A stretch of 64,000 nucleotides of DNA from Syntrophaceae bacterium UBA2280 (GTDB lineage Bacteria; Desulfobacterota; Syntrophia; Syntrophales; Smithellaceae), in contig DDWS01000001.1 in the NCBI GenBank assembly GCA_002347685.1, positions 18,641 to 82,640 on the forward strand, in the 5' to 3' direction. The notes under the pieces were generated by a model. It made no database searches and was not told where the DNA came from. It saw nothing but the letters and a program-made list of their open reading frames with translations. This document shows positions 1 to 64,000 of the stretch, one piece after another; within the stretch, counting starts at the first letter, position 1; every line of letters begins with the position of its first letter. The position numbers and the translations under genes are program-made.

Positions 1-713
1 TCAAGGGCAAAGCGCGGATCACTTTCAACAGCCTTTTTCACCGCATCAAAGGCATCGGGACTGCGCAGTTTGAAAATCAGCGAGGAATAAACCGGCCGGC
101 GGAAAGCCTGCATGACCTGATCGACATCCCCCCAGATCTCCGAACCAAACCCCGTGTTGCCCGCATCAAAAATGCCGACGACTGTCCAGGTGCGCGCGCC
201 CCAGCTCAAGGTCTGCTGCAACCCCACGCCCTGGAAGCGCTTCGCGATGCTGTTGCCGACAATGACCTCCGACGAACCCATCCGCAGCATACGGCCCGCC
301 ACCAGCTTCACCTGGGGACGCAGTGGCAGGGATTCGGCCCCAATCCCGCGCACCAGAACATTGGAATGACTGGAGGCCTGCTTTTCACCTCTTTTTTTAA
401 GAGCGATGAGCACGACCGATTCCCTGGCCAGCATCGGCTGCCCGCGGTTACCGGCAGCCACCTGGGGCAGCATCTCGACGATCGAGGCGGAGTTGCGCTC
501 AATGCTGCTCATCACTTCGGAAGAGGACCCCTTGCGAACCACCACTACGTTATGGGGCGAACCGGTTTCCACCAGCGTTTTTTGCAGGCCTGCGGCCATC
601 ATGAGCACAGCGGCAAAAACAAACACCACCAATGCCATACCGGCTACCGTTAAAATCGTGGTCAGGCGGCGCTTCCAGAGATTGCGAAAACTGTAGGACA
701 CAGGCACCGTCAT
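1..713 (-). CDS. ABC transporter permease, MacB/FtsX type (only the N-terminal part lies in the window)
   Basis: Absent from the ORF track because it leaves the window. Reverse translation from the ATG at 711-713 gives MTVPVSYSFRNLWKRRLTTILTVAGMALVVFVFAAVLMMAAGL..., an N-terminal TM helix plus periplasmic domain. ATGA start/stop overlap with the upstream permease gene. Confidence 0.75.
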   Translation of the reverse strand, partial: MTVPVSYSFRNLWKRRLTTILTVAGMALVVFVFAAVLMMAAGLQKTLVETGSPHNVVVVRKGSSSEVMSSIERNSASIVEMLPQVAAGNRGQPMLARESVVLIALKKRGEKQASSHSNVLVRGIGAESLPLRPQVKLVAGRMLRMGSSEVIVGNSIAKRFQGVGLQQTLSWGARTWTVVGIFDAGNTGFGSEIWGDVDQVMQAFRRPVYSSLIFKLRSPDAFDAVKKAVESDPRFAL

Positions 714-1870
714 CAGCCGATCCTCCTTAGCCCGTCGGCAATGCGGATCCGAATTGCGTAACGGGCAGGAATAACCGCCGCGAGAAATGCGATGATAAGC
801 GCGGCGGCCACATCCAGATAAATCGTTTCGGCGGAAACCAGAAAAACGGGGAAATACGTCGCCAGCTTTTTCCCGAAGATGCCGGCTGCGGGAAAGGTCA
901 GGAGGATCCCGATGAGGCAACCGGTAAGCGAGATGACCACAGCTTCCCCGAAAATCAGAATGGAGATGTCCTTCGCGCCGAATCCCAGCGTTTTCATGAT
1001 CGCATAATCGCCGGTGCGTTCGCGCGTGGTCATGGCCATCGTATTGGCCACCACCGCCATAATGATGAAGATGACGATAAACGACACCATCTGAATGGCG
1101 GCGACAATCGCCTCGCTCATGGCGATGAATCCCAGATTGAAGGCTTTTTCCGTTTCCGTAAGCGTTTCGGCCAGCGAGTTTTTGAAAGCCTTATCGATGG
1201 CCATTGCCGTATCGGCGGCAATATCCGGCCGCGTCACACCGACCATATAAAAACCGGCCTGATCGGCATAGCCCGGCGCCGCTTTTTTCACCGCTTCATT
1301 GAGATACGTCCAGTGAAAGAAAAACTGTGTTTCGTCGATCGTCTGGTCGCGGCCTGTATAAATCGCCCTGAGGACGAAATCCCAGTCCCCGGGATAGATG
1401 GTCCCCCGGAGCGTAATTGTATCACCGATGACCCAGCCGTACTTCTGTGCAAGCTTCCGGCCCGCCACCGCGCCCTTGCGGTCGGTCAAAAAAGCTTTTT
1501 TTTCCTGTTCGTCCAAAACAAATTCAGAGTAGAGGTCAAAGTAGGTACGGGGATCCACGCAGAAATTCGGAAAGAAGTTTTTTTCATCAATATAAATGCC
1601 GCCAAACCAATTGCCCCAGGAAACCATCCTGACACCGTCCACCTGCCGTATTTTTTCCGCGTAGGAAATGGGCAGCGTGAAGATGATGGAGATGGCGTTG
1701 CGCGTAACCAGGCGCGTGGTGGATGCCGATTCCACGCTCGCATAAAAGGAGCTGACAACCGTTCGTAAAAGACCGAAGGCGAGAATAGCCACCGCAATGC
1801 CCAAGATGGTGAGCGCACTGCGCAGCTTGCTGTGGAAAGCATTTCTAAAGAGGATTTTCAGAAGCATCAT
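713..1870 (-). CDS. ABC transporter permease, MacB/FtsX type
   Basis: Track ORF 713..1924 with an FtsX-like C-terminal TM bundle (RERTGDYAIMKTLGFGAKDI). I prefer the ATGATG start at 1870, preceded by AAGGGG. The longer GTG start would overlap the ATPase gene by 80 nt. Confidence 0.8.
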   Translation of the reverse strand: MMLLKILFRNAFHSKLRSALTILGIAVAILAFGLLRTVVSSFYASVESASTTRLVTRNAISIIFTLPISYAEKIRQVDGVRMVSWGNWFGGIYIDEKNFFPNFCVDPRTYFDLYSEFVLDEQEKKAFLTDRKGAVAGRKLAQKYGWVIGDTITLRGTIYPGDWDFVLRAIYTGRDQTIDETQFFFHWTYLNEAVKKAAPGYADQAGFYMVGVTRPDIAADTAMAIDKAFKNSLAETLTETEKAFNLGFIAMSEAIVAAIQMVSFIVIFIIMAVVANTMAMTTRERTGDYAIMKTLGFGAKDISILIFGEAVVISLTGCLIGILLTFPAAGIFGKKLATYFPVFLVSAETIYLDVAAALIIAFLAAVIPARYAIRIRIADGLRRIG

Positions 1871-2552
1871 CGTTGAGATACCCCTTATCCAGATGCCTAA
1901 GCGAATGCGCACGTGCTGCGGCACGAGGATCGTGCGTGACCATGATAATTGTTTTGCCCATATCCTGATTGAGACGCTCCATCATCGAGAGGATTTCTTC
2001 GGCGGAGACGCGGTCGAGATCGCCTGTCGGTTCGTCGGCCACCAGGATCGTCGGGTCCGTGACAATGGCGCGGGCGATGGCCACGCGCTGTTGTTCGCCG
2101 CCGGACATTTCGCCGGGATAATGGTCCATCCGGTGACTCAAGCCCACCATCGACAAAGCTGTTTCGGCGTGTTCGCGGCGGGCTTTCTTGGACAGCGACG
2201 TCAGATGCAGCGGCAGCTCGACGTTTTCCAAGGCCTTGAGCACCGGGATCAGATTATAGAACTGAAAGATGAAGCCCACGGAATTGGCCCGCCATGCGGC
2301 CAGTTCGGTTTCGGATAAATTCGTGATGTCGACATCGCCTACGAGGATGATGCCTTCGTCGGCCTTGTCAATGCCCGCGATCAGATTCAGAAGCGTTGTC
2401 TTTCCGGAACCGGAAGGCCCCATCAGTGCCAGGAACTCGCCTTCGGCAATGTCGAAGGTGATATCATAGAGCACGGGAACCACCAGGTTTTCCCGGTGAT
2501 AACACTTGTAAAGATGCTTGATTTCGACAATCGGCTTTCTTTTTTCAGTCAT
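1845..2552 (-). CDS. ABC transporter ATP-binding protein (MacB/LolD-like)
   Basis: Walker A GPSGSGKT, signature SGGEQQR, Walker B ILVADEPT. First gene of a three-gene minus-strand operon. Confidence 0.92.
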   Translation of the reverse strand: MTEKRKPIVEIKHLYKCYHRENLVVPVLYDITFDIAEGEFLALMGPSGSGKTTLLNLIAGIDKADEGIILVGDVDITNLSETELAAWRANSVGFIFQFYNLIPVLKALENVELPLHLTSLSKKARREHAETALSMVGLSHRMDHYPGEMSGGEQQRVAIARAIVTDPTILVADEPTGDLDRVSAEEILSMMERLNQDMGKTIIMVTHDPRAAARAHSLRHLDKGYLNDDASENPL

Positions 2553-2694
2553 AGTTCGCGTATTGAAGACGTTTCACCGCTCAACGGACAGCCAGTGACG
2601 CGGGCAATTACCCGGATGATTTAAAAAAACAGTAAAGCAAATCAACCGGCAAGTCAATATGGATTCATCCTCTACGGGCGGACAAAATTATTTC

Positions 2695-2746
2695 TTGACA
2701 TCCTCCTTAAACTATTTAACTATTCGGTTAAACTGTTCGGTTAAAT
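2695..2746 (+). promoter_or_regulatory. Candidate promoter and TetR operator region upstream of the TetR-HlyD-ABC operon
   Basis: TTGACA at 2695-2700. Downstream palindrome TTAAC-N6-GTTAA (2716-2731) and direct repeat TTCGGTTAAA x2 (2723-2732, 2735-2744). Confidence 0.35.
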
Positions 2747-2808
2747 CAGAAATCCGACAGGCCCTTTGCGGCATGGACTAAAAAAACGGTCAGTATCGGG
2801 GAGAAACA

Positions 2809-3456
2809 TTGAAAAAGAGGAACACACATCCGGACAAACCCGATAATACAGCGGACAAGATTCTGAAGGCGGCACGTGCCGTGTTTGCTCAAAACGGCTA
2901 CAGCGGGACGCATATGGATGAAATCGCGCGCCGGGCGGGTGTCAACAAGGCCACGCTATACTACCAGATCGGCGACAAAGACACGCTTTATGCCAACGTC
3001 ATCCATCAGGTTTTAGGCAATATCGCACAGGGTATTGCCGAAACCGTGGCACAAGCGGAAAAACCGGAAGACAAGCTCCAGGCTTACATCAACTGCCTTG
3101 TGGCCGCCGTCGATAAAAACCCGGAAATGCCTTCGATCATGATGCGGGAAGTGGCCGCGGACGGCGCACATCTGCCGCAGGTTGTCGCCCATGACATTGC
3201 TTCGGTCCTGAGCGTTCTGATCAATGTCCTCGACGACGGCAGAAAGAAAGGGGTATTTACGGACACCACGCCTTTTCTGGTTCATTCCATGATCATGGGA
3301 ACGATTCTTTTTTATAAGAAGGTCTCTCCGATCAAAGACAGGCAGGCGTTTATCCCCGCTTCCCTGATAGCCAGGGACAGGAAACTCAAAGGGGATCTGG
3401 CCGTTGAGGTGGGGAAACTGGTTTTGAAGGCCATTGACAAGGAGCGATCATCTTGA
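2809..3456 (+). CDS. TetR/AcrR family transcriptional regulator
   Basis: N-terminal HTH ILKAARAVFAQNGYSGTHMDEIARRAGVNKATLYYQIGDKDTLY. TTG start with GGGGAGA upstream. Precedes an exporter operon, as in the cecR/ybhGFSR arrangement. Confidence 0.9.
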   Translation: MKKRNTHPDKPDNTADKILKAARAVFAQNGYSGTHMDEIARRAGVNKATLYYQIGDKDTLYANVIHQVLGNIAQGIAETVAQAEKPEDKLQAYINCLVAAVDKNPEMPSIMMREVAADGAHLPQVVAHDIASVLSVLINVLDDGRKKGVFTDTTPFLVHSMIMGTILFYKKVSPIKDRQAFIPASLIARDRKLKGDLAVEVGKLVLKAIDKERSS

Positions 3457-4466
3457 AGAAGAAAATCATCATTGTTGCCTTTGCAGTCCTGTTTGTGACA
3501 GTGGGTCTGTTTGTGTATTTCGGTCAGCATAAGCGAAACGGAAACGACCTGTTTTATTCCGGCACCATCGAAACCACACAGGCGAAGCTGTCCTTTCAGA
3601 TTCCGGGACGCGTCGCCACGGTGCATGTTCAGGAAGGCCAGGCTGTGGAGAAAAATCAGGTCGTCGCGTCACTCGACGGGGCGGAATTCGAAGCGCGCCT
3701 TGCACAGGCCCGGGCCAATTTTGAGCGCTCAAGGAAAGTGAAACTGCAGGCCGAGGCTACCTACTCGGTGATGCAAAAAACCCTGCCCGCGGAGGTAGAC
3801 CGCGCCCGGGCGGGACTGAAAAGTGCGCGCGATGTACTTGCCGACGCGCAAAGAAATTACCGCCGCTTTGAAGACCTTTTCGGCCAGGGCGTGGTAACGG
3901 AAAAGGAACGCGACACTTTGAGACTCCAATACGAAGTCGCACAGTCGCGTCTGGCCGAAAGCGAATCGCTTCTAAACCTCGCAAAGGGCAATCTCAGCCG
4001 TCTGGAGGCGGCCAGGCAGGATATCGCGGCGGCCGAGGCGCAGATTGATGTCGCAAAGGCCTCGGTTCAGCAATCAGAAATTCAGCTTGCCTACAGTGAA
4101 CTGATATCGCCGCAACAGGGTATCGTTACCAGCCGTAACATCGAACCGGGTGAGACGGTCAATGCCGGCCGCGAAGTCCTGACGATTTCGGACCTTTCGC
4201 GCGTGGATCTGAAAATCTACGTGGAGCAGACACAGATCGGCAGGATCCGGGCCGGACAATCCGCCCGGGTCAGTATCGACACGTTCCCGGACAGATTTTT
4301 TGAAGGCACGATTTCCTTTATCTCACCCGAAGGGGAATTCACACCGAAAATTATCCAGACGCAAAAAGAAAGGGTCAAGCTGGTCTATCTGGTCAAAGTG
4401 TCCATCCCCAATCCCGGCTTTGAACTGAAAGCCGGAATGCCCGCGGACGCGCGGCTGACCGAGTAA
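3453..4466 (+). CDS. HlyD-family membrane fusion / periplasmic adaptor protein
   Basis: N-terminal TM helix, long coiled-coil region and beta-barrel C-terminus. Start overlaps the TetR stop (TTGA). Confidence 0.85.
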   Translation: MKKKIIIVAFAVLFVTVGLFVYFGQHKRNGNDLFYSGTIETTQAKLSFQIPGRVATVHVQEGQAVEKNQVVASLDGAEFEARLAQARANFERSRKVKLQAEATYSVMQKTLPAEVDRARAGLKSARDVLADAQRNYRRFEDLFGQGVVTEKERDTLRLQYEVAQSRLAESESLLNLAKGNLSRLEAARQDIAAAEAQIDVAKASVQQSEIQLAYSELISPQQGIVTSRNIEPGETVNAGREVLTISDLSRVDLKIYVEQTQIGRIRAGQSARVSIDTFPDRFFEGTISFISPEGEFTPKIIQTQKERVKLVYLVKVSIPNPGFELKAGMPADARLTE

Positions 4467-4477
4467 CGGAGGTTCCC

Positions 4478-5251
4478 ATGACGGCCGCGCAGCAAGACAT
4501 TCCGCCGCAGGTCCGTGTCCAGAATGTTTCCCTGTTTTTCAAACAGGTGAAAGCGTTGAGCGATGTTTCTTTTGACGTGACCCGCGGCTGTATCTTTGGA
4601 CTGATCGGTTCCGACGGCGCCGGGAAATCCAGCATGCTGCGCCTGATGGCCGGCATGCTTAAGCCGTCGACAGGCGACATCTTCATCGAAGGGCTGCACA
4701 ATGTCCGCCAGCGCAAACAAATCAAACCCCTCATCGGTTATATGCCGCAGCGCTTCGGGCTGTATAGGGATTTGACGGTCGAGGAGAATATCGACTTCTT
4801 CATGGATGTTTTCGGTATTGCCCGCACCGAAAGGAAAAAACGCAAGGAAAAATACCTGGGGTTTTCCAACCTCCTGCCTTTTGTGAACCGTCCCGCGGGG
4901 AACCTCTCCGGCGGCATGAAGCAAAAGCTGGGGCTGGCCTGCGTATTGTCGCATGAGCCGAAGCTGCTGATTCTGGATGAGCCGACCAACGGGGTCGATC
5001 CGGTATCGCGCGGTGAGTTCTGGGAGATTCTGACGCAGATGCGGCAAGAAGGCATGACGCTGATCGTCTCTACCGCTTATCTGGATGAGGGCGAGAAATG
5101 CGACAGGCTGGCATTGATGCATGGGGGCGTCATCCTCCAGACAGCATCACCGGCAGTCATGAAAACGGGCCACGCGACGCTGGAGGCCGCGTTGATCGCG
5201 CGGATTCAAGAGGTGGACAGGGAGCTTGCCGATGACACATTCAGCCTCTGA
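4478..5251 (+). CDS. ABC transporter ATP-binding protein
   Basis: Walker A GSDGAGKS, signature LSGGMKQK, Walker B LLILDEPT. Confidence 0.92.
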   Translation: MTAAQQDIPPQVRVQNVSLFFKQVKALSDVSFDVTRGCIFGLIGSDGAGKSSMLRLMAGMLKPSTGDIFIEGLHNVRQRKQIKPLIGYMPQRFGLYRDLTVEENIDFFMDVFGIARTERKKRKEKYLGFSNLLPFVNRPAGNLSGGMKQKLGLACVLSHEPKLLILDEPTNGVDPVSRGEFWEILTQMRQEGMTLIVSTAYLDEGEKCDRLALMHGGVILQTASPAVMKTGHATLEAALIARIQEVDRELADDTFSL

Positions 5252-5987
5252 CGCCATTTCCGTGCAGGATCTGGAAAAAAAATTCGGCGATTTCGTCGCG
5301 GTCAACAAAATATCCTTCCGCGTTCTCAAGGGCGAAATTTTCGGGTTTCTGGGCGCGAACGGATCCGGAAAATCCACGACCATCCGGATGTTGTGCGGTA
5401 TTTTATCGCCCACCTCCGGAACAGCCAATGTGGCCGGCTATGATATTGTTTCCCGGCCCGAGGAGGTCAAGCACGCCATCGGGTACATGTCGCAGAAGTT
5501 TTCTCTGTATGAAGATTTAACCCCTTATGAAAACATCCGTTTTTACCTGGGTGTGTACAGTGTCCCTAAAAACAAGTGGCCGGACCGCATGGACTGGGTG
5601 TTAAATCTCACGCGGCTTAGCGATGTCAGAAACCGCATCACGGGCGAACTGCCGCCGGGTTGGCGCCAGCGCCTCGCGCTGGGCTGCGCGCTTTTGCATG
5701 AACCGCAGATACTTTTTCTCGACGAACCGACGTCCGGCGTCGATCCCATCACCCGGGGGCATTTTTGGGCATTCATCCGCCGGATCGCCGCCGACGGCAT
5801 CACCGTGTTTGTCACCACACACTACATGGATGAAGCGCGTTTCTGCGAACGCATCGTGATGATTAACGCGGGCAACATCGTCGCGTCCGGGACACCCTTT
5901 GAAATTATCGCCGCCGCCTGCCCCGAAAAACCGGACGCCGACCTCAACGACGCGTTTATCAAACTGATGGCAAGGGGCGCGCCATGA
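5226..5987 (+). CDS. ABC transporter ATP-binding protein (second ATPase)
   Basis: Walker A GANGSGKS, Walker B ILFLDEPTSGVD. Together with the previous gene it corresponds to a split two-domain YbhF-type ATPase. Confidence 0.9.
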   Translation: MPMTHSASDAISVQDLEKKFGDFVAVNKISFRVLKGEIFGFLGANGSGKSTTIRMLCGILSPTSGTANVAGYDIVSRPEEVKHAIGYMSQKFSLYEDLTPYENIRFYLGVYSVPKNKWPDRMDWVLNLTRLSDVRNRITGELPPGWRQRLALGCALLHEPQILFLDEPTSGVDPITRGHFWAFIRRIAADGITVFVTTHYMDEARFCERIVMINAGNIVASGTPFEIIAAACPEKPDADLNDAFIKLMARGAP

Positions 5988-7117
5988 ACCCGAAGCGTCT
6001 TTCAGCCGTCATCCGCAAGGAATTCTACCATATTATCCGCGACTATCGCAGCCTCTCTTTGGCCTTTGCCATTCCTCTTTTTCTGATCATCATGTTCGGC
6101 TACGCGCTGAGCCTGGATGTGGACCACGTCCGGACCGTTGTCGTTGACTACGACCGCTCACCTTCAAGCAGGGATTTTATCGAAAAGCTTTCCGCATCCG
6201 CGTATTTCGATCTGCTGGCGATCCTGGATTCCACCGATTCGGTCAATGAGTGGCTCGATGGCGACCGCGCGTCTGTGGCCGTCATCATCGCCCCCGGCTT
6301 TGCCGCAAACATCGGGGCTGAACGCGAGGCCATTGTGCAGATACTCGTTGACGGCAGCGATCCCGTTTTCGCAGGTGCCGTCCGCAGCTATCTCACGGCG
6401 TTTACCGAACACTACAACGCGCGTCTCCTTTTTAACTTTCTCAACCGCCAGGGTCTCGAAGCGATCCATCCACCCGTGGAAGGTCGGATTCGCATCTGGT
6501 TTAATGAAGATCTGGAAAGCCGCAATTTTATCATTCCGGGCATTATCGCCATCATTATCATGATTGTGGGCGCGATGCTCACATCGCTCGTCATCGCCAG
6601 AGAATATGAAGAGGGCACGATGGAAACGATCAAATCCATGCCGATCACCTCAGGCGAGATTCTTTTAGGCAAAGCCATCCCCTATTTCTTCATCGCGTTT
6701 GCCGACGTTCTGCTTGCCATGCTGCTGGGACAGGCGCTCTTCGGCGTGGTTATGAAAGGCAATTTCTGGCTGATGCTGGCCGGAACCTCCCTTTACCTGA
6801 TTTGCGCGCTTTCCCTGGGGCTGCTGATCTCCACCATCACCAAATCTCAGCTGATGGCCAACCAGGGGGCACTGCTGTTTACCTACCTGCCTTCGATGCT
6901 GCTTTCCAACTTTGTTTTTCCGATCGTCAATATGCCGCAGGTGCTCCAGTGGATCACGTATGCCGTTCCGGCGCGCTACTACATTGACATTCTCGTGGGC
7001 GTCTACCTTCGCGACACGGGACTGGCCTATCTTTGGCCGAGCCTCGCCGTTCTGGCCGGCATGGGCGCGTTTCTGACTGCCGTAAACTACCTGCTGCTCA
7101 GGAGGGAAGGCCTGTGA
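5984..7117 (+). CDS. ABC-2 type transporter permease
   Basis: N-terminal TM, large periplasmic loop and C-terminal multi-TM ABC-2 domain. ATGA overlap with the upstream gene. Confidence 0.88.
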   Translation: MNPKRLSAVIRKEFYHIIRDYRSLSLAFAIPLFLIIMFGYALSLDVDHVRTVVVDYDRSPSSRDFIEKLSASAYFDLLAILDSTDSVNEWLDGDRASVAVIIAPGFAANIGAEREAIVQILVDGSDPVFAGAVRSYLTAFTEHYNARLLFNFLNRQGLEAIHPPVEGRIRIWFNEDLESRNFIIPGIIAIIIMIVGAMLTSLVIAREYEEGTMETIKSMPITSGEILLGKAIPYFFIAFADVLLAMLLGQALFGVVMKGNFWLMLAGTSLYLICALSLGLLISTITKSQLMANQGALLFTYLPSMLLSNFVFPIVNMPQVLQWITYAVPARYYIDILVGVYLRDTGLAYLWPSLAVLAGMGAFLTAVNYLLLRREGL

Positions 7118-8235
7118 ACCTTTTGAGAATCCGCGAACTCGTGCGCAAGGAATTTCTCCAGTTGTTTCGGGACCGCCAAAACCGCGCCATGCTGATCGTC
7201 GCGCCGCTGATTCAGATGCTGGTGTTCGGCTATGTCGTCAACTACGACATCAGCCACATCCGGGTGGCGCTCGCGGATCATTCCCACACCGTGGAGAGCC
7301 GCGCACTGGCAGATACATTCACCGGCAGTAACATTTTCGAAATAACACATCGCGTCACCGATGAGCGTGCACTGGACGATCTGCTGCTGCGGGGCAGAAT
7401 CGATATGGCCATTAAGATCAATCCGGATTTCGCGCCAAGGATTCGCGAGGGAAAGACTGCTTCCATCCTGATTCTCGCGGACGGCTCGATGAGCAATATG
7501 GCATCCATGCGGATGGCCTACACAGCCAGCGTTATTGATACATTCAACCGGCGGATGCTTCGCGAGCTCTACCCGATGGAGATGAGCTACGGCCGGATCG
7601 ACGCGCGGATACGCACCTGGTACAACCCCAATATTGAAAGCCGTTATTTCTTTGTGCCGGGCATCGCGGCGTTCGTCATCATGCTGATTTCACTGCAACT
7701 GACGTCGATTGCCGTGATTCGTGAAAAAGAGGCGGGCACGATGGAACAGCTTCTGGTCACGCCGGTAAGGCCCTACGAAATGATTCTGGGGAAAACGATC
7801 CCCTATATCATCATCTCTCTGGTTCAGCTGACGGCTGTGATCATCGTCGCGATTTACTGGTTTGACATTCCACTGGCCGGAAGCATCCCTTTACTTTTTT
7901 TCACCGCCTGCCTGTTTCTGCTGAGCACCCTGGGCATCGGCCTTTTTATCTCGACGATCTCCTCCACTCAGCAGCAGGCCATGATGGCCATGTTTTTCTT
8001 TATGCTGCCGTTTTTTATGCTCAGCGGCTTTGTTTTTCCCATCTCCAATATGCCGCCGGTCATTCAATGGTTGACGTATCTCAATCCGCTGAGGTACTTT
8101 CTCGTCATTGTCCGGGGTGTCTTTCTCAAGGGCGTCGGTTTTGAGATGCTTTGGCCCCAGATCCTTGCGCTGACCGTTTTGGGAGGCATCGTCTTTGCCG
8201 GAGCAATTGCCCGCTTTAAAAAACGCCTGGATTAG
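7114..8235 (+). CDS. ABC-2 type transporter permease (paralog)
   Basis: Track ORF 7033..8235. The GTG at 7114 overlaps the upstream stop (GTGA) and gives VNLLRIRELVRKEF..., parallel to the N-terminus of the previous permease. Confidence 0.85.
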   Translation: MNLLRIRELVRKEFLQLFRDRQNRAMLIVAPLIQMLVFGYVVNYDISHIRVALADHSHTVESRALADTFTGSNIFEITHRVTDERALDDLLLRGRIDMAIKINPDFAPRIREGKTASILILADGSMSNMASMRMAYTASVIDTFNRRMLRELYPMEMSYGRIDARIRTWYNPNIESRYFFVPGIAAFVIMLISLQLTSIAVIREKEAGTMEQLLVTPVRPYEMILGKTIPYIIISLVQLTAVIIVAIYWFDIPLAGSIPLLFFTACLFLLSTLGIGLFISTISSTQQQAMMAMFFFMLPFFMLSGFVFPISNMPPVIQWLTYLNPLRYFLVIVRGVFLKGVGFEMLWPQILALTVLGGIVFAGAIARFKKRLD

Positions 8236-8289
8236 TATAAGTAAGGCTATGGGCTATGGGATATCGACCGGAGGCTGAAGGGGACTGAG

Positions 8290-9297
8290 ATGCTCAGGGT
8301 GATTGAGGACGAAAAACTGATCAGGAAATACGCCGGGCGGTTTGTTAAAAGCTTAAAGCGCCTGTCGGATGAAAAGATCCGGGTGAAACTGGGGCACCAG
8401 GGAGCAAGTTTTCAGGCCGGGGTTTTATGGTCAAAGAAACTGGGCATCTGGTTTTTTTCGCAAACGGTGAAAAATGTCCGCTATGCCAACGCCTTCGGCA
8501 TCGGCAAACCCCTGGAGGGAAGCCACCTGCCGATTACCGCCGAAATCAACTTCCCCGCAGGCGGCATTGACCGCAGAACCGGCGGGGCGTTTGCCCGCGA
8601 TCACCTGGACAACGTTTTTGCCGTTCACCGCGGCGTGATCGGCGGCGGAAGGAAGGGCATCGGCAAATCGTTTTTTGAGGAAAACCATCGAGGTGTCTGG
8701 TCGGAAATGGAAGACGCCGGCGTCATCAGCCGGGTTGCCGTCATCGGCGCGCTGACCTCCAGCCGCTTTCCCTTGCAGGCTGCCTTGTTTATCCGAAAAA
8801 TCGAGCAGTTGAAAGCCACTGTCGAAAGATCCTCACAAACCCGTTTCGATTTCCCTCAAACTGCCTTTCGGGAGGATCTTCTGGGCAGCCCCCCTCCTCC
8901 CGAGGCGGATGATTTATCCGCCCTGTGCGAGCGGGACCTGGTTGTTTGCCACCTGGCCTCGCTTCTGGCGCGCTGGAAATTTAAAGCGGGCAACGACATT
9001 CATCATGATCTTTTCATCATGGATGCATCCGAAAATAAAATGACTCATGTTTTCGCCGTTTCTGCCGATGGAAAAGAACAAAGCACGCTGGCGGCGGCGG
9101 GAAAACTTCTGTTACAGACGGCAAACACCCATGGAAAGCCTTCTGCCTTCCTGGTCGTCCCGGAGAATGCCGTCAACCGCATCACTCAGGATCTCGAAAA
9201 ACTGGCTGTCTGCACAATTGGTTTCCGGCTGGAGGAAGACAGAATCATTTTCCCGGATTTAGGGAAAATCAGGCTTGACCTAAATACACAGTTATGA
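8290..9297 (+). CDS. Hypothetical protein (335 aa), no family recognised
   Basis: Long ORF with core-like composition. No motif I can assign. Confidence 0.6.
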   Translation: MLRVIEDEKLIRKYAGRFVKSLKRLSDEKIRVKLGHQGASFQAGVLWSKKLGIWFFSQTVKNVRYANAFGIGKPLEGSHLPITAEINFPAGGIDRRTGGAFARDHLDNVFAVHRGVIGGGRKGIGKSFFEENHRGVWSEMEDAGVISRVAVIGALTSSRFPLQAALFIRKIEQLKATVERSSQTRFDFPQTAFREDLLGSPPPPEADDLSALCERDLVVCHLASLLARWKFKAGNDIHHDLFIMDASENKMTHVFAVSADGKEQSTLAAAGKLLLQTANTHGKPSAFLVVPENAVNRITQDLEKLAVCTIGFRLEEDRIIFPDLGKIRLDLNTQL

Positions 9298-9372
9298 AAA
9301 TATGACGAAAGACGTGAAACGGCCGGGTGACATCAAAGCAACTCATTTTCCGACACCGTCGAGGAATGAACC

Positions 9373-9726
9373 ATGATCGAAGAAAGAAGAAAAAGAACGA
9401 GAGTCCCTGTAGGTTTTGAGCTGACGGTGGTTGTTCAAGGCATGGAAATCAAGGTTCAGACGATCAACCTCAGTCTGACAGGCGTCAGTTTCTTCAGTGA
9501 CCATGCGTTTTTAGTTCAGGAGCCGTGCGAAGTGCATTTGAATCTACATCAGGATGTCAACCTGACCATTGAGGGCAGGGTCCTGCGTTCCTCCGGAAAT
9601 GAAATTATTGTTTCTTTTGTGTCGATGGATGAGGAATCCTTTTATCATCTCAAAAGGCTCATGCAGTTCAACGCGGCAAACCCCGATCAGATCGAAAAAG
9701 AAATCAATGACCCTGCTTTTTCATAA
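9373..9726 (+). CDS. PilZ domain protein (c-di-GMP receptor)
   Basis: RRKRTR (RxxxR) near the N-terminus and NLSLTG (D/NxSxxG) motif. Confidence 0.8.
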   Translation: MIEERRKRTRVPVGFELTVVVQGMEIKVQTINLSLTGVSFFSDHAFLVQEPCEVHLNLHQDVNLTIEGRVLRSSGNEIIVSFVSMDEESFYHLKRLMQFNAANPDQIEKEINDPAFS

Positions 9727-9795
9727 ATCACAGCGCCAGCAGCGCAGGGGGTTTCGACACAATCAGGCGCTAATCGAACATCACGACCAGGGAGT

Positions 9796-10098
9796 TTGAG
9801 TATGCCAAAATTTTCCGTCAATCAACTTGAGCCGGGCATGAAACTGGCTAAACCCGTTATGGCGAAAAACGGCATGGTCATGCTCGGGGAAGGCACGGAG
9901 CTTACGGAAATCTGGATTGAAAGAATTCAGGATATGGACATTCATACCGTCTTTATTGACGGCCCTACCGTTCAGACCCTGTCTATGGAAGAGGCGCTGT
10001 CCGCACTCGACGAGCGGTTCGCCCTGGTGGAAGACAAACCCTATATGAAGAATATCAAAAAAATTGTCAAACAGCATATTGAAGGCCTCTATGAGTAA
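9796..10098 (+). CDS. Small conserved protein resembling the N-terminal domain of HD-GYP proteins (DUF3391-like)
   Basis: LEPGMKLAKPVMAKNGMVMLGEGTELTE...IHTVFIDGP pattern. Translationally coupled to the HDOD gene. Confidence 0.55.
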   Translation: MSMPKFSVNQLEPGMKLAKPVMAKNGMVMLGEGTELTEIWIERIQDMDIHTVFIDGPTVQTLSMEEALSALDERFALVEDKPYMKNIKKIVKQHIEGLYE

Positions 10099-10924
10099 TA
10101 TTGACCCCAAAGTGCTTCGCCATCGAGTGGAAAGCATCAACACGCTGCCGACAGTGCCCTCCGTGTTGAAGCGCCTGTCCGCCGTGATTGAAAAACCACG
10201 GATCACCATTGTAGAAATCAGTGCGTTTATCTCCAATGATCCGGCCCTGACCACCAAAGTCCTGAAAATGGTCAATTCCGCAATTTACGGATTCCCCGGA
10301 CGCATTGCCTCCGTTTCTCATGCGACCATGCTTTTGGGACTCAATGTCATCAAGGGCCTGCTGCTCGGCGTGTCCGTTTTTGAGCTGATGCAGAAAACCA
10401 TGAGCGGCCTGTATGAGCATTCGCTGGCCTGCGCGATCGCGTCGCGCGTCATCGCCCAGAAAAAGGGAATGAAGGAACCGGAGGAAGTCTCCGTGGCCGG
10501 ACTGCTCCATGATATCGGCAAGGTCATTCTGACGTTGGAGTTCGCGAAAGAATATGAAGCCGCCATGGGCGAGGCGCAGGAAAAACGGATATCCATCTTT
10601 GAGGCGGAAAAAAATCAGTTTAATGCCACGCACGCGGATGTCGGAAGCTGGCTTGCCGAAAAATGGCGTTTTCCGCGCAACCTGGTCGAAGTCATCGAAT
10701 TCCATCACCGCCCCGCGTTGGCTAAAAACGCGCCGATGGAGGCGGCCATTGTGCACATGGCTGATCTGCTCGCACGGGCAAGGGGTTTCGGTTTTGCCGG
10801 AGAAAACTTTGTCCCCGAAATCAACCCCATGGCCTTTGAGCTGCTCAAGCTGTCCGATCAGGATATCCAAGACGTGCTGCAGGAGATGGAAGACAATATG
10901 GAATCCGCAGAAGACCTCTCCTGA
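10091..10924 (+). CDS. HDOD domain signalling protein
   Basis: LPTVPSVLKRLSAVIEKP...ISNDPALTTKVLKMVNSAIYGFPGRIASVSHATMLLGLN and HDIGK. The ATG at 10091 overlaps the upstream stop by 8 nt. Confidence 0.85.
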   Translation: MSNIDPKVLRHRVESINTLPTVPSVLKRLSAVIEKPRITIVEISAFISNDPALTTKVLKMVNSAIYGFPGRIASVSHATMLLGLNVIKGLLLGVSVFELMQKTMSGLYEHSLACAIASRVIAQKKGMKEPEEVSVAGLLHDIGKVILTLEFAKEYEAAMGEAQEKRISIFEAEKNQFNATHADVGSWLAEKWRFPRNLVEVIEFHHRPALAKNAPMEAAIVHMADLLARARGFGFAGENFVPEINPMAFELLKLSDQDIQDVLQEMEDNMESAEDLS

Positions 10925-10951
10925 CCTTGAAAGAAAGTAACCATTGCCGAT

Positions 10952-11884
10952 ATGAAAACCGTCGTAGTCGTCTGTCAGGATATTGTCCTAAATAACGCAA
11001 TCAACCGCAGCCTGAAAGATATCTATCAGGTGGCCGCTTTCAACAGCATGCCGGCCGCGCTGGACTACATCTACAACGCCATTCCCAACCTGATCGTGAT
11101 GAATATCCCTGACGATGATCGGATGTGCATCAATATTTTAAACGATTTAAAATCCGATCCGATGTTCCACCCTCTGCCGGTTTTAGCCATACTGCCGGAA
11201 GATTTCGAAATTAACGACTGGAAGAATCTCCTGGTGGAGGATTATATCCGCCGGGCCGATTTTGAGACGGATTTCGCCGCCCGCGTCCACCTGTGCGTGC
11301 TGCGTTCCGAACGCAACGTGGAAATCAATCCCCTGACAAGGCTTCCGGGCAATATTTCCATCAACCGTGAAATACAGGAGCGTATCGACGCCAAAAACGA
11401 GTTCGCGTTCGGCTATGCCGATCTTGATTACTTCAAGCCGTTCAATGACCGTTATGGTTTCAGTCGAGGGGATGAGGTCATCAAGATGACCGCAAGGATT
11501 ATCCTGGGTGTGGTCAAAAGCCAGCAGCCGCAGTGCAGCTTTGTCGGTCATATCGGCGGCGATGATTTTGTGTTTATCATCGACATGGCGCTGGTGGAGG
11601 AAGCGGCCCAGGACATCATCAAGGCCTTTGACAGCCTGATCACCGGCATGTATGATCCCGTCGATATAAAACAGGGGTTCATCAAATCATTCGACCGCAA
11701 GGGAAACGCGTCGCAATTCCCGGTCATGAGCATTTCCATCGGTGTCACGGAAACACGCAGCCGCGCTTTCACCCACTACGGGGAAATCACCGAAATTGCA
11801 TCCGAAATGAAAAAGTTCGCCAAAACATTCACCGGAAGTTGCTTCAAAACGGATAAACGGCAAAACGGTTCAGCGGCAAAATAA
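10952..11884 (+). CDS. Receiver-like domain plus GGDEF domain protein (diguanylate cyclase family, GGDDF variant)
   Basis: N-terminal CheY-like fold. C-terminal RLPGN...YADLDYFKPFNDRYGFSRGDEVI...GHIGGDDFVFI. Confidence 0.8.
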   Translation: MKTVVVVCQDIVLNNAINRSLKDIYQVAAFNSMPAALDYIYNAIPNLIVMNIPDDDRMCINILNDLKSDPMFHPLPVLAILPEDFEINDWKNLLVEDYIRRADFETDFAARVHLCVLRSERNVEINPLTRLPGNISINREIQERIDAKNEFAFGYADLDYFKPFNDRYGFSRGDEVIKMTARIILGVVKSQQPQCSFVGHIGGDDFVFIIDMALVEEAAQDIIKAFDSLITGMYDPVDIKQGFIKSFDRKGNASQFPVMSISIGVTETRSRAFTHYGEITEIASEMKKFAKTFTGSCFKTDKRQNGSAAK

Positions 11885-12054
11885 TTCAAAACCCTTAAGC
11901 GAATCCTTGATCAACAAAGCATCTTGACCGGGCTCTTTCTTTCGCTTTATCACCCGCATCAATGGTGACGGCTTTTTCCCCTTGACTTGGATACTTTGGC
12001 AATGCAAAAATGTTTTTATCCAAAAGCAACTATCGGAAAAGAGGAAACGGACGG

Positions 12055-12486
12055 ATGGACGATATGCTCGCAATGGGGAAACAGATTCTGGCCATGCAGC
12101 CCTTCAGCGTTCTTCTCGGCGCGGAGTTGACGGATTTTTCCGAAAAGACAGCCGAGCTGAGGGTGCCCATCCGGAAGGATTTGATGCAGCAGCATGGCTT
12201 CCTGCATGGCGGTGTCGTCAGTTATGCGGCGGATAACGCGTTGACTTACGCAGGCGGCGGCGCGCTGAAATCAGCCGTGCTGACGTCGGAATTCAAGATT
12301 AACTATGTGAGGCCGGCCCTGGGCGAATACATCGTCGCCCGCGCGAAGGTGGTCTATGCGGGAAAAACGCAGGCAGTATGCCGCTGCGACGTCTTTACAA
12401 TCAAAGATGCCGAGGAACGTCTCTGCGCCACAGCCCAGGGGACCATCACAAAAATCGGCAAGTCCGGGATAAACGGCATGGACTGA
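12055..12486 (+). CDS. PaaI-family hotdog-fold thioesterase
   Basis: MQPFSVLLGAEL...HGFLHGGVVSYAADNALTYAGG. ATG at 12055 has GAGGAA 8 nt upstream (track ORF starts at 12010). Confidence 0.8.
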   Translation: MDDMLAMGKQILAMQPFSVLLGAELTDFSEKTAELRVPIRKDLMQQHGFLHGGVVSYAADNALTYAGGGALKSAVLTSEFKINYVRPALGEYIVARAKVVYAGKTQAVCRCDVFTIKDAEERLCATAQGTITKIGKSGINGMD

Positions 12487-12529
12487 TCCCCGGCGGGTAA
12501 AGTTTTGATCCATCTGAAGGAAAATAATA

Positions 12530-13525
12530 ATGGCCGATACGATACAACTCTCGGAGCTGGACGATAGCGTCATGAAGCACGCCGCGGATGACTTTGTGGC
12601 TCTCCGGGCACGAAGCTCCGTCGACGAGGCACTCGCCTGCATCCGATCCTCTCCGACGCAAAGTACGATTCTCTATTTTTATGTCGTGGATGACGATGAC
12701 CGTCTGATCGGCGTTGTCCAGACCCGCCGGCTGCTGACGTCTGCACTGGAAGAAACCGTGGAATCGATTATGACAAAAAGCATCGTTACCATTCCCGACA
12801 ACGCGAATCTGATGGAGGCGATGGAATTTTTTATTCTCTACAAGTTTCTGGCCTTTCCCGTCGTCGATCGCGACCACAGAATCCTGGGCGTGATCGACAT
12901 CAATGTCTTTACCCAGGAAATGCTGGATATGGAAGAGCGCGAACAGGTGCACAGCATTTTCGACACGCTGGGCGTGAGCATCTCCGAGATGAAGGACCGC
13001 TCCCCTTGGAGCGTCTTTCGCAGCCGGTTCCCCTGGCTTCTGGCCACCATCATCAGCGGCACGGTCTGCGCGCTTTTGGTCGGCCTGTTTCAGGCAACGC
13101 TGGCGCAAAGCCTGATTCTGGCTTTTTTTCTGACACTGGTTTTGGGCCTGGGGGAAAGCGTGTCCATGCAGGCCATGGCGATCACCGTTCATCTCATGCA
13201 TCACCAGAGCTCATCGGCCGTCTGGTATCTGTCGACCCTGAAACGCGAGATGCTGCGCGTTTTTCTTCTGGCGATCGCCTGCGCCGGCATCGTCGGCTTG
13301 ATCGCCATTTTGTGGAAAGGGGACCTGCGCGCGGGTGCGGTGATCGCAGGCGGGATTTTCGGATCACTGATGGCGGCATGTTTTCTCGGCGTCAGCGTCC
13401 CGGCGTTTTTTCACCGCCTGCGCCTCGATGTCCGCGTCGCATCCGGTCCTTTAACGCTGGCACTTGCGGATATCTGCACCGTGGTTGTCTATTTTTCACT
13501 GGCCGCGTTCATTCTGGGCCGTTAG
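12530..13525 (+). CDS. CBS-pair plus MgtE-type membrane domain divalent cation transporter (short MgtE-like)
   Basis: CBS-like repeats (VVDDDDRLIGVV, FPVVDRDHRILGVIDI) followed by a five-helix MgtE-type TM domain. Confidence 0.75.
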   Translation: MADTIQLSELDDSVMKHAADDFVALRARSSVDEALACIRSSPTQSTILYFYVVDDDDRLIGVVQTRRLLTSALEETVESIMTKSIVTIPDNANLMEAMEFFILYKFLAFPVVDRDHRILGVIDINVFTQEMLDMEEREQVHSIFDTLGVSISEMKDRSPWSVFRSRFPWLLATIISGTVCALLVGLFQATLAQSLILAFFLTLVLGLGESVSMQAMAITVHLMHHQSSSAVWYLSTLKREMLRVFLLAIACAGIVGLIAILWKGDLRAGAVIAGGIFGSLMAACFLGVSVPAFFHRLRLDVRVASGPLTLALADICTVVVYFSLAAFILGR

Positions 13526-13537
13526 CCGAAAGATACG

Positions 13538-13572
13538 TAAAAAAAGGCCGATGCGTTGCATCGGCTTTTTCT
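13538..13572. terminator. Bidirectional rho-independent terminator between the convergent mgtE-like gene and ilvD
   Basis: A-run, GCCGATGC-GTT-GCATCGGC perfect 8-bp stem (13547-13565), then T-run. Confidence 0.8.
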
Positions 13573-13578
13573 TTCTCA

Positions 13579-15240
13579 TCAGTCTTTGAACACAGCGCCG
13601 GTGGAAGCCGACGTCACCATTTTTGCGTAGCGCGCCAGGTAGCCGCTGGTAATGGCAGGCTTTCGCGGCTTGAGGGATTTGCGGCGCAAGTCGAGCTCCG
13701 CGTTGCTGATTTTCAGGTTCAGCGTCTTTTTCGGAATATCAATGGCAATCATGTCGCCTTCTTTGACCAGCGCGATGGGTCCGCCCTCAGCCGCTTCCGG
13801 CGAAATATGCCCGATGGCCGCACCCTGCGTGCCGCCGCTGAAACGTCCGTCAGTCAGAAGCGCGACGGATTTATCCAACCCCATGCCGACAATGGCCGAG
13901 GTGGGCGAGAGCATCTCACGCATGCCCGGACCTCCCTTGGGGCCTTCGTAGCGGATCACCACAATATCCCCGCCTTTGATTTTGCCGCCCAGAATTGCGG
14001 CGATGGCGTCGTCTTCGCGGTCAAACACCCTGGCCTTGCCCTCGTTGACCTGCATGGCCGGGGCGACCGCCGACTGCTTGACCACCGCCCCGTCCGGCGC
14101 GAGATTGCCGCGTAAAACGGCAATGCCGCCCTGCTTCGAGTAGGGATTGGTCAGCGGCCGGATGACATCGTCATTCAACACGCGGGCCGTCTTTAAATTG
14201 GCCCCCACGGTTTTCCCCGATACGGTCATGGCCTTTTCATCGATCACACCCAGTTTGCTGATCACTTTCATCACCGCCTGAATGCCGCCTGCGGCATCGA
14301 GGTCTTCGATATGGTGGTGCCCTGCGGGACTGAGCTTGCAGATATTGGCGGTCTGCCCGCTGATTTTATTGAACAGCTCAAGGTCGAGTTTGATGCCGGC
14401 TTCATGAGCAATGGCCGGAATGTGCAAAACGGTATTGGTGGAACAGCCCAGCGCCATGTCCACGGCAATGGCGTTTTTAAAAGCGGCAAGCGTTGCGATG
14501 TCCCGGGGCTTCACGTTCTTTTTGAGCAGATCCATGATTTTCATGCCTGCGTGTTTGGCCAGACGATGACGGGCCGCAAGCACCGCCGGAATGGTGCCAT
14601 GCCCGGGCAGCCCCAGGCCGAGGGCTTCGGTGACGCAGTTCATGGAGTTGGCCGTGAACATGCCGGAACACGAGCCGCAGCCGGGGCAGGCGCAGTCTTC
14701 GAGTTCCTTCAATCCCGCGGCGCTCATCTTTTTGGCCTTCACCGCACCAACGCCTTCAAATACCGAAATGAGGTCAACCGGCCTGTCTTTAATTTTTCCG
14801 GCCAGCATCGGGCCGCCGCTGATGAAAATGGACGGAATGTTGATTCTGAGCGCCGCCATCAGCATGCCGGGAACAATCTTGTCGCAATTGGTCACAAAAA
14901 CCAGCGCATCAAACGGATGCGCCGTCGCCATGATTTCGATCGAATCCGCAATCAACTCGCGGCTGGCGAGCGAATATTTCATACCCGCATGCCCCATCGC
15001 GATGCCGTCACACACACCGATGACCGGAAATTCCACAGGCGTTCCTCCGGCCATGCGGATGCCCGCTTTCACATCCTGTGCAATCAGATCCAGATGGATA
15101 TGCCCGGGGATAATTTCATTGGCGGAATTCACAACACCGATCAGCGGACGCGCAATTTCTTCATCCGTATAGCCCATCGCCTTGAAGAGCGAGCGGTGCG
15201 GCGCGCGCTCTAAGCCTTTTTTCATGAGATCACTTCTCAT
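13579..15240 (-). CDS. ilvD: Dihydroxy-acid dehydratase
   Basis: 553 aa with a full-length IlvD/Edd pattern ([36 protein letters not shown]). Confidence 0.95.
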
Positions 15241-15294
15241 TGTTTTTCTCCCTATGCGCGGGGGAACGGTCTAAACCGTTCCCCGCGACGTGCG

Positions 15295-16347
15295 CTATTT
15301 CTTTCTTTCCGGCCTCAAGGCCCGAACCGCCATGCCCGCCTGCCACAATTCGGATTCACGCATTTCCTTGAGTTCCTCGTTGAGCTTTTCCTTGTAGTCC
15401 GGCGCGCTGTTGACACGAAGCACCACTTCGGTCTCCTTGCCGGTGGCAACGGAATTATACAGTTCGGCAAATACCGGCTCCACCGCCTTGCGGAATTTAT
15501 GACGCCAGTCGAGCGCGCCGCGCTGCGCGGTGGCGGAACAGTTGGCGTACATCCAGTCCATCCCGTTTTCGCCCACCAGACGGATCAGGCTCTGGGTCAG
15601 CTCTTCCACGGTCTCATTGAACGCTTCGCTGGGGGTGTGGCCGTGACGGCGGAGCTCCGCGTACTGCGCCTCCATCATGCCGGCCAGCGCTCCCATCAGC
15701 ACGCCGCGTTCGCCCGTCAGATCGCTGTAGACTTCCATCTGGAACGTCGTCGGGAAAAGGAAGCCCGAACCGATGGCGATGCCCAAAGCCAGGGTGCGCT
15801 CCATCGCGCGTCCCGTTGCGTCCTGGTGCACGGCGAAACTGGAGTTGATCCCGCTGCCGTCAACGAAATTACGCCGCACGCTGGTCCCGGAACCCTTGGG
15901 TGCAACCAGGATCACATCGACAAAGTCCGGCGGAATGACGCCGGTCTGATCTTTATAAACAATGGAAAACCCGTGAGAAAAATACAGCGCATCGCCTTTT
16001 TTCAGATGCGGTTTGACTTTCGGCCACAGGATCATCTGCGCCGCATCGGAGACCAGATACTGAATGATGGTGGCTTTCTCAACGGCTTCCTCAATCGGGA
16101 AAAGCGTTTCACCGGGCACCCAGCCGTCGGCAATCGCCTTATCCCAGTAGGACTTGTCTTCCGGAGACTGCCCGATGATGACACTGACACCATTGTCTTT
16201 CATATTAAACGCCTGCGCGGGCCCCTGGACGCCGTAGCCCAGCACTGCAATCACTTCCTTTTTCAAGACCTCCTGCGCCTTTTTAACCGGAAACTCCTCC
16301 GCGGTCACGACATCTTCCACCACACCGCCAAAATTAATTTTCGCCAT
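15295..16347 (-). CDS. ilvC: Ketol-acid reductoisomerase
   Basis: N-terminal Rossmann motif GYGVQGPAQAFNMKDNG. Class I KARI length. Confidence 0.95.
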   Translation of the reverse strand: MAKINFGGVVEDVVTAEEFPVKKAQEVLKKEVIAVLGYGVQGPAQAFNMKDNGVSVIIGQSPEDKSYWDKAIADGWVPGETLFPIEEAVEKATIIQYLVSDAAQMILWPKVKPHLKKGDALYFSHGFSIVYKDQTGVIPPDFVDVILVAPKGSGTSVRRNFVDGSGINSSFAVHQDATGRAMERTLALGIAIGSGFLFPTTFQMEVYSDLTGERGVLMGALAGMMEAQYAELRRHGHTPSEAFNETVEELTQSLIRLVGENGMDWMYANCSATAQRGALDWRHKFRKAVEPVFAELYNSVATGKETEVVLRVNSAPDYKEKLNEELKEMRESELWQAGMAVRALRPERKK

Positions 16348-16401
16348 AAAACCCCCTGTTCTTCCTAATGAAATAAGTTATTGTTTGGTCATGCCCATTA
16401 A

Positions 16402-16887
16402 TTAATCATCCAATTTCAGCGCGACCAGTCCGGTTCGCGTGATATCGGTCATACCCAGCGGCTCGAGTCGCGCCAAAGCGAAATCAATTTGAGTCTGATC
16501 CCCCGTAATCTCAATGATGACATACGTATCGCCGGACACTATGATTTTCCATTTGTTTGTGTCAATCGCTATTTTTACCGCTTCCGTATTCTGCGCGTTC
16601 AGATTCAGCCGGACGAGCACCATCTCCCGATGAATGGATTCGACATTGGTCAAGTCATCCACCGAGATCACATCAACGAGCCTCTGGAGCTGATTTTCTA
16701 TTCTCGTAATGGTCGCCTGCGCGCCGGCGGTGGTCATGACGATCTTCGAGATGTCCTTTTGCGTGGTGGTATTCACGCAAAGACTGTCGATGTTGTAGCC
16801 CTTTCCGCCAAGCGTTCCGGCGATCCTGGCGAGCACGTCGGGCTTGTTATAGACCAGAATTGAAATAATATGATTTTTTCTTTCCAT
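16402..16887 (-). CDS. ilvN: Acetolactate synthase small (regulatory) subunit
   Basis: ACT domain ISILVYNKPDVLARIAGTLGGKGYNIDSL. ATG at 16887 has better SD spacing than the track start at 16902. Confidence 0.9.
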   Translation of the reverse strand: MERKNHIISILVYNKPDVLARIAGTLGGKGYNIDSLCVNTTTQKDISKIVMTTAGAQATITRIENQLQRLVDVISVDDLTNVESIHREMVLVRLNLNAQNTEAVKIAIDTNKWKIIVSGDTYVIIEITGDQTQIDFALARLEPLGMTDITRTGLVALKLDD

Positions 16888-16912
16888 GCTGTTTAACCTC
16901 ATCCCCTTATCT

Positions 16913-18616
16913 TTAATTGATCATTTCCCTTGACCCCAGCGTCATCTGACTGATCGATTCTCCCGGACGCACCATGGGATAGACGCATTCCTCGCGCGCT
17001 ACGCGGAAATCCATCAGCACCGGGCGGTTGACGGCCAACCCCTGCTTTAACACCGCTTCCACTTCATCGGGTTTTGTCGCGCGCAGTCCGACCACGCCGA
17101 AAGCCTCCGCGAGTTTCACGAAATCCGGCGCGTACGTCATGTCGGTATGAGAATACCGCTTTTCGTAGAACAATTCCTGCCACTGACGCACCATTCCCAA
17201 AAAACCGTTGTTGAGCAGAACCACTTTCACGGCAATGTTATACTGAGCGGCGGTAGCCAGCTCCTGGATATTCATCTGAATGCTGCCGTCGCCCGCAATG
17301 TCCACCACGTGCTTGTCGGGAAAAGCGCATTTGACGCCGATGGCCGCAGGCAGACCGAAACCCATGGTTCCCAGACCGCCGGATGAAATAAAGGAATTGG
17401 GACGGTCAAATCCGAAAAACTGCGCCGTCCACATCTGGTTCTGGCCGACTTCCGTCGTGATCAGGGCATCACCTTCGGTGAGCCTGTGCAGCGTTTCGAT
17501 CACATATTGCGGCTTGATGACTTCGCTGCTTGGGCAGTAAGTCAGGGGAACTTTTTCACGCCAGTCGGCAATTTCGGAAAGCCAAACGCCGCGCGAGGCC
17601 TGATCGGGCGCGTAGTGATGTTCTTCCAGGTAATGCAGGATATCCCTGAGCGTGGCTTTCGTGTCTCCGATAATCGGCAGATCGACAGTGACATTCTTAT
17701 TGATGGACGAAGGATCGATGTCAATATGGACAATCTTCGCATTGGGTGCAAAGGTTTCAATGGTACCGGTCACGCGGTCGTCAAAACGCACACCCACGGC
17801 CAGCATAAAATCGCAGTGACTGACCGCCATATTCGCGTAATAGGTACCGTGCATGCCGAGCATGCCGAGCCACAGCGGATCACTGGCGGGAAACGATCCC
17901 AGCCCCATGAGCGTGCCGGTCACGGGCATCTGGTATTGCCGGGCCAGGCGGGTCAATTCATCGGCCGCTTTGCCGAGGATGACACCGCCACCGGTCATGA
18001 TCATGGGTCTTTTGGCCGCATTGAGCATGTCGAGGACATTGGCCATTTTCTTGGGCGCCGGCTTGTACGCCACTTCGTGATTGCGGGATTTCACGCAGGC
18101 CGGATCGTAATCCGTTTCCATGGCCATCACGTTTTTGGGAAGGTCCACCAGCACCGGCCCCGGCCTGCCGGACCGCGCAATATGAAACGCCTCCTTGATC
18201 GTTGAGGCAAGGTCTTCAATGTCGCGAACCAGAAAATTATGCTTGGTGCAGGGGCGCGTGATGCCGGTGATGTCGCATTCCTGAAACGCGTCATTACCGA
18301 TCAGGCCGGTGGGCACCTGCCCGGTAAAAACCACCAGCGGAATCGAATCCATGTTGGCCGTGGCAATGCCGGTGACGGTATTGGTGGCGCCGGGACCGGA
18401 TGTCACCAGGCAGACGCCGACCCTCCCGGTCGCCCGGGCGTATCCGTCGGCGGCATGGACCGCGCCTTGTTCATGACGGACTAAGATATGATGAAAATTG
18501 CTTTTGAAGAACTGATCGTAGATATCCAGAACGGTTCCCCCCGGATACCCGAAGATAATATCCACTTTTTCTTCTTTGAGCGCTTCGAGAAATATTTGTG
18601 TGCCTTTTAGCTTCAT
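16913..18616 (-). CDS. ilvB: Acetolactate synthase large subunit
   Basis: 567 aa with TPP-binding motif GDGSIQMNIQELATAAQYNIAVKVVLLNNG. GGAGGG SD upstream. Confidence 0.95.
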   Translation of the reverse strand: MKLKGTQIFLEALKEEKVDIIFGYPGGTVLDIYDQFFKSNFHHILVRHEQGAVHAADGYARATGRVGVCLVTSGPGATNTVTGIATANMDSIPLVVFTGQVPTGLIGNDAFQECDITGITRPCTKHNFLVRDIEDLASTIKEAFHIARSGRPGPVLVDLPKNVMAMETDYDPACVKSRNHEVAYKPAPKKMANVLDMLNAAKRPMIMTGGGVILGKAADELTRLARQYQMPVTGTLMGLGSFPASDPLWLGMLGMHGTYYANMAVSHCDFMLAVGVRFDDRVTGTIETFAPNAKIVHIDIDPSSINKNVTVDLPIIGDTKATLRDILHYLEEHHYAPDQASRGVWLSEIADWREKVPLTYCPSSEVIKPQYVIETLHRLTEGDALITTEVGQNQMWTAQFFGFDRPNSFISSGGLGTMGFGLPAAIGVKCAFPDKHVVDIAGDGSIQMNIQELATAAQYNIAVKVVLLNNGFLGMVRQWQELFYEKRYSHTDMTYAPDFVKLAEAFGVVGLRATKPDEVEAVLKQGLAVNRPVLMDFRVAREECVYPMVRPGESISQMTLGSREMIN

Positions 18617-18666
18617 AGACTGTTGATCCCTCCGTCGGATGATCTGCGTTCATCTGGGTTAAAACT

Positions 18667-18702
18667 AAAAAAGCCGCCAGTTTCTTTTGGGAAAAAGCGG
18701 CT
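18667..18702 (-). terminator. Second, weaker hairpin plus U-run in the ilvB leader
   Basis: Minus strand AGCCGC...GCGGCT stem followed by UUUUUU. Lies between the main attenuator and the ilvB SD. Confidence 0.35.
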
Positions 18703-18712
18703 TTGCTTCCAC

Positions 18713-18746
18713 AAAACAAAGCCGCGGGCTTTTCGGGGCCCGCGGC
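18713..18746 (-). terminator. ilv attenuator terminator
   Basis: Minus strand GCCGCGGGC-CCCGAAAA-GCCCGCGGC (9-bp GC stem) followed by UUUGUUUU. Starts 15 nt after the leader peptide stop. Confidence 0.8.
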
Positions 18747-18761
18747 TGATATCTCTAACTC

Positions 18762-18872
18762 TTAAAGATACCGGGCGGCAGACCCCATGCGTACGACTAC
18801 TACGACGAGTAATCTAACGATGGCCGGTATCCCGATGCTGCCGCTGTCAAAATCTTTAAGAAACATCTTCAT
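18762..18872 (-). CDS. ilv leader peptide (36 aa) rich in branched-chain codons
   Basis: Not in the track (under 60 aa). ATG at 18872 reads MKMFLKDFDSGSIGIPAIVRLLVVVVVRMGSAARYL*, with a run I-V-R-L-L-V-V-V-V-V just upstream of the attenuator hairpin. Confidence 0.75.
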   Translation of the reverse strand: MKMFLKDFDSGSIGIPAIVRLLVVVVVRMGSAARYL

Positions 18873-18893
18873 TTCCTGAATGAATTTGAACTT

Positions 18894-18922
18894 CTTTTAG
18901 CGAAAAAAATATAACTTGTCAA
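18894..18922 (-). promoter_or_regulatory. Sigma70-type promoter of the ilv leader/ilvBNCD operon
   Basis: Minus strand TTGACA (18922-18917), 17-nt spacer, TAAAAG (18899-18894). Confidence 0.55.
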
Positions 18923-18944
18923 GTGTCTTTTACGGCCGCATTGC

Positions 18945-20969
18945 TCACCGGAACAAGTCCTCTTTATCTTCAAATGAATATTCCGTTCTCTCCTGCGGCA
19001 GGGCGTTTTCCCGGAAACATTCATAGATGGTCCCCTTGGCGGATGGACTGGCCATCATGCCTGTTATCGGATCCACCTTGACAAACACAATGCCTTCCGG
19101 CGTCGGAAAAGCTTCTACAGGCTTATTCTGCATGGCCTGTTCCATAAAATACAGCCAGATGGGGGCCGCCGCCCGACCACCGACTTCATGCTTGCCCAAA
19201 GAGGCCTCCTGATCAAACCCTACCCAGACACCGGCGATCAGAGAAGGCGTAAAGCCGATAAACCAGGCGTCGCGGATGTCGTTGGTGGTTCCGGTCTTAC
19301 CGGCCACCGGCCGCCCGATGCTTTTAACACGGCGGCCCGTTCCGCTTTCAACCACGTCGCGCAATAGATAGGACGTCATAAACGCGATGCGCGGATCAAT
19401 GACCTGCTCAGACTGCGGCCTGCTTTCTTCAAAGACGTTTCCGGTTCGATCGACAATTTTCCGGATGAAATACGGCGTGACTTTTTTGCCCTGATTGGCC
19501 AAAACGCCGTAAGCGCGCACCAGCTCCTGAAGCGTGACGCCGGAGGCGCCGAGCGCCAGGGAAAGATTTCTCGCCTGCGGCGAGGCAATGCCCATATTCA
19601 TCGCGTAGGACACGGCGTAATCTATACCTATTTCCTGAAGGATTTTAATGGTGACAATATTGCGGGACTGAACCAGCGCGGTTCTCATGGTGATCGGCCC
19701 CAGAAATTTTTCATCGAAATTTTTGGGTTTCCACAGACCGTCGTCCTGTGTTGGATCTTCAAAAACAAGGGGGGAATCCACAAAACGGGTGGACGGATTC
19801 ATGCCCTTGTCAAATGCCGCAGTATAAATCAGCGGTTTAAACGCGGAACCCGGCTGCCTTCTGGACTGTGTCGTCCGGTTGAACTCGCTTTTGCCGAAAT
19901 CGCGGCCGCCGACCATGGCGCGTATCGCACCGCTCTTAACATCCATCGCGTACAGCGCGCCCTGTACCAGACCCGCGTCAAGCTCGTTTCTTTCCTCCAT
20001 TTCGGAAAGCCCTCTTTCCACGGCATCGCGCGCCGCGGTCTGAGCGGCTAAATTCAACGTCGTGTATATGGTCAGTCCTTCCTTATAGAGAACATCCGCG
20101 CCGTATTTCTCCTGCACATACCGGCGGACATGCTCGACAAAATAAGCGGCAACCTTGTCCCTGGGCTTCATCGGCCTCAAAACCAAAGGCGCGGCCACGG
20201 CGGCCGCCATCTGTTCTTGCGTAATATCGCCGTCCTCCATCATCCGCGTGAGAACGTAAACCTGCCTTTCTTTCGCACGATCGAAGTAAAGGTAAGGAGA
20301 ATATGAGCTGGGGGCTTTGGGAAGTCCCGCCAGCAGTGCGGCTTCAGGCAGATTGATTTCCCGGGCGCTCTTGCCGAAGTAAGCGATCGCGGCGGATTCC
20401 ACACCGTAGGTGCCGTGCCCCAGATAAATCTGATTGAGGTACAGGTTGAGGATCTCTTCTTTGGTCAGGTACTTATCGATTCTATAGGAAAGGATCGCCT
20501 CTTTAAACTTCCTTAAGTACTTTCTTTCCGGCGAAAGATACATCATCTTGGCAACCTGCTGGGTAATCGTGCTGCCGCCCTGAACGATTCTCCCCGCCTC
20601 CATGTTTTTAAACAGCGCGCGGAAAATGCTCTTCATGTCAAATCCCTTGTGCTGATAAAAGCGGGAGTCCTCCGACGCGATAAAAGCCTGCGATAAAACC
20701 TTCGGGGTATCTTTGATGTCGATCAGCTTTCTATCTTCCAGAAAAAATTCGTCAATGAGTTCATCATTTTCATCGAGAACCTGAGACGCAATACTGGGGC
20801 GGTAGTCCTTGAGGGTGTCAATGCCCGGAAGATCCATCGTCAGCGCATAGTAGGCCACGGTGCCGCCCACGGTGACCAGCAGAATCAGGAATACCAGCCC
20901 GAATAAAAAAGCCAGCAGCTTATGCTGTTTGATTGAAGATCCTTCGTTTTTAGTGTTATTTTTCGCCAT
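18945..20969 (-). CDS. mrcA: Penicillin-binding protein 1A (bifunctional transglycosylase/transpeptidase)
   Basis: EDSRFYQHKGFD (GT51), SAFKP (SxxK), KTGTTND. Confidence 0.92.
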   Translation of the reverse strand: MAKNNTKNEGSSIKQHKLLAFLFGLVFLILLVTVGGTVAYYALTMDLPGIDTLKDYRPSIASQVLDENDELIDEFFLEDRKLIDIKDTPKVLSQAFIASEDSRFYQHKGFDMKSIFRALFKNMEAGRIVQGGSTITQQVAKMMYLSPERKYLRKFKEAILSYRIDKYLTKEEILNLYLNQIYLGHGTYGVESAAIAYFGKSAREINLPEAALLAGLPKAPSSYSPYLYFDRAKERQVYVLTRMMEDGDITQEQMAAAVAAPLVLRPMKPRDKVAAYFVEHVRRYVQEKYGADVLYKEGLTIYTTLNLAAQTAARDAVERGLSEMEERNELDAGLVQGALYAMDVKSGAIRAMVGGRDFGKSEFNRTTQSRRQPGSAFKPLIYTAAFDKGMNPSTRFVDSPLVFEDPTQDDGLWKPKNFDEKFLGPITMRTALVQSRNIVTIKILQEIGIDYAVSYAMNMGIASPQARNLSLALGASGVTLQELVRAYGVLANQGKKVTPYFIRKIVDRTGNVFEESRPQSEQVIDPRIAFMTSYLLRDVVESGTGRRVKSIGRPVAGKTGTTNDIRDAWFIGFTPSLIAGVWVGFDQEASLGKHEVGGRAAAPIWLYFMEQAMQNKPVEAFPTPEGIVFVKVDPITGMMASPSAKGTIYECFRENALPQERTEYSFEDKEDLFR

Positions 20970-20980
20970 ATCATTACCCG

Positions 20981-21778
20981 TTATTCTTCAGGTTGGTTTT
21001 CAGAAGGTTTTTTCTTTTTACCGACAAATCTCGCAATGACTATACTCACTTCGTACAAAAACATCAAGGGGATCGCCATCAGGATCTGACTTAAGGCGTC
21101 CGGTGAGGGTGTCAGGATCGCCGCAGCGATAAAAATCATCAAAATGGCGTATTTGCGCTGCTTAGACAGCATCCGGGCATTCACAATCCCGAGCTTCGCC
21201 AGAAAGAACATCAGAATCGGAAGCTGGAAGGAGATACCGAAGCCGAGAAGAAATCGGATAAACAGCGACAGATAATCGGCAAAGGAAATCATCGCCTGCA
21301 GGTGCAAGTTATTAAAGCTGACAAAAAATCCGAAGGCGGGAGGCAGGACGACAAAATACCCGAACAGGATCCCGCCGACAAAAAGGACTGTGGAGGATAT
21401 CACAAAGGGGAAGACATACTTCTTTTCCGTTGGCAGAAGTGCCGGGGATATGAATTTCCATAACTGATAGAAAATAAACGGGCTGGTTAAAATCAGCGAA
21501 GCGAAAAAAGAGATTTTCATGAATGTGAACAGCGGCTGCGTCAGACCTGTGAAAATGAGATAGTCCCGATTTTCAGGCAAAGCGTCCATTAATGGAATCG
21601 TGATAATTGTAAAAAAAAAGTCCCGGAAAAACCAGCAGCCGAGAAAACCGATTCCTACCGCGATGAGCGAACGGGTGAGACGCTTGCGCAGCTCGATCAA
21701 ATGTTCAGTCAGAGACATCTTGTTTTCTTCTTCGGTTTCCATCATGGGCGGTTGGGTGCGAAAAGAGTTTCTGGTCAA
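20981..21778 (-). CDS. tatC: Twin-arginine translocase subunit TatC
   Basis: LTEHLIELRKRL N-terminus and six TM helices. 4-nt overlap with the upstream tatA/B-family gene. Confidence 0.92.
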   Translation of the reverse strand: MTRNSFRTQPPMMETEEENKMSLTEHLIELRKRLTRSLIAVGIGFLGCWFFRDFFFTIITIPLMDALPENRDYLIFTGLTQPLFTFMKISFFASLILTSPFIFYQLWKFISPALLPTEKKYVFPFVISSTVLFVGGILFGYFVVLPPAFGFFVSFNNLHLQAMISFADYLSLFIRFLLGFGISFQLPILMFFLAKLGIVNARMLSKQRKYAILMIFIAAAILTPSPDALSQILMAIPLMFLYEVSIVIARFVGKKKKPSENQPEE

Positions 21779-22053
21779 TGGTTGTCGGAGGCGTCGTCTC
21801 TGGTATCCTTTTGAGGCTCGTCTCCGTTGTTTTTCTTAATTAAAAGCGAATCTTTCAATCCGTCATCCTTCTGTGGCACGTCGTCTTCCTTAAACGCACC
21901 TTTGATATCATCGGTGACGCCGTCCGTCGCTTTACGGAACTCGCTGAACCCTTTGCCGAGTGATTTAGCCAGATCGGGCAGCTTCTTCGGCCCGACGATG
22001 AGCAGCGCAATCACCGCGATAATAATGAGTTCCTGCATTCCAATACCAAACAT
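21775..22053 (-). CDS. tatB: Twin-arginine translocase TatA/TatB-family protein (TatB-like by position and length)
   Basis: MFGIGMQELIIIAVIALLIVGPKKLPDLAKSLGKGFSEFRKA, 92 aa with an acidic tail. Confidence 0.85.
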   Translation of the reverse strand: MFGIGMQELIIIAVIALLIVGPKKLPDLAKSLGKGFSEFRKATDGVTDDIKGAFKEDDVPQKDDGLKDSLLIKKNNGDEPQKDTRDDASDNH

Positions 22054-22121
22054 CGAATCGCTTCTCCTTTGATCTGAGCTTAACCTATATATTGATTGAC
22101 GCTTTTGTCAATGTTTTTCGC

Positions 22122-22150
22122 TTGACACCACCATCCGTTCTTTCTATACT
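22122..22150 (+). promoter_or_regulatory. Sigma70-type promoter of the enoyl-CoA hydratase gene
   Basis: TTGACA (22122-22127), 17 nt, TATACT (22145-22150). Flanked by palindromes ATTGAC-N6-GTCAAT (22095-22112) and TGAATGTATTCA (22170-22181). Confidence 0.6.
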
Positions 22151-22225
22151 CGCGACCATTAGAAATGAGTGAATGTATTCATCAAAAGCATCATAAAAAA
22201 ATATAGAATTTAAGGAGGAATAAAA

Positions 22226-23008
22226 ATGGCTTTCAGTTACGAGAAATTAACAGTGGAACAAGACGGCATGGTCGTTGTGGCCGCGATCAATCATCCACCC
22301 GCAAACTCCATGGGGCAGGGTGTTTTGAGAGACCTGGACGATCTCCTGAATAAATGCGAAAAAGACGACTCCGTGCGGGTGATCATCATTACCGGCTCCG
22401 GTTCAAAATTATTTTCCGCAGGCGCCGACATTACCGAATTTGCCAATCTCCAGGCCGGCAACGTTCCGGAATATGACGGCAACAAGATTTATTTCAAAAT
22501 CGAAAACTATCCCAAGGTCATCATCGCGGCGATGCAGGGCGGGGCATACGGCGGCGGCCTGGAACTGGCCTGCTGCTGTCATTTGAGAATCATGGCGGAG
22601 GAAGCAACCCTGGGCCTTCCCGAAGTCAAATTGGGTTTGAATCCCGGCTGGGGCGGAACCCAGCGCCTGCCTCGCTTTATCGGCAAAACCAAGGCACTGG
22701 AGCTGATGCTGACAGGCGATTTCATGCCGGCCAAAGACGCTCTGGCGCTGGGCCTTCTGAACAAAGTCGTTCCCGCCGCCGAAGTCCTGGAAGCAGCCAA
22801 AAAGCTGGGTAAGAAACTGGCAAACGGCGCGCCGGTCGCTCAGCGTGAAATCATGAAAGCAGTCCGTCTGGGTCTGGAAACCAACCTCTATGACGGCGTC
22901 ACCAAAATCGAGTTTGAAGCCAGCAAAGCATTGCAATTTACGGAAGACTTCAAAGAAGGCGCCAAGGCCTTTTTGGAGAAAAGAGCACCGAATTTCAAAG
23001 GCCGTTAA
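22226..23008 (+). CDS. Enoyl-CoA hydratase/isomerase (crotonase family)
   Basis: 260 aa with FSAGADI and GGAYGGGLELACCCH motifs. AGGAGG SD. Confidence 0.9.
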   Translation: MAFSYEKLTVEQDGMVVVAAINHPPANSMGQGVLRDLDDLLNKCEKDDSVRVIIITGSGSKLFSAGADITEFANLQAGNVPEYDGNKIYFKIENYPKVIIAAMQGGAYGGGLELACCCHLRIMAEEATLGLPEVKLGLNPGWGGTQRLPRFIGKTKALELMLTGDFMPAKDALALGLLNKVVPAAEVLEAAKKLGKKLANGAPVAQREIMKAVRLGLETNLYDGVTKIEFEASKALQFTEDFKEGAKAFLEKRAPNFKGR

Positions 23009-23043
23009 TTCCCGTCCGGACGGCTTGTATGTAACCTGCCAAA

Positions 23044-23075
23044 ATGGCGGCTCGATATTGAGCCGCCATTTTTAT
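23044..23075. terminator. Bidirectional rho-independent terminator
   Basis: AAAA-ATGGCGGCTC-GATATT-GAGCCGCCAT-TTTTATT between convergent genes. Confidence 0.8.
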
Positions 23076-23117
23076 TCTTTTGTCGCTGATGGATGAAATA
23101 GCGGGCGATTTTCTCAT

Positions 23118-23663
23118 TCACTCCATGTATGCCGCCATCGTTGCCGGCAAGGGGATGTCGCTGATGTGTCTGCCGTAATGAGCATGCATTATGATTTTCC
23201 CGGCGCTTACGGTGAACACGGCAGGAAGTTGTGTTTCCCTGCCTTCAAACTTGCCGTGCCTGAAACCCTGACGGACCGATTTGACGGCCGCAACCAGGCC
23301 TGCCGGATGAAGATATTTCAAAATGCCGCCGGACTCCACCGAATACATCCGGAAGATATTTCCCTGAGGGTCACAAACAACAAAAAAAGGCCAGTCTCTC
23401 TCCTTCGCGGCTGAGGCAACCGTTGCGGGCGCGCTTTGCAGGAAAACAAAAACCCCGGTTTCCTTTTGAGTGAACAACCCGATCTCTCGCTTGAGACGCG
23501 CCATCTCCATCTGACAAACCGGACAACCCAGATAGCGCAGAAACACCAGAATCGCCGGATTATTTCCGGCAGTTTCATAAAAGCTATGCCGTGATGACCA
23601 CGGCGTCTGGAAGAAAAAATCAGGCGCCTTATCCCCTGCTTGCATTTTTTTATGACTCAGCAT
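23118..23663 (-). CDS. AhpC/TSA-type redoxin (thioredoxin fold, CPVC)
   Basis: GDKAPDF...AILVFLRYLGCPVCQ. Confidence 0.8.
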   Translation of the reverse strand: MLSHKKMQAGDKAPDFFFQTPWSSRHSFYETAGNNPAILVFLRYLGCPVCQMEMARLKREIGLFTQKETGVFVFLQSAPATVASAAKERDWPFFVVCDPQGNIFRMYSVESGGILKYLHPAGLVAAVKSVRQGFRHGKFEGRETQLPAVFTVSAGKIIMHAHYGRHISDIPLPATMAAYME

Positions 23664-23768
23664 AGATTGCCCCTCATTTTAAAAATGTGTGATCCTTCAC
23701 AAAATAGTTTGCATACGGCGCAGAAGTCCCGGCTTCGGCGAATCGTGCAAAAAGGATATTTTGCAATG

Positions 23769-24503
23769 CTATAGCCTTTCATAGATCCGCCCAGGCACGG
23801 CCTTCAGCAGCCAGGCGATGACACGCCAGCGTCTCGTGACATAGGCGCAAGACCGCTTTCGCTTTATCGCGTGATAGATTTGCGCGGCCGCCTTGTCCGC
23901 CGGCGCAGCCCAAAATATGCCCTCTCCTTTAGCCATGTCCGTTTTGACAAAGCCGGGTTTTATATCTGTCACTGTGATCGGCAGCCCCAGTCCTGCAATC
24001 TTCTGCCTTAACCCTTCCATGTAATTGGATTCAAAAGCCTTTGATGCATTGTACGCCGGTGACTCCCTGCCCCCCCGCAGTGCGGCGATCGATGAAATGC
24101 CGACGAGATGTCCGGAACCTTTTTCAATAAAGTGGTGAATGGCGACATTGGCCAGCGCGGCAAAGCCTATGACATTCGTCTGGATGGTTTTATGCTCCAG
24201 ATCCCAGTCGAAACGATCGTTAACGTCACCTGTGCCGGCGCTGATGATGATCAGATCCACGCCCCCCATTGTCTTTATGAAATTTGCCAGGACCCCCATC
24301 GCTGCTTCGGTATCTGTCACATCGATTCCCTCGACAAAAACCTCACCTTTGATTTCGTCACGCAGCTCGTGGAGCAAATCCGTCCTTCTGGCCATGACGC
24401 CGACAACATATCCGTTTCCGGCCAGTATCCCGGCCAACTCACGACCGATTCCGGAACTTGCTCCAATCACAATGGCTTTGGGCATCATCTTCCTCATCCT
24501 CAA
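23769..24503 (-). CDS. Short-chain dehydrogenase/reductase (SDR)
   Basis: GASSGIGRELA cofactor motif and YNASKAF catalytic motif. Confidence 0.88.
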   Translation of the reverse strand: MRMRKMMPKAIVIGASSGIGRELAGILAGNGYVVGVMARRTDLLHELRDEIKGEVFVEGIDVTDTEAAMGVLANFIKTMGGVDLIIISAGTGDVNDRFDWDLEHKTIQTNVIGFAALANVAIHHFIEKGSGHLVGISSIAALRGGRESPAYNASKAFESNYMEGLRQKIAGLGLPITVTDIKPGFVKTDMAKGEGIFWAAPADKAAAQIYHAIKRKRSCAYVTRRWRVIAWLLKAVPGRIYERL

Positions 24504-25324
24504 AAATCAAAAGGTTTTTCGGCATTCGTGCTTCGCACTCCACCTTCAAATTGAGCCTGCCTGAACACTTCCTGCATCTGCTCATGAATCCGTCCGTTGG
24601 AAGCCAGAAGGCCGGGGGAATCCAAACACCATTTTGAGCCTGTCATGTCCGAAATAACGCCGCCGGCTTCCTCCACCAGCAGACAGCCCGCCGCCGTGTC
24701 CCAGGGTTTGAGTCTAAGTTCCCAAAAACCGTCAAATCGTCCGGCGGCCAGATACGCCAGATCCAGCGCCGCGGCACCGGCGCGTCTGATGGCCTGAACC
24801 TTCGTGGCCATCGCATTGAAGTAGTTGAGGTTGTTGTCCCGGCTCACCCGGATGTCATAAGGAAATCCTGTGGCCAGAAGGCTGCCCGAAAGATCACCTG
24901 TAACCGAGACTTGTAACTTCCTGCCGTTGAGGGACGCGCCACCGGAACGCACGGCGCAAAACATGTCATCCCGGGTGGGATCGTAAATGACGCCCAGGAT
25001 GACGGTTCCATCTTTTTCCAGCGCGATGGAAACACAAAAAAAGGGAAAGCCATGCGCGTAGTTCGTCGTTCCGTCCAGAGGGTCGATGATCCAGCGCGTC
25101 CGGGCATGCTCATTTTTTGCCGCCGATTCTTCGGAAACGATTCCATGATCGGGATATTGGCGACTGATCGCGTCAATGATCAGTTCCTCCGACATCCTGT
25201 CGGCTTCAGTGACCAGATCGACGGCGCCCTTGTATTGAATGTGATGATGACAGTTCAATCTTTCCATCAGCAGCACGCCCGCTTTGCGGGCAAGATTTTC
25301 GGCAAACTCTTTCAATTCCGACAT
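24500..25324 (-). CDS. Inositol monophosphatase family protein (SuhB-like)
   Basis: WIIDPLDGTTNYAHG and WDTAAG motifs. Confidence 0.9.
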   Translation of the reverse strand: MSELKEFAENLARKAGVLLMERLNCHHHIQYKGAVDLVTEADRMSEELIIDAISRQYPDHGIVSEESAAKNEHARTRWIIDPLDGTTNYAHGFPFFCVSIALEKDGTVILGVIYDPTRDDMFCAVRSGGASLNGRKLQVSVTGDLSGSLLATGFPYDIRVSRDNNLNYFNAMATKVQAIRRAGAAALDLAYLAAGRFDGFWELRLKPWDTAAGCLLVEEAGGVISDMTGSKWCLDSPGLLASNGRIHEQMQEVFRQAQFEGGVRSTNAEKPFDF

Positions 25325-25460
25325 GATTGTTCATCTCCTCCGGTAAATCGATGAACCTTTTTAATCACAACCTTGTGAAAAAAGGTAGCCCCATCTTAAA
25401 CTTGCACTGCCCTGAATTAAATGTTAAGCAACAGAAAAATGGTTAATATGTGATGGGTTA

Positions 25461-26315
25461 ATGACGGCAGAGCAAAGCATGGAAGCAGGCGGAGTCGACT
25501 TGAAGGCGGCGCGGGAAAATGCGGGTCTGACGCTGAAGGATATGTTTGAGCGCACCCGGATCAGCGTGGTCAATCTTGAGGCGATTGAAAACGGCGACTT
25601 TCATTTGCTGCCCGTTCCCATTTACACAAGAAATTTCATCAAGACCTACGCGGAGGCGCTGAACATCGACGGCGCCCTGATTCTGAAGAGCTACGAAGAC
25701 TACCTCCATTCGCTGCGGATCCGGGAAAAAGAAGCGATACAGAAAGACGCGAAGGAGAAAGAAACCATACTTTCCCGGGTGGCCCCCTATCGATCCTATC
25801 TGTGGGTCGCGGGTTTTGTCATCACGTTCGCAGCGATTGCCCTGTTCGTTTCGATTTACTACAACCCCGAACCGGATCTGCTGCAAACCGGCTCGCAAAT
25901 AGCATCAGAGGCAGGAGAAAGTCAGACACCGTCAGAAGAGGCAACCCCGTCCCAAGCCGATGACGCAACCGATGTTCAGCTTCCTGCCCCGGACGCGGCG
26001 GATGCGTCCGTTGACCCGGCAGCTTCGAAAGCAGCCAGCCCGCCGGAAATGACGGTTGATGCCGCGGCCGGCGACGATATGTCGACTCTGATCATCACCG
26101 CGGTCGAGGAAACATGGATCCGCATTGCGGCGGATCAGCAGCCCCCCTTCGAGGCGCTGCTGCAGCCGGGAGAAATCATTTCACGCAAAGCGTCAAAATT
26201 TCAAATGGACATCGGCAACGCGGGCGGCATAAAAATTTCGTTTCAAGGAAAGATGATCGAGAATCTGGGCCAGTCAGGGCAAGTCATCCGCTTGCGCCTG
26301 CCGTCAATACAATAA
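25461..26315 (+). CDS. RodZ-like cytoskeleton protein (HTH, TM, DUF4115-like C-terminus)
   Basis: LKAARENAGLTLKDMFERTRISVVNLEAIENGDFHLLPVPIYTRNFIKTYAEAL, then a TM helix, a low-complexity linker and a C-terminal beta domain. Confidence 0.8.
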   Translation: MTAEQSMEAGGVDLKAARENAGLTLKDMFERTRISVVNLEAIENGDFHLLPVPIYTRNFIKTYAEALNIDGALILKSYEDYLHSLRIREKEAIQKDAKEKETILSRVAPYRSYLWVAGFVITFAAIALFVSIYYNPEPDLLQTGSQIASEAGESQTPSEEATPSQADDATDVQLPAPDAADASVDPAASKAASPPEMTVDAAAGDDMSTLIITAVEETWIRIAADQQPPFEALLQPGEIISRKASKFQMDIGNAGGIKISFQGKMIENLGQSGQVIRLRLPSIQ

Positions 26316-26336
26316 AACAAAAAAAGAGGGTGAATT

Positions 26337-26522
26337 ATGTTTGGAAGTTTAGGAATGCCGGAATTACTGATTATCCTGGTCATCATTGTCATTATTTTCG
26401 GTGTCGGAAAACTGCCGGAAATCGGCTCCGCCATCGGCAAGGGTATTAAAAATTTCAAGAAATCCGTCAATGAAAATGAGGACACCGGCAATACACCGAC
26501 GAAAAAAGAGCAGGATAAATAG
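26337..26522 (+). CDS. tatA: Twin-arginine translocase subunit TatA/E
   Basis: MFGSLGMPELLIILVIIVIIFGVGKLPEIGSAIGKGIKNFKKS, 61 aa. Confidence 0.9.
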   Translation: MFGSLGMPELLIILVIIVIIFGVGKLPEIGSAIGKGIKNFKKSVNENEDTGNTPTKKEQDK

Positions 26523-26538
26523 ACTGACCGGAAATAAT

Positions 26539-26580
26539 AAACAAAGGCCCGACAGAATCTAATCTGCCGAGCCTTTGTTT
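26539..26580 (+). terminator. Terminator-like hairpin after tatA
   Basis: AAACAAAGGC...GCCTTTGTTT 10-bp stem. It is the last GC-normal sequence before the island. Confidence 0.5.
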
Positions 26581-26591
26581 ACAAAATTCAT

Positions 26592-26611
26592 CTAGGTAAA
26601 CGTCAAAATGG
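26592..26611. repeat. Left flanking direct repeat of the island (attL core candidate)
   Basis: CTAGGTAAACGTCAAAATGG matches 17 of 20 positions of 55792-55811. On the minus strand it retains CCA TTT TGA, a copy of the last two ssb codons plus stop. Confidence 0.7.
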
Positions 26612-26911
26612 TTATGTATACCTGAAAATTGTAAACAGACCTTTATGGCTTTAATTTTATTAATAAAAGTAGAAAAAAATTATAAGCCATAATAATATTT
26701 GTTAATTAGTAGCTTCAAAATTCGATTTTTAAGCTATTTAGTTTACATTTCTGAATACGAAGTATTGCGAGTTTTTTCCCCTTACCCAACGATGTTGTTT
26801 GTGTAAGAAGCAAATGATTTGTCCGGTTCTGTAGCACATAAACTGTCCGGTTGTTAAGTTGCCTCTATGGAGGTGACGGATGAGACGGACGGAGATACTA
26901 AGATTCGGAAG

Positions 26912-27040
26912 ATGCGATTTGAGGAGATGTATTCAGGATGGCGTGAAGGTCGGCTGAGCGGCGCTAGTTTGGGGGGTTGCCCCCGGACGTTTCGTCGTCA
27001 GAAGAATCGGGCTGGATGGGCTAAACGATAAGCGACTGAC
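26912..27040 (+). pseudogene. Remnant of an IS transposase N-terminus (HTH region), frameshifted
   Basis: MRFEEMYSGWREGRLSGASLGGCPRTFRRQ..., then in another frame GLDGLNDKRL. This resembles the N-terminal HTH of rve-type IS transposases. No catalytic domain follows. Confidence 0.45.
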
Positions 27041-27310
27041 AACAATCAGAAAACGGGCAAAGTTCGTGACCGTGGCATAGATCCGGTGGACTGTGCCAAT
27101 CGCATATTCCTTTTCCAGGGCCGTTATGAAGGAATTCGAGAATGCCCTGTCCCAGGAGGACACGGAAGGGATATTAGCATGCCGGCTGAAGGCGAGGAGC
27201 TTGTGGACATCATAGGTCTTCGCCCTGGCGGTGTGAGGAGACTCGATGCCGATGACCTCTTTGTAGAGATAGAAAGACATCCAGTCCTGCAGATCGCCGG
27301 GGTCCGGCAT
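27041..27310 (-). pseudogene. Fragment resembling the N-terminal core-binding (SAM-like) domain of a tyrosine recombinase
   Basis: Track ORF 26933..27310 contains SPHTARAKTYDVHKLLAFSRH...IGTVHRIYATVTNFARFL with no catalytic domain. Its last part is merely antisense to the transposase remnant. Confidence 0.4.
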
Positions 27311-27411
27311 GGACAGGGGAGAAGTAGGACCGGTTGGAGCAGCACTAAAGAACAGGGGCTTGTCTTTGCCGTGGAGCTTTTTAAACAGGAATCTGGCTGT
27401 CTGTTTTTATT

Positions 27412-27870
27412 TCAAGGTATCACAAGCCGTTCGTCATAGGAAAAATCTTCGGTACTGACTATGGTAATGTTTTTCATGTTGGCATGGACCGTATTAATCA
27501 CGAAGTTGAATTCGTGTGGTACGAGAGTAGATGGAACCTGAATAACCATATTGCCAGACTTAAAGAGATCAGCGCCGATAGATTGCACCTCCGGCGGAAA
27601 CGGATATTCGTCCCAGTATTCGGGCAGAGCAGAAAGACTGACAACGAACGGCTTTATGGTTGCTGGTATATCAATAGTTATGAGTTTAAGCCTGCCAGGC
27701 GTGAATTCTCGGGAAATATGGACATAGAACTCCAGTGCTGCGAGTGCCCGATTTTGAGCAGCATAAAGCGACGGTACTCCAGCGGGAATCCATCGGCTAC
27801 CATAAAGTCGGTTTCCTTCTCCGGAAAGGTCATTTGCAAATTGGACTCGTGTGATTCGATAGACGAGCAT
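27412..27870 (-). CDS. RES-domain toxin
   Basis: LVYRITR...GEGNRLYGSRW...ALAALEFYVH pattern, 152 aa. Starts 2 nt after the DUF2384 antitoxin gene. Confidence 0.8.
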   Translation of the reverse strand: MLVYRITRVQFANDLSGEGNRLYGSRWIPAGVPSLYAAQNRALAALEFYVHISREFTPGRLKLITIDIPATIKPFVVSLSALPEYWDEYPFPPEVQSIGADLFKSGNMVIQVPSTLVPHEFNFVINTVHANMKNITIVSTEDFSYDERLVIP

Positions 27871-27872
27871 AT

Positions 27873-28301
27873 TTATGAAACAAGCCCATGTTCAATGCGA
27901 CCGAGTTCATTCATAACAAGATCTATTCCGAGATTGAAGGGAATAATATCAACAGGAGCACGCCAGCCCAAGGCAACAGAAGGTGATTGGAGCCAACCAA
28001 TAGCCTTAACGTCGTCATCAAAAACCTCCAGAGCACGTTCTTTGAGCGTGGCAATGCGCATGATGCGTTCCGAAATGGTCGGGCTTAGTTTTTTACGGGT
28101 GTCGGCCTTGTACCGCTCAAGCGTTTTAGGACTGACACCGAGAATGCGCGCCATTTGAGCGGGCTTAATATCAAGACTTTTTTCAAGCGTAGCAATAGAC
28201 CTTGCCCCTATACCCCCTTGGAGGATATCAAGAAGATCATAAGGGGAATGTGTCGGCTTGTCCCCTAGATCTAGCATTTTCATTACGTTTGCGATACCCA
28301 T
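27873..28301 (-). CDS. Xre/MbcA/ParS-type antitoxin (HTH plus DUF2384)
   Basis: ARILGVSPKTLERY HTH and C-terminal AIGWLQSPSVALGWRAPVDII...NELGRIEHGLVS. Confidence 0.85.
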   Translation of the reverse strand: MGIANVMKMLDLGDKPTHSPYDLLDILQGGIGARSIATLEKSLDIKPAQMARILGVSPKTLERYKADTRKKLSPTISERIMRIATLKERALEVFDDDVKAIGWLQSPSVALGWRAPVDIIPFNLGIDLVMNELGRIEHGLVS

Positions 28302-28322
28302 GATGCGTTTTCCTTTCTCTTA

Positions 28323-28367
28323 ATAGTCATTTGACTACATGATATAGACAAATGACTATTTTGTCAA
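28323..28367 (-). promoter_or_regulatory. Promoter with palindromic operator of the Xre-RES operon
   Basis: Minus strand TTGACA (28367-28362), 17 nt, TATCAT (28344-28339). Perfect 11-bp inverted repeat ATAGTCATTTG / CAAATGACTAT (28323-28333, 28349-28359) overlaps it. Confidence 0.65.
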
Positions 28368-28631
28368 GGGACTTTACCACAACGATGTCGTTTGTTGAAG
28401 TAAAGCCGTTCACATGCTACTTTATTTCGATGGACACTTCGAATAGATAGATTTTTTTAGTCGGTTAATTCATCCTCAGCACGGGTCAATAAAGTATCTG
28501 TGTATTTTTTTCCGTTACTGCAACATACATAGACGATTACCTGCCATTTATGTGGCTACAATTAATAACGACCCGTATTGGTACTATGTCAAGACCATAT
28601 AATGGACCATATCATGATCTGTCCCGACTTA

Positions 28632-28691
28632 TATTTAACCTGACAAACATTGTCCATTAATTCTCATCCTTAGCTATCTTCTTTCATCTAC
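28632..28691. repeat. 60-bp direct repeat, copy 1
   Basis: TATTTAACCTGACAAACATTGTCCATTAATTCTCATCCTTAGCTATCTTCTTTCATCTAC differs from 30316-30374 by 3 mismatches and 1 indel. Confidence 0.9.
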
Positions 28692-28739
28692 AAACAAGTG
28701 ATTGTGAATATTCCGGCTGTTGATGATTACTGTTTGAAG

Positions 28740-28813
28740 GCGCAACGTGGAGCTCACACTGGTGTCTATGGAGCGCAGTGGAATAGCCATCAAGTGCAGT
28801 GGGTTCGTTGGAC
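28740..28813 (-). other. Candidate attC-like recombination site downstream of the caspase-like gene
   Basis: Minus strand GTCCAAC (a perfect RYYYAAC) lies 11 nt after the stop, and GTTGCGC lies at the far end. The arms between them form an imperfect inverted repeat with bulges. Weaker than the 36-42 kb sites. Confidence 0.4.
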
Positions 28814-28824
28814 GACAGCCTCAC

Positions 28825-29799
28825 CTATATTCGATTCTTCGCTACCAATCTCCGGTAGTGCTCTCCCAGGGCTGTAAGTCTGCAAGACTTGCCCTCCATG
28901 GCAGCGTTCCACATGTGTGTGGCACCAACTGGAACGAGTAGGTTCAGGCGGTTGTAGCGTTGCAACACCCCAAAAATGCGCGTATTTTCAGGGATTGGTA
29001 TCGGCATTCCTGGGTCTCGACCTTTCATCTCAGGCTCATAAGTGGGATCAAGGCTATACTCAAAGCCAGGATCGGGAAAAAACTCGGCTAATCGGCGTAA
29101 ATCAGAAATATCTATCGGAGGGGATGACTTTCGCAACGAAACGAACTGTTTGACGTTAGTCTTAAATACTGGTCGCTGCTCCCATGCACCTAAGGATTGA
29201 TCAATGTGCGCGTATACGCTTCCTGGAGTAATGTCTCCGGTAAGGTTAGCCGCACTTCCACTCAGCGCATCCACAAAGAGAGAGGTAAATACCCCCCGCC
29301 CGTTTTCTTCCGTTGCATATTGATCTTTTGTAGATGCGGTTAGAACAGTGAGGCCCTCTGATAAAGTGGCCAACTGGTCGCTGGTTGATGGCGTACCTGC
29401 GATACCCGAGTGACAGCTGTCTAATACGATGACTTTGTTTTTTGCTGGCGAAGCGTTCGCGCAATTCAGAATCTCAGAAAGAGATACTCCTTCATCACCG
29501 CGTTTCGAGTCTGTCGCAAGTAGATAGCCTCCAGACGCTTCAATATGGCCATGACCTGCGAAGTAAAACAAGGCGATATTTGCGTCGGTTTTGAAAAGCT
29601 CCTCAATTCGATCTTTTAGCTCACTGCGATCTACTCGGTCACTCGGACCAGTGCCGGTGAGTAATCGACAATCGAAGTTTACCGCGCCACCATCGTGCCG
29701 TTCAAGAATTGCCTTAACAGCATGAGCATCATCAACACATCCGAATAGTGGGCTACCGTGTGCGTAATAGTTAATGCCAACAATAAGTGCTATTCGCAT
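28825..29799 (-). CDS. Caspase-like (peptidase C14) protease with an uncharacterised C-terminal domain of about 130 aa
   Basis: Catalytic dyad context FYFAGHGH and [10 protein letters not shown]. 324 aa. 18-nt gap after the TIR-like gene. Confidence 0.85.
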
Positions 29800-29817
29800 A
29801 ATAGTTACCTTCCTGTG

Positions 29818-30189
29818 CTAGAGACTATCAATAAATTTCTCGATTGCGGGCCATGTCCATACAACGGTATTTACACCGGATAGATTTGCTCGGTCATCTG
29901 TGTATGCCCATATGCCGAGAATCTTCTTTTTCTCTTCTCGCGCGCAGGCAATCTCCCATTTCTGACCACTTGAGGTAAAGGAGTTCTTACTTACAAGGGC
30001 GATGACACCATCCGAGCGAAGGATCCGCGTGCGAACTCGATCCTTCCAGTTAGAATCGTATGGCTCCTTCACTGACATATCGACGTACTCAAACGGTGAG
30101 TTCGTGTTTAGAGATTGGCCCTTGAGGAAGTCTCTTTGTCTCTCATCTTCGATAGCGAACGCCACAAAAATCACTTTCTTGTCTGCCAT
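29818..30189 (-). CDS. TIR-like domain protein (DUF1863/ThsB-like)
   Basis: KKVIFVAFAIEDERQRDFL...SDGVIALVSKNSFTSSGQKWEIACA...KILGIW. ATG at 30189 is preceded by GGAGAGG (track start 30210 is a GTG inside that SD). Confidence 0.75.
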   Translation of the reverse strand: MADKKVIFVAFAIEDERQRDFLKGQSLNTNSPFEYVDMSVKEPYDSNWKDRVRTRILRSDGVIALVSKNSFTSSGQKWEIACAREEKKKILGIWAYTDDRANLSGVNTVVWTWPAIEKFIDSL

Positions 30190-30315
30190 TTTCCTCTCCT
30201 TTTTATACACAGTTATTTTTTACAGCACTTCCGAGCAAGTTCGCGCCAATTTCGAGAAGCCGAACACCTTGTCATTCGTGAAGTCGAGTGGTGTCATATC
30301 GGCAATTGCCACTTC

Positions 30316-30374
30316 TATTTAACCTGACAGACATTGTCCATTATTCTCATCCTTAGCTATCTTCTTTCACCTAC
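30316..30374. repeat. 60-bp direct repeat, copy 2
   Basis: See 28632-28691. Lies about 125 nt upstream of the TIR-like gene start. Confidence 0.9.
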
Positions 30375-30548
30375 CTATACGCAGCATAATCCGATTTTTA
30401 TATTGATATTGTTATGTTACGTTGTTTTTTAATCATAATTCTAAATCTGTCAAGTTAATTTTATTCCCAGCCACGACTTGTACGGAGTCGGCTGCAGCAA
30501 TTTGTTTCGGCCTGTTCCGCGATCATCCATGGCCCTTCCTATACGCCA

Positions 30549-31637
30549 CTATTCCGGTTGCTGCTGTGGTTGACTTTCTGACCGTTCCATCAGCTTCCTT
30601 TCTGCCTCCGTTTGTTCTTCGTGCCACTTTGACCACTGTGCGTCTTCGTCTTTCAGTAGGTCTGCACTAACTGTTCTCGGTCTCAGACTTGCCATGTTCG
30701 CATCGGGTTTTGCCGCAAAGATAAATCTATGGGCGTGCTCGGCGATGCAGCGTCGTATTATTTCTGCCTGCTCTGAGCTAAACTGTGTTCCACGTTGCGG
30801 CGGTCGTGATCCAACTTGCGTATAAAGGAGGTGGGTTGGACTGATCGGCATGAATATTTCTGTTCCTTTACTTCCCCAACCACCACCGAAATCGTATTTG
30901 CTATGATTGTGAAAATTCAGGCGGACTACGGGATCATCGCTCGTAAACCATTCAGTTCCTTTCGGCGGAGCCATGATTGTCCACCGATGCTGCTGCAGAA
31001 CTTCGGCGGTTTTGGTAAGGAGATGCTTAATGCTAAAAAGCCACAAAGCGCGTCCGACAATGCTCTCCGCTTTTATCGTTCCGAACTCCTGGCCTCGTTG
31101 AATCTCGGTAGTAACACGTATTGGGAAATAGTTTGCCTGAGGAAATGGCGCAATGCGAATTTCTTCTCCACAAGCCTTCATGGACTCCAATTTCTCGACA
31201 GACTTCTCCAAAGTCATTTGAAAGAAGCCCGGGAAAGACTCATACCAACGCCGGAGAAACTCCACCAGTCTTGCTGGAGTTCTCACGTCCTGAGCGGATA
31301 GAAAACGTATCAAGACCCGCCAGTCGGATGGCTGGAGGCGACTGTCTGAAATAACCTTTTGCAGAACCTCTGCGGCAGGCGTCTCGTATTCACGGTCGAA
31401 CCATTTCTCTATCTCGTCAGTTGCGCCTCCCACTGCCAATCTCGTGTATAGATGTGCGTGATAGGCAACTCCTCGAATTGATTTCTCGTTCCATAGAGGT
31501 ACCTTCCCGTGCGAAACAAGCACACGATATAAACACACACGCCCGGGAGAGGATTCCCAAGCTTTAAGGTATTCACAGGGAACGTAGTGGTTGTCATGAT
31601 GAAAATCTGCTTGGGTCAAGAACGCCTCCGAGATCAA
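30549..31637 (-). CDS. DUF4238-like protein (362 aa)
   Basis: N-terminal HHDNHYVPCEYLKAW resembles the HYVPxFYL signature. Later LSAQDVRTP and WFTSDDPV...EIFMPISPTHLL also fit. Confidence 0.6.
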   Translation of the reverse strand: MISEAFLTQADFHHDNHYVPCEYLKAWESSPGRVCLYRVLVSHGKVPLWNEKSIRGVAYHAHLYTRLAVGGATDEIEKWFDREYETPAAEVLQKVISDSRLQPSDWRVLIRFLSAQDVRTPARLVEFLRRWYESFPGFFQMTLEKSVEKLESMKACGEEIRIAPFPQANYFPIRVTTEIQRGQEFGTIKAESIVGRALWLFSIKHLLTKTAEVLQQHRWTIMAPPKGTEWFTSDDPVVRLNFHNHSKYDFGGGWGSKGTEIFMPISPTHLLYTQVGSRPPQRGTQFSSEQAEIIRRCIAEHAHRFIFAAKPDANMASLRPRTVSADLLKDEDAQWSKWHEEQTEAERKLMERSESQPQQQPE

Positions 31638-31662
31638 GTAATGCCTTGACGATTATGTATGG

Positions 31663-31726
31663 GCCGAACAGTAAAGCTCAACCGGTGCGCGCCACGTGCA
31701 CGCAATCGGCTATAGCGAGGTTAGCA
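31663..31726 (-). other. Candidate attC-like site downstream of the 406-aa gene
   Basis: Plus strand GCCGAAC...GTTAGCA flanks imperfect inverted arms GCTCAACCGGTGCGC / GCACGCAATCGGCTATAGC with bulged bases. 64 bp. Confidence 0.5.
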
Positions 31727-31811
31727 GTTTTTTGCCGTTACTTAATATCGATCCCATATGCTTCAACAAAATCGACTATCATTTGTTTTTATTCTCTTTT
31801 GAATTCATTGT

Positions 31812-33032
31812 TCAATAATCTGTATCTAAGCATTTATTTAAAATGTGCCTCATGCACTCGGCACTTACATGCTTACAATTTATTGTTAATTGATCTGAAA
31901 CTTTATCAAATCTTTTAGTCCCATATATTATTCCAAGAGGTCGCCAATAATATTCAAGTTTATTTTGATGCACACACGTTCTGTCCGAACAATCGTCGTG
32001 TTTGGATGACTTTTTGATTAGTTTATTATCAATAGATTCAATCTTCATAGATGATTTATTAAATTTAATTAGGGCATTATGAGTTAATTTATTATCAAAT
32101 GGTAATTTATCGCATAAGAATTCTGCGAAGTCATTTTCAATTATTTTCTGGGATGTGATATATTCATCGAGCATTTTATGATCTTTAAGCTTCCGAACTA
32201 TCTCTTTGTGCTTTTGAATAATGTTAATAAATTCTTCATCGTAAATGTTATCCGGTAGTGAAATATGCCAGTTCAACCCCCCTTTACAGTAATAACGAAA
32301 ATCATCTAAATATTCAGCCGCCTTGATTGGGTCTGTTTCTAATGCAATACTTTTTAGAATAAAACAAACATTCTCAATTTCTGTCAATGCTTTAGCTGCA
32401 TTTTTTTTAGTTACATAAAACCCTTCTGGTACTTCACCCCAGTAATTATCTATCGGTATATTAAATTCTGGAAGCATATCATCATGTGAGACTTCAGAGG
32501 AGAATAAGTTCCAGTTGAGAAATTCTCTGTTTTTTGCAAAATCAGCTTTTATAAGCTGTGTCTCAATTTTATCCAGGGTCTCTCGCCGGGATGTAACCTT
32601 AAATTTATCAGTCTTTATCATTTTCCCTGGCATATAGAACTTTTCGTTTCCGTTATGAATAACTTTTTCACAATTGTCATCTATTTCAGTAGATGTTAAA
32701 AAATACATTAAGGGATTTTCTTCACTTCCTGTATGAACAATTAAAAAAAATTCATCTCTAGGTAGTCCTTGTTTATCAATGACATATTCGCAGTGTATAT
32801 AATGTGAGGTGCTACTTGTTTCAATAAATTTAGCCTGAACAACTCCTAATTTAGGTGCATTCCTGTCCAATATGTTCCTGTTTGTCAGCCTCCTTTGGAT
32901 AATAAAGTCAGCCCCATGAATATCGATAGACCTTTCTAATATCCAGAAACGATCCATTAAAAACGATCTGGTTCTGGCTTCTCCTATCGCTCCATTTTGA
33001 GCAATCTTGATCCAAGCTAGTTTTTTTTCCAT
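31812..33032 (-). CDS. Hypothetical protein with an N-terminal PD-(D/E)xK-like (DUF4365-like) nuclease domain
   Basis: GAIGEARTRSFLMDRFWILERSIDIHGADFIIQ...LGVVQAKF. Very AT-rich 406-aa ORF. Confidence 0.5.
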   Translation of the reverse strand: MEKKLAWIKIAQNGAIGEARTRSFLMDRFWILERSIDIHGADFIIQRRLTNRNILDRNAPKLGVVQAKFIETSSTSHYIHCEYVIDKQGLPRDEFFLIVHTGSEENPLMYFLTSTEIDDNCEKVIHNGNEKFYMPGKMIKTDKFKVTSRRETLDKIETQLIKADFAKNREFLNWNLFSSEVSHDDMLPEFNIPIDNYWGEVPEGFYVTKKNAAKALTEIENVCFILKSIALETDPIKAAEYLDDFRYYCKGGLNWHISLPDNIYDEEFINIIQKHKEIVRKLKDHKMLDEYITSQKIIENDFAEFLCDKLPFDNKLTHNALIKFNKSSMKIESIDNKLIKKSSKHDDCSDRTCVHQNKLEYYWRPLGIIYGTKRFDKVSDQLTINCKHVSAECMRHILNKCLDTDY

Positions 33033-33110
33033 AATACAATTCAGAAATATAAATTTGATTTATCCATTAAACATTGAGCAATATCGTGGTGTTTACGTAA
33101 ATCAAAGCGG

Positions 33111-33353
33111 TTAGCTATTATCTTCGCGCCAATCATAGTTGGCTTTGATTTTCAATATCCCCTTCAATCCTGCCTGCAACGGCTCGGGGTCAAGGGCGTC
33201 AAGTGTGTCATAATATAACTGGTCCTTCCATCGTATCGTCTCGAGCTCATCCCGCAAAAGCGCCTCTCGCCCGGCCTCGTGCTTTGCCTTGAGGCCGGCC
33301 ACCAACTCTCTGGCTCTCTTTTTGTCCTGCTCTGAGATTTTCTCAATCAACAA
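33111..33353 (-). CDS. Hypothetical 80-aa protein occupying the toxin position after a DUF2384 gene
   Basis: Starts 17 nt after the DUF2384-like gene. No RES motif. Charged and helical. Confidence 0.5.
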   Translation of the reverse strand: MLIEKISEQDKKRARELVAGLKAKHEAGREALLRDELETIRWKDQLYYDTLDALDPEPLQAGLKGILKIKANYDWREDNS

Positions 33354-33370
33354 TTATCCACTCACTCTAA

Positions 33371-33766
33371 CTAACGTATCACACCGTGCTCGATCTGGCC
33401 CAACTCATTGAGTACGGCTTCTACTCCACCCGGCTTTAACAGCCACTCCCGGCGGGTGCAATATAGGTCGGGGATCCAAGTGTTAAGATAGGAATCCACT
33501 GCACGCTCAGCCTCAAATACATCCATGGCCCTCTTTTGAATAACAACATGTCTTGCTAGCTGTCGCTTCAGTAATTTTAGCCGGTCCGCAGCACGACTGC
33601 CCCGGGCAGGTCCGAGGGCCTGCTCAATCCGTTCAAGCTTGATAGTCGCAGAGCGGATTGTTTCCGCCATAGTCAGACGATGGTCAGCAGCTTTTTGAAA
33701 AAAGAGATACGTCCGGTGCAAATCTATGTCCGCCTTCTCCAATATTTTTTTACGTTTAGGATCCAT
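33371..33766 (-). CDS. DUF2384-like (MbcA/ParS antitoxin C-terminal domain) protein
   Basis: The C-terminus AVDSYLNTWIPDLYCTRREWLLKPGGVEAVLNELGQIEHGVIR parallels the C-terminus of the 27873-28301 antitoxin. Confidence 0.65.
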   Translation of the reverse strand: MDPKRKKILEKADIDLHRTYLFFQKAADHRLTMAETIRSATIKLERIEQALGPARGSRAADRLKLLKRQLARHVVIQKRAMDVFEAERAVDSYLNTWIPDLYCTRREWLLKPGGVEAVLNELGQIEHGVIR

Positions 33767-33863
33767 GTTGAATACAATAGCCTAAATAGCAAAAAAAGGA
33801 AACTCCCAGATTCACGGACGCTAAGTTCAGTAAGCTAATCAGGCTAATCAAACTAATGGGCGG

Positions 33864-34223
33864 TCACACTTCCACCACGTTGATTAGCAAAATCATTTTT
33901 TTGATCACGTCTTCCAATGTTTCTTTTGGTGCCGCTGAAATATATTTTGCCTGCCTTTTCTCCCACTCCATACTTTTGATCTGATCGGAAAGAATGACAC
34001 CGTCTATTTTATTTTTTACGGTGATTCTGACTTCAAACGGATAACCGTTCATTTTTGATGTTATGGGGCAACAAAGAGCCAGGCCAGCTTTCGCATTATA
34101 CTCTTTTGGTGAAACAACAATTGCGGGGCGATGTCCAGATGGCTCATGCCCGCTTTGAGGGTTAAAAGATAGCCAGATAACATCACCTCGCGCGGGGATA
34201 TATTTACCAGATTTCTTTTCCAA
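33864..34223 (-). CDS. mazF: MazF/PemK-family endoribonuclease toxin
   Basis: GDVIWLSFNPQSGHEPSGHRPAIVVSPKEYN...CPITSK. TTG start overlaps the mazE remnant. Confidence 0.85.
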   Translation of the reverse strand: MEKKSGKYIPARGDVIWLSFNPQSGHEPSGHRPAIVVSPKEYNAKAGLALCCPITSKMNGYPFEVRITVKNKIDGVILSDQIKSMEWEKRQAKYISAAPKETLEDVIKKMILLINVVEV

Positions 34224-34392
34224 CAGGCCCTTCGCTCAATTCTTCTTTATGAATATTTTCATCGTTGATTTGTTCCAACAAATCACTTAATTTTAAGCTG
34301 ATTTTCTTCGGCACGATGACAATTTTATCTTTCTCATTAATCAAATCAACAACCGAACCCTGCTGAAGACCTCACGCGATTTTGCTAATCAT
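34204..34392 (-). pseudogene. mazE-like antitoxin remnant (N-terminally truncated, in-frame TGA)
   Basis: The frame reads MISKIA*GLQQGSVVDLINEKDKIVIVPKK...EGPVGKEIW*. This is the C-terminal two-thirds of an AbrB/MazE-type antitoxin. Its ATG overlaps the Fic stop, codon 7 is TGA, and the N-terminal beta-hairpin is absent. Confidence 0.6.
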
Positions 34393-35594
34393 ATTCTCGT
34401 CGCGGGATATAAATCTGGAAAAAACCAACCAGCGGCATGAACAGGGAACCCCATTCGGACATTCCCCTTGGGGGAATCTGCTACCAGCAGTCCCTCGTCG
34501 ATCAATTGGCCCAAAAGATTTCTTCCCGTGCGTTCCTTTAAACCAGATGCGGTTATAGCCAAACCCCTTGGGATCTCACCCTTCATCAGCACCTCCTGTA
34601 TCATCGGTGCAGCTTCTAATCTTAAAGCGTATTTCCCGATAGGATTGGGGATTAAACCAGCGTCGCGAAACTCAATATATTTTCTCACTCGTTCAACCAA
34701 CTCATCCAATTGCAGCAACCCGGCCATATATTCAGCTTGATCGAGGCATACCTCCAAGAAGAAGCGACAAAATACCATCAAACCATCATTGGACAGATTC
34801 CCTCTACCATCTAAATCATTTTTTCTAGCCACGTCAGCACCAGCCAGCCTTGACTTGTAATCGGTGCTTCTGCGTGCCAACCCACGGCTAACAGACCACA
34901 GCCCAAAACCTTTGACTGGTATCTGATGAAGGTATGCCTCCGTGAAAAGTCGCGCTACGCGACCATTGCCGTCCAAAAACGGATGTATCCACATCAATCG
35001 ATGGTGGGCAGCCGCTGCAGCAACGAGCTTTAAAGCGCCATGATGAATACCCGGCGCATAAGCATCACTGAACCGATCCAAAAGAATTTGTACGGAATCA
35101 TGATCCGGCGGGCGATGACGTCCAACAATGACAGGCTCGTTTCGCAACATTCCAGGAATAACCTGGCTTTCCCTTCCGGTTTTTTCGTCTTTTACAATCC
35201 GGAATCCTTCGGGCAGTTGGCGATAAAATTCCCGATGTAAAAAACAAAGAAATTCGCTTCCAGTGATATTTAATTCCGGGGACTCCCTCAACCTCGTCTC
35301 CATGCAATCCTGCACGAGGACGTGGGCTACGCTTTCCATCTGAAGATCGCGTTTTGCAGGTTCCGAGTCATACTCTTCCTGCATAGCACGGACAATATCG
35401 TAAGGATGTATGTTATGGCCCTCAATGAGATTCGAATAATAACTGTTGATAATCCGAAGGAATATCTTTAGAGATTCAATGGTAATGTCATGCTGACGCC
35501 CGGCAATAGTCGCCGATCTCTGGATAACCTCTAGAGCAATATGCTGAAGCTCTTCCGCCCGCTCGGGCATCAATGGTGTGATTCGCTGCTGCAT
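34389..35594 (-). CDS. Fic/DOC family protein (probable AMPylase)
   Basis: Fic motif HPFLDGNGRVARL. 401 aa. Confidence 0.9.
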   Translation of the reverse strand: MQQRITPLMPERAEELQHIALEVIQRSATIAGRQHDITIESLKIFLRIINSYYSNLIEGHNIHPYDIVRAMQEEYDSEPAKRDLQMESVAHVLVQDCMETRLRESPELNITGSEFLCFLHREFYRQLPEGFRIVKDEKTGRESQVIPGMLRNEPVIVGRHRPPDHDSVQILLDRFSDAYAPGIHHGALKLVAAAAAHHRLMWIHPFLDGNGRVARLFTEAYLHQIPVKGFGLWSVSRGLARRSTDYKSRLAGADVARKNDLDGRGNLSNDGLMVFCRFFLEVCLDQAEYMAGLLQLDELVERVRKYIEFRDAGLIPNPIGKYALRLEAAPMIQEVLMKGEIPRGLAITASGLKERTGRNLLGQLIDEGLLVADSPKGNVRMGFPVHAAGWFFPDLYPATRI

Positions 35595-35662
35595 CTAGTC
35601 CGCCATATTAATATCATTTTTTGCCGATTTACATTTATTACAATTCATTAATAATTTGAGTA

Positions 35663-35950
35663 TCATACTATCACAAATACAGTTGATGCGTTATGATTAT
35701 TGCCGATTATTTTGCCGATCCCTACACCAGTCAGAATATTCCGAAAAAAGGAAGCAACTCTTAGTGAACACACCACGGTATCCTTGTTTTCCAGGGCGAC
35801 TTTCGATTTACGCCAGGCGTCGTTGGTAAGGGTAAGCAGGGCGACCTGATCCCCATTGCTGTCGATCACAGCAAAACAAACCTCGCCGGTGTCCGCCATC
35901 TGGTATAATCGCTTACGGACATACCAGAAGGCGAGGGTTTCAAGGCTCAT
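35663..35950 (-). CDS. Hypothetical protein, possibly a gene fragment
   Basis: 95-aa ORF. The reading frame stays open upstream of the ATG, so it may be a fragment. VCFAVIDSNGDQVALLTL weakly recalls GlcG-like proteins. Confidence 0.3.
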   Translation of the reverse strand: MSLETLAFWYVRKRLYQMADTGEVCFAVIDSNGDQVALLTLTNDAWRKSKVALENKDTVVCSLRVASFFRNILTGVGIGKIIGNNHNASTVFVIV

Positions 35951-36285
35951 GACCGTTTGCTCCCGGTACTTGGCCAGGGCATCCCGGCACGCAAAATACG
36001 CCTCCTGACGGCCCCCTGATGCTCTATTATTTCTTGGTTCAATTTAATTTAATATTTCATTCATCAAAATCCGTTAATGCCGCAATTAAAAGTAAAAAAA
36101 TAATATCTTAAAGATTGATGTTTTTAAGCGCATCTTATTGACGATTCTTCGGTTGATGTTTTGTGAAATAAGGATAGAGGGAAGAGTGGCGAATGTCAAA
36201 ATAACAAGGCGGCTCGTCCGTTTGCATCTACAAGTCAGCACCCATGGTGGATGAAATATTTTACTGATTTGCAATTGTAATAACG

Positions 36286-36446
36286 AGTCTGTAGAATAAC
36301 TCCAAAATAAGATATTCTTGCTATTTTTAGGGGTCTTTTTACCCCTCATCATCGCCAGATCGTCGCTTGTGGAGCATTCTCAGAAATTGATTTTTTAAGC
36401 ATCGTTCCCTGAATGCTGCTTCCTGACTTATTCTACAAGCTCAACG
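36286..36446. mobile_element. 161-bp MITE-like element with 15-bp terminal inverted repeats, copy a
   Basis: Ends are GAGTCTGTAGAATAA ... TTATTCTACAAGCTC, flanked by AACG on both sides. About 10 differences from copies b and c. Confidence 0.8.
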
Positions 36447-36607
36447 AGTCTGTAGAATAACTCCAAAATAAAATATTCTTGCTATTTTTAGGGGTCTTTT
36501 TACCCCTCATCATCGCCAGATCGTCGCTTGTGGGGCATTCTCCGAAGTCGTTTTTTTAAGCATCGTGTCCTGAATACCGCTTCCTGACTTATTCTACAAG
36601 CTCAACG
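36447..36607. mobile_element. 161-bp MITE-like element, copy b (tandem to copy a)
   Basis: By eye identical to copy c at 38685-38845. Directly abuts copy a and shares the AACG junction. Confidence 0.8.
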
Positions 36608-36665
36608 TAAAAATCAGCGGGAGCGTAGCGATCGGCTGGATTGCCTTTGTTATGCATTCATTGTC

Positions 36666-37649
36666 TTACCCGAATTTACCGCCCAAATACGTATAATTGT
36701 CCACATAGTTCTCTATTACTTTATGACCTTTGTCCAACTCGGCCTGAATAAATTCTTTAGACTGCCTCGGATGAAGTACGTTCTCCCTTGTAAGCTGCGG
36801 TGCCCGGAAATTGTCATTGCCGACGACTTGCTCCCGGCGGACTGCGTCAAAAGTATAATCGAGACCAGGCCATTCGAGTTCACTCTTGAAACCCTCTGCA
36901 AGCAGGACAGTAAAACGGTAGATGCCAAAGAGCGACACATAACCTACAAGAAGCCCCCGGTTCCTGTTAAGCGCGACGTGAATTTTATGAATAGGTCGAA
37001 CATGGTCTGTCATGAATCCAGTATGGGCAAAATTGGCACAGGCAAGAGCAGGCTTGTCAGATGCCTTTATGTATTTCCGAACCGCTTCGAACGCCGCTGA
37101 GAATATGACACTCTCAGGAAGTTTTATACACGTAAAGCCATATGCGATTTTTGAGACTGCTCTGCGCAGCAATGCATTGTCTATCATCATTACGCGTTCA
37201 GCTTCGGTCGGACCTTGGTGCACGTCCTGAAAGGTCTTCATGTCGCCTGGTACCTCATAGCGCCTCTGAATAGATGTACATATTTTCTTCAGTTCTTGCT
37301 CGGAGCGAGCTGTGACGTCCGCAAAATCAAGTTTCTTCCCGTCTTTGGAAACCACCTTGACCACTGGGTTCTTTCGCTTCATACTCTTTCCATCAAGGAG
37401 AAGCGTGGTTCCGGATTTCAATTCTTTGACTTCATAGGGCTGCGCCTTACTCCGCTCCCTCTTAATATTAAGCAGCGTACCGATCCACCCAAACTGCTTC
37501 GATATCTCATCGTCTATGCTGTCCCCAAAGGCTTCGTTGCACACCTTGCAGTACAGTTTTGCCTTCAACCTACCCCCAATTGCTTGTGGGATTATGTGTT
37601 CCACCGTCAGCGATCGTGGTTCAGTACAGACAAAGCAGTGAGTTTTCAT
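36666..37649 (-). CDS. HNH endonuclease domain protein (cassette-encoded)
   Basis: CFVCTEPRSLTVEHIIPQAIGGRLKAKLYCKVCNEAFG (CxxC...EH...CxxCN). 327 aa. The stop lies just upstream of the attC. Confidence 0.7.
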   Translation of the reverse strand: MKTHCFVCTEPRSLTVEHIIPQAIGGRLKAKLYCKVCNEAFGDSIDDEISKQFGWIGTLLNIKRERSKAQPYEVKELKSGTTLLLDGKSMKRKNPVVKVVSKDGKKLDFADVTARSEQELKKICTSIQRRYEVPGDMKTFQDVHQGPTEAERVMMIDNALLRRAVSKIAYGFTCIKLPESVIFSAAFEAVRKYIKASDKPALACANFAHTGFMTDHVRPIHKIHVALNRNRGLLVGYVSLFGIYRFTVLLAEGFKSELEWPGLDYTFDAVRREQVVGNDNFRAPQLTRENVLHPRQSKEFIQAELDKGHKVIENYVDNYTYLGGKFG

Positions 37650-37665
37650 TAGTTTGTTGTTCCAT

Positions 37666-37731
37666 GCATAACAACATGCTCACCGGCGTGGCGCGCTGTT
37701 CAGCCACGTCCGGTGCAGCTATTCGTTATGC
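37666..37731 (-). other. attC site
   Basis: GCATAAC...GTTATGC with imperfect inverted arms ACATGCTCACCGGCGTGGC / GCCACGTCCGGTGCAGCTAT. Starts 2 nt after the stop of 37734..38111. Confidence 0.8.
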
Positions 37732-37733
37732 AG

Positions 37734-38111
37734 CTACGTTTTGACCCTGGTGTTGTATTTACATTTCGGGCATTCATGAGTCGCGTTCATTATCTCTACA
37801 AAATCAGTCGGCACAGGTCTCATATAGAATGGTCTACCAACTGTCGAACAGTTGGGGCAGGTTGGGACTCCAGAGGGTCCGGTCGCTGTTGCCGAAAGCT
37901 CCTGAATCCGGTGCTCCAGGCTCCTAATCTTGTCTTTTAGCTCCTGTCGCTCCTCCCGTAGTGCTATGTTTGCTTCATGCAGTGCGGCCTGCTCCGACTG
38001 AAGTGTTAAGGCAAGATTTTGAACTTCACGAAGTTCGGCGGCAACTTTCCTATCAGCGATGCTTGTTGATAATTGCGTCACAAGGTCAACCAAATCTTTG
38101 ATGGTCCCCAC
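37734..38111 (-). CDS. Coiled-coil protein with a C-terminal zinc ribbon (second gene of a two-gene cassette)
   Basis: Heptad-rich N-terminus, then CPNC...CPKC. Starts 15 nt after the upstream gene. Confidence 0.6.
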   Translation of the reverse strand: MGTIKDLVDLVTQLSTSIADRKVAAELREVQNLALTLQSEQAALHEANIALREERQELKDKIRSLEHRIQELSATATGPSGVPTCPNCSTVGRPFYMRPVPTDFVEIMNATHECPKCKYNTRVKT

Positions 38112-38126
38112 CTACGGCCTCCTTTC

Positions 38127-38663
38127 TCATCCCTCAAGTTCATGCCTAAAGTCTGTCTTGATTCTGTCAAGCAATTCGTTGCGCGTATTCGTGTTACCCT
38201 TGAGCTCAGCAACGTAGCGATGCAAAGCGTCGTTAACCTCATCTGCCAAATACTTTGGGTTGATAGAAAGGCATCTTGAAACAATGACAACCGTCTCGGG
38301 CTGATCAAGTGCGAATTGTCCTCCATTTTTGATACGGCCTTCGTGAACCAAGCCATTTCTGAATTCATCATAGAACCGGTGAGCAATGTCGTTGCTGGCA
38401 AAGCTTTGCAGTTGGGCCTTTACCCATGAACGGAATCGGTCGCCCACGCCAGTAGACAGGTGCAACCGTGCAAGGGCATCGATGCAACTCACTAACAGAA
38501 GTCCGCAGGCGAAGGCATGGCCGTTTCTTATCATTGCAGCGGCGGGCTCCAAGTAGAAGCCTTTCATTCGTTTCTCAAACTGCTCTGGCAGTATCTGGCC
38601 GGAAAGGTCCAGCTCTGCGAACTTGATACCCGGAGCAAAATAGAGGATGTCAGCAATTCTCAT
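38127..38663 (-). CDS. Hypothetical protein with an Rx4H (HEPN-like) motif
   Basis: FRNGLVHEG (R-N-x3-H). ATG at 38663 is preceded by GGAAGGA (track GTG start 38675 lies inside the attC core). Confidence 0.55.
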   Translation of the reverse strand: MRIADILYFAPGIKFAELDLSGQILPEQFEKRMKGFYLEPAAAMIRNGHAFACGLLLVSCIDALARLHLSTGVGDRFRSWVKAQLQSFASNDIAHRFYDEFRNGLVHEGRIKNGGQFALDQPETVVIVSRCLSINPKYLADEVNDALHRYVAELKGNTNTRNELLDRIKTDFRHELEG

Positions 38664-38676
38664 TTTTCCTTCCACT

Positions 38677-38901
38677 GCATAACGAGTCTGTAGAATAACT
38701 CCAAAATAAAATATTCTTGCTATTTTTAGGGGTCTTTTTACCCCTCATCATCGCCAGATCGTCGCTTGTGGGGCATTCTCCGAAGTCGTTTTTTTAAGCA
38801 TCGTGTCCTGAATACCGCTTCCTGACTTATTCTACAAGCTCAACGTAAAAATCAGCGGGAGCCTGATTTTTAGGCGATCCGCTGGATTGATTTTGTTATG
38901 C
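38677..38901 (-). other. attC site of the 389-aa cassette, interrupted by one 161-bp element
   Basis: GCATAACG | insert | TAAAAATCAGCGGGAGCCTGATTTTTAGGCGATCCGCTGGATTGATTTTGTTATGC. The stop codon of 38896..40065 lies inside the distal core. Confidence 0.75.
38685..38845. mobile_element. 161-bp MITE-like element, copy c
   Basis: Same ends, same orientation and same insertion point (after ATAACG) as at 36286. Confidence 0.8.
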
Positions 38902-40065
38902 GTGTTCTAATATTTTTTCAATTTCTTCCTTTAATGATCCAATAACATCTGAATGGCTTTCCATATGAAAACCGATAATGCAGACGGCGTCGTGTTTGGT
39001 GTGTTCGCGACTGTCTGGCAACCTCAAAATGTCGTAACCCATAATGTGGCCGTTCAAGTTATTACAATAATTAACAGCCCTAATGGTTGCCAACTCCTCT
39101 TTAGTTGGAGCAAACATTCTTGACGGAGGCGTAAAGATGGCTTCAAAACAAGGAGCGACCACTTCCCTGATAAAATTATCGACATCCTTGAGATTAATAT
39201 TGTTCTTTGGCTTATAAAAAACACTCAAGATAATTGGACCATAAAGAGCGCTAAATAATGGATATTGCTTTTTAAAAGCAGATAGTTTCTTTGTAATTAC
39301 TTCTTTCTGGGAAACGATTTCCTCTGTGTTTCTTGGAATGGTTACGCTTACGCGAATAGGATATTTCAAAACAGTCATCAGAATGTCTACGAACGAAGTG
39401 CCTCTACGTTTGTATTTGTTGTGATTATAAAGCAAGTCCAAGTAAAAAGGTTGCACTTCATTGATTCTTAGAATGTCTTGTTGTCTTTGATACATTTCAA
39501 TCTTATACCCAAGTGAGTTAACGGGATAGTTAATCGGTTCAGTGAGGTCAACGTCTCTTTCCCGCTCTCGGCCGGCAACACGGTTTTCGTCTTTAAGTCT
39601 TTTAAAAATGTTAGCGTATTCAAGAACTGCGTTAAAACTCTCTATAAGAATATGCGCACCAGCGGACTGCATTTCTATGTTTTGACGAACGGAGAGAAAG
39701 GATACCTGCGAGTCATCATAGTATGGCAGGCGTGATCTTATCGCCCCGTCATTTTCTCGTGGGTCTTGTTGATTGCGGTTTACATGCATTAAATCCAACA
39801 TATTTTTAGACGCATTGACAACTGTCGGAGGACTGTTGTCGTTGTAGCAGTAGAGAATTCGCAGATAAACGTTACTTGTAAATGCTTTTCTTCCTAAATT
39901 TATAAAGCGTTGGTTGAGATCTCTCTTAACAATATTTCTCTTTTTTTGGCTCATACCTTGCTTCGACTTCACTTTGCCATCAATAGAGAAAAGAATTTGT
40001 CTTCTCTGCAACTGGCGGAATTTATGTTTTAAGAAATCCAAGGATTCAAGGTAGTCATTAAACAT
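38896..40065 (-). CDS. Hypothetical protein (389 aa), cassette-encoded, no family recognised
   Basis: AT-rich ORF that fills the space between two attC sites. Confidence 0.6.
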   Translation of the reverse strand: MFNDYLESLDFLKHKFRQLQRRQILFSIDGKVKSKQGMSQKKRNIVKRDLNQRFINLGRKAFTSNVYLRILYCYNDNSPPTVVNASKNMLDLMHVNRNQQDPRENDGAIRSRLPYYDDSQVSFLSVRQNIEMQSAGAHILIESFNAVLEYANIFKRLKDENRVAGRERERDVDLTEPINYPVNSLGYKIEMYQRQQDILRINEVQPFYLDLLYNHNKYKRRGTSFVDILMTVLKYPIRVSVTIPRNTEEIVSQKEVITKKLSAFKKQYPLFSALYGPIILSVFYKPKNNINLKDVDNFIREVVAPCFEAIFTPPSRMFAPTKEELATIRAVNYCNNLNGHIMGYDILRLPDSREHTKHDAVCIIGFHMESHSDVIGSLKEEIEKILEHA

Positions 40066-40084
40066 ATGTCATTAATCTCAATGT

Positions 40085-40141
40085 GTATAACGACGAAATC
40101 AGCGGGGAGCGTAGCGAGTCCGCTGTATTGCCTGGTTATGC
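40085..40141 (-). other. attC site
   Basis: GTATAACGACGAAATCAGCGGGGAGCGTAGCGAGTCCGCTGTATTGCCTGGTTATGC. ATAAC/GTTAT cores, CAGCGG/CCGCTG inner stem, unpaired spacer bases. Confidence 0.85.
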
Positions 40142-40145
40142 ATTT

Positions 40146-40739
40146 TCACGTGTCCCTGTTTAAACGATACCACATAATATCATCATATTGCGTTGGAATA
40201 ATATCATTATTGAATTCATTATTTATTTCCGTCTTAATTAAACATTGTAGCTTGTCGTACAATTTTTGGTCGATTTGTTCGACACTCTTTGCTTGAATAA
40301 TCTCATCGGGGAATTTAATTTTAAGGTGATTCAATATCGGATTGTCGATTGCTGTGTTCATGAATGGTAAAATAACTACTGCCGTTTCACTGTCCGGTAG
40401 ACTTGAATAGTAGACGTAAACTTTCAATACGACATCAAGTAATTTGGCTGCGTGTCCATAAAGCGCATATCCGGATTCTTTAATTATTCTATTATCTCTT
40501 TCCTTCTGTGCTGTTTTAATATTCTTTGTGAACCATATGCAAAAATTGCCATGCAACCTTTTGAATTCTTCTTCAGTTCTTATCTCTTTGAGTTTCTGAA
40601 ATTCTTCATATAGTTTCTTTCCGATTATCGGTTTTGTACCTTTTTCAAAGAGTCGGATCATGGCTGTAAATGTCAAACCCATGTCTATAACACTCTTCTG
40701 TTTTATTTCGGAGGCGATCACTATATTCGCTGACTTCAT
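40146..40739 (-). CDS. Hypothetical protein (197 aa), cassette-encoded
   Basis: AT-rich ORF bounded by attC sites on both sides. Confidence 0.6.
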   Translation of the reverse strand: MKSANIVIASEIKQKSVIDMGLTFTAMIRLFEKGTKPIIGKKLYEEFQKLKEIRTEEEFKRLHGNFCIWFTKNIKTAQKERDNRIIKESGYALYGHAAKLLDVVLKVYVYYSSLPDSETAVVILPFMNTAIDNPILNHLKIKFPDEIIQAKSVEQIDQKLYDKLQCLIKTEINNEFNNDIIPTQYDDIMWYRLNRDT

Positions 40740-40753
40740 ATTATTTCATTCCT

Positions 40754-40809
40754 GCATAACGGCGAAATCACCCGGAACGTAGCGATCGGGTGTATTGCTT
40801 TTGTTAGGC
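40754..40809 (-). other. attC site
   Basis: GCATAACGGCGAAATCACCCGGAACGTAGCGATCGGGTGTATTGCTTTTGTTAGGC. The stop codon of 40804..41586 lies inside the distal core. Confidence 0.85.
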
Positions 40810-41586
40810 TTTTTCATGCCAATGACTGAGAAATAAGTGGCCAAATTCCGATACGGCCATTCCATCGGTCAATAACTGAGGATGGAGGATCAAAGGTCTC
40901 GGTGGTGAATCTTCTTTAAAAGCGTGCAAAAAGGTGAAATTCGGACTGCCAAGCGCATCTTGCTCGGTCCACACCTGCTCCAAACGTTCCCAGTTACTGT
41001 TTTTTATGCATTCGGTCTTCTCCGCCTCTAGTTCATTGAAGCGTCGTCCTTCTTCCGGCACAAATTCTGCTGGAGGTATATACGGCGGAATCCGATGCGC
41101 AAGTGCATCTCTATAGGACTTTGCGTAGGACTTGTGCCACTCAGTTGTCAGTGGTGAAGTCAAATAGTTACGCAGCTGTTCTGGCAAGTGGTCGCGGGTT
41201 GCATCGATGAAGAGCCCAACCCGACGGCGATCTCCTATTATCGATTCCAGATTGTGGCGGAGCACATACGCCCAAGCCCAGTTATCGTATAGTCCATAAA
41301 GGTTTATTAAGAAAGCGTGCAAGTTGATTTGTACGTCAGTTAAAGTGTTCCTGTCAAGTGGACGTGTTGTGCTTGGGGGAAACAGAGTGAACACGTTCTC
41401 AATACTGCGCCGAATGACTCCAACGCGCCGGCCTGCCCCATGCAGCAAGTGCTCACGCGCGCGCGATGCAGGATCGAGTAGTTGCCCTTCGAGAACGATC
41501 TTTAATTGCAAGTCGTTCAACATGGCGAGTACTTCAACGCATTGCGATTCTAGTGTCTCAAGTGCTTCAGCGTAAAAGAACATCAT
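40804..41586 (-). CDS. Hypothetical protein (260 aa) with an Rx4H (HEPN-like) motif, cassette-encoded
   Basis: YRDALAHRIP (R-x4-H). Higher GC than neighbouring cassettes. Confidence 0.55.
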   Translation of the reverse strand: MMFFYAEALETLESQCVEVLAMLNDLQLKIVLEGQLLDPASRAREHLLHGAGRRVGVIRRSIENVFTLFPPSTTRPLDRNTLTDVQINLHAFLINLYGLYDNWAWAYVLRHNLESIIGDRRRVGLFIDATRDHLPEQLRNYLTSPLTTEWHKSYAKSYRDALAHRIPPYIPPAEFVPEEGRRFNELEAEKTECIKNSNWERLEQVWTEQDALGSPNFTFLHAFKEDSPPRPLILHPQLLTDGMAVSEFGHLFLSHWHEKA

Positions 41587-41603
41587 GCCTCGATGCCGTC
41601 ATG

Positions 41604-41659
41604 GCCTAACGACGAAATCACCCGGAGCGTAGCGATCGGGTGGATTGATTTTGTTATGT
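41604..41659 (-). other. attC site
   Basis: GCCTAACGACGAAATCACCCGGAGCGTAGCGATCGGGTGGATTGATTTTGTTATGT, near-identical to 40754-40809. Confidence 0.85.
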
Positions 41660-41667
41660 TAATATAA

Positions 41668-42294
41668 TTATTTCATTATTTCAAAGACCGCTTTCCAGAA
41701 TTGAATCACTTCAGGAAAATATTCATTTAACGTTAATTGGCAATAATATGATCCTCTTGCTAAAGCTTGGTCTCTATTTTGGATATCAAGGTATGGTATT
41801 AACTCGACTTCATCTTTAGTAATTGGTAACTCAAATCTGGCAACAATTTTATTAGTGACAAGTAGGAATTCTATGTTTGATATTTTATTTTTAAGCTCAT
41901 TTCTAAATTTCCTTATATGAAAGATATATGTAATGTTTATCTTCAAGAAGATTAGAATTGGCAAATTATATTTATCATAATGGCCCTTCATTAATGCTTT
42001 GGCGAATGGTAGAAAACTTTTATTTGTATTATTCTTGGTCGCTTTGTTTATATAGAAGAGTAGAGAATCTAAAAGCTCTCTGCTGTTAAACAATAATTCC
42101 CTGAAACAGGAAATTAACTCTTTGTCATTTCCATGCCCCTTTATGAACAGCGTTGTATATTTGTCCACTTTATCTTTTACTTCGCTGTTTTTGGCTAGTG
42201 CTATTTTTGTAAAACGTCCATTGGCATATCCAAGCTGTTCAAAGCGCAATATGTGATCATCCTTGAATAATTCTGGCATGCCAAATTGGACCAT
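41668..42294 (-). CDS. Hypothetical protein (208 aa), first cassette of the array
   Basis: Very AT-rich ORF. On the minus strand it is preceded by GTTATGT (42319-42313) and followed by an attC. Confidence 0.6.
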   Translation of the reverse strand: MVQFGMPELFKDDHILRFEQLGYANGRFTKIALAKNSEVKDKVDKYTTLFIKGHGNDKELISCFRELLFNSRELLDSLLFYINKATKNNTNKSFLPFAKALMKGHYDKYNLPILIFLKINITYIFHIRKFRNELKNKISNIEFLLVTNKIVARFELPITKDEVELIPYLDIQNRDQALARGSYYCQLTLNEYFPEVIQFWKAVFEIMK

Positions 42295-42312
42295 CTTATT
42301 TTCTCTCTATCC

Positions 42313-42319
42313 ACATAAC
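42313..42319 (-). other. Orphan GTTATGT core at the head of the cassette array (attI-like junction or truncated attC)
   Basis: Minus strand GTTATGT lies 18 nt upstream of the ATG of the first cassette. I found no partner ATAAC core within 150 nt upstream. Confidence 0.35.
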
Positions 42320-42431
42320 AATTAATCTACCGTGTTTGGTTTTTCCGAAAAATCGATATTTTTATACTCCGATCGAAAAAGAAAGGAAAGCGAAAAAATG
42401 CTTAAAAAACAACGAACATTGAAAAGCTGCA

Positions 42432-42504
42432 TTTGGCATTTCACGATAATAAGGACCAAAAGCCAAATTGGGTATTTTATGGGAAAAGTGTCCAACCTGT
42501 AGAA
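42432..42504. repeat. About 73-bp repeat A, containing inverted motif TTTGGC-N15-GGACCAAA
   Basis: The 29-bp core TTTGGCATTTCACGATAATAAGGACCAAA matches 49772-49800 at 25 of 29 positions. A second block, GGAAAAGTGTCCAA, matches GGAAAATTTGTCCA. Confidence 0.7.
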
Positions 42505-42944
42505 TTCCGACATTAATGAATACTGCATGAAAGGGGATCAGCTCTGAAGAATTGGCGACCGCTCTGTCACAAGAAATTTTCCGGCGTGGTTACATGAATT
42601 GTATCACCGTCGGAACCTTCGTGACGGTTCCGGTTACGGGTGCGGATTAGGGCGCCCACAGCGGGTGTGTGTGGCAGAATTGCCGACGCTGATACAAATA
42701 TAAACAAAATAGCCGTGATACGCGATAAATTATTCCGCATGGATAAAAAGGTTTTCGCCTCCTCTTTTTCGCTTCCGGCCGCTCCATGTTTATAGATAGA
42801 GACGGTTCGGTATCTGTCTTTTACATGTACCGCGTTATCTCCAACATGCTCACCAACCTTTTTCAAGTGAATAATATTCAACCGCGATTAACCGTTTGTT
42901 ATTGTACCGGAGCGGATGACATGATGGTGGCAGATAGAAAAGTC

Positions 42945-44135
42945 CTATTTGCAAGCAACAATTAAAGAGGAAAGCGGCTGATGAAAACCCCCGTCATCCG
43001 TACGCAGCAAGGTATTATAGAGAACACGGCTCAGCATTGACTGTGGACGATCATAATTGCGCCGATAAGTCTTTACATTCCAGTTATTGGCAATTGCTTG
43101 TTCTAGCTGCCTTTCAATGTTTCCTACAACCGTCTTCGCTGCATGGTCTTTCGTTGAACGATTTCTTATATAAAATGCGGCAGCGTCTTTGGCCGCCCGC
43201 CAAGAGAAGTTGTAAACTTGGCCTACAGAGAATGTTTCTAACGCCTTCGAAATAATTAACTGTGTCTTTTTGCCATGACTGTATTGCAGATTATGCGCTG
43301 CCAAAACTCGGCTTAAATAGCTTAAACACTCTATCCTTGAGACCTCCTGGCACAGCGAAACAACCTCATTGTAATTGTTCTTAATAAGCGCTTGTGATCT
43401 TACAAAATCATCGAGTGCCTCATAGAATGACGCCAAGCTGGAGAATGTGCTCCCCATTGGAACACACCATTTTACTTGATGCATATTAAATGAAAAATTC
43501 CCATCTTCACTTATGGTTATTGCTTCCATGTTGGATTCAGGATCTATGGCAATAAGCTTAGCATCAAACAGTTCTTCGATAATCTTTAAATCGTAATTAA
43601 TGTCAGGTGACAGCAAATCCGTTTTGTTCGTCGAATATTCGTTGATATGTGTCATGCTTTCATCGCCACAAAATTTTATTAAAGCCAGTAAGAATATCGA
43701 AAGACGTGCACCTAGTTTATCAATGGCAACAGGATTTTTAAGTCGTCGCTGGTAAGTTGAATTAACAAAATTTATTTTTGCTAATAACATTGAGTGACTC
43801 TCATCTTTTATGCATTCGTTACACGTCCACGAACAGCTAGTAGGCAATGATGGTAAGCTTGTTCTTGATTCCAGCAAACGTCGTTTGCTACATCTCGCAC
43901 AAATAATATTATTTGAATAAGCCCTGCAGTGCTTTCTGACTATCTTTAGTATCTCATTATTAGATAACCCAGCCTCTTTGGCGATTTCAGCGACTGTCTT
44001 TTCAAACTTACCGCTATTGTTAAGCCGCCAGTAGCTATAACAAACATCCGAATACATACACTCGTCTTCATTAAGTATTACATTAATAGACATGATTTCC
44101 ATTGAATCAGCTCCGAATAAATCCTGTTCAACCAT
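42945..44135 (-). CDS. Hypothetical protein (396 aa) with a Cys-rich segment, no family recognised
   Basis: CARCSKRR...CSWTCNEC. Divergent from the Xre-type regulator gene. Confidence 0.6.
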   Translation of the reverse strand: MVEQDLFGADSMEIMSINVILNEDECMYSDVCYSYWRLNNSGKFEKTVAEIAKEAGLSNNEILKIVRKHCRAYSNNIICARCSKRRLLESRTSLPSLPTSCSWTCNECIKDESHSMLLAKINFVNSTYQRRLKNPVAIDKLGARLSIFLLALIKFCGDESMTHINEYSTNKTDLLSPDINYDLKIIEELFDAKLIAIDPESNMEAITISEDGNFSFNMHQVKWCVPMGSTFSSLASFYEALDDFVRSQALIKNNYNEVVSLCQEVSRIECLSYLSRVLAAHNLQYSHGKKTQLIISKALETFSVGQVYNFSWRAAKDAAAFYIRNRSTKDHAAKTVVGNIERQLEQAIANNWNVKTYRRNYDRPQSMLSRVLYNTLLRTDDGGFHQPLSSLIVACK

Positions 44136-44160
44136 TAATTACAACCAATACACGTAATTA
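44136..44160. promoter_or_regulatory. Palindromic operator candidate in the divergent intergenic region
   Basis: TAATTAC-N11-GTAATTA immediately upstream of the 396-aa gene start. Confidence 0.4.
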
Positions 44161-44242
44161 GTCAATTTAATTCTATGCATTGGACTGTGTTTTACGCCCC
44201 TGAAATCTGGCAAAAGGTAGAGTAACTTAAGGGGGGGTGATA

Positions 44243-44566
44243 ATGGAGCTGAAAAAGATGATAGGTGCTCGCATAGCGGAAACAAGGGCGTGCAAGGGTA
44301 TGACCCAAGAGAAGTTGGCGGCTAAGATGGGGATCAGTAGCAAATATCTCAGCAGCATAGAACGTGGCAAAGAAAATCCCACCCTTGACACCCTTATAAA
44401 TCTTGCCCAATCCCTTGGAATCGAATTAGCAGAAATGTTTACTCTTATTGAAGTGGAAGACCCTGCTCTGAAGAAGAAAGCATTAGCTGCCCTGTTAAAC
44501 GAGGCAAGTTCGGAACAGATCAAGCTAGCGTTAAGAATCTTGTCAATGATAATACGACAAAGATAG
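44243..44566 (+). CDS. Xre-family HTH transcriptional regulator
   Basis: MTQEKLAAKMGISSKYLSSIERGKENPTLDTLINLAQSLG. ATG at 44243 follows a G-rich SD. Confidence 0.85.
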   Translation: MELKKMIGARIAETRACKGMTQEKLAAKMGISSKYLSSIERGKENPTLDTLINLAQSLGIELAEMFTLIEVEDPALKKKALAALLNEASSEQIKLALRILSMIIRQR

Positions 44567-44842
44567 TGGACAAACATAAATGAGTTGCTGCTACGGTGCT
44601 TTAATAGGGATTCACTTTTCAAACTGCGACAGATTATAAATTGATGGGATTTTTTAGTCTAATACGTTCAGGGAAAGCAATCGATATTGTTGCTGTAAAA
44701 TGAGGTCGCGGATTAGTGATATTGCAAGCAGTTCTCATCTTCACTCATTTCCGCAGGCATAAACTCCCCACCAGCAGAGATATTTCTGAGCTGCCGGCAA
44801 ATTGCACACTTATCCCCACGAATGCTTCGGCCATCCAGATCA

Positions 44843-47437
44843 TCAATAATCCCTCGCCAAGGTTCCACTAAAGAGACTCGCCGCATCTCTGGCAACTGTA
44901 ATAGCCTTGCGCACCTCGTCGCTCTTCAAATCAAGCACGCGCAGCTTTCCTAATGCCTCTGCAACAGACTCAATACGTCGATATGTGCTACCGTGTGTCT
45001 CAGCATATAAGGCAAGCCCCTGTAGTTTTGGCAGGGCATCTGCAAGGTGGAGACTATGCGGGTCAACAATGTCCGCTACCACCATTCCATCAGCCTGTGA
45101 CGCAAAGAATATGAAATCTGGTCGAATGATGCCATATCTGTCGCCAGAAACATAAGCAATTCCCAGTGAAGATTGTCCCGGCTGTTGCGGGTTGCGATAC
45201 CAGAAGATGAAGCCCTCACGCTTCATCTCGGTTTCGAGAACCTTTTCTTCCCAATTATTCAGTGCCGTCGGGTAAGTGCCCTGCGTGTCGCAGAGCAAAT
45301 GGCTTAGGTAGGTCGGCAACGCCTTCTCAACGTTGTTTTCACGGACCTTAGTCAGCTCGAATCGGGCCTCCGGTTTTACCAAATCGACATCTTGGGGTTC
45401 GGTACTCATTTCAATGATCTGGCGGTAAGACTCCTGCCGGTCATGCGAAAGAGATTTAATGGCAGCTTTGTATGTTTGCAGCCATTTCCTAGCCAACTTA
45501 TCAGCCTCGGCATCAAAGTAGGGCTGTAGTTCACTCACTAAACCAAGAGCTGCCACGGAAACGCGACCTTCGATAAGAGCCTCTTCAAATTCATCTGCAT
45601 CTTCAGGGTCTGCCATCCGATAAGCGAGAGCATCGACATAGGTGCGTGAAATATCTGGGCTAAAGATTCGTGCCGCACGCCGGTATGCATCATCAATAAC
45701 CGCCATGTCAGCGGCTTCCCAGAACTCATCAAAGCTCATGGATTTGCCTTTTATGTCAGCCAATACCGTCTTTCCATCTACGGTCAACACGTCCTTGCGC
45801 TTGGCTTCAATCTTTTCTGTTTCATTCTCCCGAAGCTTATCCAGCACGGCATGCATGGCTGCATGCGCCTGCCTACCTGCACCCGGCAGAATGTCGTCCG
45901 CGGCCAGCTCATGCGCCAGCGCTGTCAAGCGTTTTGCCGGTTTCGCTGCGCGGTGTGGGCGGGTCTGCGACGGCAGCGATTCGAACTTATCCCACACCGC
46001 ATCCGTAGTTTGCGGATGGGGTTTCATCTCCACCGGGTTGATAAGCACACGTCCCGGCGGTGGCGGCGCAGTGTCATCCCCCCTCATCAAAGCATCTACG
46101 ACTTCGCTAACTGTTTTTGTATTAAACTTAGGCAGCAAACAGTCCACCGCGTTAAGACGGTCATTACCGGGGATGCGCCGTGCCAACGGAGAACGCACCA
46201 TCCGCCCTATCAACTGCGTGATATGGGTACGGTCCGTCGCGGCGCGGAAAGAAATCATCACTTCAGCACGCGGACAATCCCAGCCCGTGCTGATGGCGTC
46301 TTTAGCAATCAGAATACGCACCCAGGTCGATTCCTGAACGCGCTCAGGCTCTATGTACGGAACATAACGGTTTCCGAAATGCTGAGTGGTGTGATCACCA
46401 AATACGTGCGCCACACTGCCACTCGGCAAATCCGACCATTGCCGATAAATGGTGTCCAATGCACGACCGATATCGTTCGGATCTGGTGTATTGGGAACCT
46501 GTAATACCATTAGCGGAATGACGGGGCGGGCCTCCTCCTGCTGGTTCGCGTACTCAGTCCATGCATCAGTCGATGTCTTCAGCTTATCTGTGGCTCGACG
46601 CACAAGCACGGTATCGAAATCCCCGATTTCATCCGGCATATCCAGAATGATCGTGTCCTTAATCAAGCCAGATTCCTGCACTTTCGCCGAATCCACCACT
46701 ACATCGGGCAAAATGATTCGCTGTTGTGCACCTTCCATCGCCTTTTTGAATCGTTCCACGGTTGCCGATATACCCCACACCACAGGAATACCTGGTACGC
46801 CAAAGGCGCCGTTAATCAGCCGTTGTACGATGGTGCTTTTCGCATTCACGCTTGCTGCATTGGGGTTGCCCATGCCGCGATGTGCCTCATCAAGCACTAA
46901 GTAGAGCGTCAGTTCCGGATCTTCAATGGTATTAAGAATAGTGTCCCAGATGGTATAAGAGCGCATATCAGGACGGGTTTCTGGAATTATTATGCCAAAC
47001 TTGGCTTCCATCTCGTCTAAGTCATGGCCACGCACCAACAAGCTGTTCTTGCTCAGCTTTTGCGTATTCAGAAAATAGATCTTACCGGCTTCAAACTTGG
47101 ATCGGTTAAAGGTGTTCTCTACCACTACCATGTCGGTGTGCTGAATACGATCACTGGCTTCCATCAATCGAAAGCGCGTCTGTTCATTCAAAGACGGGTC
47201 ATCACTAAACCAGATCACCACTGCGCCGGGATCTGCGTCAAAATCATATTCGTCATCACCATGAAACAGAGCCTCAAAGGCAGCAGCGGCCATTACTGTC
47301 TTGCCCGCGCCGGTAACGGCTGTTAACGAAAATGCATGCTTATCGGCATCTTCACGCCACCTTTTGCGAGCCTTCTTAAGATTGGTCAACGCATCGCGCA
47401 CTGCATCGGTCTGGTAGTCCTTCAGTGTAAATTTCAT
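44843..47437 (-). CDS. res: Type III restriction enzyme, Res subunit (SF2 helicase-nuclease)
   Basis: Motif I TGAGKT, motif II LVLDEAHRG. 864 aa. Immediately downstream of the mod gene. Confidence 0.88.
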   Translation of the reverse strand: MKFTLKDYQTDAVRDALTNLKKARKRWREDADKHAFSLTAVTGAGKTVMAAAAFEALFHGDDEYDFDADPGAVVIWFSDDPSLNEQTRFRLMEASDRIQHTDMVVVENTFNRSKFEAGKIYFLNTQKLSKNSLLVRGHDLDEMEAKFGIIIPETRPDMRSYTIWDTILNTIEDPELTLYLVLDEAHRGMGNPNAASVNAKSTIVQRLINGAFGVPGIPVVWGISATVERFKKAMEGAQQRIILPDVVVDSAKVQESGLIKDTIILDMPDEIGDFDTVLVRRATDKLKTSTDAWTEYANQQEEARPVIPLMVLQVPNTPDPNDIGRALDTIYRQWSDLPSGSVAHVFGDHTTQHFGNRYVPYIEPERVQESTWVRILIAKDAISTGWDCPRAEVMISFRAATDRTHITQLIGRMVRSPLARRIPGNDRLNAVDCLLPKFNTKTVSEVVDALMRGDDTAPPPPGRVLINPVEMKPHPQTTDAVWDKFESLPSQTRPHRAAKPAKRLTALAHELAADDILPGAGRQAHAAMHAVLDKLRENETEKIEAKRKDVLTVDGKTVLADIKGKSMSFDEFWEAADMAVIDDAYRRAARIFSPDISRTYVDALAYRMADPEDADEFEEALIEGRVSVAALGLVSELQPYFDAEADKLARKWLQTYKAAIKSLSHDRQESYRQIIEMSTEPQDVDLVKPEARFELTKVRENNVEKALPTYLSHLLCDTQGTYPTALNNWEEKVLETEMKREGFIFWYRNPQQPGQSSLGIAYVSGDRYGIIRPDFIFFASQADGMVVADIVDPHSLHLADALPKLQGLALYAETHGSTYRRIESVAEALGKLRVLDLKSDEVRKAITVARDAASLFSGTLARDY

Positions 47438-47452
47438 TCCTTGTTCCCCTGC

Positions 47453-49579
47453 TTATTCTCCATTGGTGAAACTGAAATTGGTAAGGTATGATTCATACAA
47501 ACGTATCGGCTCCACCCCACTGGGCAGGCGGCGGGCAATGGCCTGAAAGCGGCGGTCGTCATCGGTCACGATGTAGGCCACCTGTAAGTCCCTGGCCTGA
47601 TTAATGGCCTTTATAAATGGCGTGACAGCATCGACCTCCACCAACAAACCGTAAGCCTCTACCACAGCCCAGCCAGCGGCGGGCAGCTTGTCAATACACT
47701 GACCACGACTCCCTGCCCGCAGCCAAAGCATCGAAGCAATGCGTTCGAAGGCGCGGTTATGGTTGACGGAAACCGGCGTTTCGTAGGTCAGGGTGAAAAA
47801 CTCAGCGTTTTCTTCGAAACCCTCAGCCATCGGGAATTCATCGGTGAACTTGTAATCGCCCTTGATTGGCATGCCATCCGGCGTTTTGCCCGTAATTGCG
47901 GCAGCAACGCGTGGCTTCGTGATGTAGTCGCAGATGCCCCACTTCTCCCAGTCCTCATCGCCGGGGCGCAGACCCTGCTTGCGCAGTTCCTTTTGTTCAT
48001 CAGCAGCCACTTCGTTGTTGGTTACAGAGATGCACTGGCGGCGGCCACCGTCTTGATGATTGAGGCGCATCAGGGCATGGGCGGTAGTCCCAGAGCCGGA
48101 GAAAAAATCAAGGATGACGGCATTTGGCTTGTTTGCAACAAAGAAGCGCAGCGCGTCTTCAACGGCATAGAGTGATTTAGGGAATGGGAAGTTGCGACTT
48201 AGCAAAAATTTTGCTAAAAGCCGACTGCCATATTGGGTCGAATCATGAGCAGAGACTTTCCATTGCGTTCCTGGTATGGCCGTAACAACACTAGGATCGT
48301 TCTCTTCAACTAACAGAGAGCCATTAGGCGCGCAACCCATCTCTTTGAATTCCCCAGACTGAATTTTCTCATACTCTCCCGGTTTGAGAATATAGACCGT
48401 GAACCCTTTTTTTAGGCTTCCTCCAATACTGACCCGGCCCTCCTGCATCCTTTCTTTGAACGTCTCCGGAGACCACTGCCAGTTACCTTCTGACTTATCT
48501 TGCCGAATAGGTAAAATTGCAGTCAGACCAGGAATTTCTGGCGCTGAGCTGACACCTGGCTCAAGTGTGTCACCGACTTTCGCAACTATGTTGTTCTTAG
48601 GGTCAACATAGATTGGGTAGAAGCAGCCAGGCGAGTGACTCCTCTCAGCGTTAGTTCCCGAGCGTCTCAGCAAATCCCAACGAATCTTGCCGGTGTGTGT
48701 ACGCCCCTTCCCCGAAACCCATTCCCGATCAAGCCGCAATTTCGTGGGCGCAGCCTCGCCAATCATAACGAAGAACAAATACTCATCGCTTCTTCCGAAA
48801 CCACCGACTCTCGCTACCGCCGCTGGGTTGATCAAGGCACTTACCATCTGAATTCTGGCTTCAGGGAACGTCTGTTCCAGCAATAATCCAAGCCGCAGAT
48901 ATTCCTTCTCGTCGATAGTCACAATCAGTACCGAATTCGACGGATTCAGCAGTTCTCGCGCAACTAGCAATCGCCGCTCCATCATCGCGAGCCACTTGCT
49001 GTGCCGATAGAGGTCATCACCCTCGACGTAATCATTGTTGTATTTCCAATCCTTCGCCCCCGAGTTGTAAGGCGGGTCGATGTATATGGCATCCACCTTA
49101 CCACGATGTGTAAAGGTCAGAGCCTTCAATACGTGGTAGTTCTCGCCGTTTATGACAGTATGGAAGGGTTTGTCACCACCACGCCTCACGTTGCCTGTGC
49201 TGACCAAGCCAGGGTAGATGGTGTCGCGAAACTCGGACACCACAACTAGGTCATCGAGCGCCACGGTTTGAGTTTCCGGCTCTGCGGCATCCAATAGTTC
49301 AAGTTCAGCAAACCTGGTCGCCCCTTCTTTGCGAATGGCCTTCACCAGCCAAAGGCGCGGATCTCCTTTTTTGGTCGAGCCTCGTGCTGGCAATACCCGA
49401 ACTTTAGCGCCTTTGCGAATAGACCGCAGCGGCAGCTCCACCGCTTCCGGGCGATGACGTTCAAAATTCAGGCCGAAAGGCAGACGTGCCGACAGCACCT
49501 TAAATTCCCTATCGAGGTCTGCCCCTAGTTGTGAATCTTTGGCTTTCGCTTTGGCAATCAAGTCAGTTAATCGTGACAC
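47453..49579 (-). CDS. mod: Type III R-M DNA methyltransferase, Mod subunit
   Basis: IYIDPPYNSG (motif IV) precedes DFFSGSGTTAHA (motif I), the beta-class order. 708 aa. Confidence 0.88.
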   Translation of the reverse strand: MSRLTDLIAKAKAKDSQLGADLDREFKVLSARLPFGLNFERHRPEAVELPLRSIRKGAKVRVLPARGSTKKGDPRLWLVKAIRKEGATRFAELELLDAAEPETQTVALDDLVVVSEFRDTIYPGLVSTGNVRRGGDKPFHTVINGENYHVLKALTFTHRGKVDAIYIDPPYNSGAKDWKYNNDYVEGDDLYRHSKWLAMMERRLLVARELLNPSNSVLIVTIDEKEYLRLGLLLEQTFPEARIQMVSALINPAAVARVGGFGRSDEYLFFVMIGEAAPTKLRLDREWVSGKGRTHTGKIRWDLLRRSGTNAERSHSPGCFYPIYVDPKNNIVAKVGDTLEPGVSSAPEIPGLTAILPIRQDKSEGNWQWSPETFKERMQEGRVSIGGSLKKGFTVYILKPGEYEKIQSGEFKEMGCAPNGSLLVEENDPSVVTAIPGTQWKVSAHDSTQYGSRLLAKFLLSRNFPFPKSLYAVEDALRFFVANKPNAVILDFFSGSGTTAHALMRLNHQDGGRRQCISVTNNEVAADEQKELRKQGLRPGDEDWEKWGICDYITKPRVAAAITGKTPDGMPIKGDYKFTDEFPMAEGFEENAEFFTLTYETPVSVNHNRAFERIASMLWLRAGSRGQCIDKLPAAGWAVVEAYGLLVEVDAVTPFIKAINQARDLQVAYIVTDDDRRFQAIARRLPSGVEPIRLYESYLTNFSFTNGE

Positions 49580-49771
49580 ACAGGCTCCGTTTTCGTTAAT
49601 GAGCGGCGCGTTACCGCAGAATTTTTACTGTTGTGCCCACCGCTTTGGGATGGTTAATCTTCTTTGTCCATTATCTTCGTAATAGCAAGATGCTCTTGCA
49701 TCTTTTTAAACGATTTGATGCAGAAAGAAAAGTGGAAATCCTTTTAAAACCAGATTAATTTAAAAACAGGT

Positions 49772-49846
49772 TTTGGCTTTTCGCAACAATAAGGACCAAA
49801 GAAGAAGAAGGAAGTTTTTTCTGGAAAATTTGTCCAGTGTAAAGAA
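49772..49846. repeat. About 75-bp repeat B (partner of 42432-42504)
   Basis: TTTGGCTTTTCGCAACAATAAGGACCAAA ... GGAAAATTTGTCCAGTGTAAAGAA, in the same orientation and block spacing as repeat A. Confidence 0.7.
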
Positions 49847-50147
49847 ATCTGGTATGGCCTACAACTGATTCTAATGAAATAGCAAAGCTGAAATCCTCAG
49901 TGGTATAAAGCCTTATAAAGCTCAATAAACTAACAGCGTGCTAAAAAGAGAGTTTGCGTGGGTCTATCGCCGAACGCCTTACGGAACCAGATTCCAGACA
50001 GGCAACTACAGCATCACAATTCTGCATGACTAATTTAATCAATTGGCGAGACGGAATATTGTGATGACCTTACCCCGTGATAATCTGGAAAATGTGTATG
50101 CGAAAACATTCTCATCGTTGATTTCCCAGAAGTCCTCTTGCGGCCAT

Positions 50148-50594
50148 CTAATTCGAATCAAGCTTTTTGCGCAAAATGGTCTGCCCGCGGTTAACATCAG
50201 GTAGAGGCTGACTCAGTAATTCGTAGTCGAAGCCATGAGCAGACGCATTGAAAGCCCATATGGTGAATTGTTCTAATAGGCGTTGATTTTCCGACTCTAA
50301 TCGTCTGTTTTCCGCCTCGAACCGTTCGATACGCTGTCGCGCGATCTGTACCTCTGGTGACGAGGTAGGTCCGATCTGGCCGCCATCCCTCAATAGATTT
50401 TTCTTTGTAAGGAAATACGCATTGCGGATTCTTTCGTGCTTGAAGAGTGCTTGCCGTGTATAGCGGCCATAAATGCGAACCGCAATCTCATCAATCAGCA
50501 GATTCCACGTAAGCTTGGTAGACCAACCATCGAGGATTTCAACTATCCGCTTGATATCAACGTCTGATAAATTTTTAGCTCGCCTGTGCATCAT
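50148..50594 (-). CDS. Small helical protein, fourth gene of the recombinase operon (GinD/TnpC-like by position)
   Basis: Coiled-coil RQRIERFEAENRRLESENQRLLEQ. The ATG at 50594 overlaps the end of the upstream recombinase gene. Confidence 0.6.
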   Translation of the reverse strand: MMHRRAKNLSDVDIKRIVEILDGWSTKLTWNLLIDEIAVRIYGRYTRQALFKHERIRNAYFLTKKNLLRDGGQIGPTSSPEVQIARQRIERFEAENRRLESENQRLLEQFTIWAFNASAHGFDYELLSQPLPDVNRGQTILRKKLDSN

Positions 50595-52608
50595 CAGCCT
50601 CCATTGTTTCAATAGCATCTTGAGTTTTATATAATTTTAATGACTCGTTCAAAAGCTTTGCACTCTTTGGTGGAGTCAATTGTATGACAGAACCAACAGG
50701 GACTTTAGGATCATCCATAATCGAGACCACTTGCTGCAACCGCTCCAATGTTGAGCGGTGATGCTCAAACCATCTGTCGCTACCGGCATATCCTTCGCCT
50801 ACTTTTTTTTCGGCACGTTCCGTAAGCTCTCTGGCTTCTGCTAGCCCTTTTCTCAATCGTTCAGCTTTCTCTTCGTCACCCTTTAAAAATACCAACTCGC
50901 CGCAATGTATGCAATCCCTGAAAATCTGGCAAGGTGACATTGTGTAATCATGCAGACAATAGCCAAGGTCTGTCGTATGCGCTGTAGGCGCTACAAGACG
51001 AGAGAATTCATCACGCGGGATTAAAATTCCTTTCGAAATTTCTGCCAGAGAGCCGAGAGGGCCGAAAAACTGGCTGTCGTCTCCTATGGCATCCCGTATT
51101 TTCATGAGCATCTGTTCAGCAGTTTCATGATCATAAGCTGCATTCTGGCGAACGTCCTGGCGGCCCGACCACTTTGCGATGTCAAGCTGACTCAAACCAC
51201 CCATTTGCGCCAGAGTATTGAGATAGTGCCGAAACTGATGTGTGGTAATTCTTATAGGAGTACCATCCGGTTCACAAAAACCTGCGCGCGAATAAATTGA
51301 TGATTTTCCTTGGGCAGATTGGCTACCGAGACCATTATTAATTTGATTGATGCTTATTGGTTCAATCATACAATTGTATGTCGCTTTGCTTTCGTCAATT
51401 TCATTTTTTCGGCAAATAAGCAAAGCCTCGCTATATTTGAGTCCCGTTTCAGCCTCCAAGATAGGAAACCTCCTTGGTAGCATGCTAAGTACGGCATTTT
51501 GGACATCTGCGAATTTCACCTGTTTTGATATATTCCTTTTGATTTTATGATCTGAACACCAATGGCTAGCGGAACTAATCCTTTTCATACCAATTACAGC
51601 TGCAACTTCAGTCAGGGATAGCCATTCCTGACCACGAAGATATTCCCTATCCTCTGAGAGATATATGCGTCCCGGATTAATCTCATACCAAATGGCTATA
51701 CGCCGGGCCTCTGCTGTTATTTTTTTTATCCTGCTAATCGCTTCCTTTACGACGCTGGCCCAGGAAGGCAGGATCCATTTGACCGTGGGATTTGCAGCCT
51801 TTGCTGGCCACCACCGGAGGCCATAAGCATCAGCTTCGCCGTTTTCCCGTTTCAAGTCGACCTCACAATTCTCCGGCAACGTGAGGACTTCGCTTATACG
51901 GTCGGGGCATGAGATTAGAATTACCGCCACAGACGCGACTATCACATCCACTGGCTCCACAGCCAAAAGAAAAACCTTGGGCAGCGATTCCAGCGCGGCC
52001 TCTGACGGCAACTTAGATTGCCTTCGCTTGTCAAATTCTTTGCCAACCCGATCAGTGTCACAAGGCCGTTTCAAAAAATTTCGCCACGGAAAAGGCCGGA
52101 TAGTAAGCCTGTTCGCGATTAGGAATTGGGAAAGAAATTGAAGATGACCGCCAACACGATATGCAACGACACCACTATATTTTTCGCGGACCATTTGTGA
52201 AGCCTTGTTTAGCACAAAGGAATCAATTTCGACAGGATCGGGAAAAACCGAATTTGAAGATAGCGCGTCACATACCGCTCTAAGGGCGACTAAACGTTTC
52301 TTGTAGTCGACAATTGGGTGAATTCCGTGCAGGTATCGCATATAAGACTTTGCAAAAATCAAGAACTTTTCAGGCATTGCTGTAGGGAATCTGTCGTTTA
52401 CAGTTTTTAACGTGCTGAATACTATCCCATGCCGGACGTTTCCATGTCCTTTTATACCGATATAATCGGTTATATCCCAAGTGTTGGAATCAAATGGGAG
52501 GTCGGATCCAAAGACGGTCAATTCGTTCCGACATAGGGCAATAAACCCTTGCATATTGCACTCGGCATCAAGCTCAGCACGTGGCTTAAAATAAATAATG
52601 TCAGCCAT
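50575..52608 (-). CDS. Tyrosine recombinase, large (677 aa; GinC/TnpB-like position)
   Basis: C-terminal catalytic region HQFRHYLNT...RQDVRQNAAYDH. Overlaps both neighbouring genes. Confidence 0.8.
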   Translation of the reverse strand: MADIIYFKPRAELDAECNMQGFIALCRNELTVFGSDLPFDSNTWDITDYIGIKGHGNVRHGIVFSTLKTVNDRFPTAMPEKFLIFAKSYMRYLHGIHPIVDYKKRLVALRAVCDALSSNSVFPDPVEIDSFVLNKASQMVREKYSGVVAYRVGGHLQFLSQFLIANRLTIRPFPWRNFLKRPCDTDRVGKEFDKRRQSKLPSEAALESLPKVFLLAVEPVDVIVASVAVILISCPDRISEVLTLPENCEVDLKRENGEADAYGLRWWPAKAANPTVKWILPSWASVVKEAISRIKKITAEARRIAIWYEINPGRIYLSEDREYLRGQEWLSLTEVAAVIGMKRISSASHWCSDHKIKRNISKQVKFADVQNAVLSMLPRRFPILEAETGLKYSEALLICRKNEIDESKATYNCMIEPISINQINNGLGSQSAQGKSSIYSRAGFCEPDGTPIRITTHQFRHYLNTLAQMGGLSQLDIAKWSGRQDVRQNAAYDHETAEQMLMKIRDAIGDDSQFFGPLGSLAEISKGILIPRDEFSRLVAPTAHTTDLGYCLHDYTMSPCQIFRDCIHCGELVFLKGDEEKAERLRKGLAEARELTERAEKKVGEGYAGSDRWFEHHRSTLERLQQVVSIMDDPKVPVGSVIQLTPPKSAKLLNESLKLYKTQDAIETMEADDAQAS

Positions 52609-54154
52609 TAAAACCCCTGATATCGCGAATGAGTTGGCACTGTCTTACAACCTCCGCAACTGCCAAAATCGTTCGGTCGCAAATCGAAGCAACGCGCAAG
52701 TCAGAGGACACCAGCAGCCGTTCGCGTTCGTTAATCAGATAATCCAACACCGCGCCGTGAGGACCGTCAAGCCATGGCCGAAAACCTCTGCACTGGTAGC
52801 AGGCAATAGGTGCCGACAAACCGCAGAAACCATTATTATCACAATTGCCCATCGGCTTCATCAAAGGGTCAAAGCGCGGATCACACACTCTACAAGCGGG
52901 ATCTCCTGCATAAGCGGCTTCGGTTTCATCTTTAATAATGACACCGGCAAATGCTGCTGCAAGTGGCGCCAACTGAAGTGCCACAGCGCGATCGATTCTC
53001 TCTATAATCTCCGGCATGGCTTGAACATAGACGCTGACATTTTGAGTATCTGTGTGATCCAAAAGTTCGGCAATTATTAACTCACCGTGGCCTTCAACAG
53101 CGGCCCTGGTGCCAACGCTTCGTCGAAAGCGATACGCGTTCACATTAAGAGGCTTTCCGGTGCGCTCCGACCTTACTTCCAGTCTTCCCACAATTTCTGA
53201 TAAAGCACGTGAAAGAGATCGACTTGTTTGATGATACTCAAAACCATTAGGCACTTTTTCGCGTATTCCTTTTGTTGGGAACAAGGGAGCTTGGCCTGGA
53301 TCTTCCAGTCTCAGCATAAAGCTCTCTTGCACTTCCGATGCATGCCGCAGGAGATTTTCACCGAGCTTCGCAATCAAAAGACGATTTTTAAACTCTGACC
53401 TTGGAAGACTGTGCCGCAGCTTGGCACGGGGAACACGAATTGAATAGACCGTCATCCCGTTCTTTGTTTCTCCCGACTTCACGTCGCAAACTTTGAGAAG
53501 AGCATACTGTACCGGACGCAGTCCTAGTGCGAGAAAAAGCGAAACCAAAACATATTCGCCAAGATTAATGACCTCGTCCTTGAAAGCTGTTTCCAATGAA
53601 AATAGAATCGCCTGATTCTCAAGATCAGTGTAGGGACCATTCACCGGATCCATTGTCAAAACCGCCTCGCCCTTTTTATTACCTGTAAGTCGGAGTTGCT
53701 TGAGAATGGCTATTGCACCGTCTTCTATTCCCAAATACCTCATTTCATGCCATTTTTTCATTAAACCAGATATACTGCCTAGATAGTAATGATCCCTTTT
53801 TTTTAATGTTGCATAGTAATTAATTATTTGATGCGGAGAAATCGATGAAACAATCATTCCTGATTCTGAGACGGTGAAGCTTAAAAATTTTTTTAAATAA
53901 AAATACAGATTATCCAAGTAACCCAACGATTTATTCTGCGCGTACCAAACGAAAACTTTCTTGGCTGCCAATTTCATTTCCGGAGTTATTGGCAATTTTC
54001 CGAAATCAAGCTTTACAGTATTCGAACTTTCATGACAATTCCAGATATCCAATCTCGGATCAAATTCCGCGCCACCTCGGGTACTGACTATTGACGGCAA
54101 GGTTAAATCACAGATTTTTGATGATTCGCGGCGCAAAGCCAAACTATTTATCAT
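52601..54154 (-). CDS. Tyrosine recombinase (517 aa; second of the trio)
   Basis: GLRPVQYALLKVCDV, AYRFRRSVGTRAA and LLDHTDTQNVSVYVQ. Confidence 0.75.
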   Translation of the reverse strand: MINSLALRRESSKICDLTLPSIVSTRGGAEFDPRLDIWNCHESSNTVKLDFGKLPITPEMKLAAKKVFVWYAQNKSLGYLDNLYFYLKKFLSFTVSESGMIVSSISPHQIINYYATLKKRDHYYLGSISGLMKKWHEMRYLGIEDGAIAILKQLRLTGNKKGEAVLTMDPVNGPYTDLENQAILFSLETAFKDEVINLGEYVLVSLFLALGLRPVQYALLKVCDVKSGETKNGMTVYSIRVPRAKLRHSLPRSEFKNRLLIAKLGENLLRHASEVQESFMLRLEDPGQAPLFPTKGIREKVPNGFEYHQTSRSLSRALSEIVGRLEVRSERTGKPLNVNAYRFRRSVGTRAAVEGHGELIIAELLDHTDTQNVSVYVQAMPEIIERIDRAVALQLAPLAAAFAGVIIKDETEAAYAGDPACRVCDPRFDPLMKPMGNCDNNGFCGLSAPIACYQCRGFRPWLDGPHGAVLDYLINERERLLVSSDLRVASICDRTILAVAEVVRQCQLIRDIRGFNG

Positions 54155-55415
54155 GTTCCACTCCCATCATCTTTGTCTGCATTTCGAGGGACACGGCGTT
54201 TGCTTTTTCACGGATGTGGCGCTTAGTGTACGTAGCTGCTGTCTGCGATGTCGAACACCAGCCCATGATATATGCACGAGTCTTCTTTTCCGTCTCTTCC
54301 GATTCCTTATGTTTGTCCATTTCTTCCGAAAATCGATCATTCCATGTGTGCCGAAGGATGTGGGGGTATACCTTAGGTAATTCCGGACATTTCATGCTGA
54401 GAATTCTAAAAATCTTGTTCAATGATGAAATAGACAGAGGAGCACCAGAATCTGTGGAAACAAAAAGGAAATCATGCTTTTTTGCGCCGAGAAATGCTGC
54501 CCGATGACGCAGGATGTAAGTTTCAATCATATCCCTCAACCCAGAGGAAAACGAGATTTTACGTGCTTTGGTTTTGGTATTCGGTTGATTATGGCGTGGA
54601 TCCTTGGGATCATCGGCACGCCTTACGATAATAACTGTATTTCCCCGAAAGTCGATATTAGGAATCCTGATACCCAGCAATTCCCCCCTGCGCAAACCAA
54701 GGTAATATAGCATATTTACGATCAGAACGTTTCGATGCTTCGAATGTTCCTCCTTCCACGGATTATTCTTCGAACTCGAATCAACTACCTGTAGTAATAT
54801 TCCCCGGCTTTCCGAATCCAACCCTTCTCGATCGCCAAGGGATCCCCGAGAGCATTCAGGGATTCTAACGTTAATAGCCTCTATCATCATCTGGCGCGCC
54901 GCATAGAGAGAATCGTAATGGCTGCTTTGTTTATTTTGTCGCGATAATTGCACCAGTGAAAACCAGGAAAGAAAGTCGCGGATAGCACGAAGTCGGTTAG
55001 CCGCCGTCGCCGGCAAAACATCCTGCATCCTCTTTGGACGCGGTCTCGCTCTATACTTCTCACAAGCCATAACTTTCAACGGCAACACCTTGGCACCATT
55101 AACGTGCCGACATGGCATCTCAGCCATTGGCAGTCGGCAAAAACATATCAATGACTCTATCTCAACCAACGTCAGCAGCTCTCCATGTCGCCCTCTTTCG
55201 CGAATATTTATGTCACGCAAGTCAAGCCACAGGTAAAGAATCATTATACCCCGCAAAGAACTTTCAATCGTGTTCGTTGCAAGATTGCTCATTCGTAATT
55301 GTGTGAGGGAATAGACAGTAGGTTCAAATAATGGTATCCTCTTTGAATCCAAAAGCATCGGCAGGCGCTCCCCTGACCGCAACACAACCATTTTGATACG
55401 ATATTGATGTTCCAT
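54144..55415 (-). CDS. Tyrosine recombinase (423 aa; first of the trio)
   Basis: GLRRGELLGIRIPNIDF (Arg), HILRHTW (H-x-x-R), AATYTKRH (Tyr). Confidence 0.85.
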   Translation of the reverse strand: MEHQYRIKMVVLRSGERLPMLLDSKRIPLFEPTVYSLTQLRMSNLATNTIESSLRGIMILYLWLDLRDINIRERGRHGELLTLVEIESLICFCRLPMAEMPCRHVNGAKVLPLKVMACEKYRARPRPKRMQDVLPATAANRLRAIRDFLSWFSLVQLSRQNKQSSHYDSLYAARQMMIEAINVRIPECSRGSLGDREGLDSESRGILLQVVDSSSKNNPWKEEHSKHRNVLIVNMLYYLGLRRGELLGIRIPNIDFRGNTVIIVRRADDPKDPRHNQPNTKTKARKISFSSGLRDMIETYILRHRAAFLGAKKHDFLFVSTDSGAPLSISSLNKIFRILSMKCPELPKVYPHILRHTWNDRFSEEMDKHKESEETEKKTRAYIMGWCSTSQTAATYTKRHIREKANAVSLEMQTKMMGVEHDK

Positions 55416-55503
55416 GTCTTTATATACCTTTCACGTGCCATCTGTATGTACTGGCCAGTCTTGCGATAATGTTTTCCTCAAATGTTCATTTTCAAAAAAG
55501 TCT

Positions 55504-55546
55504 AAAAAAAAGGACGCAAGATAGCACTAAGTGCTATTTGGCGTCC
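55504..55546 (-). terminator. Strong hairpin plus U-run on the minus strand, upstream of the recombinase operon
   Basis: GGACGC-AAG-ATAGCAC-TAA-GTGCTAT-TTG-GCGTCC, followed on the minus strand by eight T. It may insulate the operon from ssb read-through. Confidence 0.6.
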
Positions 55547-55791
55547 TCCTTAAATAGTCCACAAATCTTATATAGCCGAGTTCTTCTCCTCTCAATTTAT
55601 GAGAGAACCCTCAACTTTTGGAACATATTAACACAGATATTAATTGTTAACAATAAAAATTTTAAATCAATAGTTTACAAATTATTTTTGGTATTCATTA
55701 GGCGGCTAACAACGACACATATTTCAAACATGTAAACAATAAAAAACCTTGAAAGATTAAAATTATTCAGGCTTTTGTTAACAAAATGCTC

Positions 55792-55811
55792 CTAGGTACA
55801 TTTCAAAATGG
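55792..55811. repeat. Right flanking direct repeat of the island, overlapping the ssb stop codon
   Basis: CTAGGTACATTTCAAAATGG matches 26592-26611 at 17 of 20 positions. It covers the last two ssb codons, the stop and 11 nt beyond. Confidence 0.7.
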
Positions 55812-56213
55812 AACATCCTCTGCGGGCGCATCGCCGGGAATGTACCCGGTGCCGGAAGCTGCCTCGTCAGATTTGTTTTGTCCTTTTGAATCCAGCATCT
55901 GCATGTTATTGGCGACAATTTCCGTTGTATAACGTTTGACGCCCTCCTTGTCATCCCAGGCACGGGTTTGAATGCGCCCTTCAATATAAATCAGTTTCCC
56001 CTTCACCAGATAGTTGCCGCATATTTCGGCCAGCTTTCCGAACGTCACAATCCGGTGCCATTCCGTTTTCTGGACTTTTTCTCCGTTCTTATCTTTCCAC
56101 GTTTCATCAGTGGCCATATTAAAGTTGGTCACCATGGTTCCGTCAGGTGTGTAACGGACTTCCGGATCCTTGCCCAACCTGCCAACCAAGATCGCCTTGT
56201 TGATCATTTTCAT
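55803..56213 (-). CDS. ssb: Single-stranded DNA-binding protein
   Basis: [24 protein letters not shown] fold, a Gly/Ala/Asp-rich tail and a C-terminal DVPF tip. Start at 56213 or 56207 (track start 56267 is a TTG). Confidence 0.92.
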
Positions 56214-56371
56214 CCCCCCCGTAAAATAAAGTCCGGCGATCATACATAACAAAGGCTGTGGTGGCAAACAGTATTTTCAGGCCCGCCGGAGACAGGGTGG
56301 ATATTGACAATGTGACTTGACTATTTACCGAAAAAAATATATCGGGATTGTCTTTAGAAAAGCGGGGAAAT

Positions 56372-57853
56372 ATGGAAGACAATGACCTGTTAAAGGTCCG
56401 GCTGGAAAAAATCGCGGCCCTGAAAGCCGCCGGGGTAAATTTATACCCCAACGACGTCAAACCACGGCATACCACGGCGGATATTACGTCCCGCTTTGGA
56501 GACACCGGCGGTGATGCGCTTGCGGCGTTGACCGATACGTTCTCTATTGCCGGTCGTCTGATGGCTGTGCGAAATTTCGGCAAGGCGGCCTTTGTGAAAA
56601 TTCAGGACCGCAAAGGGCGGATGCAGTGTTATGTCGCCAAAAACATCCTGAGCGATGAAGACTTTTCCCTGTTTAAGAAACTCGACATCGGCGATGTCGT
56701 TTATGTTTCCGGAAAGCTTTTTCGTACCAAAACCGATGAACTGACAATTGAAACCAATGCGCTCCGACTCGTGGCCAAATCAATTCACCCGCTTCCGGAA
56801 AAGTGGCACGGCCTGACGGACATCGAAACCCGGTACCGCCAGCGGCATCTGGATTTAATCTCCAATGAGAACGTGAAGGATATTTTTTACCGGCGCAGCC
56901 TGATCATTAAACTCATGCGGCAGTTTATGGACCGGAACGATTTTCTTGAAGTGGAAACACCCATGATGCAGTCACGTGCCGGTGGTGCCGTAGCCCGTCC
57001 GTTCAAGACTCATCATAACGCGCTGGATCAGGACCTCTACCTCAGGATCGCCCCGGAGCTTTATTTAAAGCGTCTGGTCACCGGAGGGATGGAAAGGGTC
57101 TATGAAATCAACCGGAACTTCCGGAATGAAGGGATTTCCACCTTCCACAATCCAGAGTTCACGATGATGGAATTTTACCAAAGTTATGCAACTTACGAAG
57201 ACTTAATGTCCTTCACGGAAGAACTCTTCGTGTTCATTGCAAAAAATCTGTTCGACGGACACAAATTCACCTATCAGGGAACCGAAATCGATCTCGCACC
57301 GCCCTGGCGCCGCCTCCCGGTCAGGGACGCGCTCATTGAAATTGCCGGCATGACTCCGCAGGATCTGGACGATCACGAAAAAACCATGGCGTTTGCAAAA
57401 AGAGTCGGCTGTGACATCAAACCCTCCGATCCTCCGGGGAAGATTCACATGGCCATTTTTGACGAAACGGTGGAAAAGACGCTCATTCAACCCACTTTTG
57501 TCACGGATTATCCTGTGGCCGTGTCGCCTCTGTCACGCCGGTCCGACACCAACCCGGACCTGGTGGATCGCTTCGAACTCTATATTTGCGGCCGGGAAAT
57601 CGCCAACGCCTTTTCCGAATTAAACGACCCCGCTGATCAGCGCGAGCGTTTTATCCAGCAGCTCAAAGAAAGAGAAGCGGGCGATGACGAGGCTCACGAA
57701 ATGGATGAAGACTACATCCGCGCACTGGAATACGGCATGCCGCCCACGGCCGGTGAAGGAATCGGCATCGACCGGTTGGTCATGCTGTTTACCGATTCCG
57801 CCTCCATTCGCGACGTCATTTTATTTCCGCTGCTTCGAACCAGGCAGGAATGA
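56372..57853 (+). CDS. lysS: Lysine--tRNA ligase (class II)
   Basis: OB-fold N-domain and class II motifs (FRNEGISTFHNPEFTMMEFY, GIGIDRLVM). ATG at 56372 with SD (track TTG start at 56348). Confidence 0.95.
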   Translation: MEDNDLLKVRLEKIAALKAAGVNLYPNDVKPRHTTADITSRFGDTGGDALAALTDTFSIAGRLMAVRNFGKAAFVKIQDRKGRMQCYVAKNILSDEDFSLFKKLDIGDVVYVSGKLFRTKTDELTIETNALRLVAKSIHPLPEKWHGLTDIETRYRQRHLDLISNENVKDIFYRRSLIIKLMRQFMDRNDFLEVETPMMQSRAGGAVARPFKTHHNALDQDLYLRIAPELYLKRLVTGGMERVYEINRNFRNEGISTFHNPEFTMMEFYQSYATYEDLMSFTEELFVFIAKNLFDGHKFTYQGTEIDLAPPWRRLPVRDALIEIAGMTPQDLDDHEKTMAFAKRVGCDIKPSDPPGKIHMAIFDETVEKTLIQPTFVTDYPVAVSPLSRRSDTNPDLVDRFELYICGREIANAFSELNDPADQRERFIQQLKEREAGDDEAHEMDEDYIRALEYGMPPTAGEGIGIDRLVMLFTDSASIRDVILFPLLRTRQE

Positions 57854-57915
57854 TCCGGAAGCAATTCGCAAACCATCGCACCCCGGGCACATGTGCCCGA
57901 ACAAGGATGATTTGA

Positions 57916-59202
57916 ATGTCCTACGAGTTTTTTATCAGCAAACGGTACATGAGAGCAAAACGCAAACAGGTTTTTGTCTCCATCATTACCCTAATGTCCA
58001 TCCTCGGCATCACACTGGGCGTAGCCGCGCTCATCATTGTACTGGCCGTGATGAACGGCTTTGAGGAGGACCTGCGCACAAAAATCCTGGGCATGCGGTC
58101 ACACATCGAAGTCACGACAGACATGACCGGTCCGATGAAAAATTACCAAAATGTCCGTGAACAGATTGAACAAATCCCGGGTGTGGTGGCCACCACGCCC
58201 TTTATTTACACACAGGCGATGATGCGAAGCGGATCGGGCGTTACCGGCCTCATCATCCGCGGCCTGGATACCCAAAGCGCACTGAAGGTGTTCAACCTGG
58301 GGAAAATCCGCGAGGGCGCACTGGAGCACATAAACGGCCTGCCTCCGGACATTCAAAAAAAGTCTGCGGATGATCACGCAGGACTCGACGGCATGATGAT
58401 CGGCAGGGAAATGGCCCGCAACCTAGGCATTTCGCTTTACGACTCCATTACAATCATCTCGGCTTCCGGCGGCATTGCCACCCCCATGGGTATGGTTCCC
58501 CGCATGCAACAATTCCTGGTTGTCGGCATCTTTGAATCCGGCTTTTATGAATACGATTCATCGCTGGCTTTTATTTCTCTCGCTGCCAGTCAAAAATTCA
58601 CTCAGATGGGCGACGCGGTTACCGGGATCGACATCGTCGTCAACGATATCTATAAGGCGGACGTCATCAGCCGCAAAATACAAAGCCAGCTGGGCTTCCC
58701 GTTCTGGACACGCGACTGGATGCAGATGAATAAAAACCTGTTTTCGGCCCTGAAGCTGGAGAAGGTTGTCATGTTCATTATTCTGAGCCTGATTGTTCTG
58801 GTTGCCGCATTCAACATCATTTCCGCGCTCATCATGACCGTCATGGAAAAAAACAAGGATATCGCGATTCTAAAAACCATGGGCGCCACCTCCGCGTCGA
58901 TCATGAAAGTTTTTATTTATCAGGGGCTGATTGTCGGTATGATCGGAACCTTTTTCGGCTGCGCAGGCGGTCTGGCCGTCGCTTTGAATTTACAAAAAAT
59001 CACGCTTTTCGTGGAAAAAATCTTTAACTTTCAAATTTTACCCGGTGATGTCTACTACTTAAGCGAGCTGCCCTCCAAGGTCAATTACTCGGATGTCGGC
59101 ATCATTGTGCTGGGAACACTAGTCATTTGTTTCCTGTCGACCATCTATCCGTCGCTGAGAGCATCCAAACTGGATCCGGCGGAAACACTCCGATATGAAT
59201 AA
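57916..59202 (+). CDS. Lipoprotein-releasing system permease (LolC/LolE family)
   Basis: MacB-like periplasmic domain plus FtsX domain. Followed by lolD. Confidence 0.88.
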   Translation: MSYEFFISKRYMRAKRKQVFVSIITLMSILGITLGVAALIIVLAVMNGFEEDLRTKILGMRSHIEVTTDMTGPMKNYQNVREQIEQIPGVVATTPFIYTQAMMRSGSGVTGLIIRGLDTQSALKVFNLGKIREGALEHINGLPPDIQKKSADDHAGLDGMMIGREMARNLGISLYDSITIISASGGIATPMGMVPRMQQFLVVGIFESGFYEYDSSLAFISLAASQKFTQMGDAVTGIDIVVNDIYKADVISRKIQSQLGFPFWTRDWMQMNKNLFSALKLEKVVMFIILSLIVLVAAFNIISALIMTVMEKNKDIAILKTMGATSASIMKVFIYQGLIVGMIGTFFGCAGGLAVALNLQKITLFVEKIFNFQILPGDVYYLSELPSKVNYSDVGIIVLGTLVICFLSTIYPSLRASKLDPAETLRYE

Positions 59203-59221
59203 GGATTGCAAATAGGAAGCC

Positions 59222-59893
59222 ATGATCGTACTGGACAATTTATCCAAAACGTTTATAAAAGACGGAAATCGCATCGAGGTTCTCAAAAACCTGAACCTCG
59301 AGATCAAGAAGGGAGAATCGGTGGCGATTCTCGGTGTTTCCGGAGCAGGCAAAAGCACACTCATTCATATTCTGGGAACGCTGGATCATCCGACATCCGG
59401 GAGGTTTTCAATCAACGGACAGAACATCTTTGAGTGGAAAGAGGAGGAAATCTCCCGTTTCCGCAATACGCACATCGGTTTTATTTTTCAGTTCAACAAT
59501 CTGCTATTGGAATTCAACGCACTGGAAAATACGATGATGCCCGCCCTGATATCCGGACTGCCGAAAAAACAGGCCGCTCAAAGGGCACGGGAACTGCTGG
59601 AGGACGTGGGCCTGGAGCACCGGCTGAATCACAAACCCGGAGAGCTCTCCGGTGGAGAGCAGCAGCGCGTGGCCATCGCCCGCGCCTTGATCATGGAACC
59701 GGATATTCTGCTGGCGGACGAACCGACGGGAAACCTTGACACGGAAACGGGAAAAAAGATAGAAGACATCCTGGTGAACCTGAATGCAACAAAAACGATC
59801 ACGCTGGTTGTGGTAACCCATAATCAAATGCTGGCGGAAAGGATGAGCCGCAGAATCGGTCTGCGCGACGGGATAATACATGATTTTAACTAA
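59222..59893 (+). CDS. lolD: Lipoprotein-releasing system ATP-binding protein
   Basis: [36 protein letters not shown]. Confidence 0.9.
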
Positions 59894-62534
59894 ACATTCG
59901 CTACGTGCCCTGATTATCATTCTCGGGGTGGTTCTCGGCTTTACAGGCGGGGTGGCCGAAGCGCAGACGGTCAAAAAGATCAGTGTGCTGCCTTTCGAGG
60001 TTCATAGCAGAGATGACAGTGCAAATCTCCAGGAATCCCTCTTCCTTCAGCTCACCGCTGAACTCAAAAAAGAGAGGCAACTCGATTGGGTCGATCCCGG
60101 GCCTTATCGCCTGAGCAAAACGCCGGCCGATCACAGCCAGGCAATTGCGGCGGGAAAAACGCTGGGCGCAGACTATGTCTTGACCGGATTTGTGACCCAG
60201 TTCGGTGAAACCATCAATATTGACGCACGCCTGACCGATGTTGCGTCCGGAACCGAACTTCTACCCATCTCCGTCTCAGGAAAAGCCGCAGTAGGCATTG
60301 GAGAACTGGCGGCACAGCTGAGGGTGGCGATCCTGAGCCGCACCGGACTGGTGCACACCATAGCCCGGGTGGACATCGCCGGCAACCTTAAAATCGGCGC
60401 GGCCGCCATTACCGAACAGATCAAAAGCAGGCCCGGCAGAATCTTCAGCGAAGCGGACGTGACCGCTGATATCCGGACGATCTTTAAAATGGGATTTTTT
60501 CTGGATGTGGCTGCATCGGTGTCCACAGAGGCTGCGGGAAAAGTCATCACCTTCACCGTGCAGGAAAAGGGTTTGGTTTCGGAAATACGCATCATCGGCA
60601 ACAAGGCATTGAGCAAGGACGACATTCTCGATGCCATGACGGTGAAAACCCGCCAAAGCGTCCATCCGGAGCAGCTCAAAGCGGATATTCAGAAAATCAA
60701 AGCCCTCTATGACACCAAGGGTTATTATAATGCCGAAATCCGGGAAAAAATCGAACCGGACGGCGAAAAGGATTCCCGGGTGGTTCTGGAAATCAGGGAG
60801 AACGACCGGGTATACATCCGATCCATCACCTTTGAAGGCATCGAGGCCTACTCGAACAAAGAACTGGTCAACATGATGAGCACCAGCGAACGGACACTGC
60901 TGGGTTTCATTACCGACACCGGCGTGCTGCAACGCGACCAGCTCAGGCAGGACGTTCAGAAAATCAACGCTTTTTACTTCAACAACGGATTCATCAACGC
61001 GCAAATCGGAGAACCACAGGTCACCTATGACGCCAAAGGTATCTACATCCGGATTCCCGTCCGGGAAGGCAAAAGATTCAAAGTCGACAAGATCGGCATC
61101 TCCGGAGATGATCTGAAAATAACGCGGACGGAATTGCTGAATAAGCTTAAAACCAAATCCGGCAATCACTACGACCGCGAAGCCATCATGAAGGATATGG
61201 AGCTTTTGACCCAGACCGCCCAGGACGAAGGCTACGCCAATGTCGACATCAATCCGCGCATCCTCACGCGGGAACAAGAGCAACTCGTCGACGTCGATTT
61301 CCAGATTCGCAAGGGACAGCCGATTCACATCTCGCGTATCGGCATTTCCGGCAATACCATCACGCGCGACAAGGTGATCCGCCGTCAGCTGTCCATCGTT
61401 GAAGGCGATTTGTATTCCAGCACAAAACTGAAAAACAGCTATGAGCGATTAAACCAGCTGCGCTATTTCGAGGAAATTGACATTCAGACCGAAAAGGCGA
61501 CAGATGACAAAATGGATGTCAATATTCGCGTCAAAGAGAAAAACACGGGCATGTTTATGGTTGGCGCAGGATACAGCGCCGTCGACCAGGCGATCATTAT
61601 GGCCCAGGTCGTCCAGCAGAACTTCCTCGGTTACGGACAAATCCTGAGCCTGAAGGCTTCTTTGGGTTCCAAGACCAACAATTACGAGCTGTCCTTCACC
61701 GAACCGGCGCTTTTTGATCTGGCGCTGTGGTCCAAAGCGGACATCTGGAAATATAAGAAGGAATACGATTCCTATACGCTCGACACCCGCGGCGGCGGGC
61801 TGACTTTGGGCTACCCGCTGGTGGAGAGAATTACCGCCTATGCCGGCTACCGTTTGAGCATCGACAACATCCAGGATATCAATCAGCTGACAGCGACACA
61901 ATACATCAAGGATCAGGCCGGCGAACGGACGATAAGCTCTCTCACATTCACCCTGATGCGCGACACGACCAACGATGCCATGTTCCCCTCGAAGGGCAGC
62001 AAGGCCAGCCTGTCCGTTCAGCAGGCGGGCGGACCACTGGGGGGCAACTCTCATTTTACAAAATACATCACCCACGCCGCCGCGTACTATCCCCTGTTTT
62101 GGGACGTGGTCTTCTGCGCGAAGGGCAGGCTCGGCTTCCTTCAGAACAATGACGATGATGATTCGAAGATTCCCATCTACGAGCGGTTTGTTCTGGGCGG
62201 CATCACCTCACTGCGCGGTCTGCGATATGTCGGCCCCACCAATCCCGGTACGAGCGACGTGATCGGCGGCACGCGGATGCTGAATTTCTCTCTGGAGCTG
62301 GTTTTTCCCTTTATCCGGGACGCGGGCATGAAAGGCGTTGTCTTTTATGACGCGGGCAATTCCTGGAACAGCGGCATTCATCTCAACGATCTGAGACAAA
62401 CCGCCGGGGTCGGCCTGCGATGGTATTCGCCCATCGGACCGCTGCGCCTGGAGTACGGCTGGGTGCTGGATCGCGGAAATCTTCAAGACGACGCAACCGG
62501 ACGGTGGGAATTTACCATCGGCATGTTTATGTAA
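59880..62534 (+). CDS. bamA: Outer membrane protein assembly factor BamA with an extra N-terminal domain
   Basis: POTRA repeats from about residue 163 and a C-terminal 16-strand barrel ending ...WEFTIGMFM. 884 aa. Confidence 0.9.
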   Translation: MILTKHSLRALIIILGVVLGFTGGVAEAQTVKKISVLPFEVHSRDDSANLQESLFLQLTAELKKERQLDWVDPGPYRLSKTPADHSQAIAAGKTLGADYVLTGFVTQFGETINIDARLTDVASGTELLPISVSGKAAVGIGELAAQLRVAILSRTGLVHTIARVDIAGNLKIGAAAITEQIKSRPGRIFSEADVTADIRTIFKMGFFLDVAASVSTEAAGKVITFTVQEKGLVSEIRIIGNKALSKDDILDAMTVKTRQSVHPEQLKADIQKIKALYDTKGYYNAEIREKIEPDGEKDSRVVLEIRENDRVYIRSITFEGIEAYSNKELVNMMSTSERTLLGFITDTGVLQRDQLRQDVQKINAFYFNNGFINAQIGEPQVTYDAKGIYIRIPVREGKRFKVDKIGISGDDLKITRTELLNKLKTKSGNHYDREAIMKDMELLTQTAQDEGYANVDINPRILTREQEQLVDVDFQIRKGQPIHISRIGISGNTITRDKVIRRQLSIVEGDLYSSTKLKNSYERLNQLRYFEEIDIQTEKATDDKMDVNIRVKEKNTGMFMVGAGYSAVDQAIIMAQVVQQNFLGYGQILSLKASLGSKTNNYELSFTEPALFDLALWSKADIWKYKKEYDSYTLDTRGGGLTLGYPLVERITAYAGYRLSIDNIQDINQLTATQYIKDQAGERTISSLTFTLMRDTTNDAMFPSKGSKASLSVQQAGGPLGGNSHFTKYITHAAAYYPLFWDVVFCAKGRLGFLQNNDDDDSKIPIYERFVLGGITSLRGLRYVGPTNPGTSDVIGGTRMLNFSLELVFPFIRDAGMKGVVFYDAGNSWNSGIHLNDLRQTAGVGLRWYSPIGPLRLEYGWVLDRGNLQDDATGRWEFTIGMFM

Positions 62535-62595
62535 TGCAGGGATGAAGCAACCCTTCATCGAACGGATTCACAAAACCAATAAAAGGAGACATGAA

Positions 62596-63126
62596 ATGAA
62601 GAAGAATATCGGTTTGATCGCAGGATGTATCCTGCTTGTGCTTGCGTACAGCAGCGTATCTTTCGCCCAGGATAAAATCGGGTTTATCAACGTCCGTGAA
62701 ATTATCAGCAATTCGGCCGCCGGCAAAAAAGCCGCGGATGAATTCAAAAAAATCGCCGACAAGAAGCAGGCTGAAATCACCGCGGCGGAAAAAGAGCTCC
62801 AGACCCTGAAAGATGATCTCGAAAAGAAAAGCTCAATTATGACGGCGCAGGCCCGCAGGGAAAAGGAAACGGATTACCAGAAGAAAGTACGCGACTACCA
62901 GTTGCTCGTCAATGACGCGCGCGAGGATTTGGGAAAACGCGACCAGGAAATGTTCGAAAAACTCATTCCGGAGATCTGGAAGGCGGTGGCTGTCGTCGCG
63001 GAAAAAGAAAAGCTTACCTTAGTGATCGATATCGCCACCCTGCCGGTTCCCTACTATGATAAAACCAGGGAAATCAGCAAAAAAGTCATCGAGGAATTCA
63101 ACAAGCTCTCAAGCGCCAAGAAATAG
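62596..63126 (+). CDS. skp: Periplasmic chaperone Skp/OmpH
   Basis: Signal peptide MKKNIGLIAGCILLVLAYSSVSFA, then a coiled-coil rich in K/E/Q. AAGGAG lies 7 nt upstream of the ATG at 62596. Confidence 0.88.
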   Translation: MKKNIGLIAGCILLVLAYSSVSFAQDKIGFINVREIISNSAAGKKAADEFKKIADKKQAEITAAEKELQTLKDDLEKKSSIMTAQARREKETDYQKKVRDYQLLVNDAREDLGKRDQEMFEKLIPEIWKAVAVVAEKEKLTLVIDIATLPVPYYDKTREISKKVIEEFNKLSSAKK

Positions 63127-63139
63127 CGGACCGGCCGCG

Positions 63140-64000
63140 ATGAAAAAAAGTCTTCAGGAAATAGCCGCCCTCATCGGCGGCCAGGTGATCGGAAACCCGG
63201 ACGCGACCGTCCGGGATATCCGCCCCGTTGAGGAGGCGGGCGATGGCGATCTGACGTTCATCGCCAATAAGCGTTACGCGAAGCTGCTTAAAACCACCTC
63301 CGCGACTGCCATTCTCGCACCGCCGGGAACGGAGGCAACAGGGAAAAATCTCATCCTCTGCGGGGATCCCCATGCCGCTTTCGGGAAACTGCTGGGAATG
63401 TTTTACCCCCTGGATCACGGCGCTTCCGGCATCAGCCCGGAGGCATATATCGAGCAGGGCGCGCTGGTTTCCGATCAGGCGACCCTGTTCCCGCGGTGCG
63501 TGATCAGCCGCGGCGCGCGCATCGACCGGGGCGCGGTGATTTATCCCGGCGTGTTTATCGGCCAAAACGCCGTCATCGGCGAAGATTCCGTCCTCTACGC
63601 GAACGTGAGTGTTTACCAGCGCTGCGTGATCGGCAAAAGGGTCATCGTACACGCAGGCGCGGTCATCGGCGCGGACGGCTTCGGCTTTGCCGCACCCGGC
63701 GTATCCAATCTCAAGATTCCACAGGTCGGCATCGTCCAGATTGACGACGATGTGGAAATCGGCGCCAACACCACGGTGGATCGCGCGACCATGGGAAAAA
63801 CCCGGATCGGGCGCAATGTCAAAATCGACAACCTCGTTCAGATCGCGCACAATGTCGTCATCGGAGAAAACTCGGCGATTGCCGCGCAGGCGGGCATTTC
63901 CGGCTCCACCCGGCTGGGCGTAAGCGTCATGGTGGGTGGACAGACCGGCATGGTCGGCCATCTGACCATCGGAGACCATGTGAGAGTCGCCGCCGCATCC
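63140..64000 (+). CDS. lpxD: UDP-3-O-acylglucosamine N-acyltransferase (C-terminus lies beyond the window)
   Basis: Not in the track because there is no stop in the window. MKKSLQEIAALIGGQVIGNPDATVRDIRPVEEAGDGDLTFIANKRY, then hexapeptide repeats. bamA-skp-lpxD synteny. Confidence 0.9.
   Translation, partial: MKKSLQEIAALIGGQVIGNPDATVRDIRPVEEAGDGDLTFIANKRYAKLLKTTSATAILAPPGTEATGKNLILCGDPHAAFGKLLGMFYPLDHGASGISPEAYIEQGALVSDQATLFPRCVISRGARIDRGAVIYPGVFIGQNAVIGEDSVLYANVSVYQRCVIGKRVIVHAGAVIGADGFGFAAPGVSNLKIPQVGIVQIDDDVEIGANTTVDRATMGKTRIGRNVKIDNLVQIAHNVVIGENSAIAAQAGISGSTRLGVSVMVGGQTGMVGHLTIGDHVRVAAAS

What the first reader, a model, noticed from the sequence alone, without database searches (positions are those of the whole stretch)
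36278..38901. A 161-bp element with inverted-repeat ends inserted at the identical position of two different attC sites (three copies, two in tandem)
Copies at 36286-36446, 36447-36607 and 38685-38845 begin (G)AGTCTGTAGAATAA and end TTATTCTACAAGCTC, a 15-bp terminal inverted repeat. All have the same orientation and all sit right after ATAACG of the attC, flanked by AACG on both sides. Read in cassette orientation the junctions are ...TTTTTAC-G|TTGAGC... and ...GACTC-G|TTATGC. That is exactly the G|TT crossover point of the attC R' core, and GTTGAGC fits GTTRRRY. The element could therefore be one of two things. It could be a MITE with attC target specificity, by analogy with the attC-targeting IS1111-type elements. 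Or it could be an ORF-less minicassette inserted by integrase-type recombination; joining its ends would create a palindromic TTATTCTACAGACTC-GTT-GAGCTTGTAGAATAA site. It contains a conserved hairpin (AGGGGT-CTTTTT-ACCCCT) and an outward-facing ATGATG with no stop before the element end. It lies directly upstream of the next cassette, so it may also affect downstream cassette expression. Copies b and c look identical, and copy a differs at about 10 positions clustered in the right third.
Basis: seen in the sequence. Interest (0 to 1): 0.7.

Follow-up and report, generated by a model that had tools for sequence, protein, structure and literature searches.

The report
attC-targeting miniature transposon (IS1182-type MITE)
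The three repeats are copies of a 158-bp non-coding "miniature" transposon whose full-length, transposase-carrying relatives insert at exactly the same three bases of integron recombination sites (attC) in many bacteria, a third kind of attC-targeting mobile element for which I found no description.

Summary
Three same-orientation copies of a 158-bp element with 15-18-bp terminal inverted repeats lie in two attC sites of a short cassette array. Each copy is flanked by AAC on the + strand, which is GTT in cassette orientation; this gives the 161-bp period. Two copies are in tandem.

It is a MITE, not an integrase-made minicassette. Scans of public genomes and metagenomes recovered 107 MITEs with the same ends and at least 11 full-length elements of 1.8 kb. 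The full-length elements have the same inverted repeats, the same GTT/GTT flanks and the same orientation. They encode an intact 509-536-aa DDE transposase that scores as IS1182 family, just under the NCBIfam cut-off. One sits in the complete integron of Psychromonas ingrahamii 37.

The target is C-GTT-R, the R' core where the integron integrase crosses over. IS1111-attC elements and group IIC-attC introns use the other end of attC in antisense.

Hosts include Smithellaceae (this window), marine Gammaproteobacteria, other Desulfobacterota and a Sulfurovum MAG. No transposase lies in the window, so mobilisation must be in trans.

I found no published description. No promoter, terminator or covarying RNA structure is supported.

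The parts
36278..36284 (-). Remainder of the R' core of attC_B. It reads G|TTATTAC in cassette orientation. The last three bases, 36282-36284 (AAC), are one copy of the 3-bp duplication.
   Evidence: The reconstructed empty site, GCATAAC...TTTTTAC-GTT-ATTA, aligns with the intact attCs.
36285..36442 (-). MITE copy a, 158 bp. It is the copy distal to the attC body and differs from b at 10 positions. On the + strand the right-end repeat (RE) is 36285-36302 and the left-end repeat (LE) is 36425-36442.
36443..36445 (.). AAC (GTT in cassette orientation) shared between the tandem copies a and b.
   Evidence: The same head-to-tail arrangement occurs in L038, L108, L135 and L143.
36446..36603 (-). 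MITE copy b, 158 bp. It lies next to the attC body and is identical to copy c.
36604..36655 (-). Body of attC_B, from R'' GCATAAC down to ...TTTTTAC-GTT. Bases 36604-36606 (AAC) are the third copy of the duplicated triplet.
   Evidence: nhmmer E = 1.9e-16.
38677..38683 (-). Remainder of the R' core of attC_A (G|TTATGC in cassette orientation). Bases 38681-38683 (AAC) are a duplication copy. The next cassette ORF starts 18 nt further on (ATG at 38663).
38684..38841 (-). MITE copy c, 158 bp.
38842..38901 (-). Body of attC_A. Bases 38842-38844 (AAC) are a duplication copy. Its loop is 8 nt longer than in the other family members.
   Evidence: E = 3.9e-13; fold.
37666..37731 (-). Intact, unoccupied attC.
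40085..40141 (-). Intact, unoccupied attC of the same family.
40754..40809 (-). Intact, unoccupied attC of the same family.
41604..41659 (-). Intact, unoccupied attC of the same family. It is the first attC of the array.

Best explanation
The repeats are copies of a non-autonomous miniature inverted-repeat transposable element (MITE). It belongs to a clade of IS1182-type DDE insertion sequences that insert, in one fixed orientation, into the C-GTT-R core (R') at the 3' end of integron attC sites.

Proposed mechanism (inferred): a transposase supplied in trans from elsewhere in the genome binds the roughly 16-bp terminal inverted repeats, GAG(N2)TGTAGAATAA. It cuts the target with a 3-bp stagger, so GTT appears on both sides of the element. 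The left end always lies next to the attC body, and in the full-length elements the transposase gene points the same way as the cassettes.

The target determinants appear to lie on the attC-body side, and they survive an insertion. A second copy can therefore land between the attC body and the first copy, which yields the tandem a-b pair. On this reading b is the younger copy: b is identical to c, while a has diverged.

Shown here: shared ends, flanks, position and orientation between the MITEs and the transposase-bearing elements; many independent insertions; and empty paralogous sites. Inferred: the DDE cut-and-paste chemistry, the 3-bp stagger, trans-mobilisation in this genome, and recognition of something beyond the 5-bp core, such as the attC hairpin.
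For: - **Family size.** A scan of reference genomes with both inverted repeats found about 30 copies in Colwellia spp. and one in a Sulfurovum MAG. Each sits as attC...GGC-GTT|GAGGCTGTAGAATAAC...CTACAAGCTC|GTT-ATGT.
- **Autonomous relatives.** Pseudoalteromonas chromids carry a 1839-bp element with the same ends and flanks (L039 8421-10259). Its transposase matches Pfam DDE_Tnp_1_6 and DUF772, and NCBIfam IS1182 at 262-266 bits over the whole profile.
- **Metagenome scan and scripts.**
  - 126 elements carry both ends: 107 MITEs of 134-158 bp, 29 of them of the window's 157/158-bp type.
  - At least 11 full-length elements of 1809-1865 bp have intact 509-536-aa open frames.
  - GTT lies on both sides in 116 of 126.
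  - The flank logo over 111 non-redundant sites is ..GG-C-GTT|el|GTT-R...
  - All 74 classifiable MITEs and all full-length elements share one orientation.
- **Empty sites.** 82 of 124 left flanks have paralogous copies that are followed by GTT plus RRRY-like bases instead of the element. The window has four intact attCs of the same family.
- **Complete integron.** In Psychromonas ingrahamii 37 (CP000510.1) the element sits after the first cassette next to intI. Shewanella goraebulensis and Desulfocapsa sulfexigens show the same flanks.
- **Tandem copies.** Head-to-tail copies sharing one GTT recur in L038, L108, L135 and L143. In L108 and L135 the distal copy's visible left-end repeat is degenerate.
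- **Specificity in the window.** The window has 196 CGTTR sites, of which 6 are attC R' cores. Both independent insertion sites are among those 6.
- **Family precedent.** The IS1182 member IS1272 targets hairpins (PMC4923244, PMC5678879).
Against: - No transposase gene or other remnant lies in the 64-kb window, so mobilisation in this genome is inferred only.
- No sampled full-length element shares the interior of the 158-bp type; only the ends match.
- The transposases score just below the curated NCBIfam IS1182 cut-off of 270 bits.
- Sequence alone cannot tell a 3-bp duplication from an element that carries one GTT and inserts without duplication. IS1272, in the same family, makes no duplication.
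- My three attempts to score 'attC-ness' of the flanks statistically failed. Outside the window, attC context therefore rests on the paralogue test, the flank logo and inspection.
Confidence: 0.85

Rival explanations
1. The element is an ORF-less minicassette. The integron integrase IntI inserted and tandemly re-inserted it by recombination at G|TT.
For: Both junctions fall within the GTT of the R' core. The left junction, GTTGAGC, fits GTTRRRY. Tandem arrays are typical of site-specific insertion. All MITE copies found are in integron arrays.
Against: In cassette orientation the element has a single AAC and no R''/L''/L'/R' structure of its own (read from the sequence). The 1.8-kb relatives with the same ends and flanks encode a DDE transposase. 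A 60%-identical relative in a Nitrospiraceae MAG sits at five or more non-integron places, in most cases still flanked by C-GTT|...|GTT-R. No intI was found among the window ORFs scanned.
Confidence: 0.05
2. The element is a MITE of the IS1111-attC / IS110 type, moved by a DEDD transposase guided by a seekRNA (bridge RNA) encoded in the element.
For: attC targeting is known for IS1111-attC elements. The 4-bp boundary ambiguity allows the repeats to be read as subterminal with 7-nt and 3-nt extensions, as in IS1111. The element length of about 160 nt is comparable with a guide RNA.
Against: Full-length partners encode an IS1182-type DDE transposase, not a DEDD enzyme. IS1111-attC elements insert near the 5' end of attC in antisense, whereas this element sits at the 3' R' core in sense. 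Rfam found nothing in the window. No covariation supports a conserved RNA fold. Conserved target flanks span only about 5-8 nt across attC families.
Confidence: 0.02
3. The 161-bp unit is an ancestral part of a long attC variant, not an insertion.
For: It always lies inside attC. The folded filled site keeps the outer R''/R' pairing.
Against: Intact attCs of the same family lack the unit, both in the window and elsewhere. The same element sits in unrelated attC families in different phyla. Copies are identical at two sites and tandem at one. Autonomous relatives exist.
Confidence: 0.01

Closest known systems
IS1182 family insertion sequences, including IS1272/TnSha1, which targets hairpins
   Same: The partner transposase has the IS1182 architecture: DUF772 plus DDE_Tnp_1_6, with a full-length match to NCBIfam NF033551. 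The elements are 1.8 kb with short terminal inverted repeats. The family has a recorded liking for palindromic or hairpin targets (PMC4923244, PMC5678879).
   Different: IS1272 cuts hairpin stems with little sequence specificity, in both orientations, with partial deletion of the target and no duplication. This clade uses one defined triplet (C-GTT-R) in one orientation, leaves GTT on both sides and leaves the target otherwise intact. Its scores fall 4-8 bits under the curated family cut-off.
IS1111-attC group (ISPa21, ISPst6, ISKpn4)
   Same: They are mobile elements that specifically target integron attC sites at one fixed position and in one fixed orientation.
   Different: They use a DEDD transposase guided by a seekRNA (PMC11187229). 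They insert near the 5' end of attC, antisense to the cassettes (PMC3001079). No MITE derivatives came up in my searches. The present element has a DDE partner and sits at the 3' R' core in sense orientation.
Group IIC-attC introns
   Same: They are attC-specific and orientation-specific invaders of cassette arrays. One lies next to the IS in Desulfocapsa locus L169.
   Different: They are retroelements that insert into the bottom strand near the 5' end of attC. Their mechanism and size are unrelated.
Bacterial MITEs in general (for example Correia elements, or the MITEs and IMUs that flank class 1 integrons)
   Same: They are small, non-coding, bounded by inverted repeats, multi-copy, and share their ends with an autonomous IS.
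   Different: The integron-associated MITEs described so far flank whole integrons and mobilise them. They do not target the attC core.
ORF-less integron gene cassettes
   Same: They are short non-coding units bounded by G|TT in a cassette array.
   Different: A cassette carries its own attC. This element has none, and it has a transposase-encoding relative.

Membership tests
MITE (non-autonomous derivative of a DDE insertion sequence) | Small size and no coding capacity for a transposase | tested here: met
   The element is 158 bp. tblastn with the clade's transposase finds nothing in the window.
MITE (non-autonomous derivative of a DDE insertion sequence) | Terminal inverted repeats shared with an autonomous element | tested here: met
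   GAG(N2)TGTAGAATAA...TTATTCTACA(N2)CTC occurs on the MITEs and on the 1809-1865-bp elements that carry intact transposase genes.
MITE (non-autonomous derivative of a DDE insertion sequence) | Short direct repeat of target sequence at both ends | tested here: met
   GTT lies on both sides in 116 of 126 elements, while empty sites have one GTT. Caveat: the right-hand GTT was part of the metagenome search pattern. Flanks alone also cannot exclude an element that carries one GTT itself.
MITE (non-autonomous derivative of a DDE insertion sequence) | Multiple dispersed copies, with evidence of recent movement | tested here: met
   There are three copies at two attCs in the window, two of them identical. 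107 MITE copies were catalogued across the window and the fetched loci, 29 of them of the window's 157/158-bp type.
MITE (non-autonomous derivative of a DDE insertion sequence) | Mobilisation in trans by the cognate transposase | not testable with these tools
   This needs an experiment or the whole genome of the host.
IS1182 family (the autonomous partner) | Transposase matches the family profile above the curated threshold | tested here: inconclusive
   NCBIfam NF033551 scores 261.8-266 bits against a cut-off of 270, aligned over profile positions 23-487 of 488. Pfam DDE_Tnp_1_6 (99 bits) and DUF772 (56 bits) are above their cut-offs.
IS1182 family (the autonomous partner) | Single transposase ORF flanked by short terminal inverted repeats, length about 1.3-2 kb (from my memory of ISfinder's family description) | tested here: met
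   Elements are 1809-1865 bp with one 509-536-aa open frame and roughly 16-bp inverted repeats.
Integron gene cassette | Own attC with R''(RYYYAAC)/L''/L'/R'(GTTRRRY) at its 3' end | tested here: not met
   In cassette orientation the element has one AAC (AAAAAAC). No partner is complementary to GTTGAGC or GTTATGC (read from the sequence).
Integron gene cassette | Bounded by G|TT crossover points | tested here: met
   The boundaries fall within C-GTT on both sides. This feature does not discriminate between the hypotheses.
IS1111-attC group | DEDD (IS110/IS1111) transposase | tested here: not met
   The partner transposase is DDE of IS1182 type.
IS1111-attC group | Insertion near the 5' end of attC, antisense to the cassettes | tested here: not met
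   Insertion here is at the 3' R' core, co-directional with the cassettes. The defining feature is taken from PMC3001079.
attC (the target site) | Inverse core sites R'' RYYYAAC and R' GTTRRRY around an imperfect palindrome, repeated after successive cassettes | tested here: met
   Six sites, GCATAAC...GTTATGC and variants, each follow a minus-strand ORF. In the MFE folds the outer R''/R' bases pair in three of the four sites folded.
attC (the target site) | Association with an integron integrase | tested here: not met
   No intI was recognised in the window, but only a selection of ORFs was scanned with Pfam. The array looks like a cluster of attC sites without integrase, or the integrase lies outside the window. 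In P. ingrahamii the same type of IS lies next to intI.

The most novel reading that the evidence does not exclude
This clade may have evolved to live inside integrons, not merely to hit a short motif. By duplicating exactly the integrase crossover triplet and starting with GAG(C/G), the element rebuilds a GTTRRRY-like R' core on the upstream attC. Its inverted repeats can fold out of the single strand, leaving the old R''/R' pair intact. IntI could therefore still recombine the site and carry the IS or MITE along with a neighbouring cassette. That would be a transposon with a second, integrase-driven route of spread. It would also masquerade as a 'transposase cassette' or a non-coding cassette in integron annotations. 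A companion idea is that the DDE transposase reads the folded attC hairpin, as IntI does.
Probability: 0.2. Interest if true: 0.75.

Novelty: new variant of a known kind. Interest (0 to 1): 0.55.

Why it matters
Two kinds of mobile element are known to home specifically into attC sites: IS1111-attC elements and group IIC-attC introns. Both use the 5' end of the site in antisense.

This finding adds a third, unrelated kind: an IS1182-type DDE element with abundant MITE derivatives. It uses the very triplet where the integron integrase exchanges strands, and it is co-oriented with the cassettes. It is widespread, with at least 45 copies in the Colwellia loci sampled, plus Shewanella, Pseudoalteromonas, Psychromonas, Desulfobacterota and Sulfurovum.

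- **Annotation.** The elements lengthen attC sites by 161 bp or about 1.84 kb. They can be mistaken for cassettes, and assemblies break at them.
- **Integron biology.** They may alter attC recombination and cassette expression, and they provide homology for rearrangements.
- **Transposition mechanism.** They pose a testable question: how does a DDE transposase achieve oriented, near-site-specific insertion into a hairpin-forming site?

Tried and rejected
- **Rfam.** A scan of the whole window at gathering thresholds gave no hit.
- **Plasmid search with the window's own unit.** blastn found nothing. The Colwellia-type unit was what led to Pseudoalteromonas.
- **Scoring attC-likeness of the flanks.** Three statistics failed: exact R''/R' complementarity, a global alignment of the arms, and a constrained MFE. 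They were too strict, were confounded by G+C content and length, or had controls drawn from arrays. I discarded them. I relied instead on a paralogue ('empty site') test, the flank logo and an nhmmer profile in the window.
- **RNA or DNA structure.** RNAalifold recovers only the inverted-repeat stem and the invariant GGGGT/ACCCC hairpin. A candidate stem, suggested by a compensatory-looking change between a and b, pairs in 82% of cells but shows no covariation above shuffles.
- **Promoters and terminators.** The scan found nothing above shuffle expectation.
- **A parent IS for the 158-bp type.** I looked for a full-length element sharing its interior and found only fragments of further MITEs at contig ends.
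- **IS1111/seekRNA idea.** Considered because of the 7-nt and 3-nt subterminal geometry, and rejected once the DDE partner was found.
- **Chance hits of the first scan.** L008, L009, L018 and L024 were set aside.
- **Host identification.** Exact-protein look-ups gave only metagenome records. IlvC homologues place the host in Smithellaceae.
Full report
**1. The observation**

Reading 35.8-39.3 kb and the repeat finder confirm three same-orientation copies of one unit. Pattern searches with shuffles agree: the 19-nt left end occurs 3 times against 0.00 expected.

The coding strand of this region is the minus strand. In that orientation each cassette ORF is followed by a roughly 56-nt imperfect palindrome, GCATAAC...GTTATGC. 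Intact copies lie at 37666-37731, 40085-40141, 40754-40809 and 41604-41659. Two further copies are interrupted by the element. In DNA folds the outer R''/R' bases pair in three of the four sites folded.

The element proper is 158 bp: a = 36285-36442, b = 36446-36603, c = 38684-38841. It begins GAG and ends CTC. Every copy is flanked by AAC on the + strand, which is GTT in cassette orientation.

Copies b and c are identical. Copy a differs from b at 10 positions. The identity of b and c runs 21 nt into the flank. The same flank, GCTCC(C/G)GCTGATTTTT(T/A)C-GTT, recurs at unrelated insertion sites in metagenomes (listing). The shared flank therefore reflects the attC family and not co-transfer.

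**2. The element belongs to a large family**

A scan of one genome per species with both inverted repeats returned about 30 copies in Colwellia spp. and one in a Sulfurovum MAG. Four hits were chance matches.

In cassette orientation every true copy reads attC...GGC-GTT|GAGGCTGTAGAATAAC ... GAGTTATTCTACAAGCTC|GTT-ATGT. That is the same position in attC and the same orientation as in the window, although the interior sequence and the attC family differ.

**3. Autonomous relatives**

A blastn search of the plasmid collection with the Colwellia unit hit Pseudoalteromonas chromids. There the right end of the repeat follows the 3' end of a transposase gene.

A complete copy lies at L039 8421-10259 (1839 bp). 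It reads ...TACAACGGC-GTT|GAGGCTGTAGAATTACC ... ACGAGTTATTCTACAGGCTC|GTT-ATATTTC, between two cassette ORFs and pointing the same way as them.

The transposase has DUF772 and DDE_Tnp_1_6 domains. It matches NCBIfam 'IS1182 family transposase' over the whole profile at 262-266 bits against a cut-off of 270.

**4. Metagenome scan**

Scripts on these loci and the earlier ones gave the following counts.

| Measure | Result |
|---|---|
| Elements with both ends | 126 |
| MITEs of 134-158 bp | 107 |
| MITEs of the window's 157/158-bp type | 29 |
| Full-length elements of 1809-1865 bp with open frames of 509-536 aa | at least 11 |
| Identity of their transposases to the Pseudoalteromonas one | 43-99% |
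| GTT on both sides | 116 of 126 |
| Classifiable MITEs in one orientation | 74 of 74 |
| Full-length elements with the left end next to the attC body | all |
| Left flanks with an empty paralogous site elsewhere | 82 of 124 |

- The right-hand GTT was part of the search pattern. The left-hand GTT was not.
- Over 111 non-redundant sites the flank logo is (G)(C)TTA-N4-GG-C-GTT | element | GTT-R-(T/G).
- An empty paralogous site is a copy of the left flank followed by GTT plus purine-rich bases instead of the element.

**5. Whole-genome contexts**

Homologues of the gamma-type transposase occur in Shewanella, Pseudoalteromonas, Colwellia, Psychromonas and Marinomonas.

- In Psychromonas ingrahamii 37 the element lies after the first cassette of a complete integron, next to intI, flanked GGC-GTT and GTT-ATAT.
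- In Shewanella goraebulensis the flanks are the same.
- A second sub-clade, with 43% identity and a right end CAGACTC as in the window, occurs in Desulfocapsa sulfexigens, Desulfopila, Desulfobulbaceae and other MAGs.
- In Desulfocapsa it is flanked AAC-GTT and GTT-ATTC. It lies among toxin-antitoxin cassettes and next to a group II intron reverse transcriptase.
- A 60%-identical relative in a Nitrospiraceae MAG occupies at least five different places that do not look like integrons. In most of them it is still flanked by C-GTT and GTT-R.

The core target therefore travels with the transposase clade and not with an integrase.

The window's host is a Smithellaceae bacterium: its IlvC is 98% identical to that of a Smithellaceae MAG.

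**6. What it is and how it works**

The evidence fits a MITE mobilised in trans by an IS1182-type DDE transposase. The window holds no transposase gene and no further remnant of the element.

A 3-bp staggered cut at GTT is the simplest reading of the flanks. An element that owns one GTT and inserts without duplication cannot be excluded from sequence alone.

The 5-bp core C-GTT-R cannot by itself explain the specificity. The window has 196 such sites, 6 of them attC cores, and both independent insertion sites are among the 6. All MITE copies whose flanks I inspected lie in attC-like sites (listings).

Something more must be read. It could be the hairpin-forming attC, for which IS1272 in the same family gives a precedent (PMC4923244, PMC5678879). 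It could also be extended sequence on the attC-body side.

Tandem copies sharing one GTT recur in four other loci. Where the distal copy's left-end repeat can be read (L108, L135), it is degenerate. This is expected if the determinants lie in the attC body and each new copy enters between the body and the previous copy. In the window the proximal copy b equals c, and the distal copy a has diverged.

**7. What it is not**

- **Not a cassette.** It has no attC of its own.
- **Not an IS1111-attC derivative.** The partner enzyme is different, and the element uses the opposite end and strand of attC (PMC3001079, PMC11187229).
- **Not an ancestral part of attC.** Empty sites exist, and the element occurs in several unrelated attC families.

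**8. Function beyond mobility**

Nothing is established.

- The interior of the 158-bp type holds conserved blocks: GGAGAATGCCCCACAAGCGACGATC and GAGGGGTAAAAAGACCCCT.
- The hairpin never varies informatively, and a candidate second stem shows no covariation above shuffles.
- Promoter-like and terminator-like matches are at chance level.
- The open frame from ATGATG runs out of the element, but I did not test it further.
- The filled attC is predicted to keep its outer R''/R' pairing, and in the centroid structure the inverted repeats pair with each other. The new junction GTTGAG(C) still fits GTTRRRY. The site may therefore stay usable by IntI. This is the speculative 'hitch-hiking' reading.

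**9. Literature**

Full-text searches found no description of an IS1182-type element or a MITE that targets the attC R' core. The searches combined attC with MITE, IS1182 with attC or integron, Colwellia with integron, and attC sites with insertion sequences.

ISfinder could not be consulted, and named members may exist there. Boucher et al. 2006 mention an integron 'gene cassette that encodes a transposase' in Vibrio salmonicida (PMC1382264). Elements of this kind would look exactly like that.

**10. Verdict**

It belongs to a different family and uses a different part of attC than the analogy suggested. The integrase-minicassette reading is not supported.

I rate it a new variant of a known kind, of moderate to good interest.

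Noticed in passing
window 36604-41659, and 42318-42325 (minus strand): The array has only six attCs of one family. No integron integrase was recognised in the window, though only a selection of ORFs was scanned with Pfam. A GTTATGT lies 16 nt upstream of the first cassette's start codon and could be an attI crossover. The array looks like a cluster of attC sites lacking an integrase. Beyond it at higher window coordinates lies a type III restriction-modification pair (44843-49579).
   Followed up: partly
window 38842-38901: attC_A has a loop 8 nt longer than its relatives. This creates an extra palindrome, CTAAAAATCAG / CTGATTTTTA. Its fold is much more stable than shuffles (z = -6.25).
   Followed up: no
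L035, L036, L037 (metagenome contigs carrying the window's HNH cassette): Independent assemblies of the same cassettes break inside the MITE copies. The element therefore acts as an assembly-breaking repeat. It probably has more copies in this genome than the three seen here.
   Followed up: partly
L017:1250, L019:7490, L019:5365, L030:2451-2560: These Colwellia MITE copies are truncated at the 5' side and fused to the 5' half of an attC (...AAGCCATTCAAGCAGGAC|...). They look like deletions across short homologies between the attC and the MITE interior.
   Followed up: no
L041 about 1800-2700: In Pseudoalteromonas sp. NC201 the 5' part of the IS1182-type element is replaced by, or interrupted by, an IS110-family transposase gene.
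   Followed up: no
L169 2927-4276: In Desulfocapsa sulfexigens a group II intron reverse transcriptase (RVT_1 plus GIIM), antisense to the cassettes, lies one cassette upstream of the IS1182-type element. Two different attC-associated invaders may share one array.
   Followed up: no
L032 (Sulfurovum MAG): The attC sequences on both sides of the MITE-bearing cassette are interrupted by ends resembling IS66-type inverted repeats (GTAAGCGATCAATCAACG...).
   Followed up: no
L171-L178 (Nitrospiraceae MAG): A 1809-bp relative (inverted repeat GAGGCTGTAGAAAAAGTC) sits at five or more non-integron places, in most cases still flanked C-GTT / GTT-R. Some sites are short palindromes, such as ATAACG-N16-CGTTAT in L173, or attC-like hairpins, as in L178. 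L171 and L172 share the right flank but not the left, which suggests recombination between copies.
   Followed up: partly
The clade's transposases score 262-266 bits on NCBIfam NF033551, whose cut-off is 270. This may be why many are named only 'transposase' or 'IS4 family' in public records.
   Followed up: partly
window 28300-36000: The stretch at lower window coordinates than the attC array, downstream of it in cassette orientation, has low G+C: 43% for 28.3-44.2 kb, array included, against 53% for the first 26 kb. It holds defence-like and addiction-like genes: a caspase-like peptidase at 28825-29799, a Fic protein at 34389-35594, and an HNH protein at 36666-37649 inside the array. No attC of the family was detected in that stretch.
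   Followed up: no
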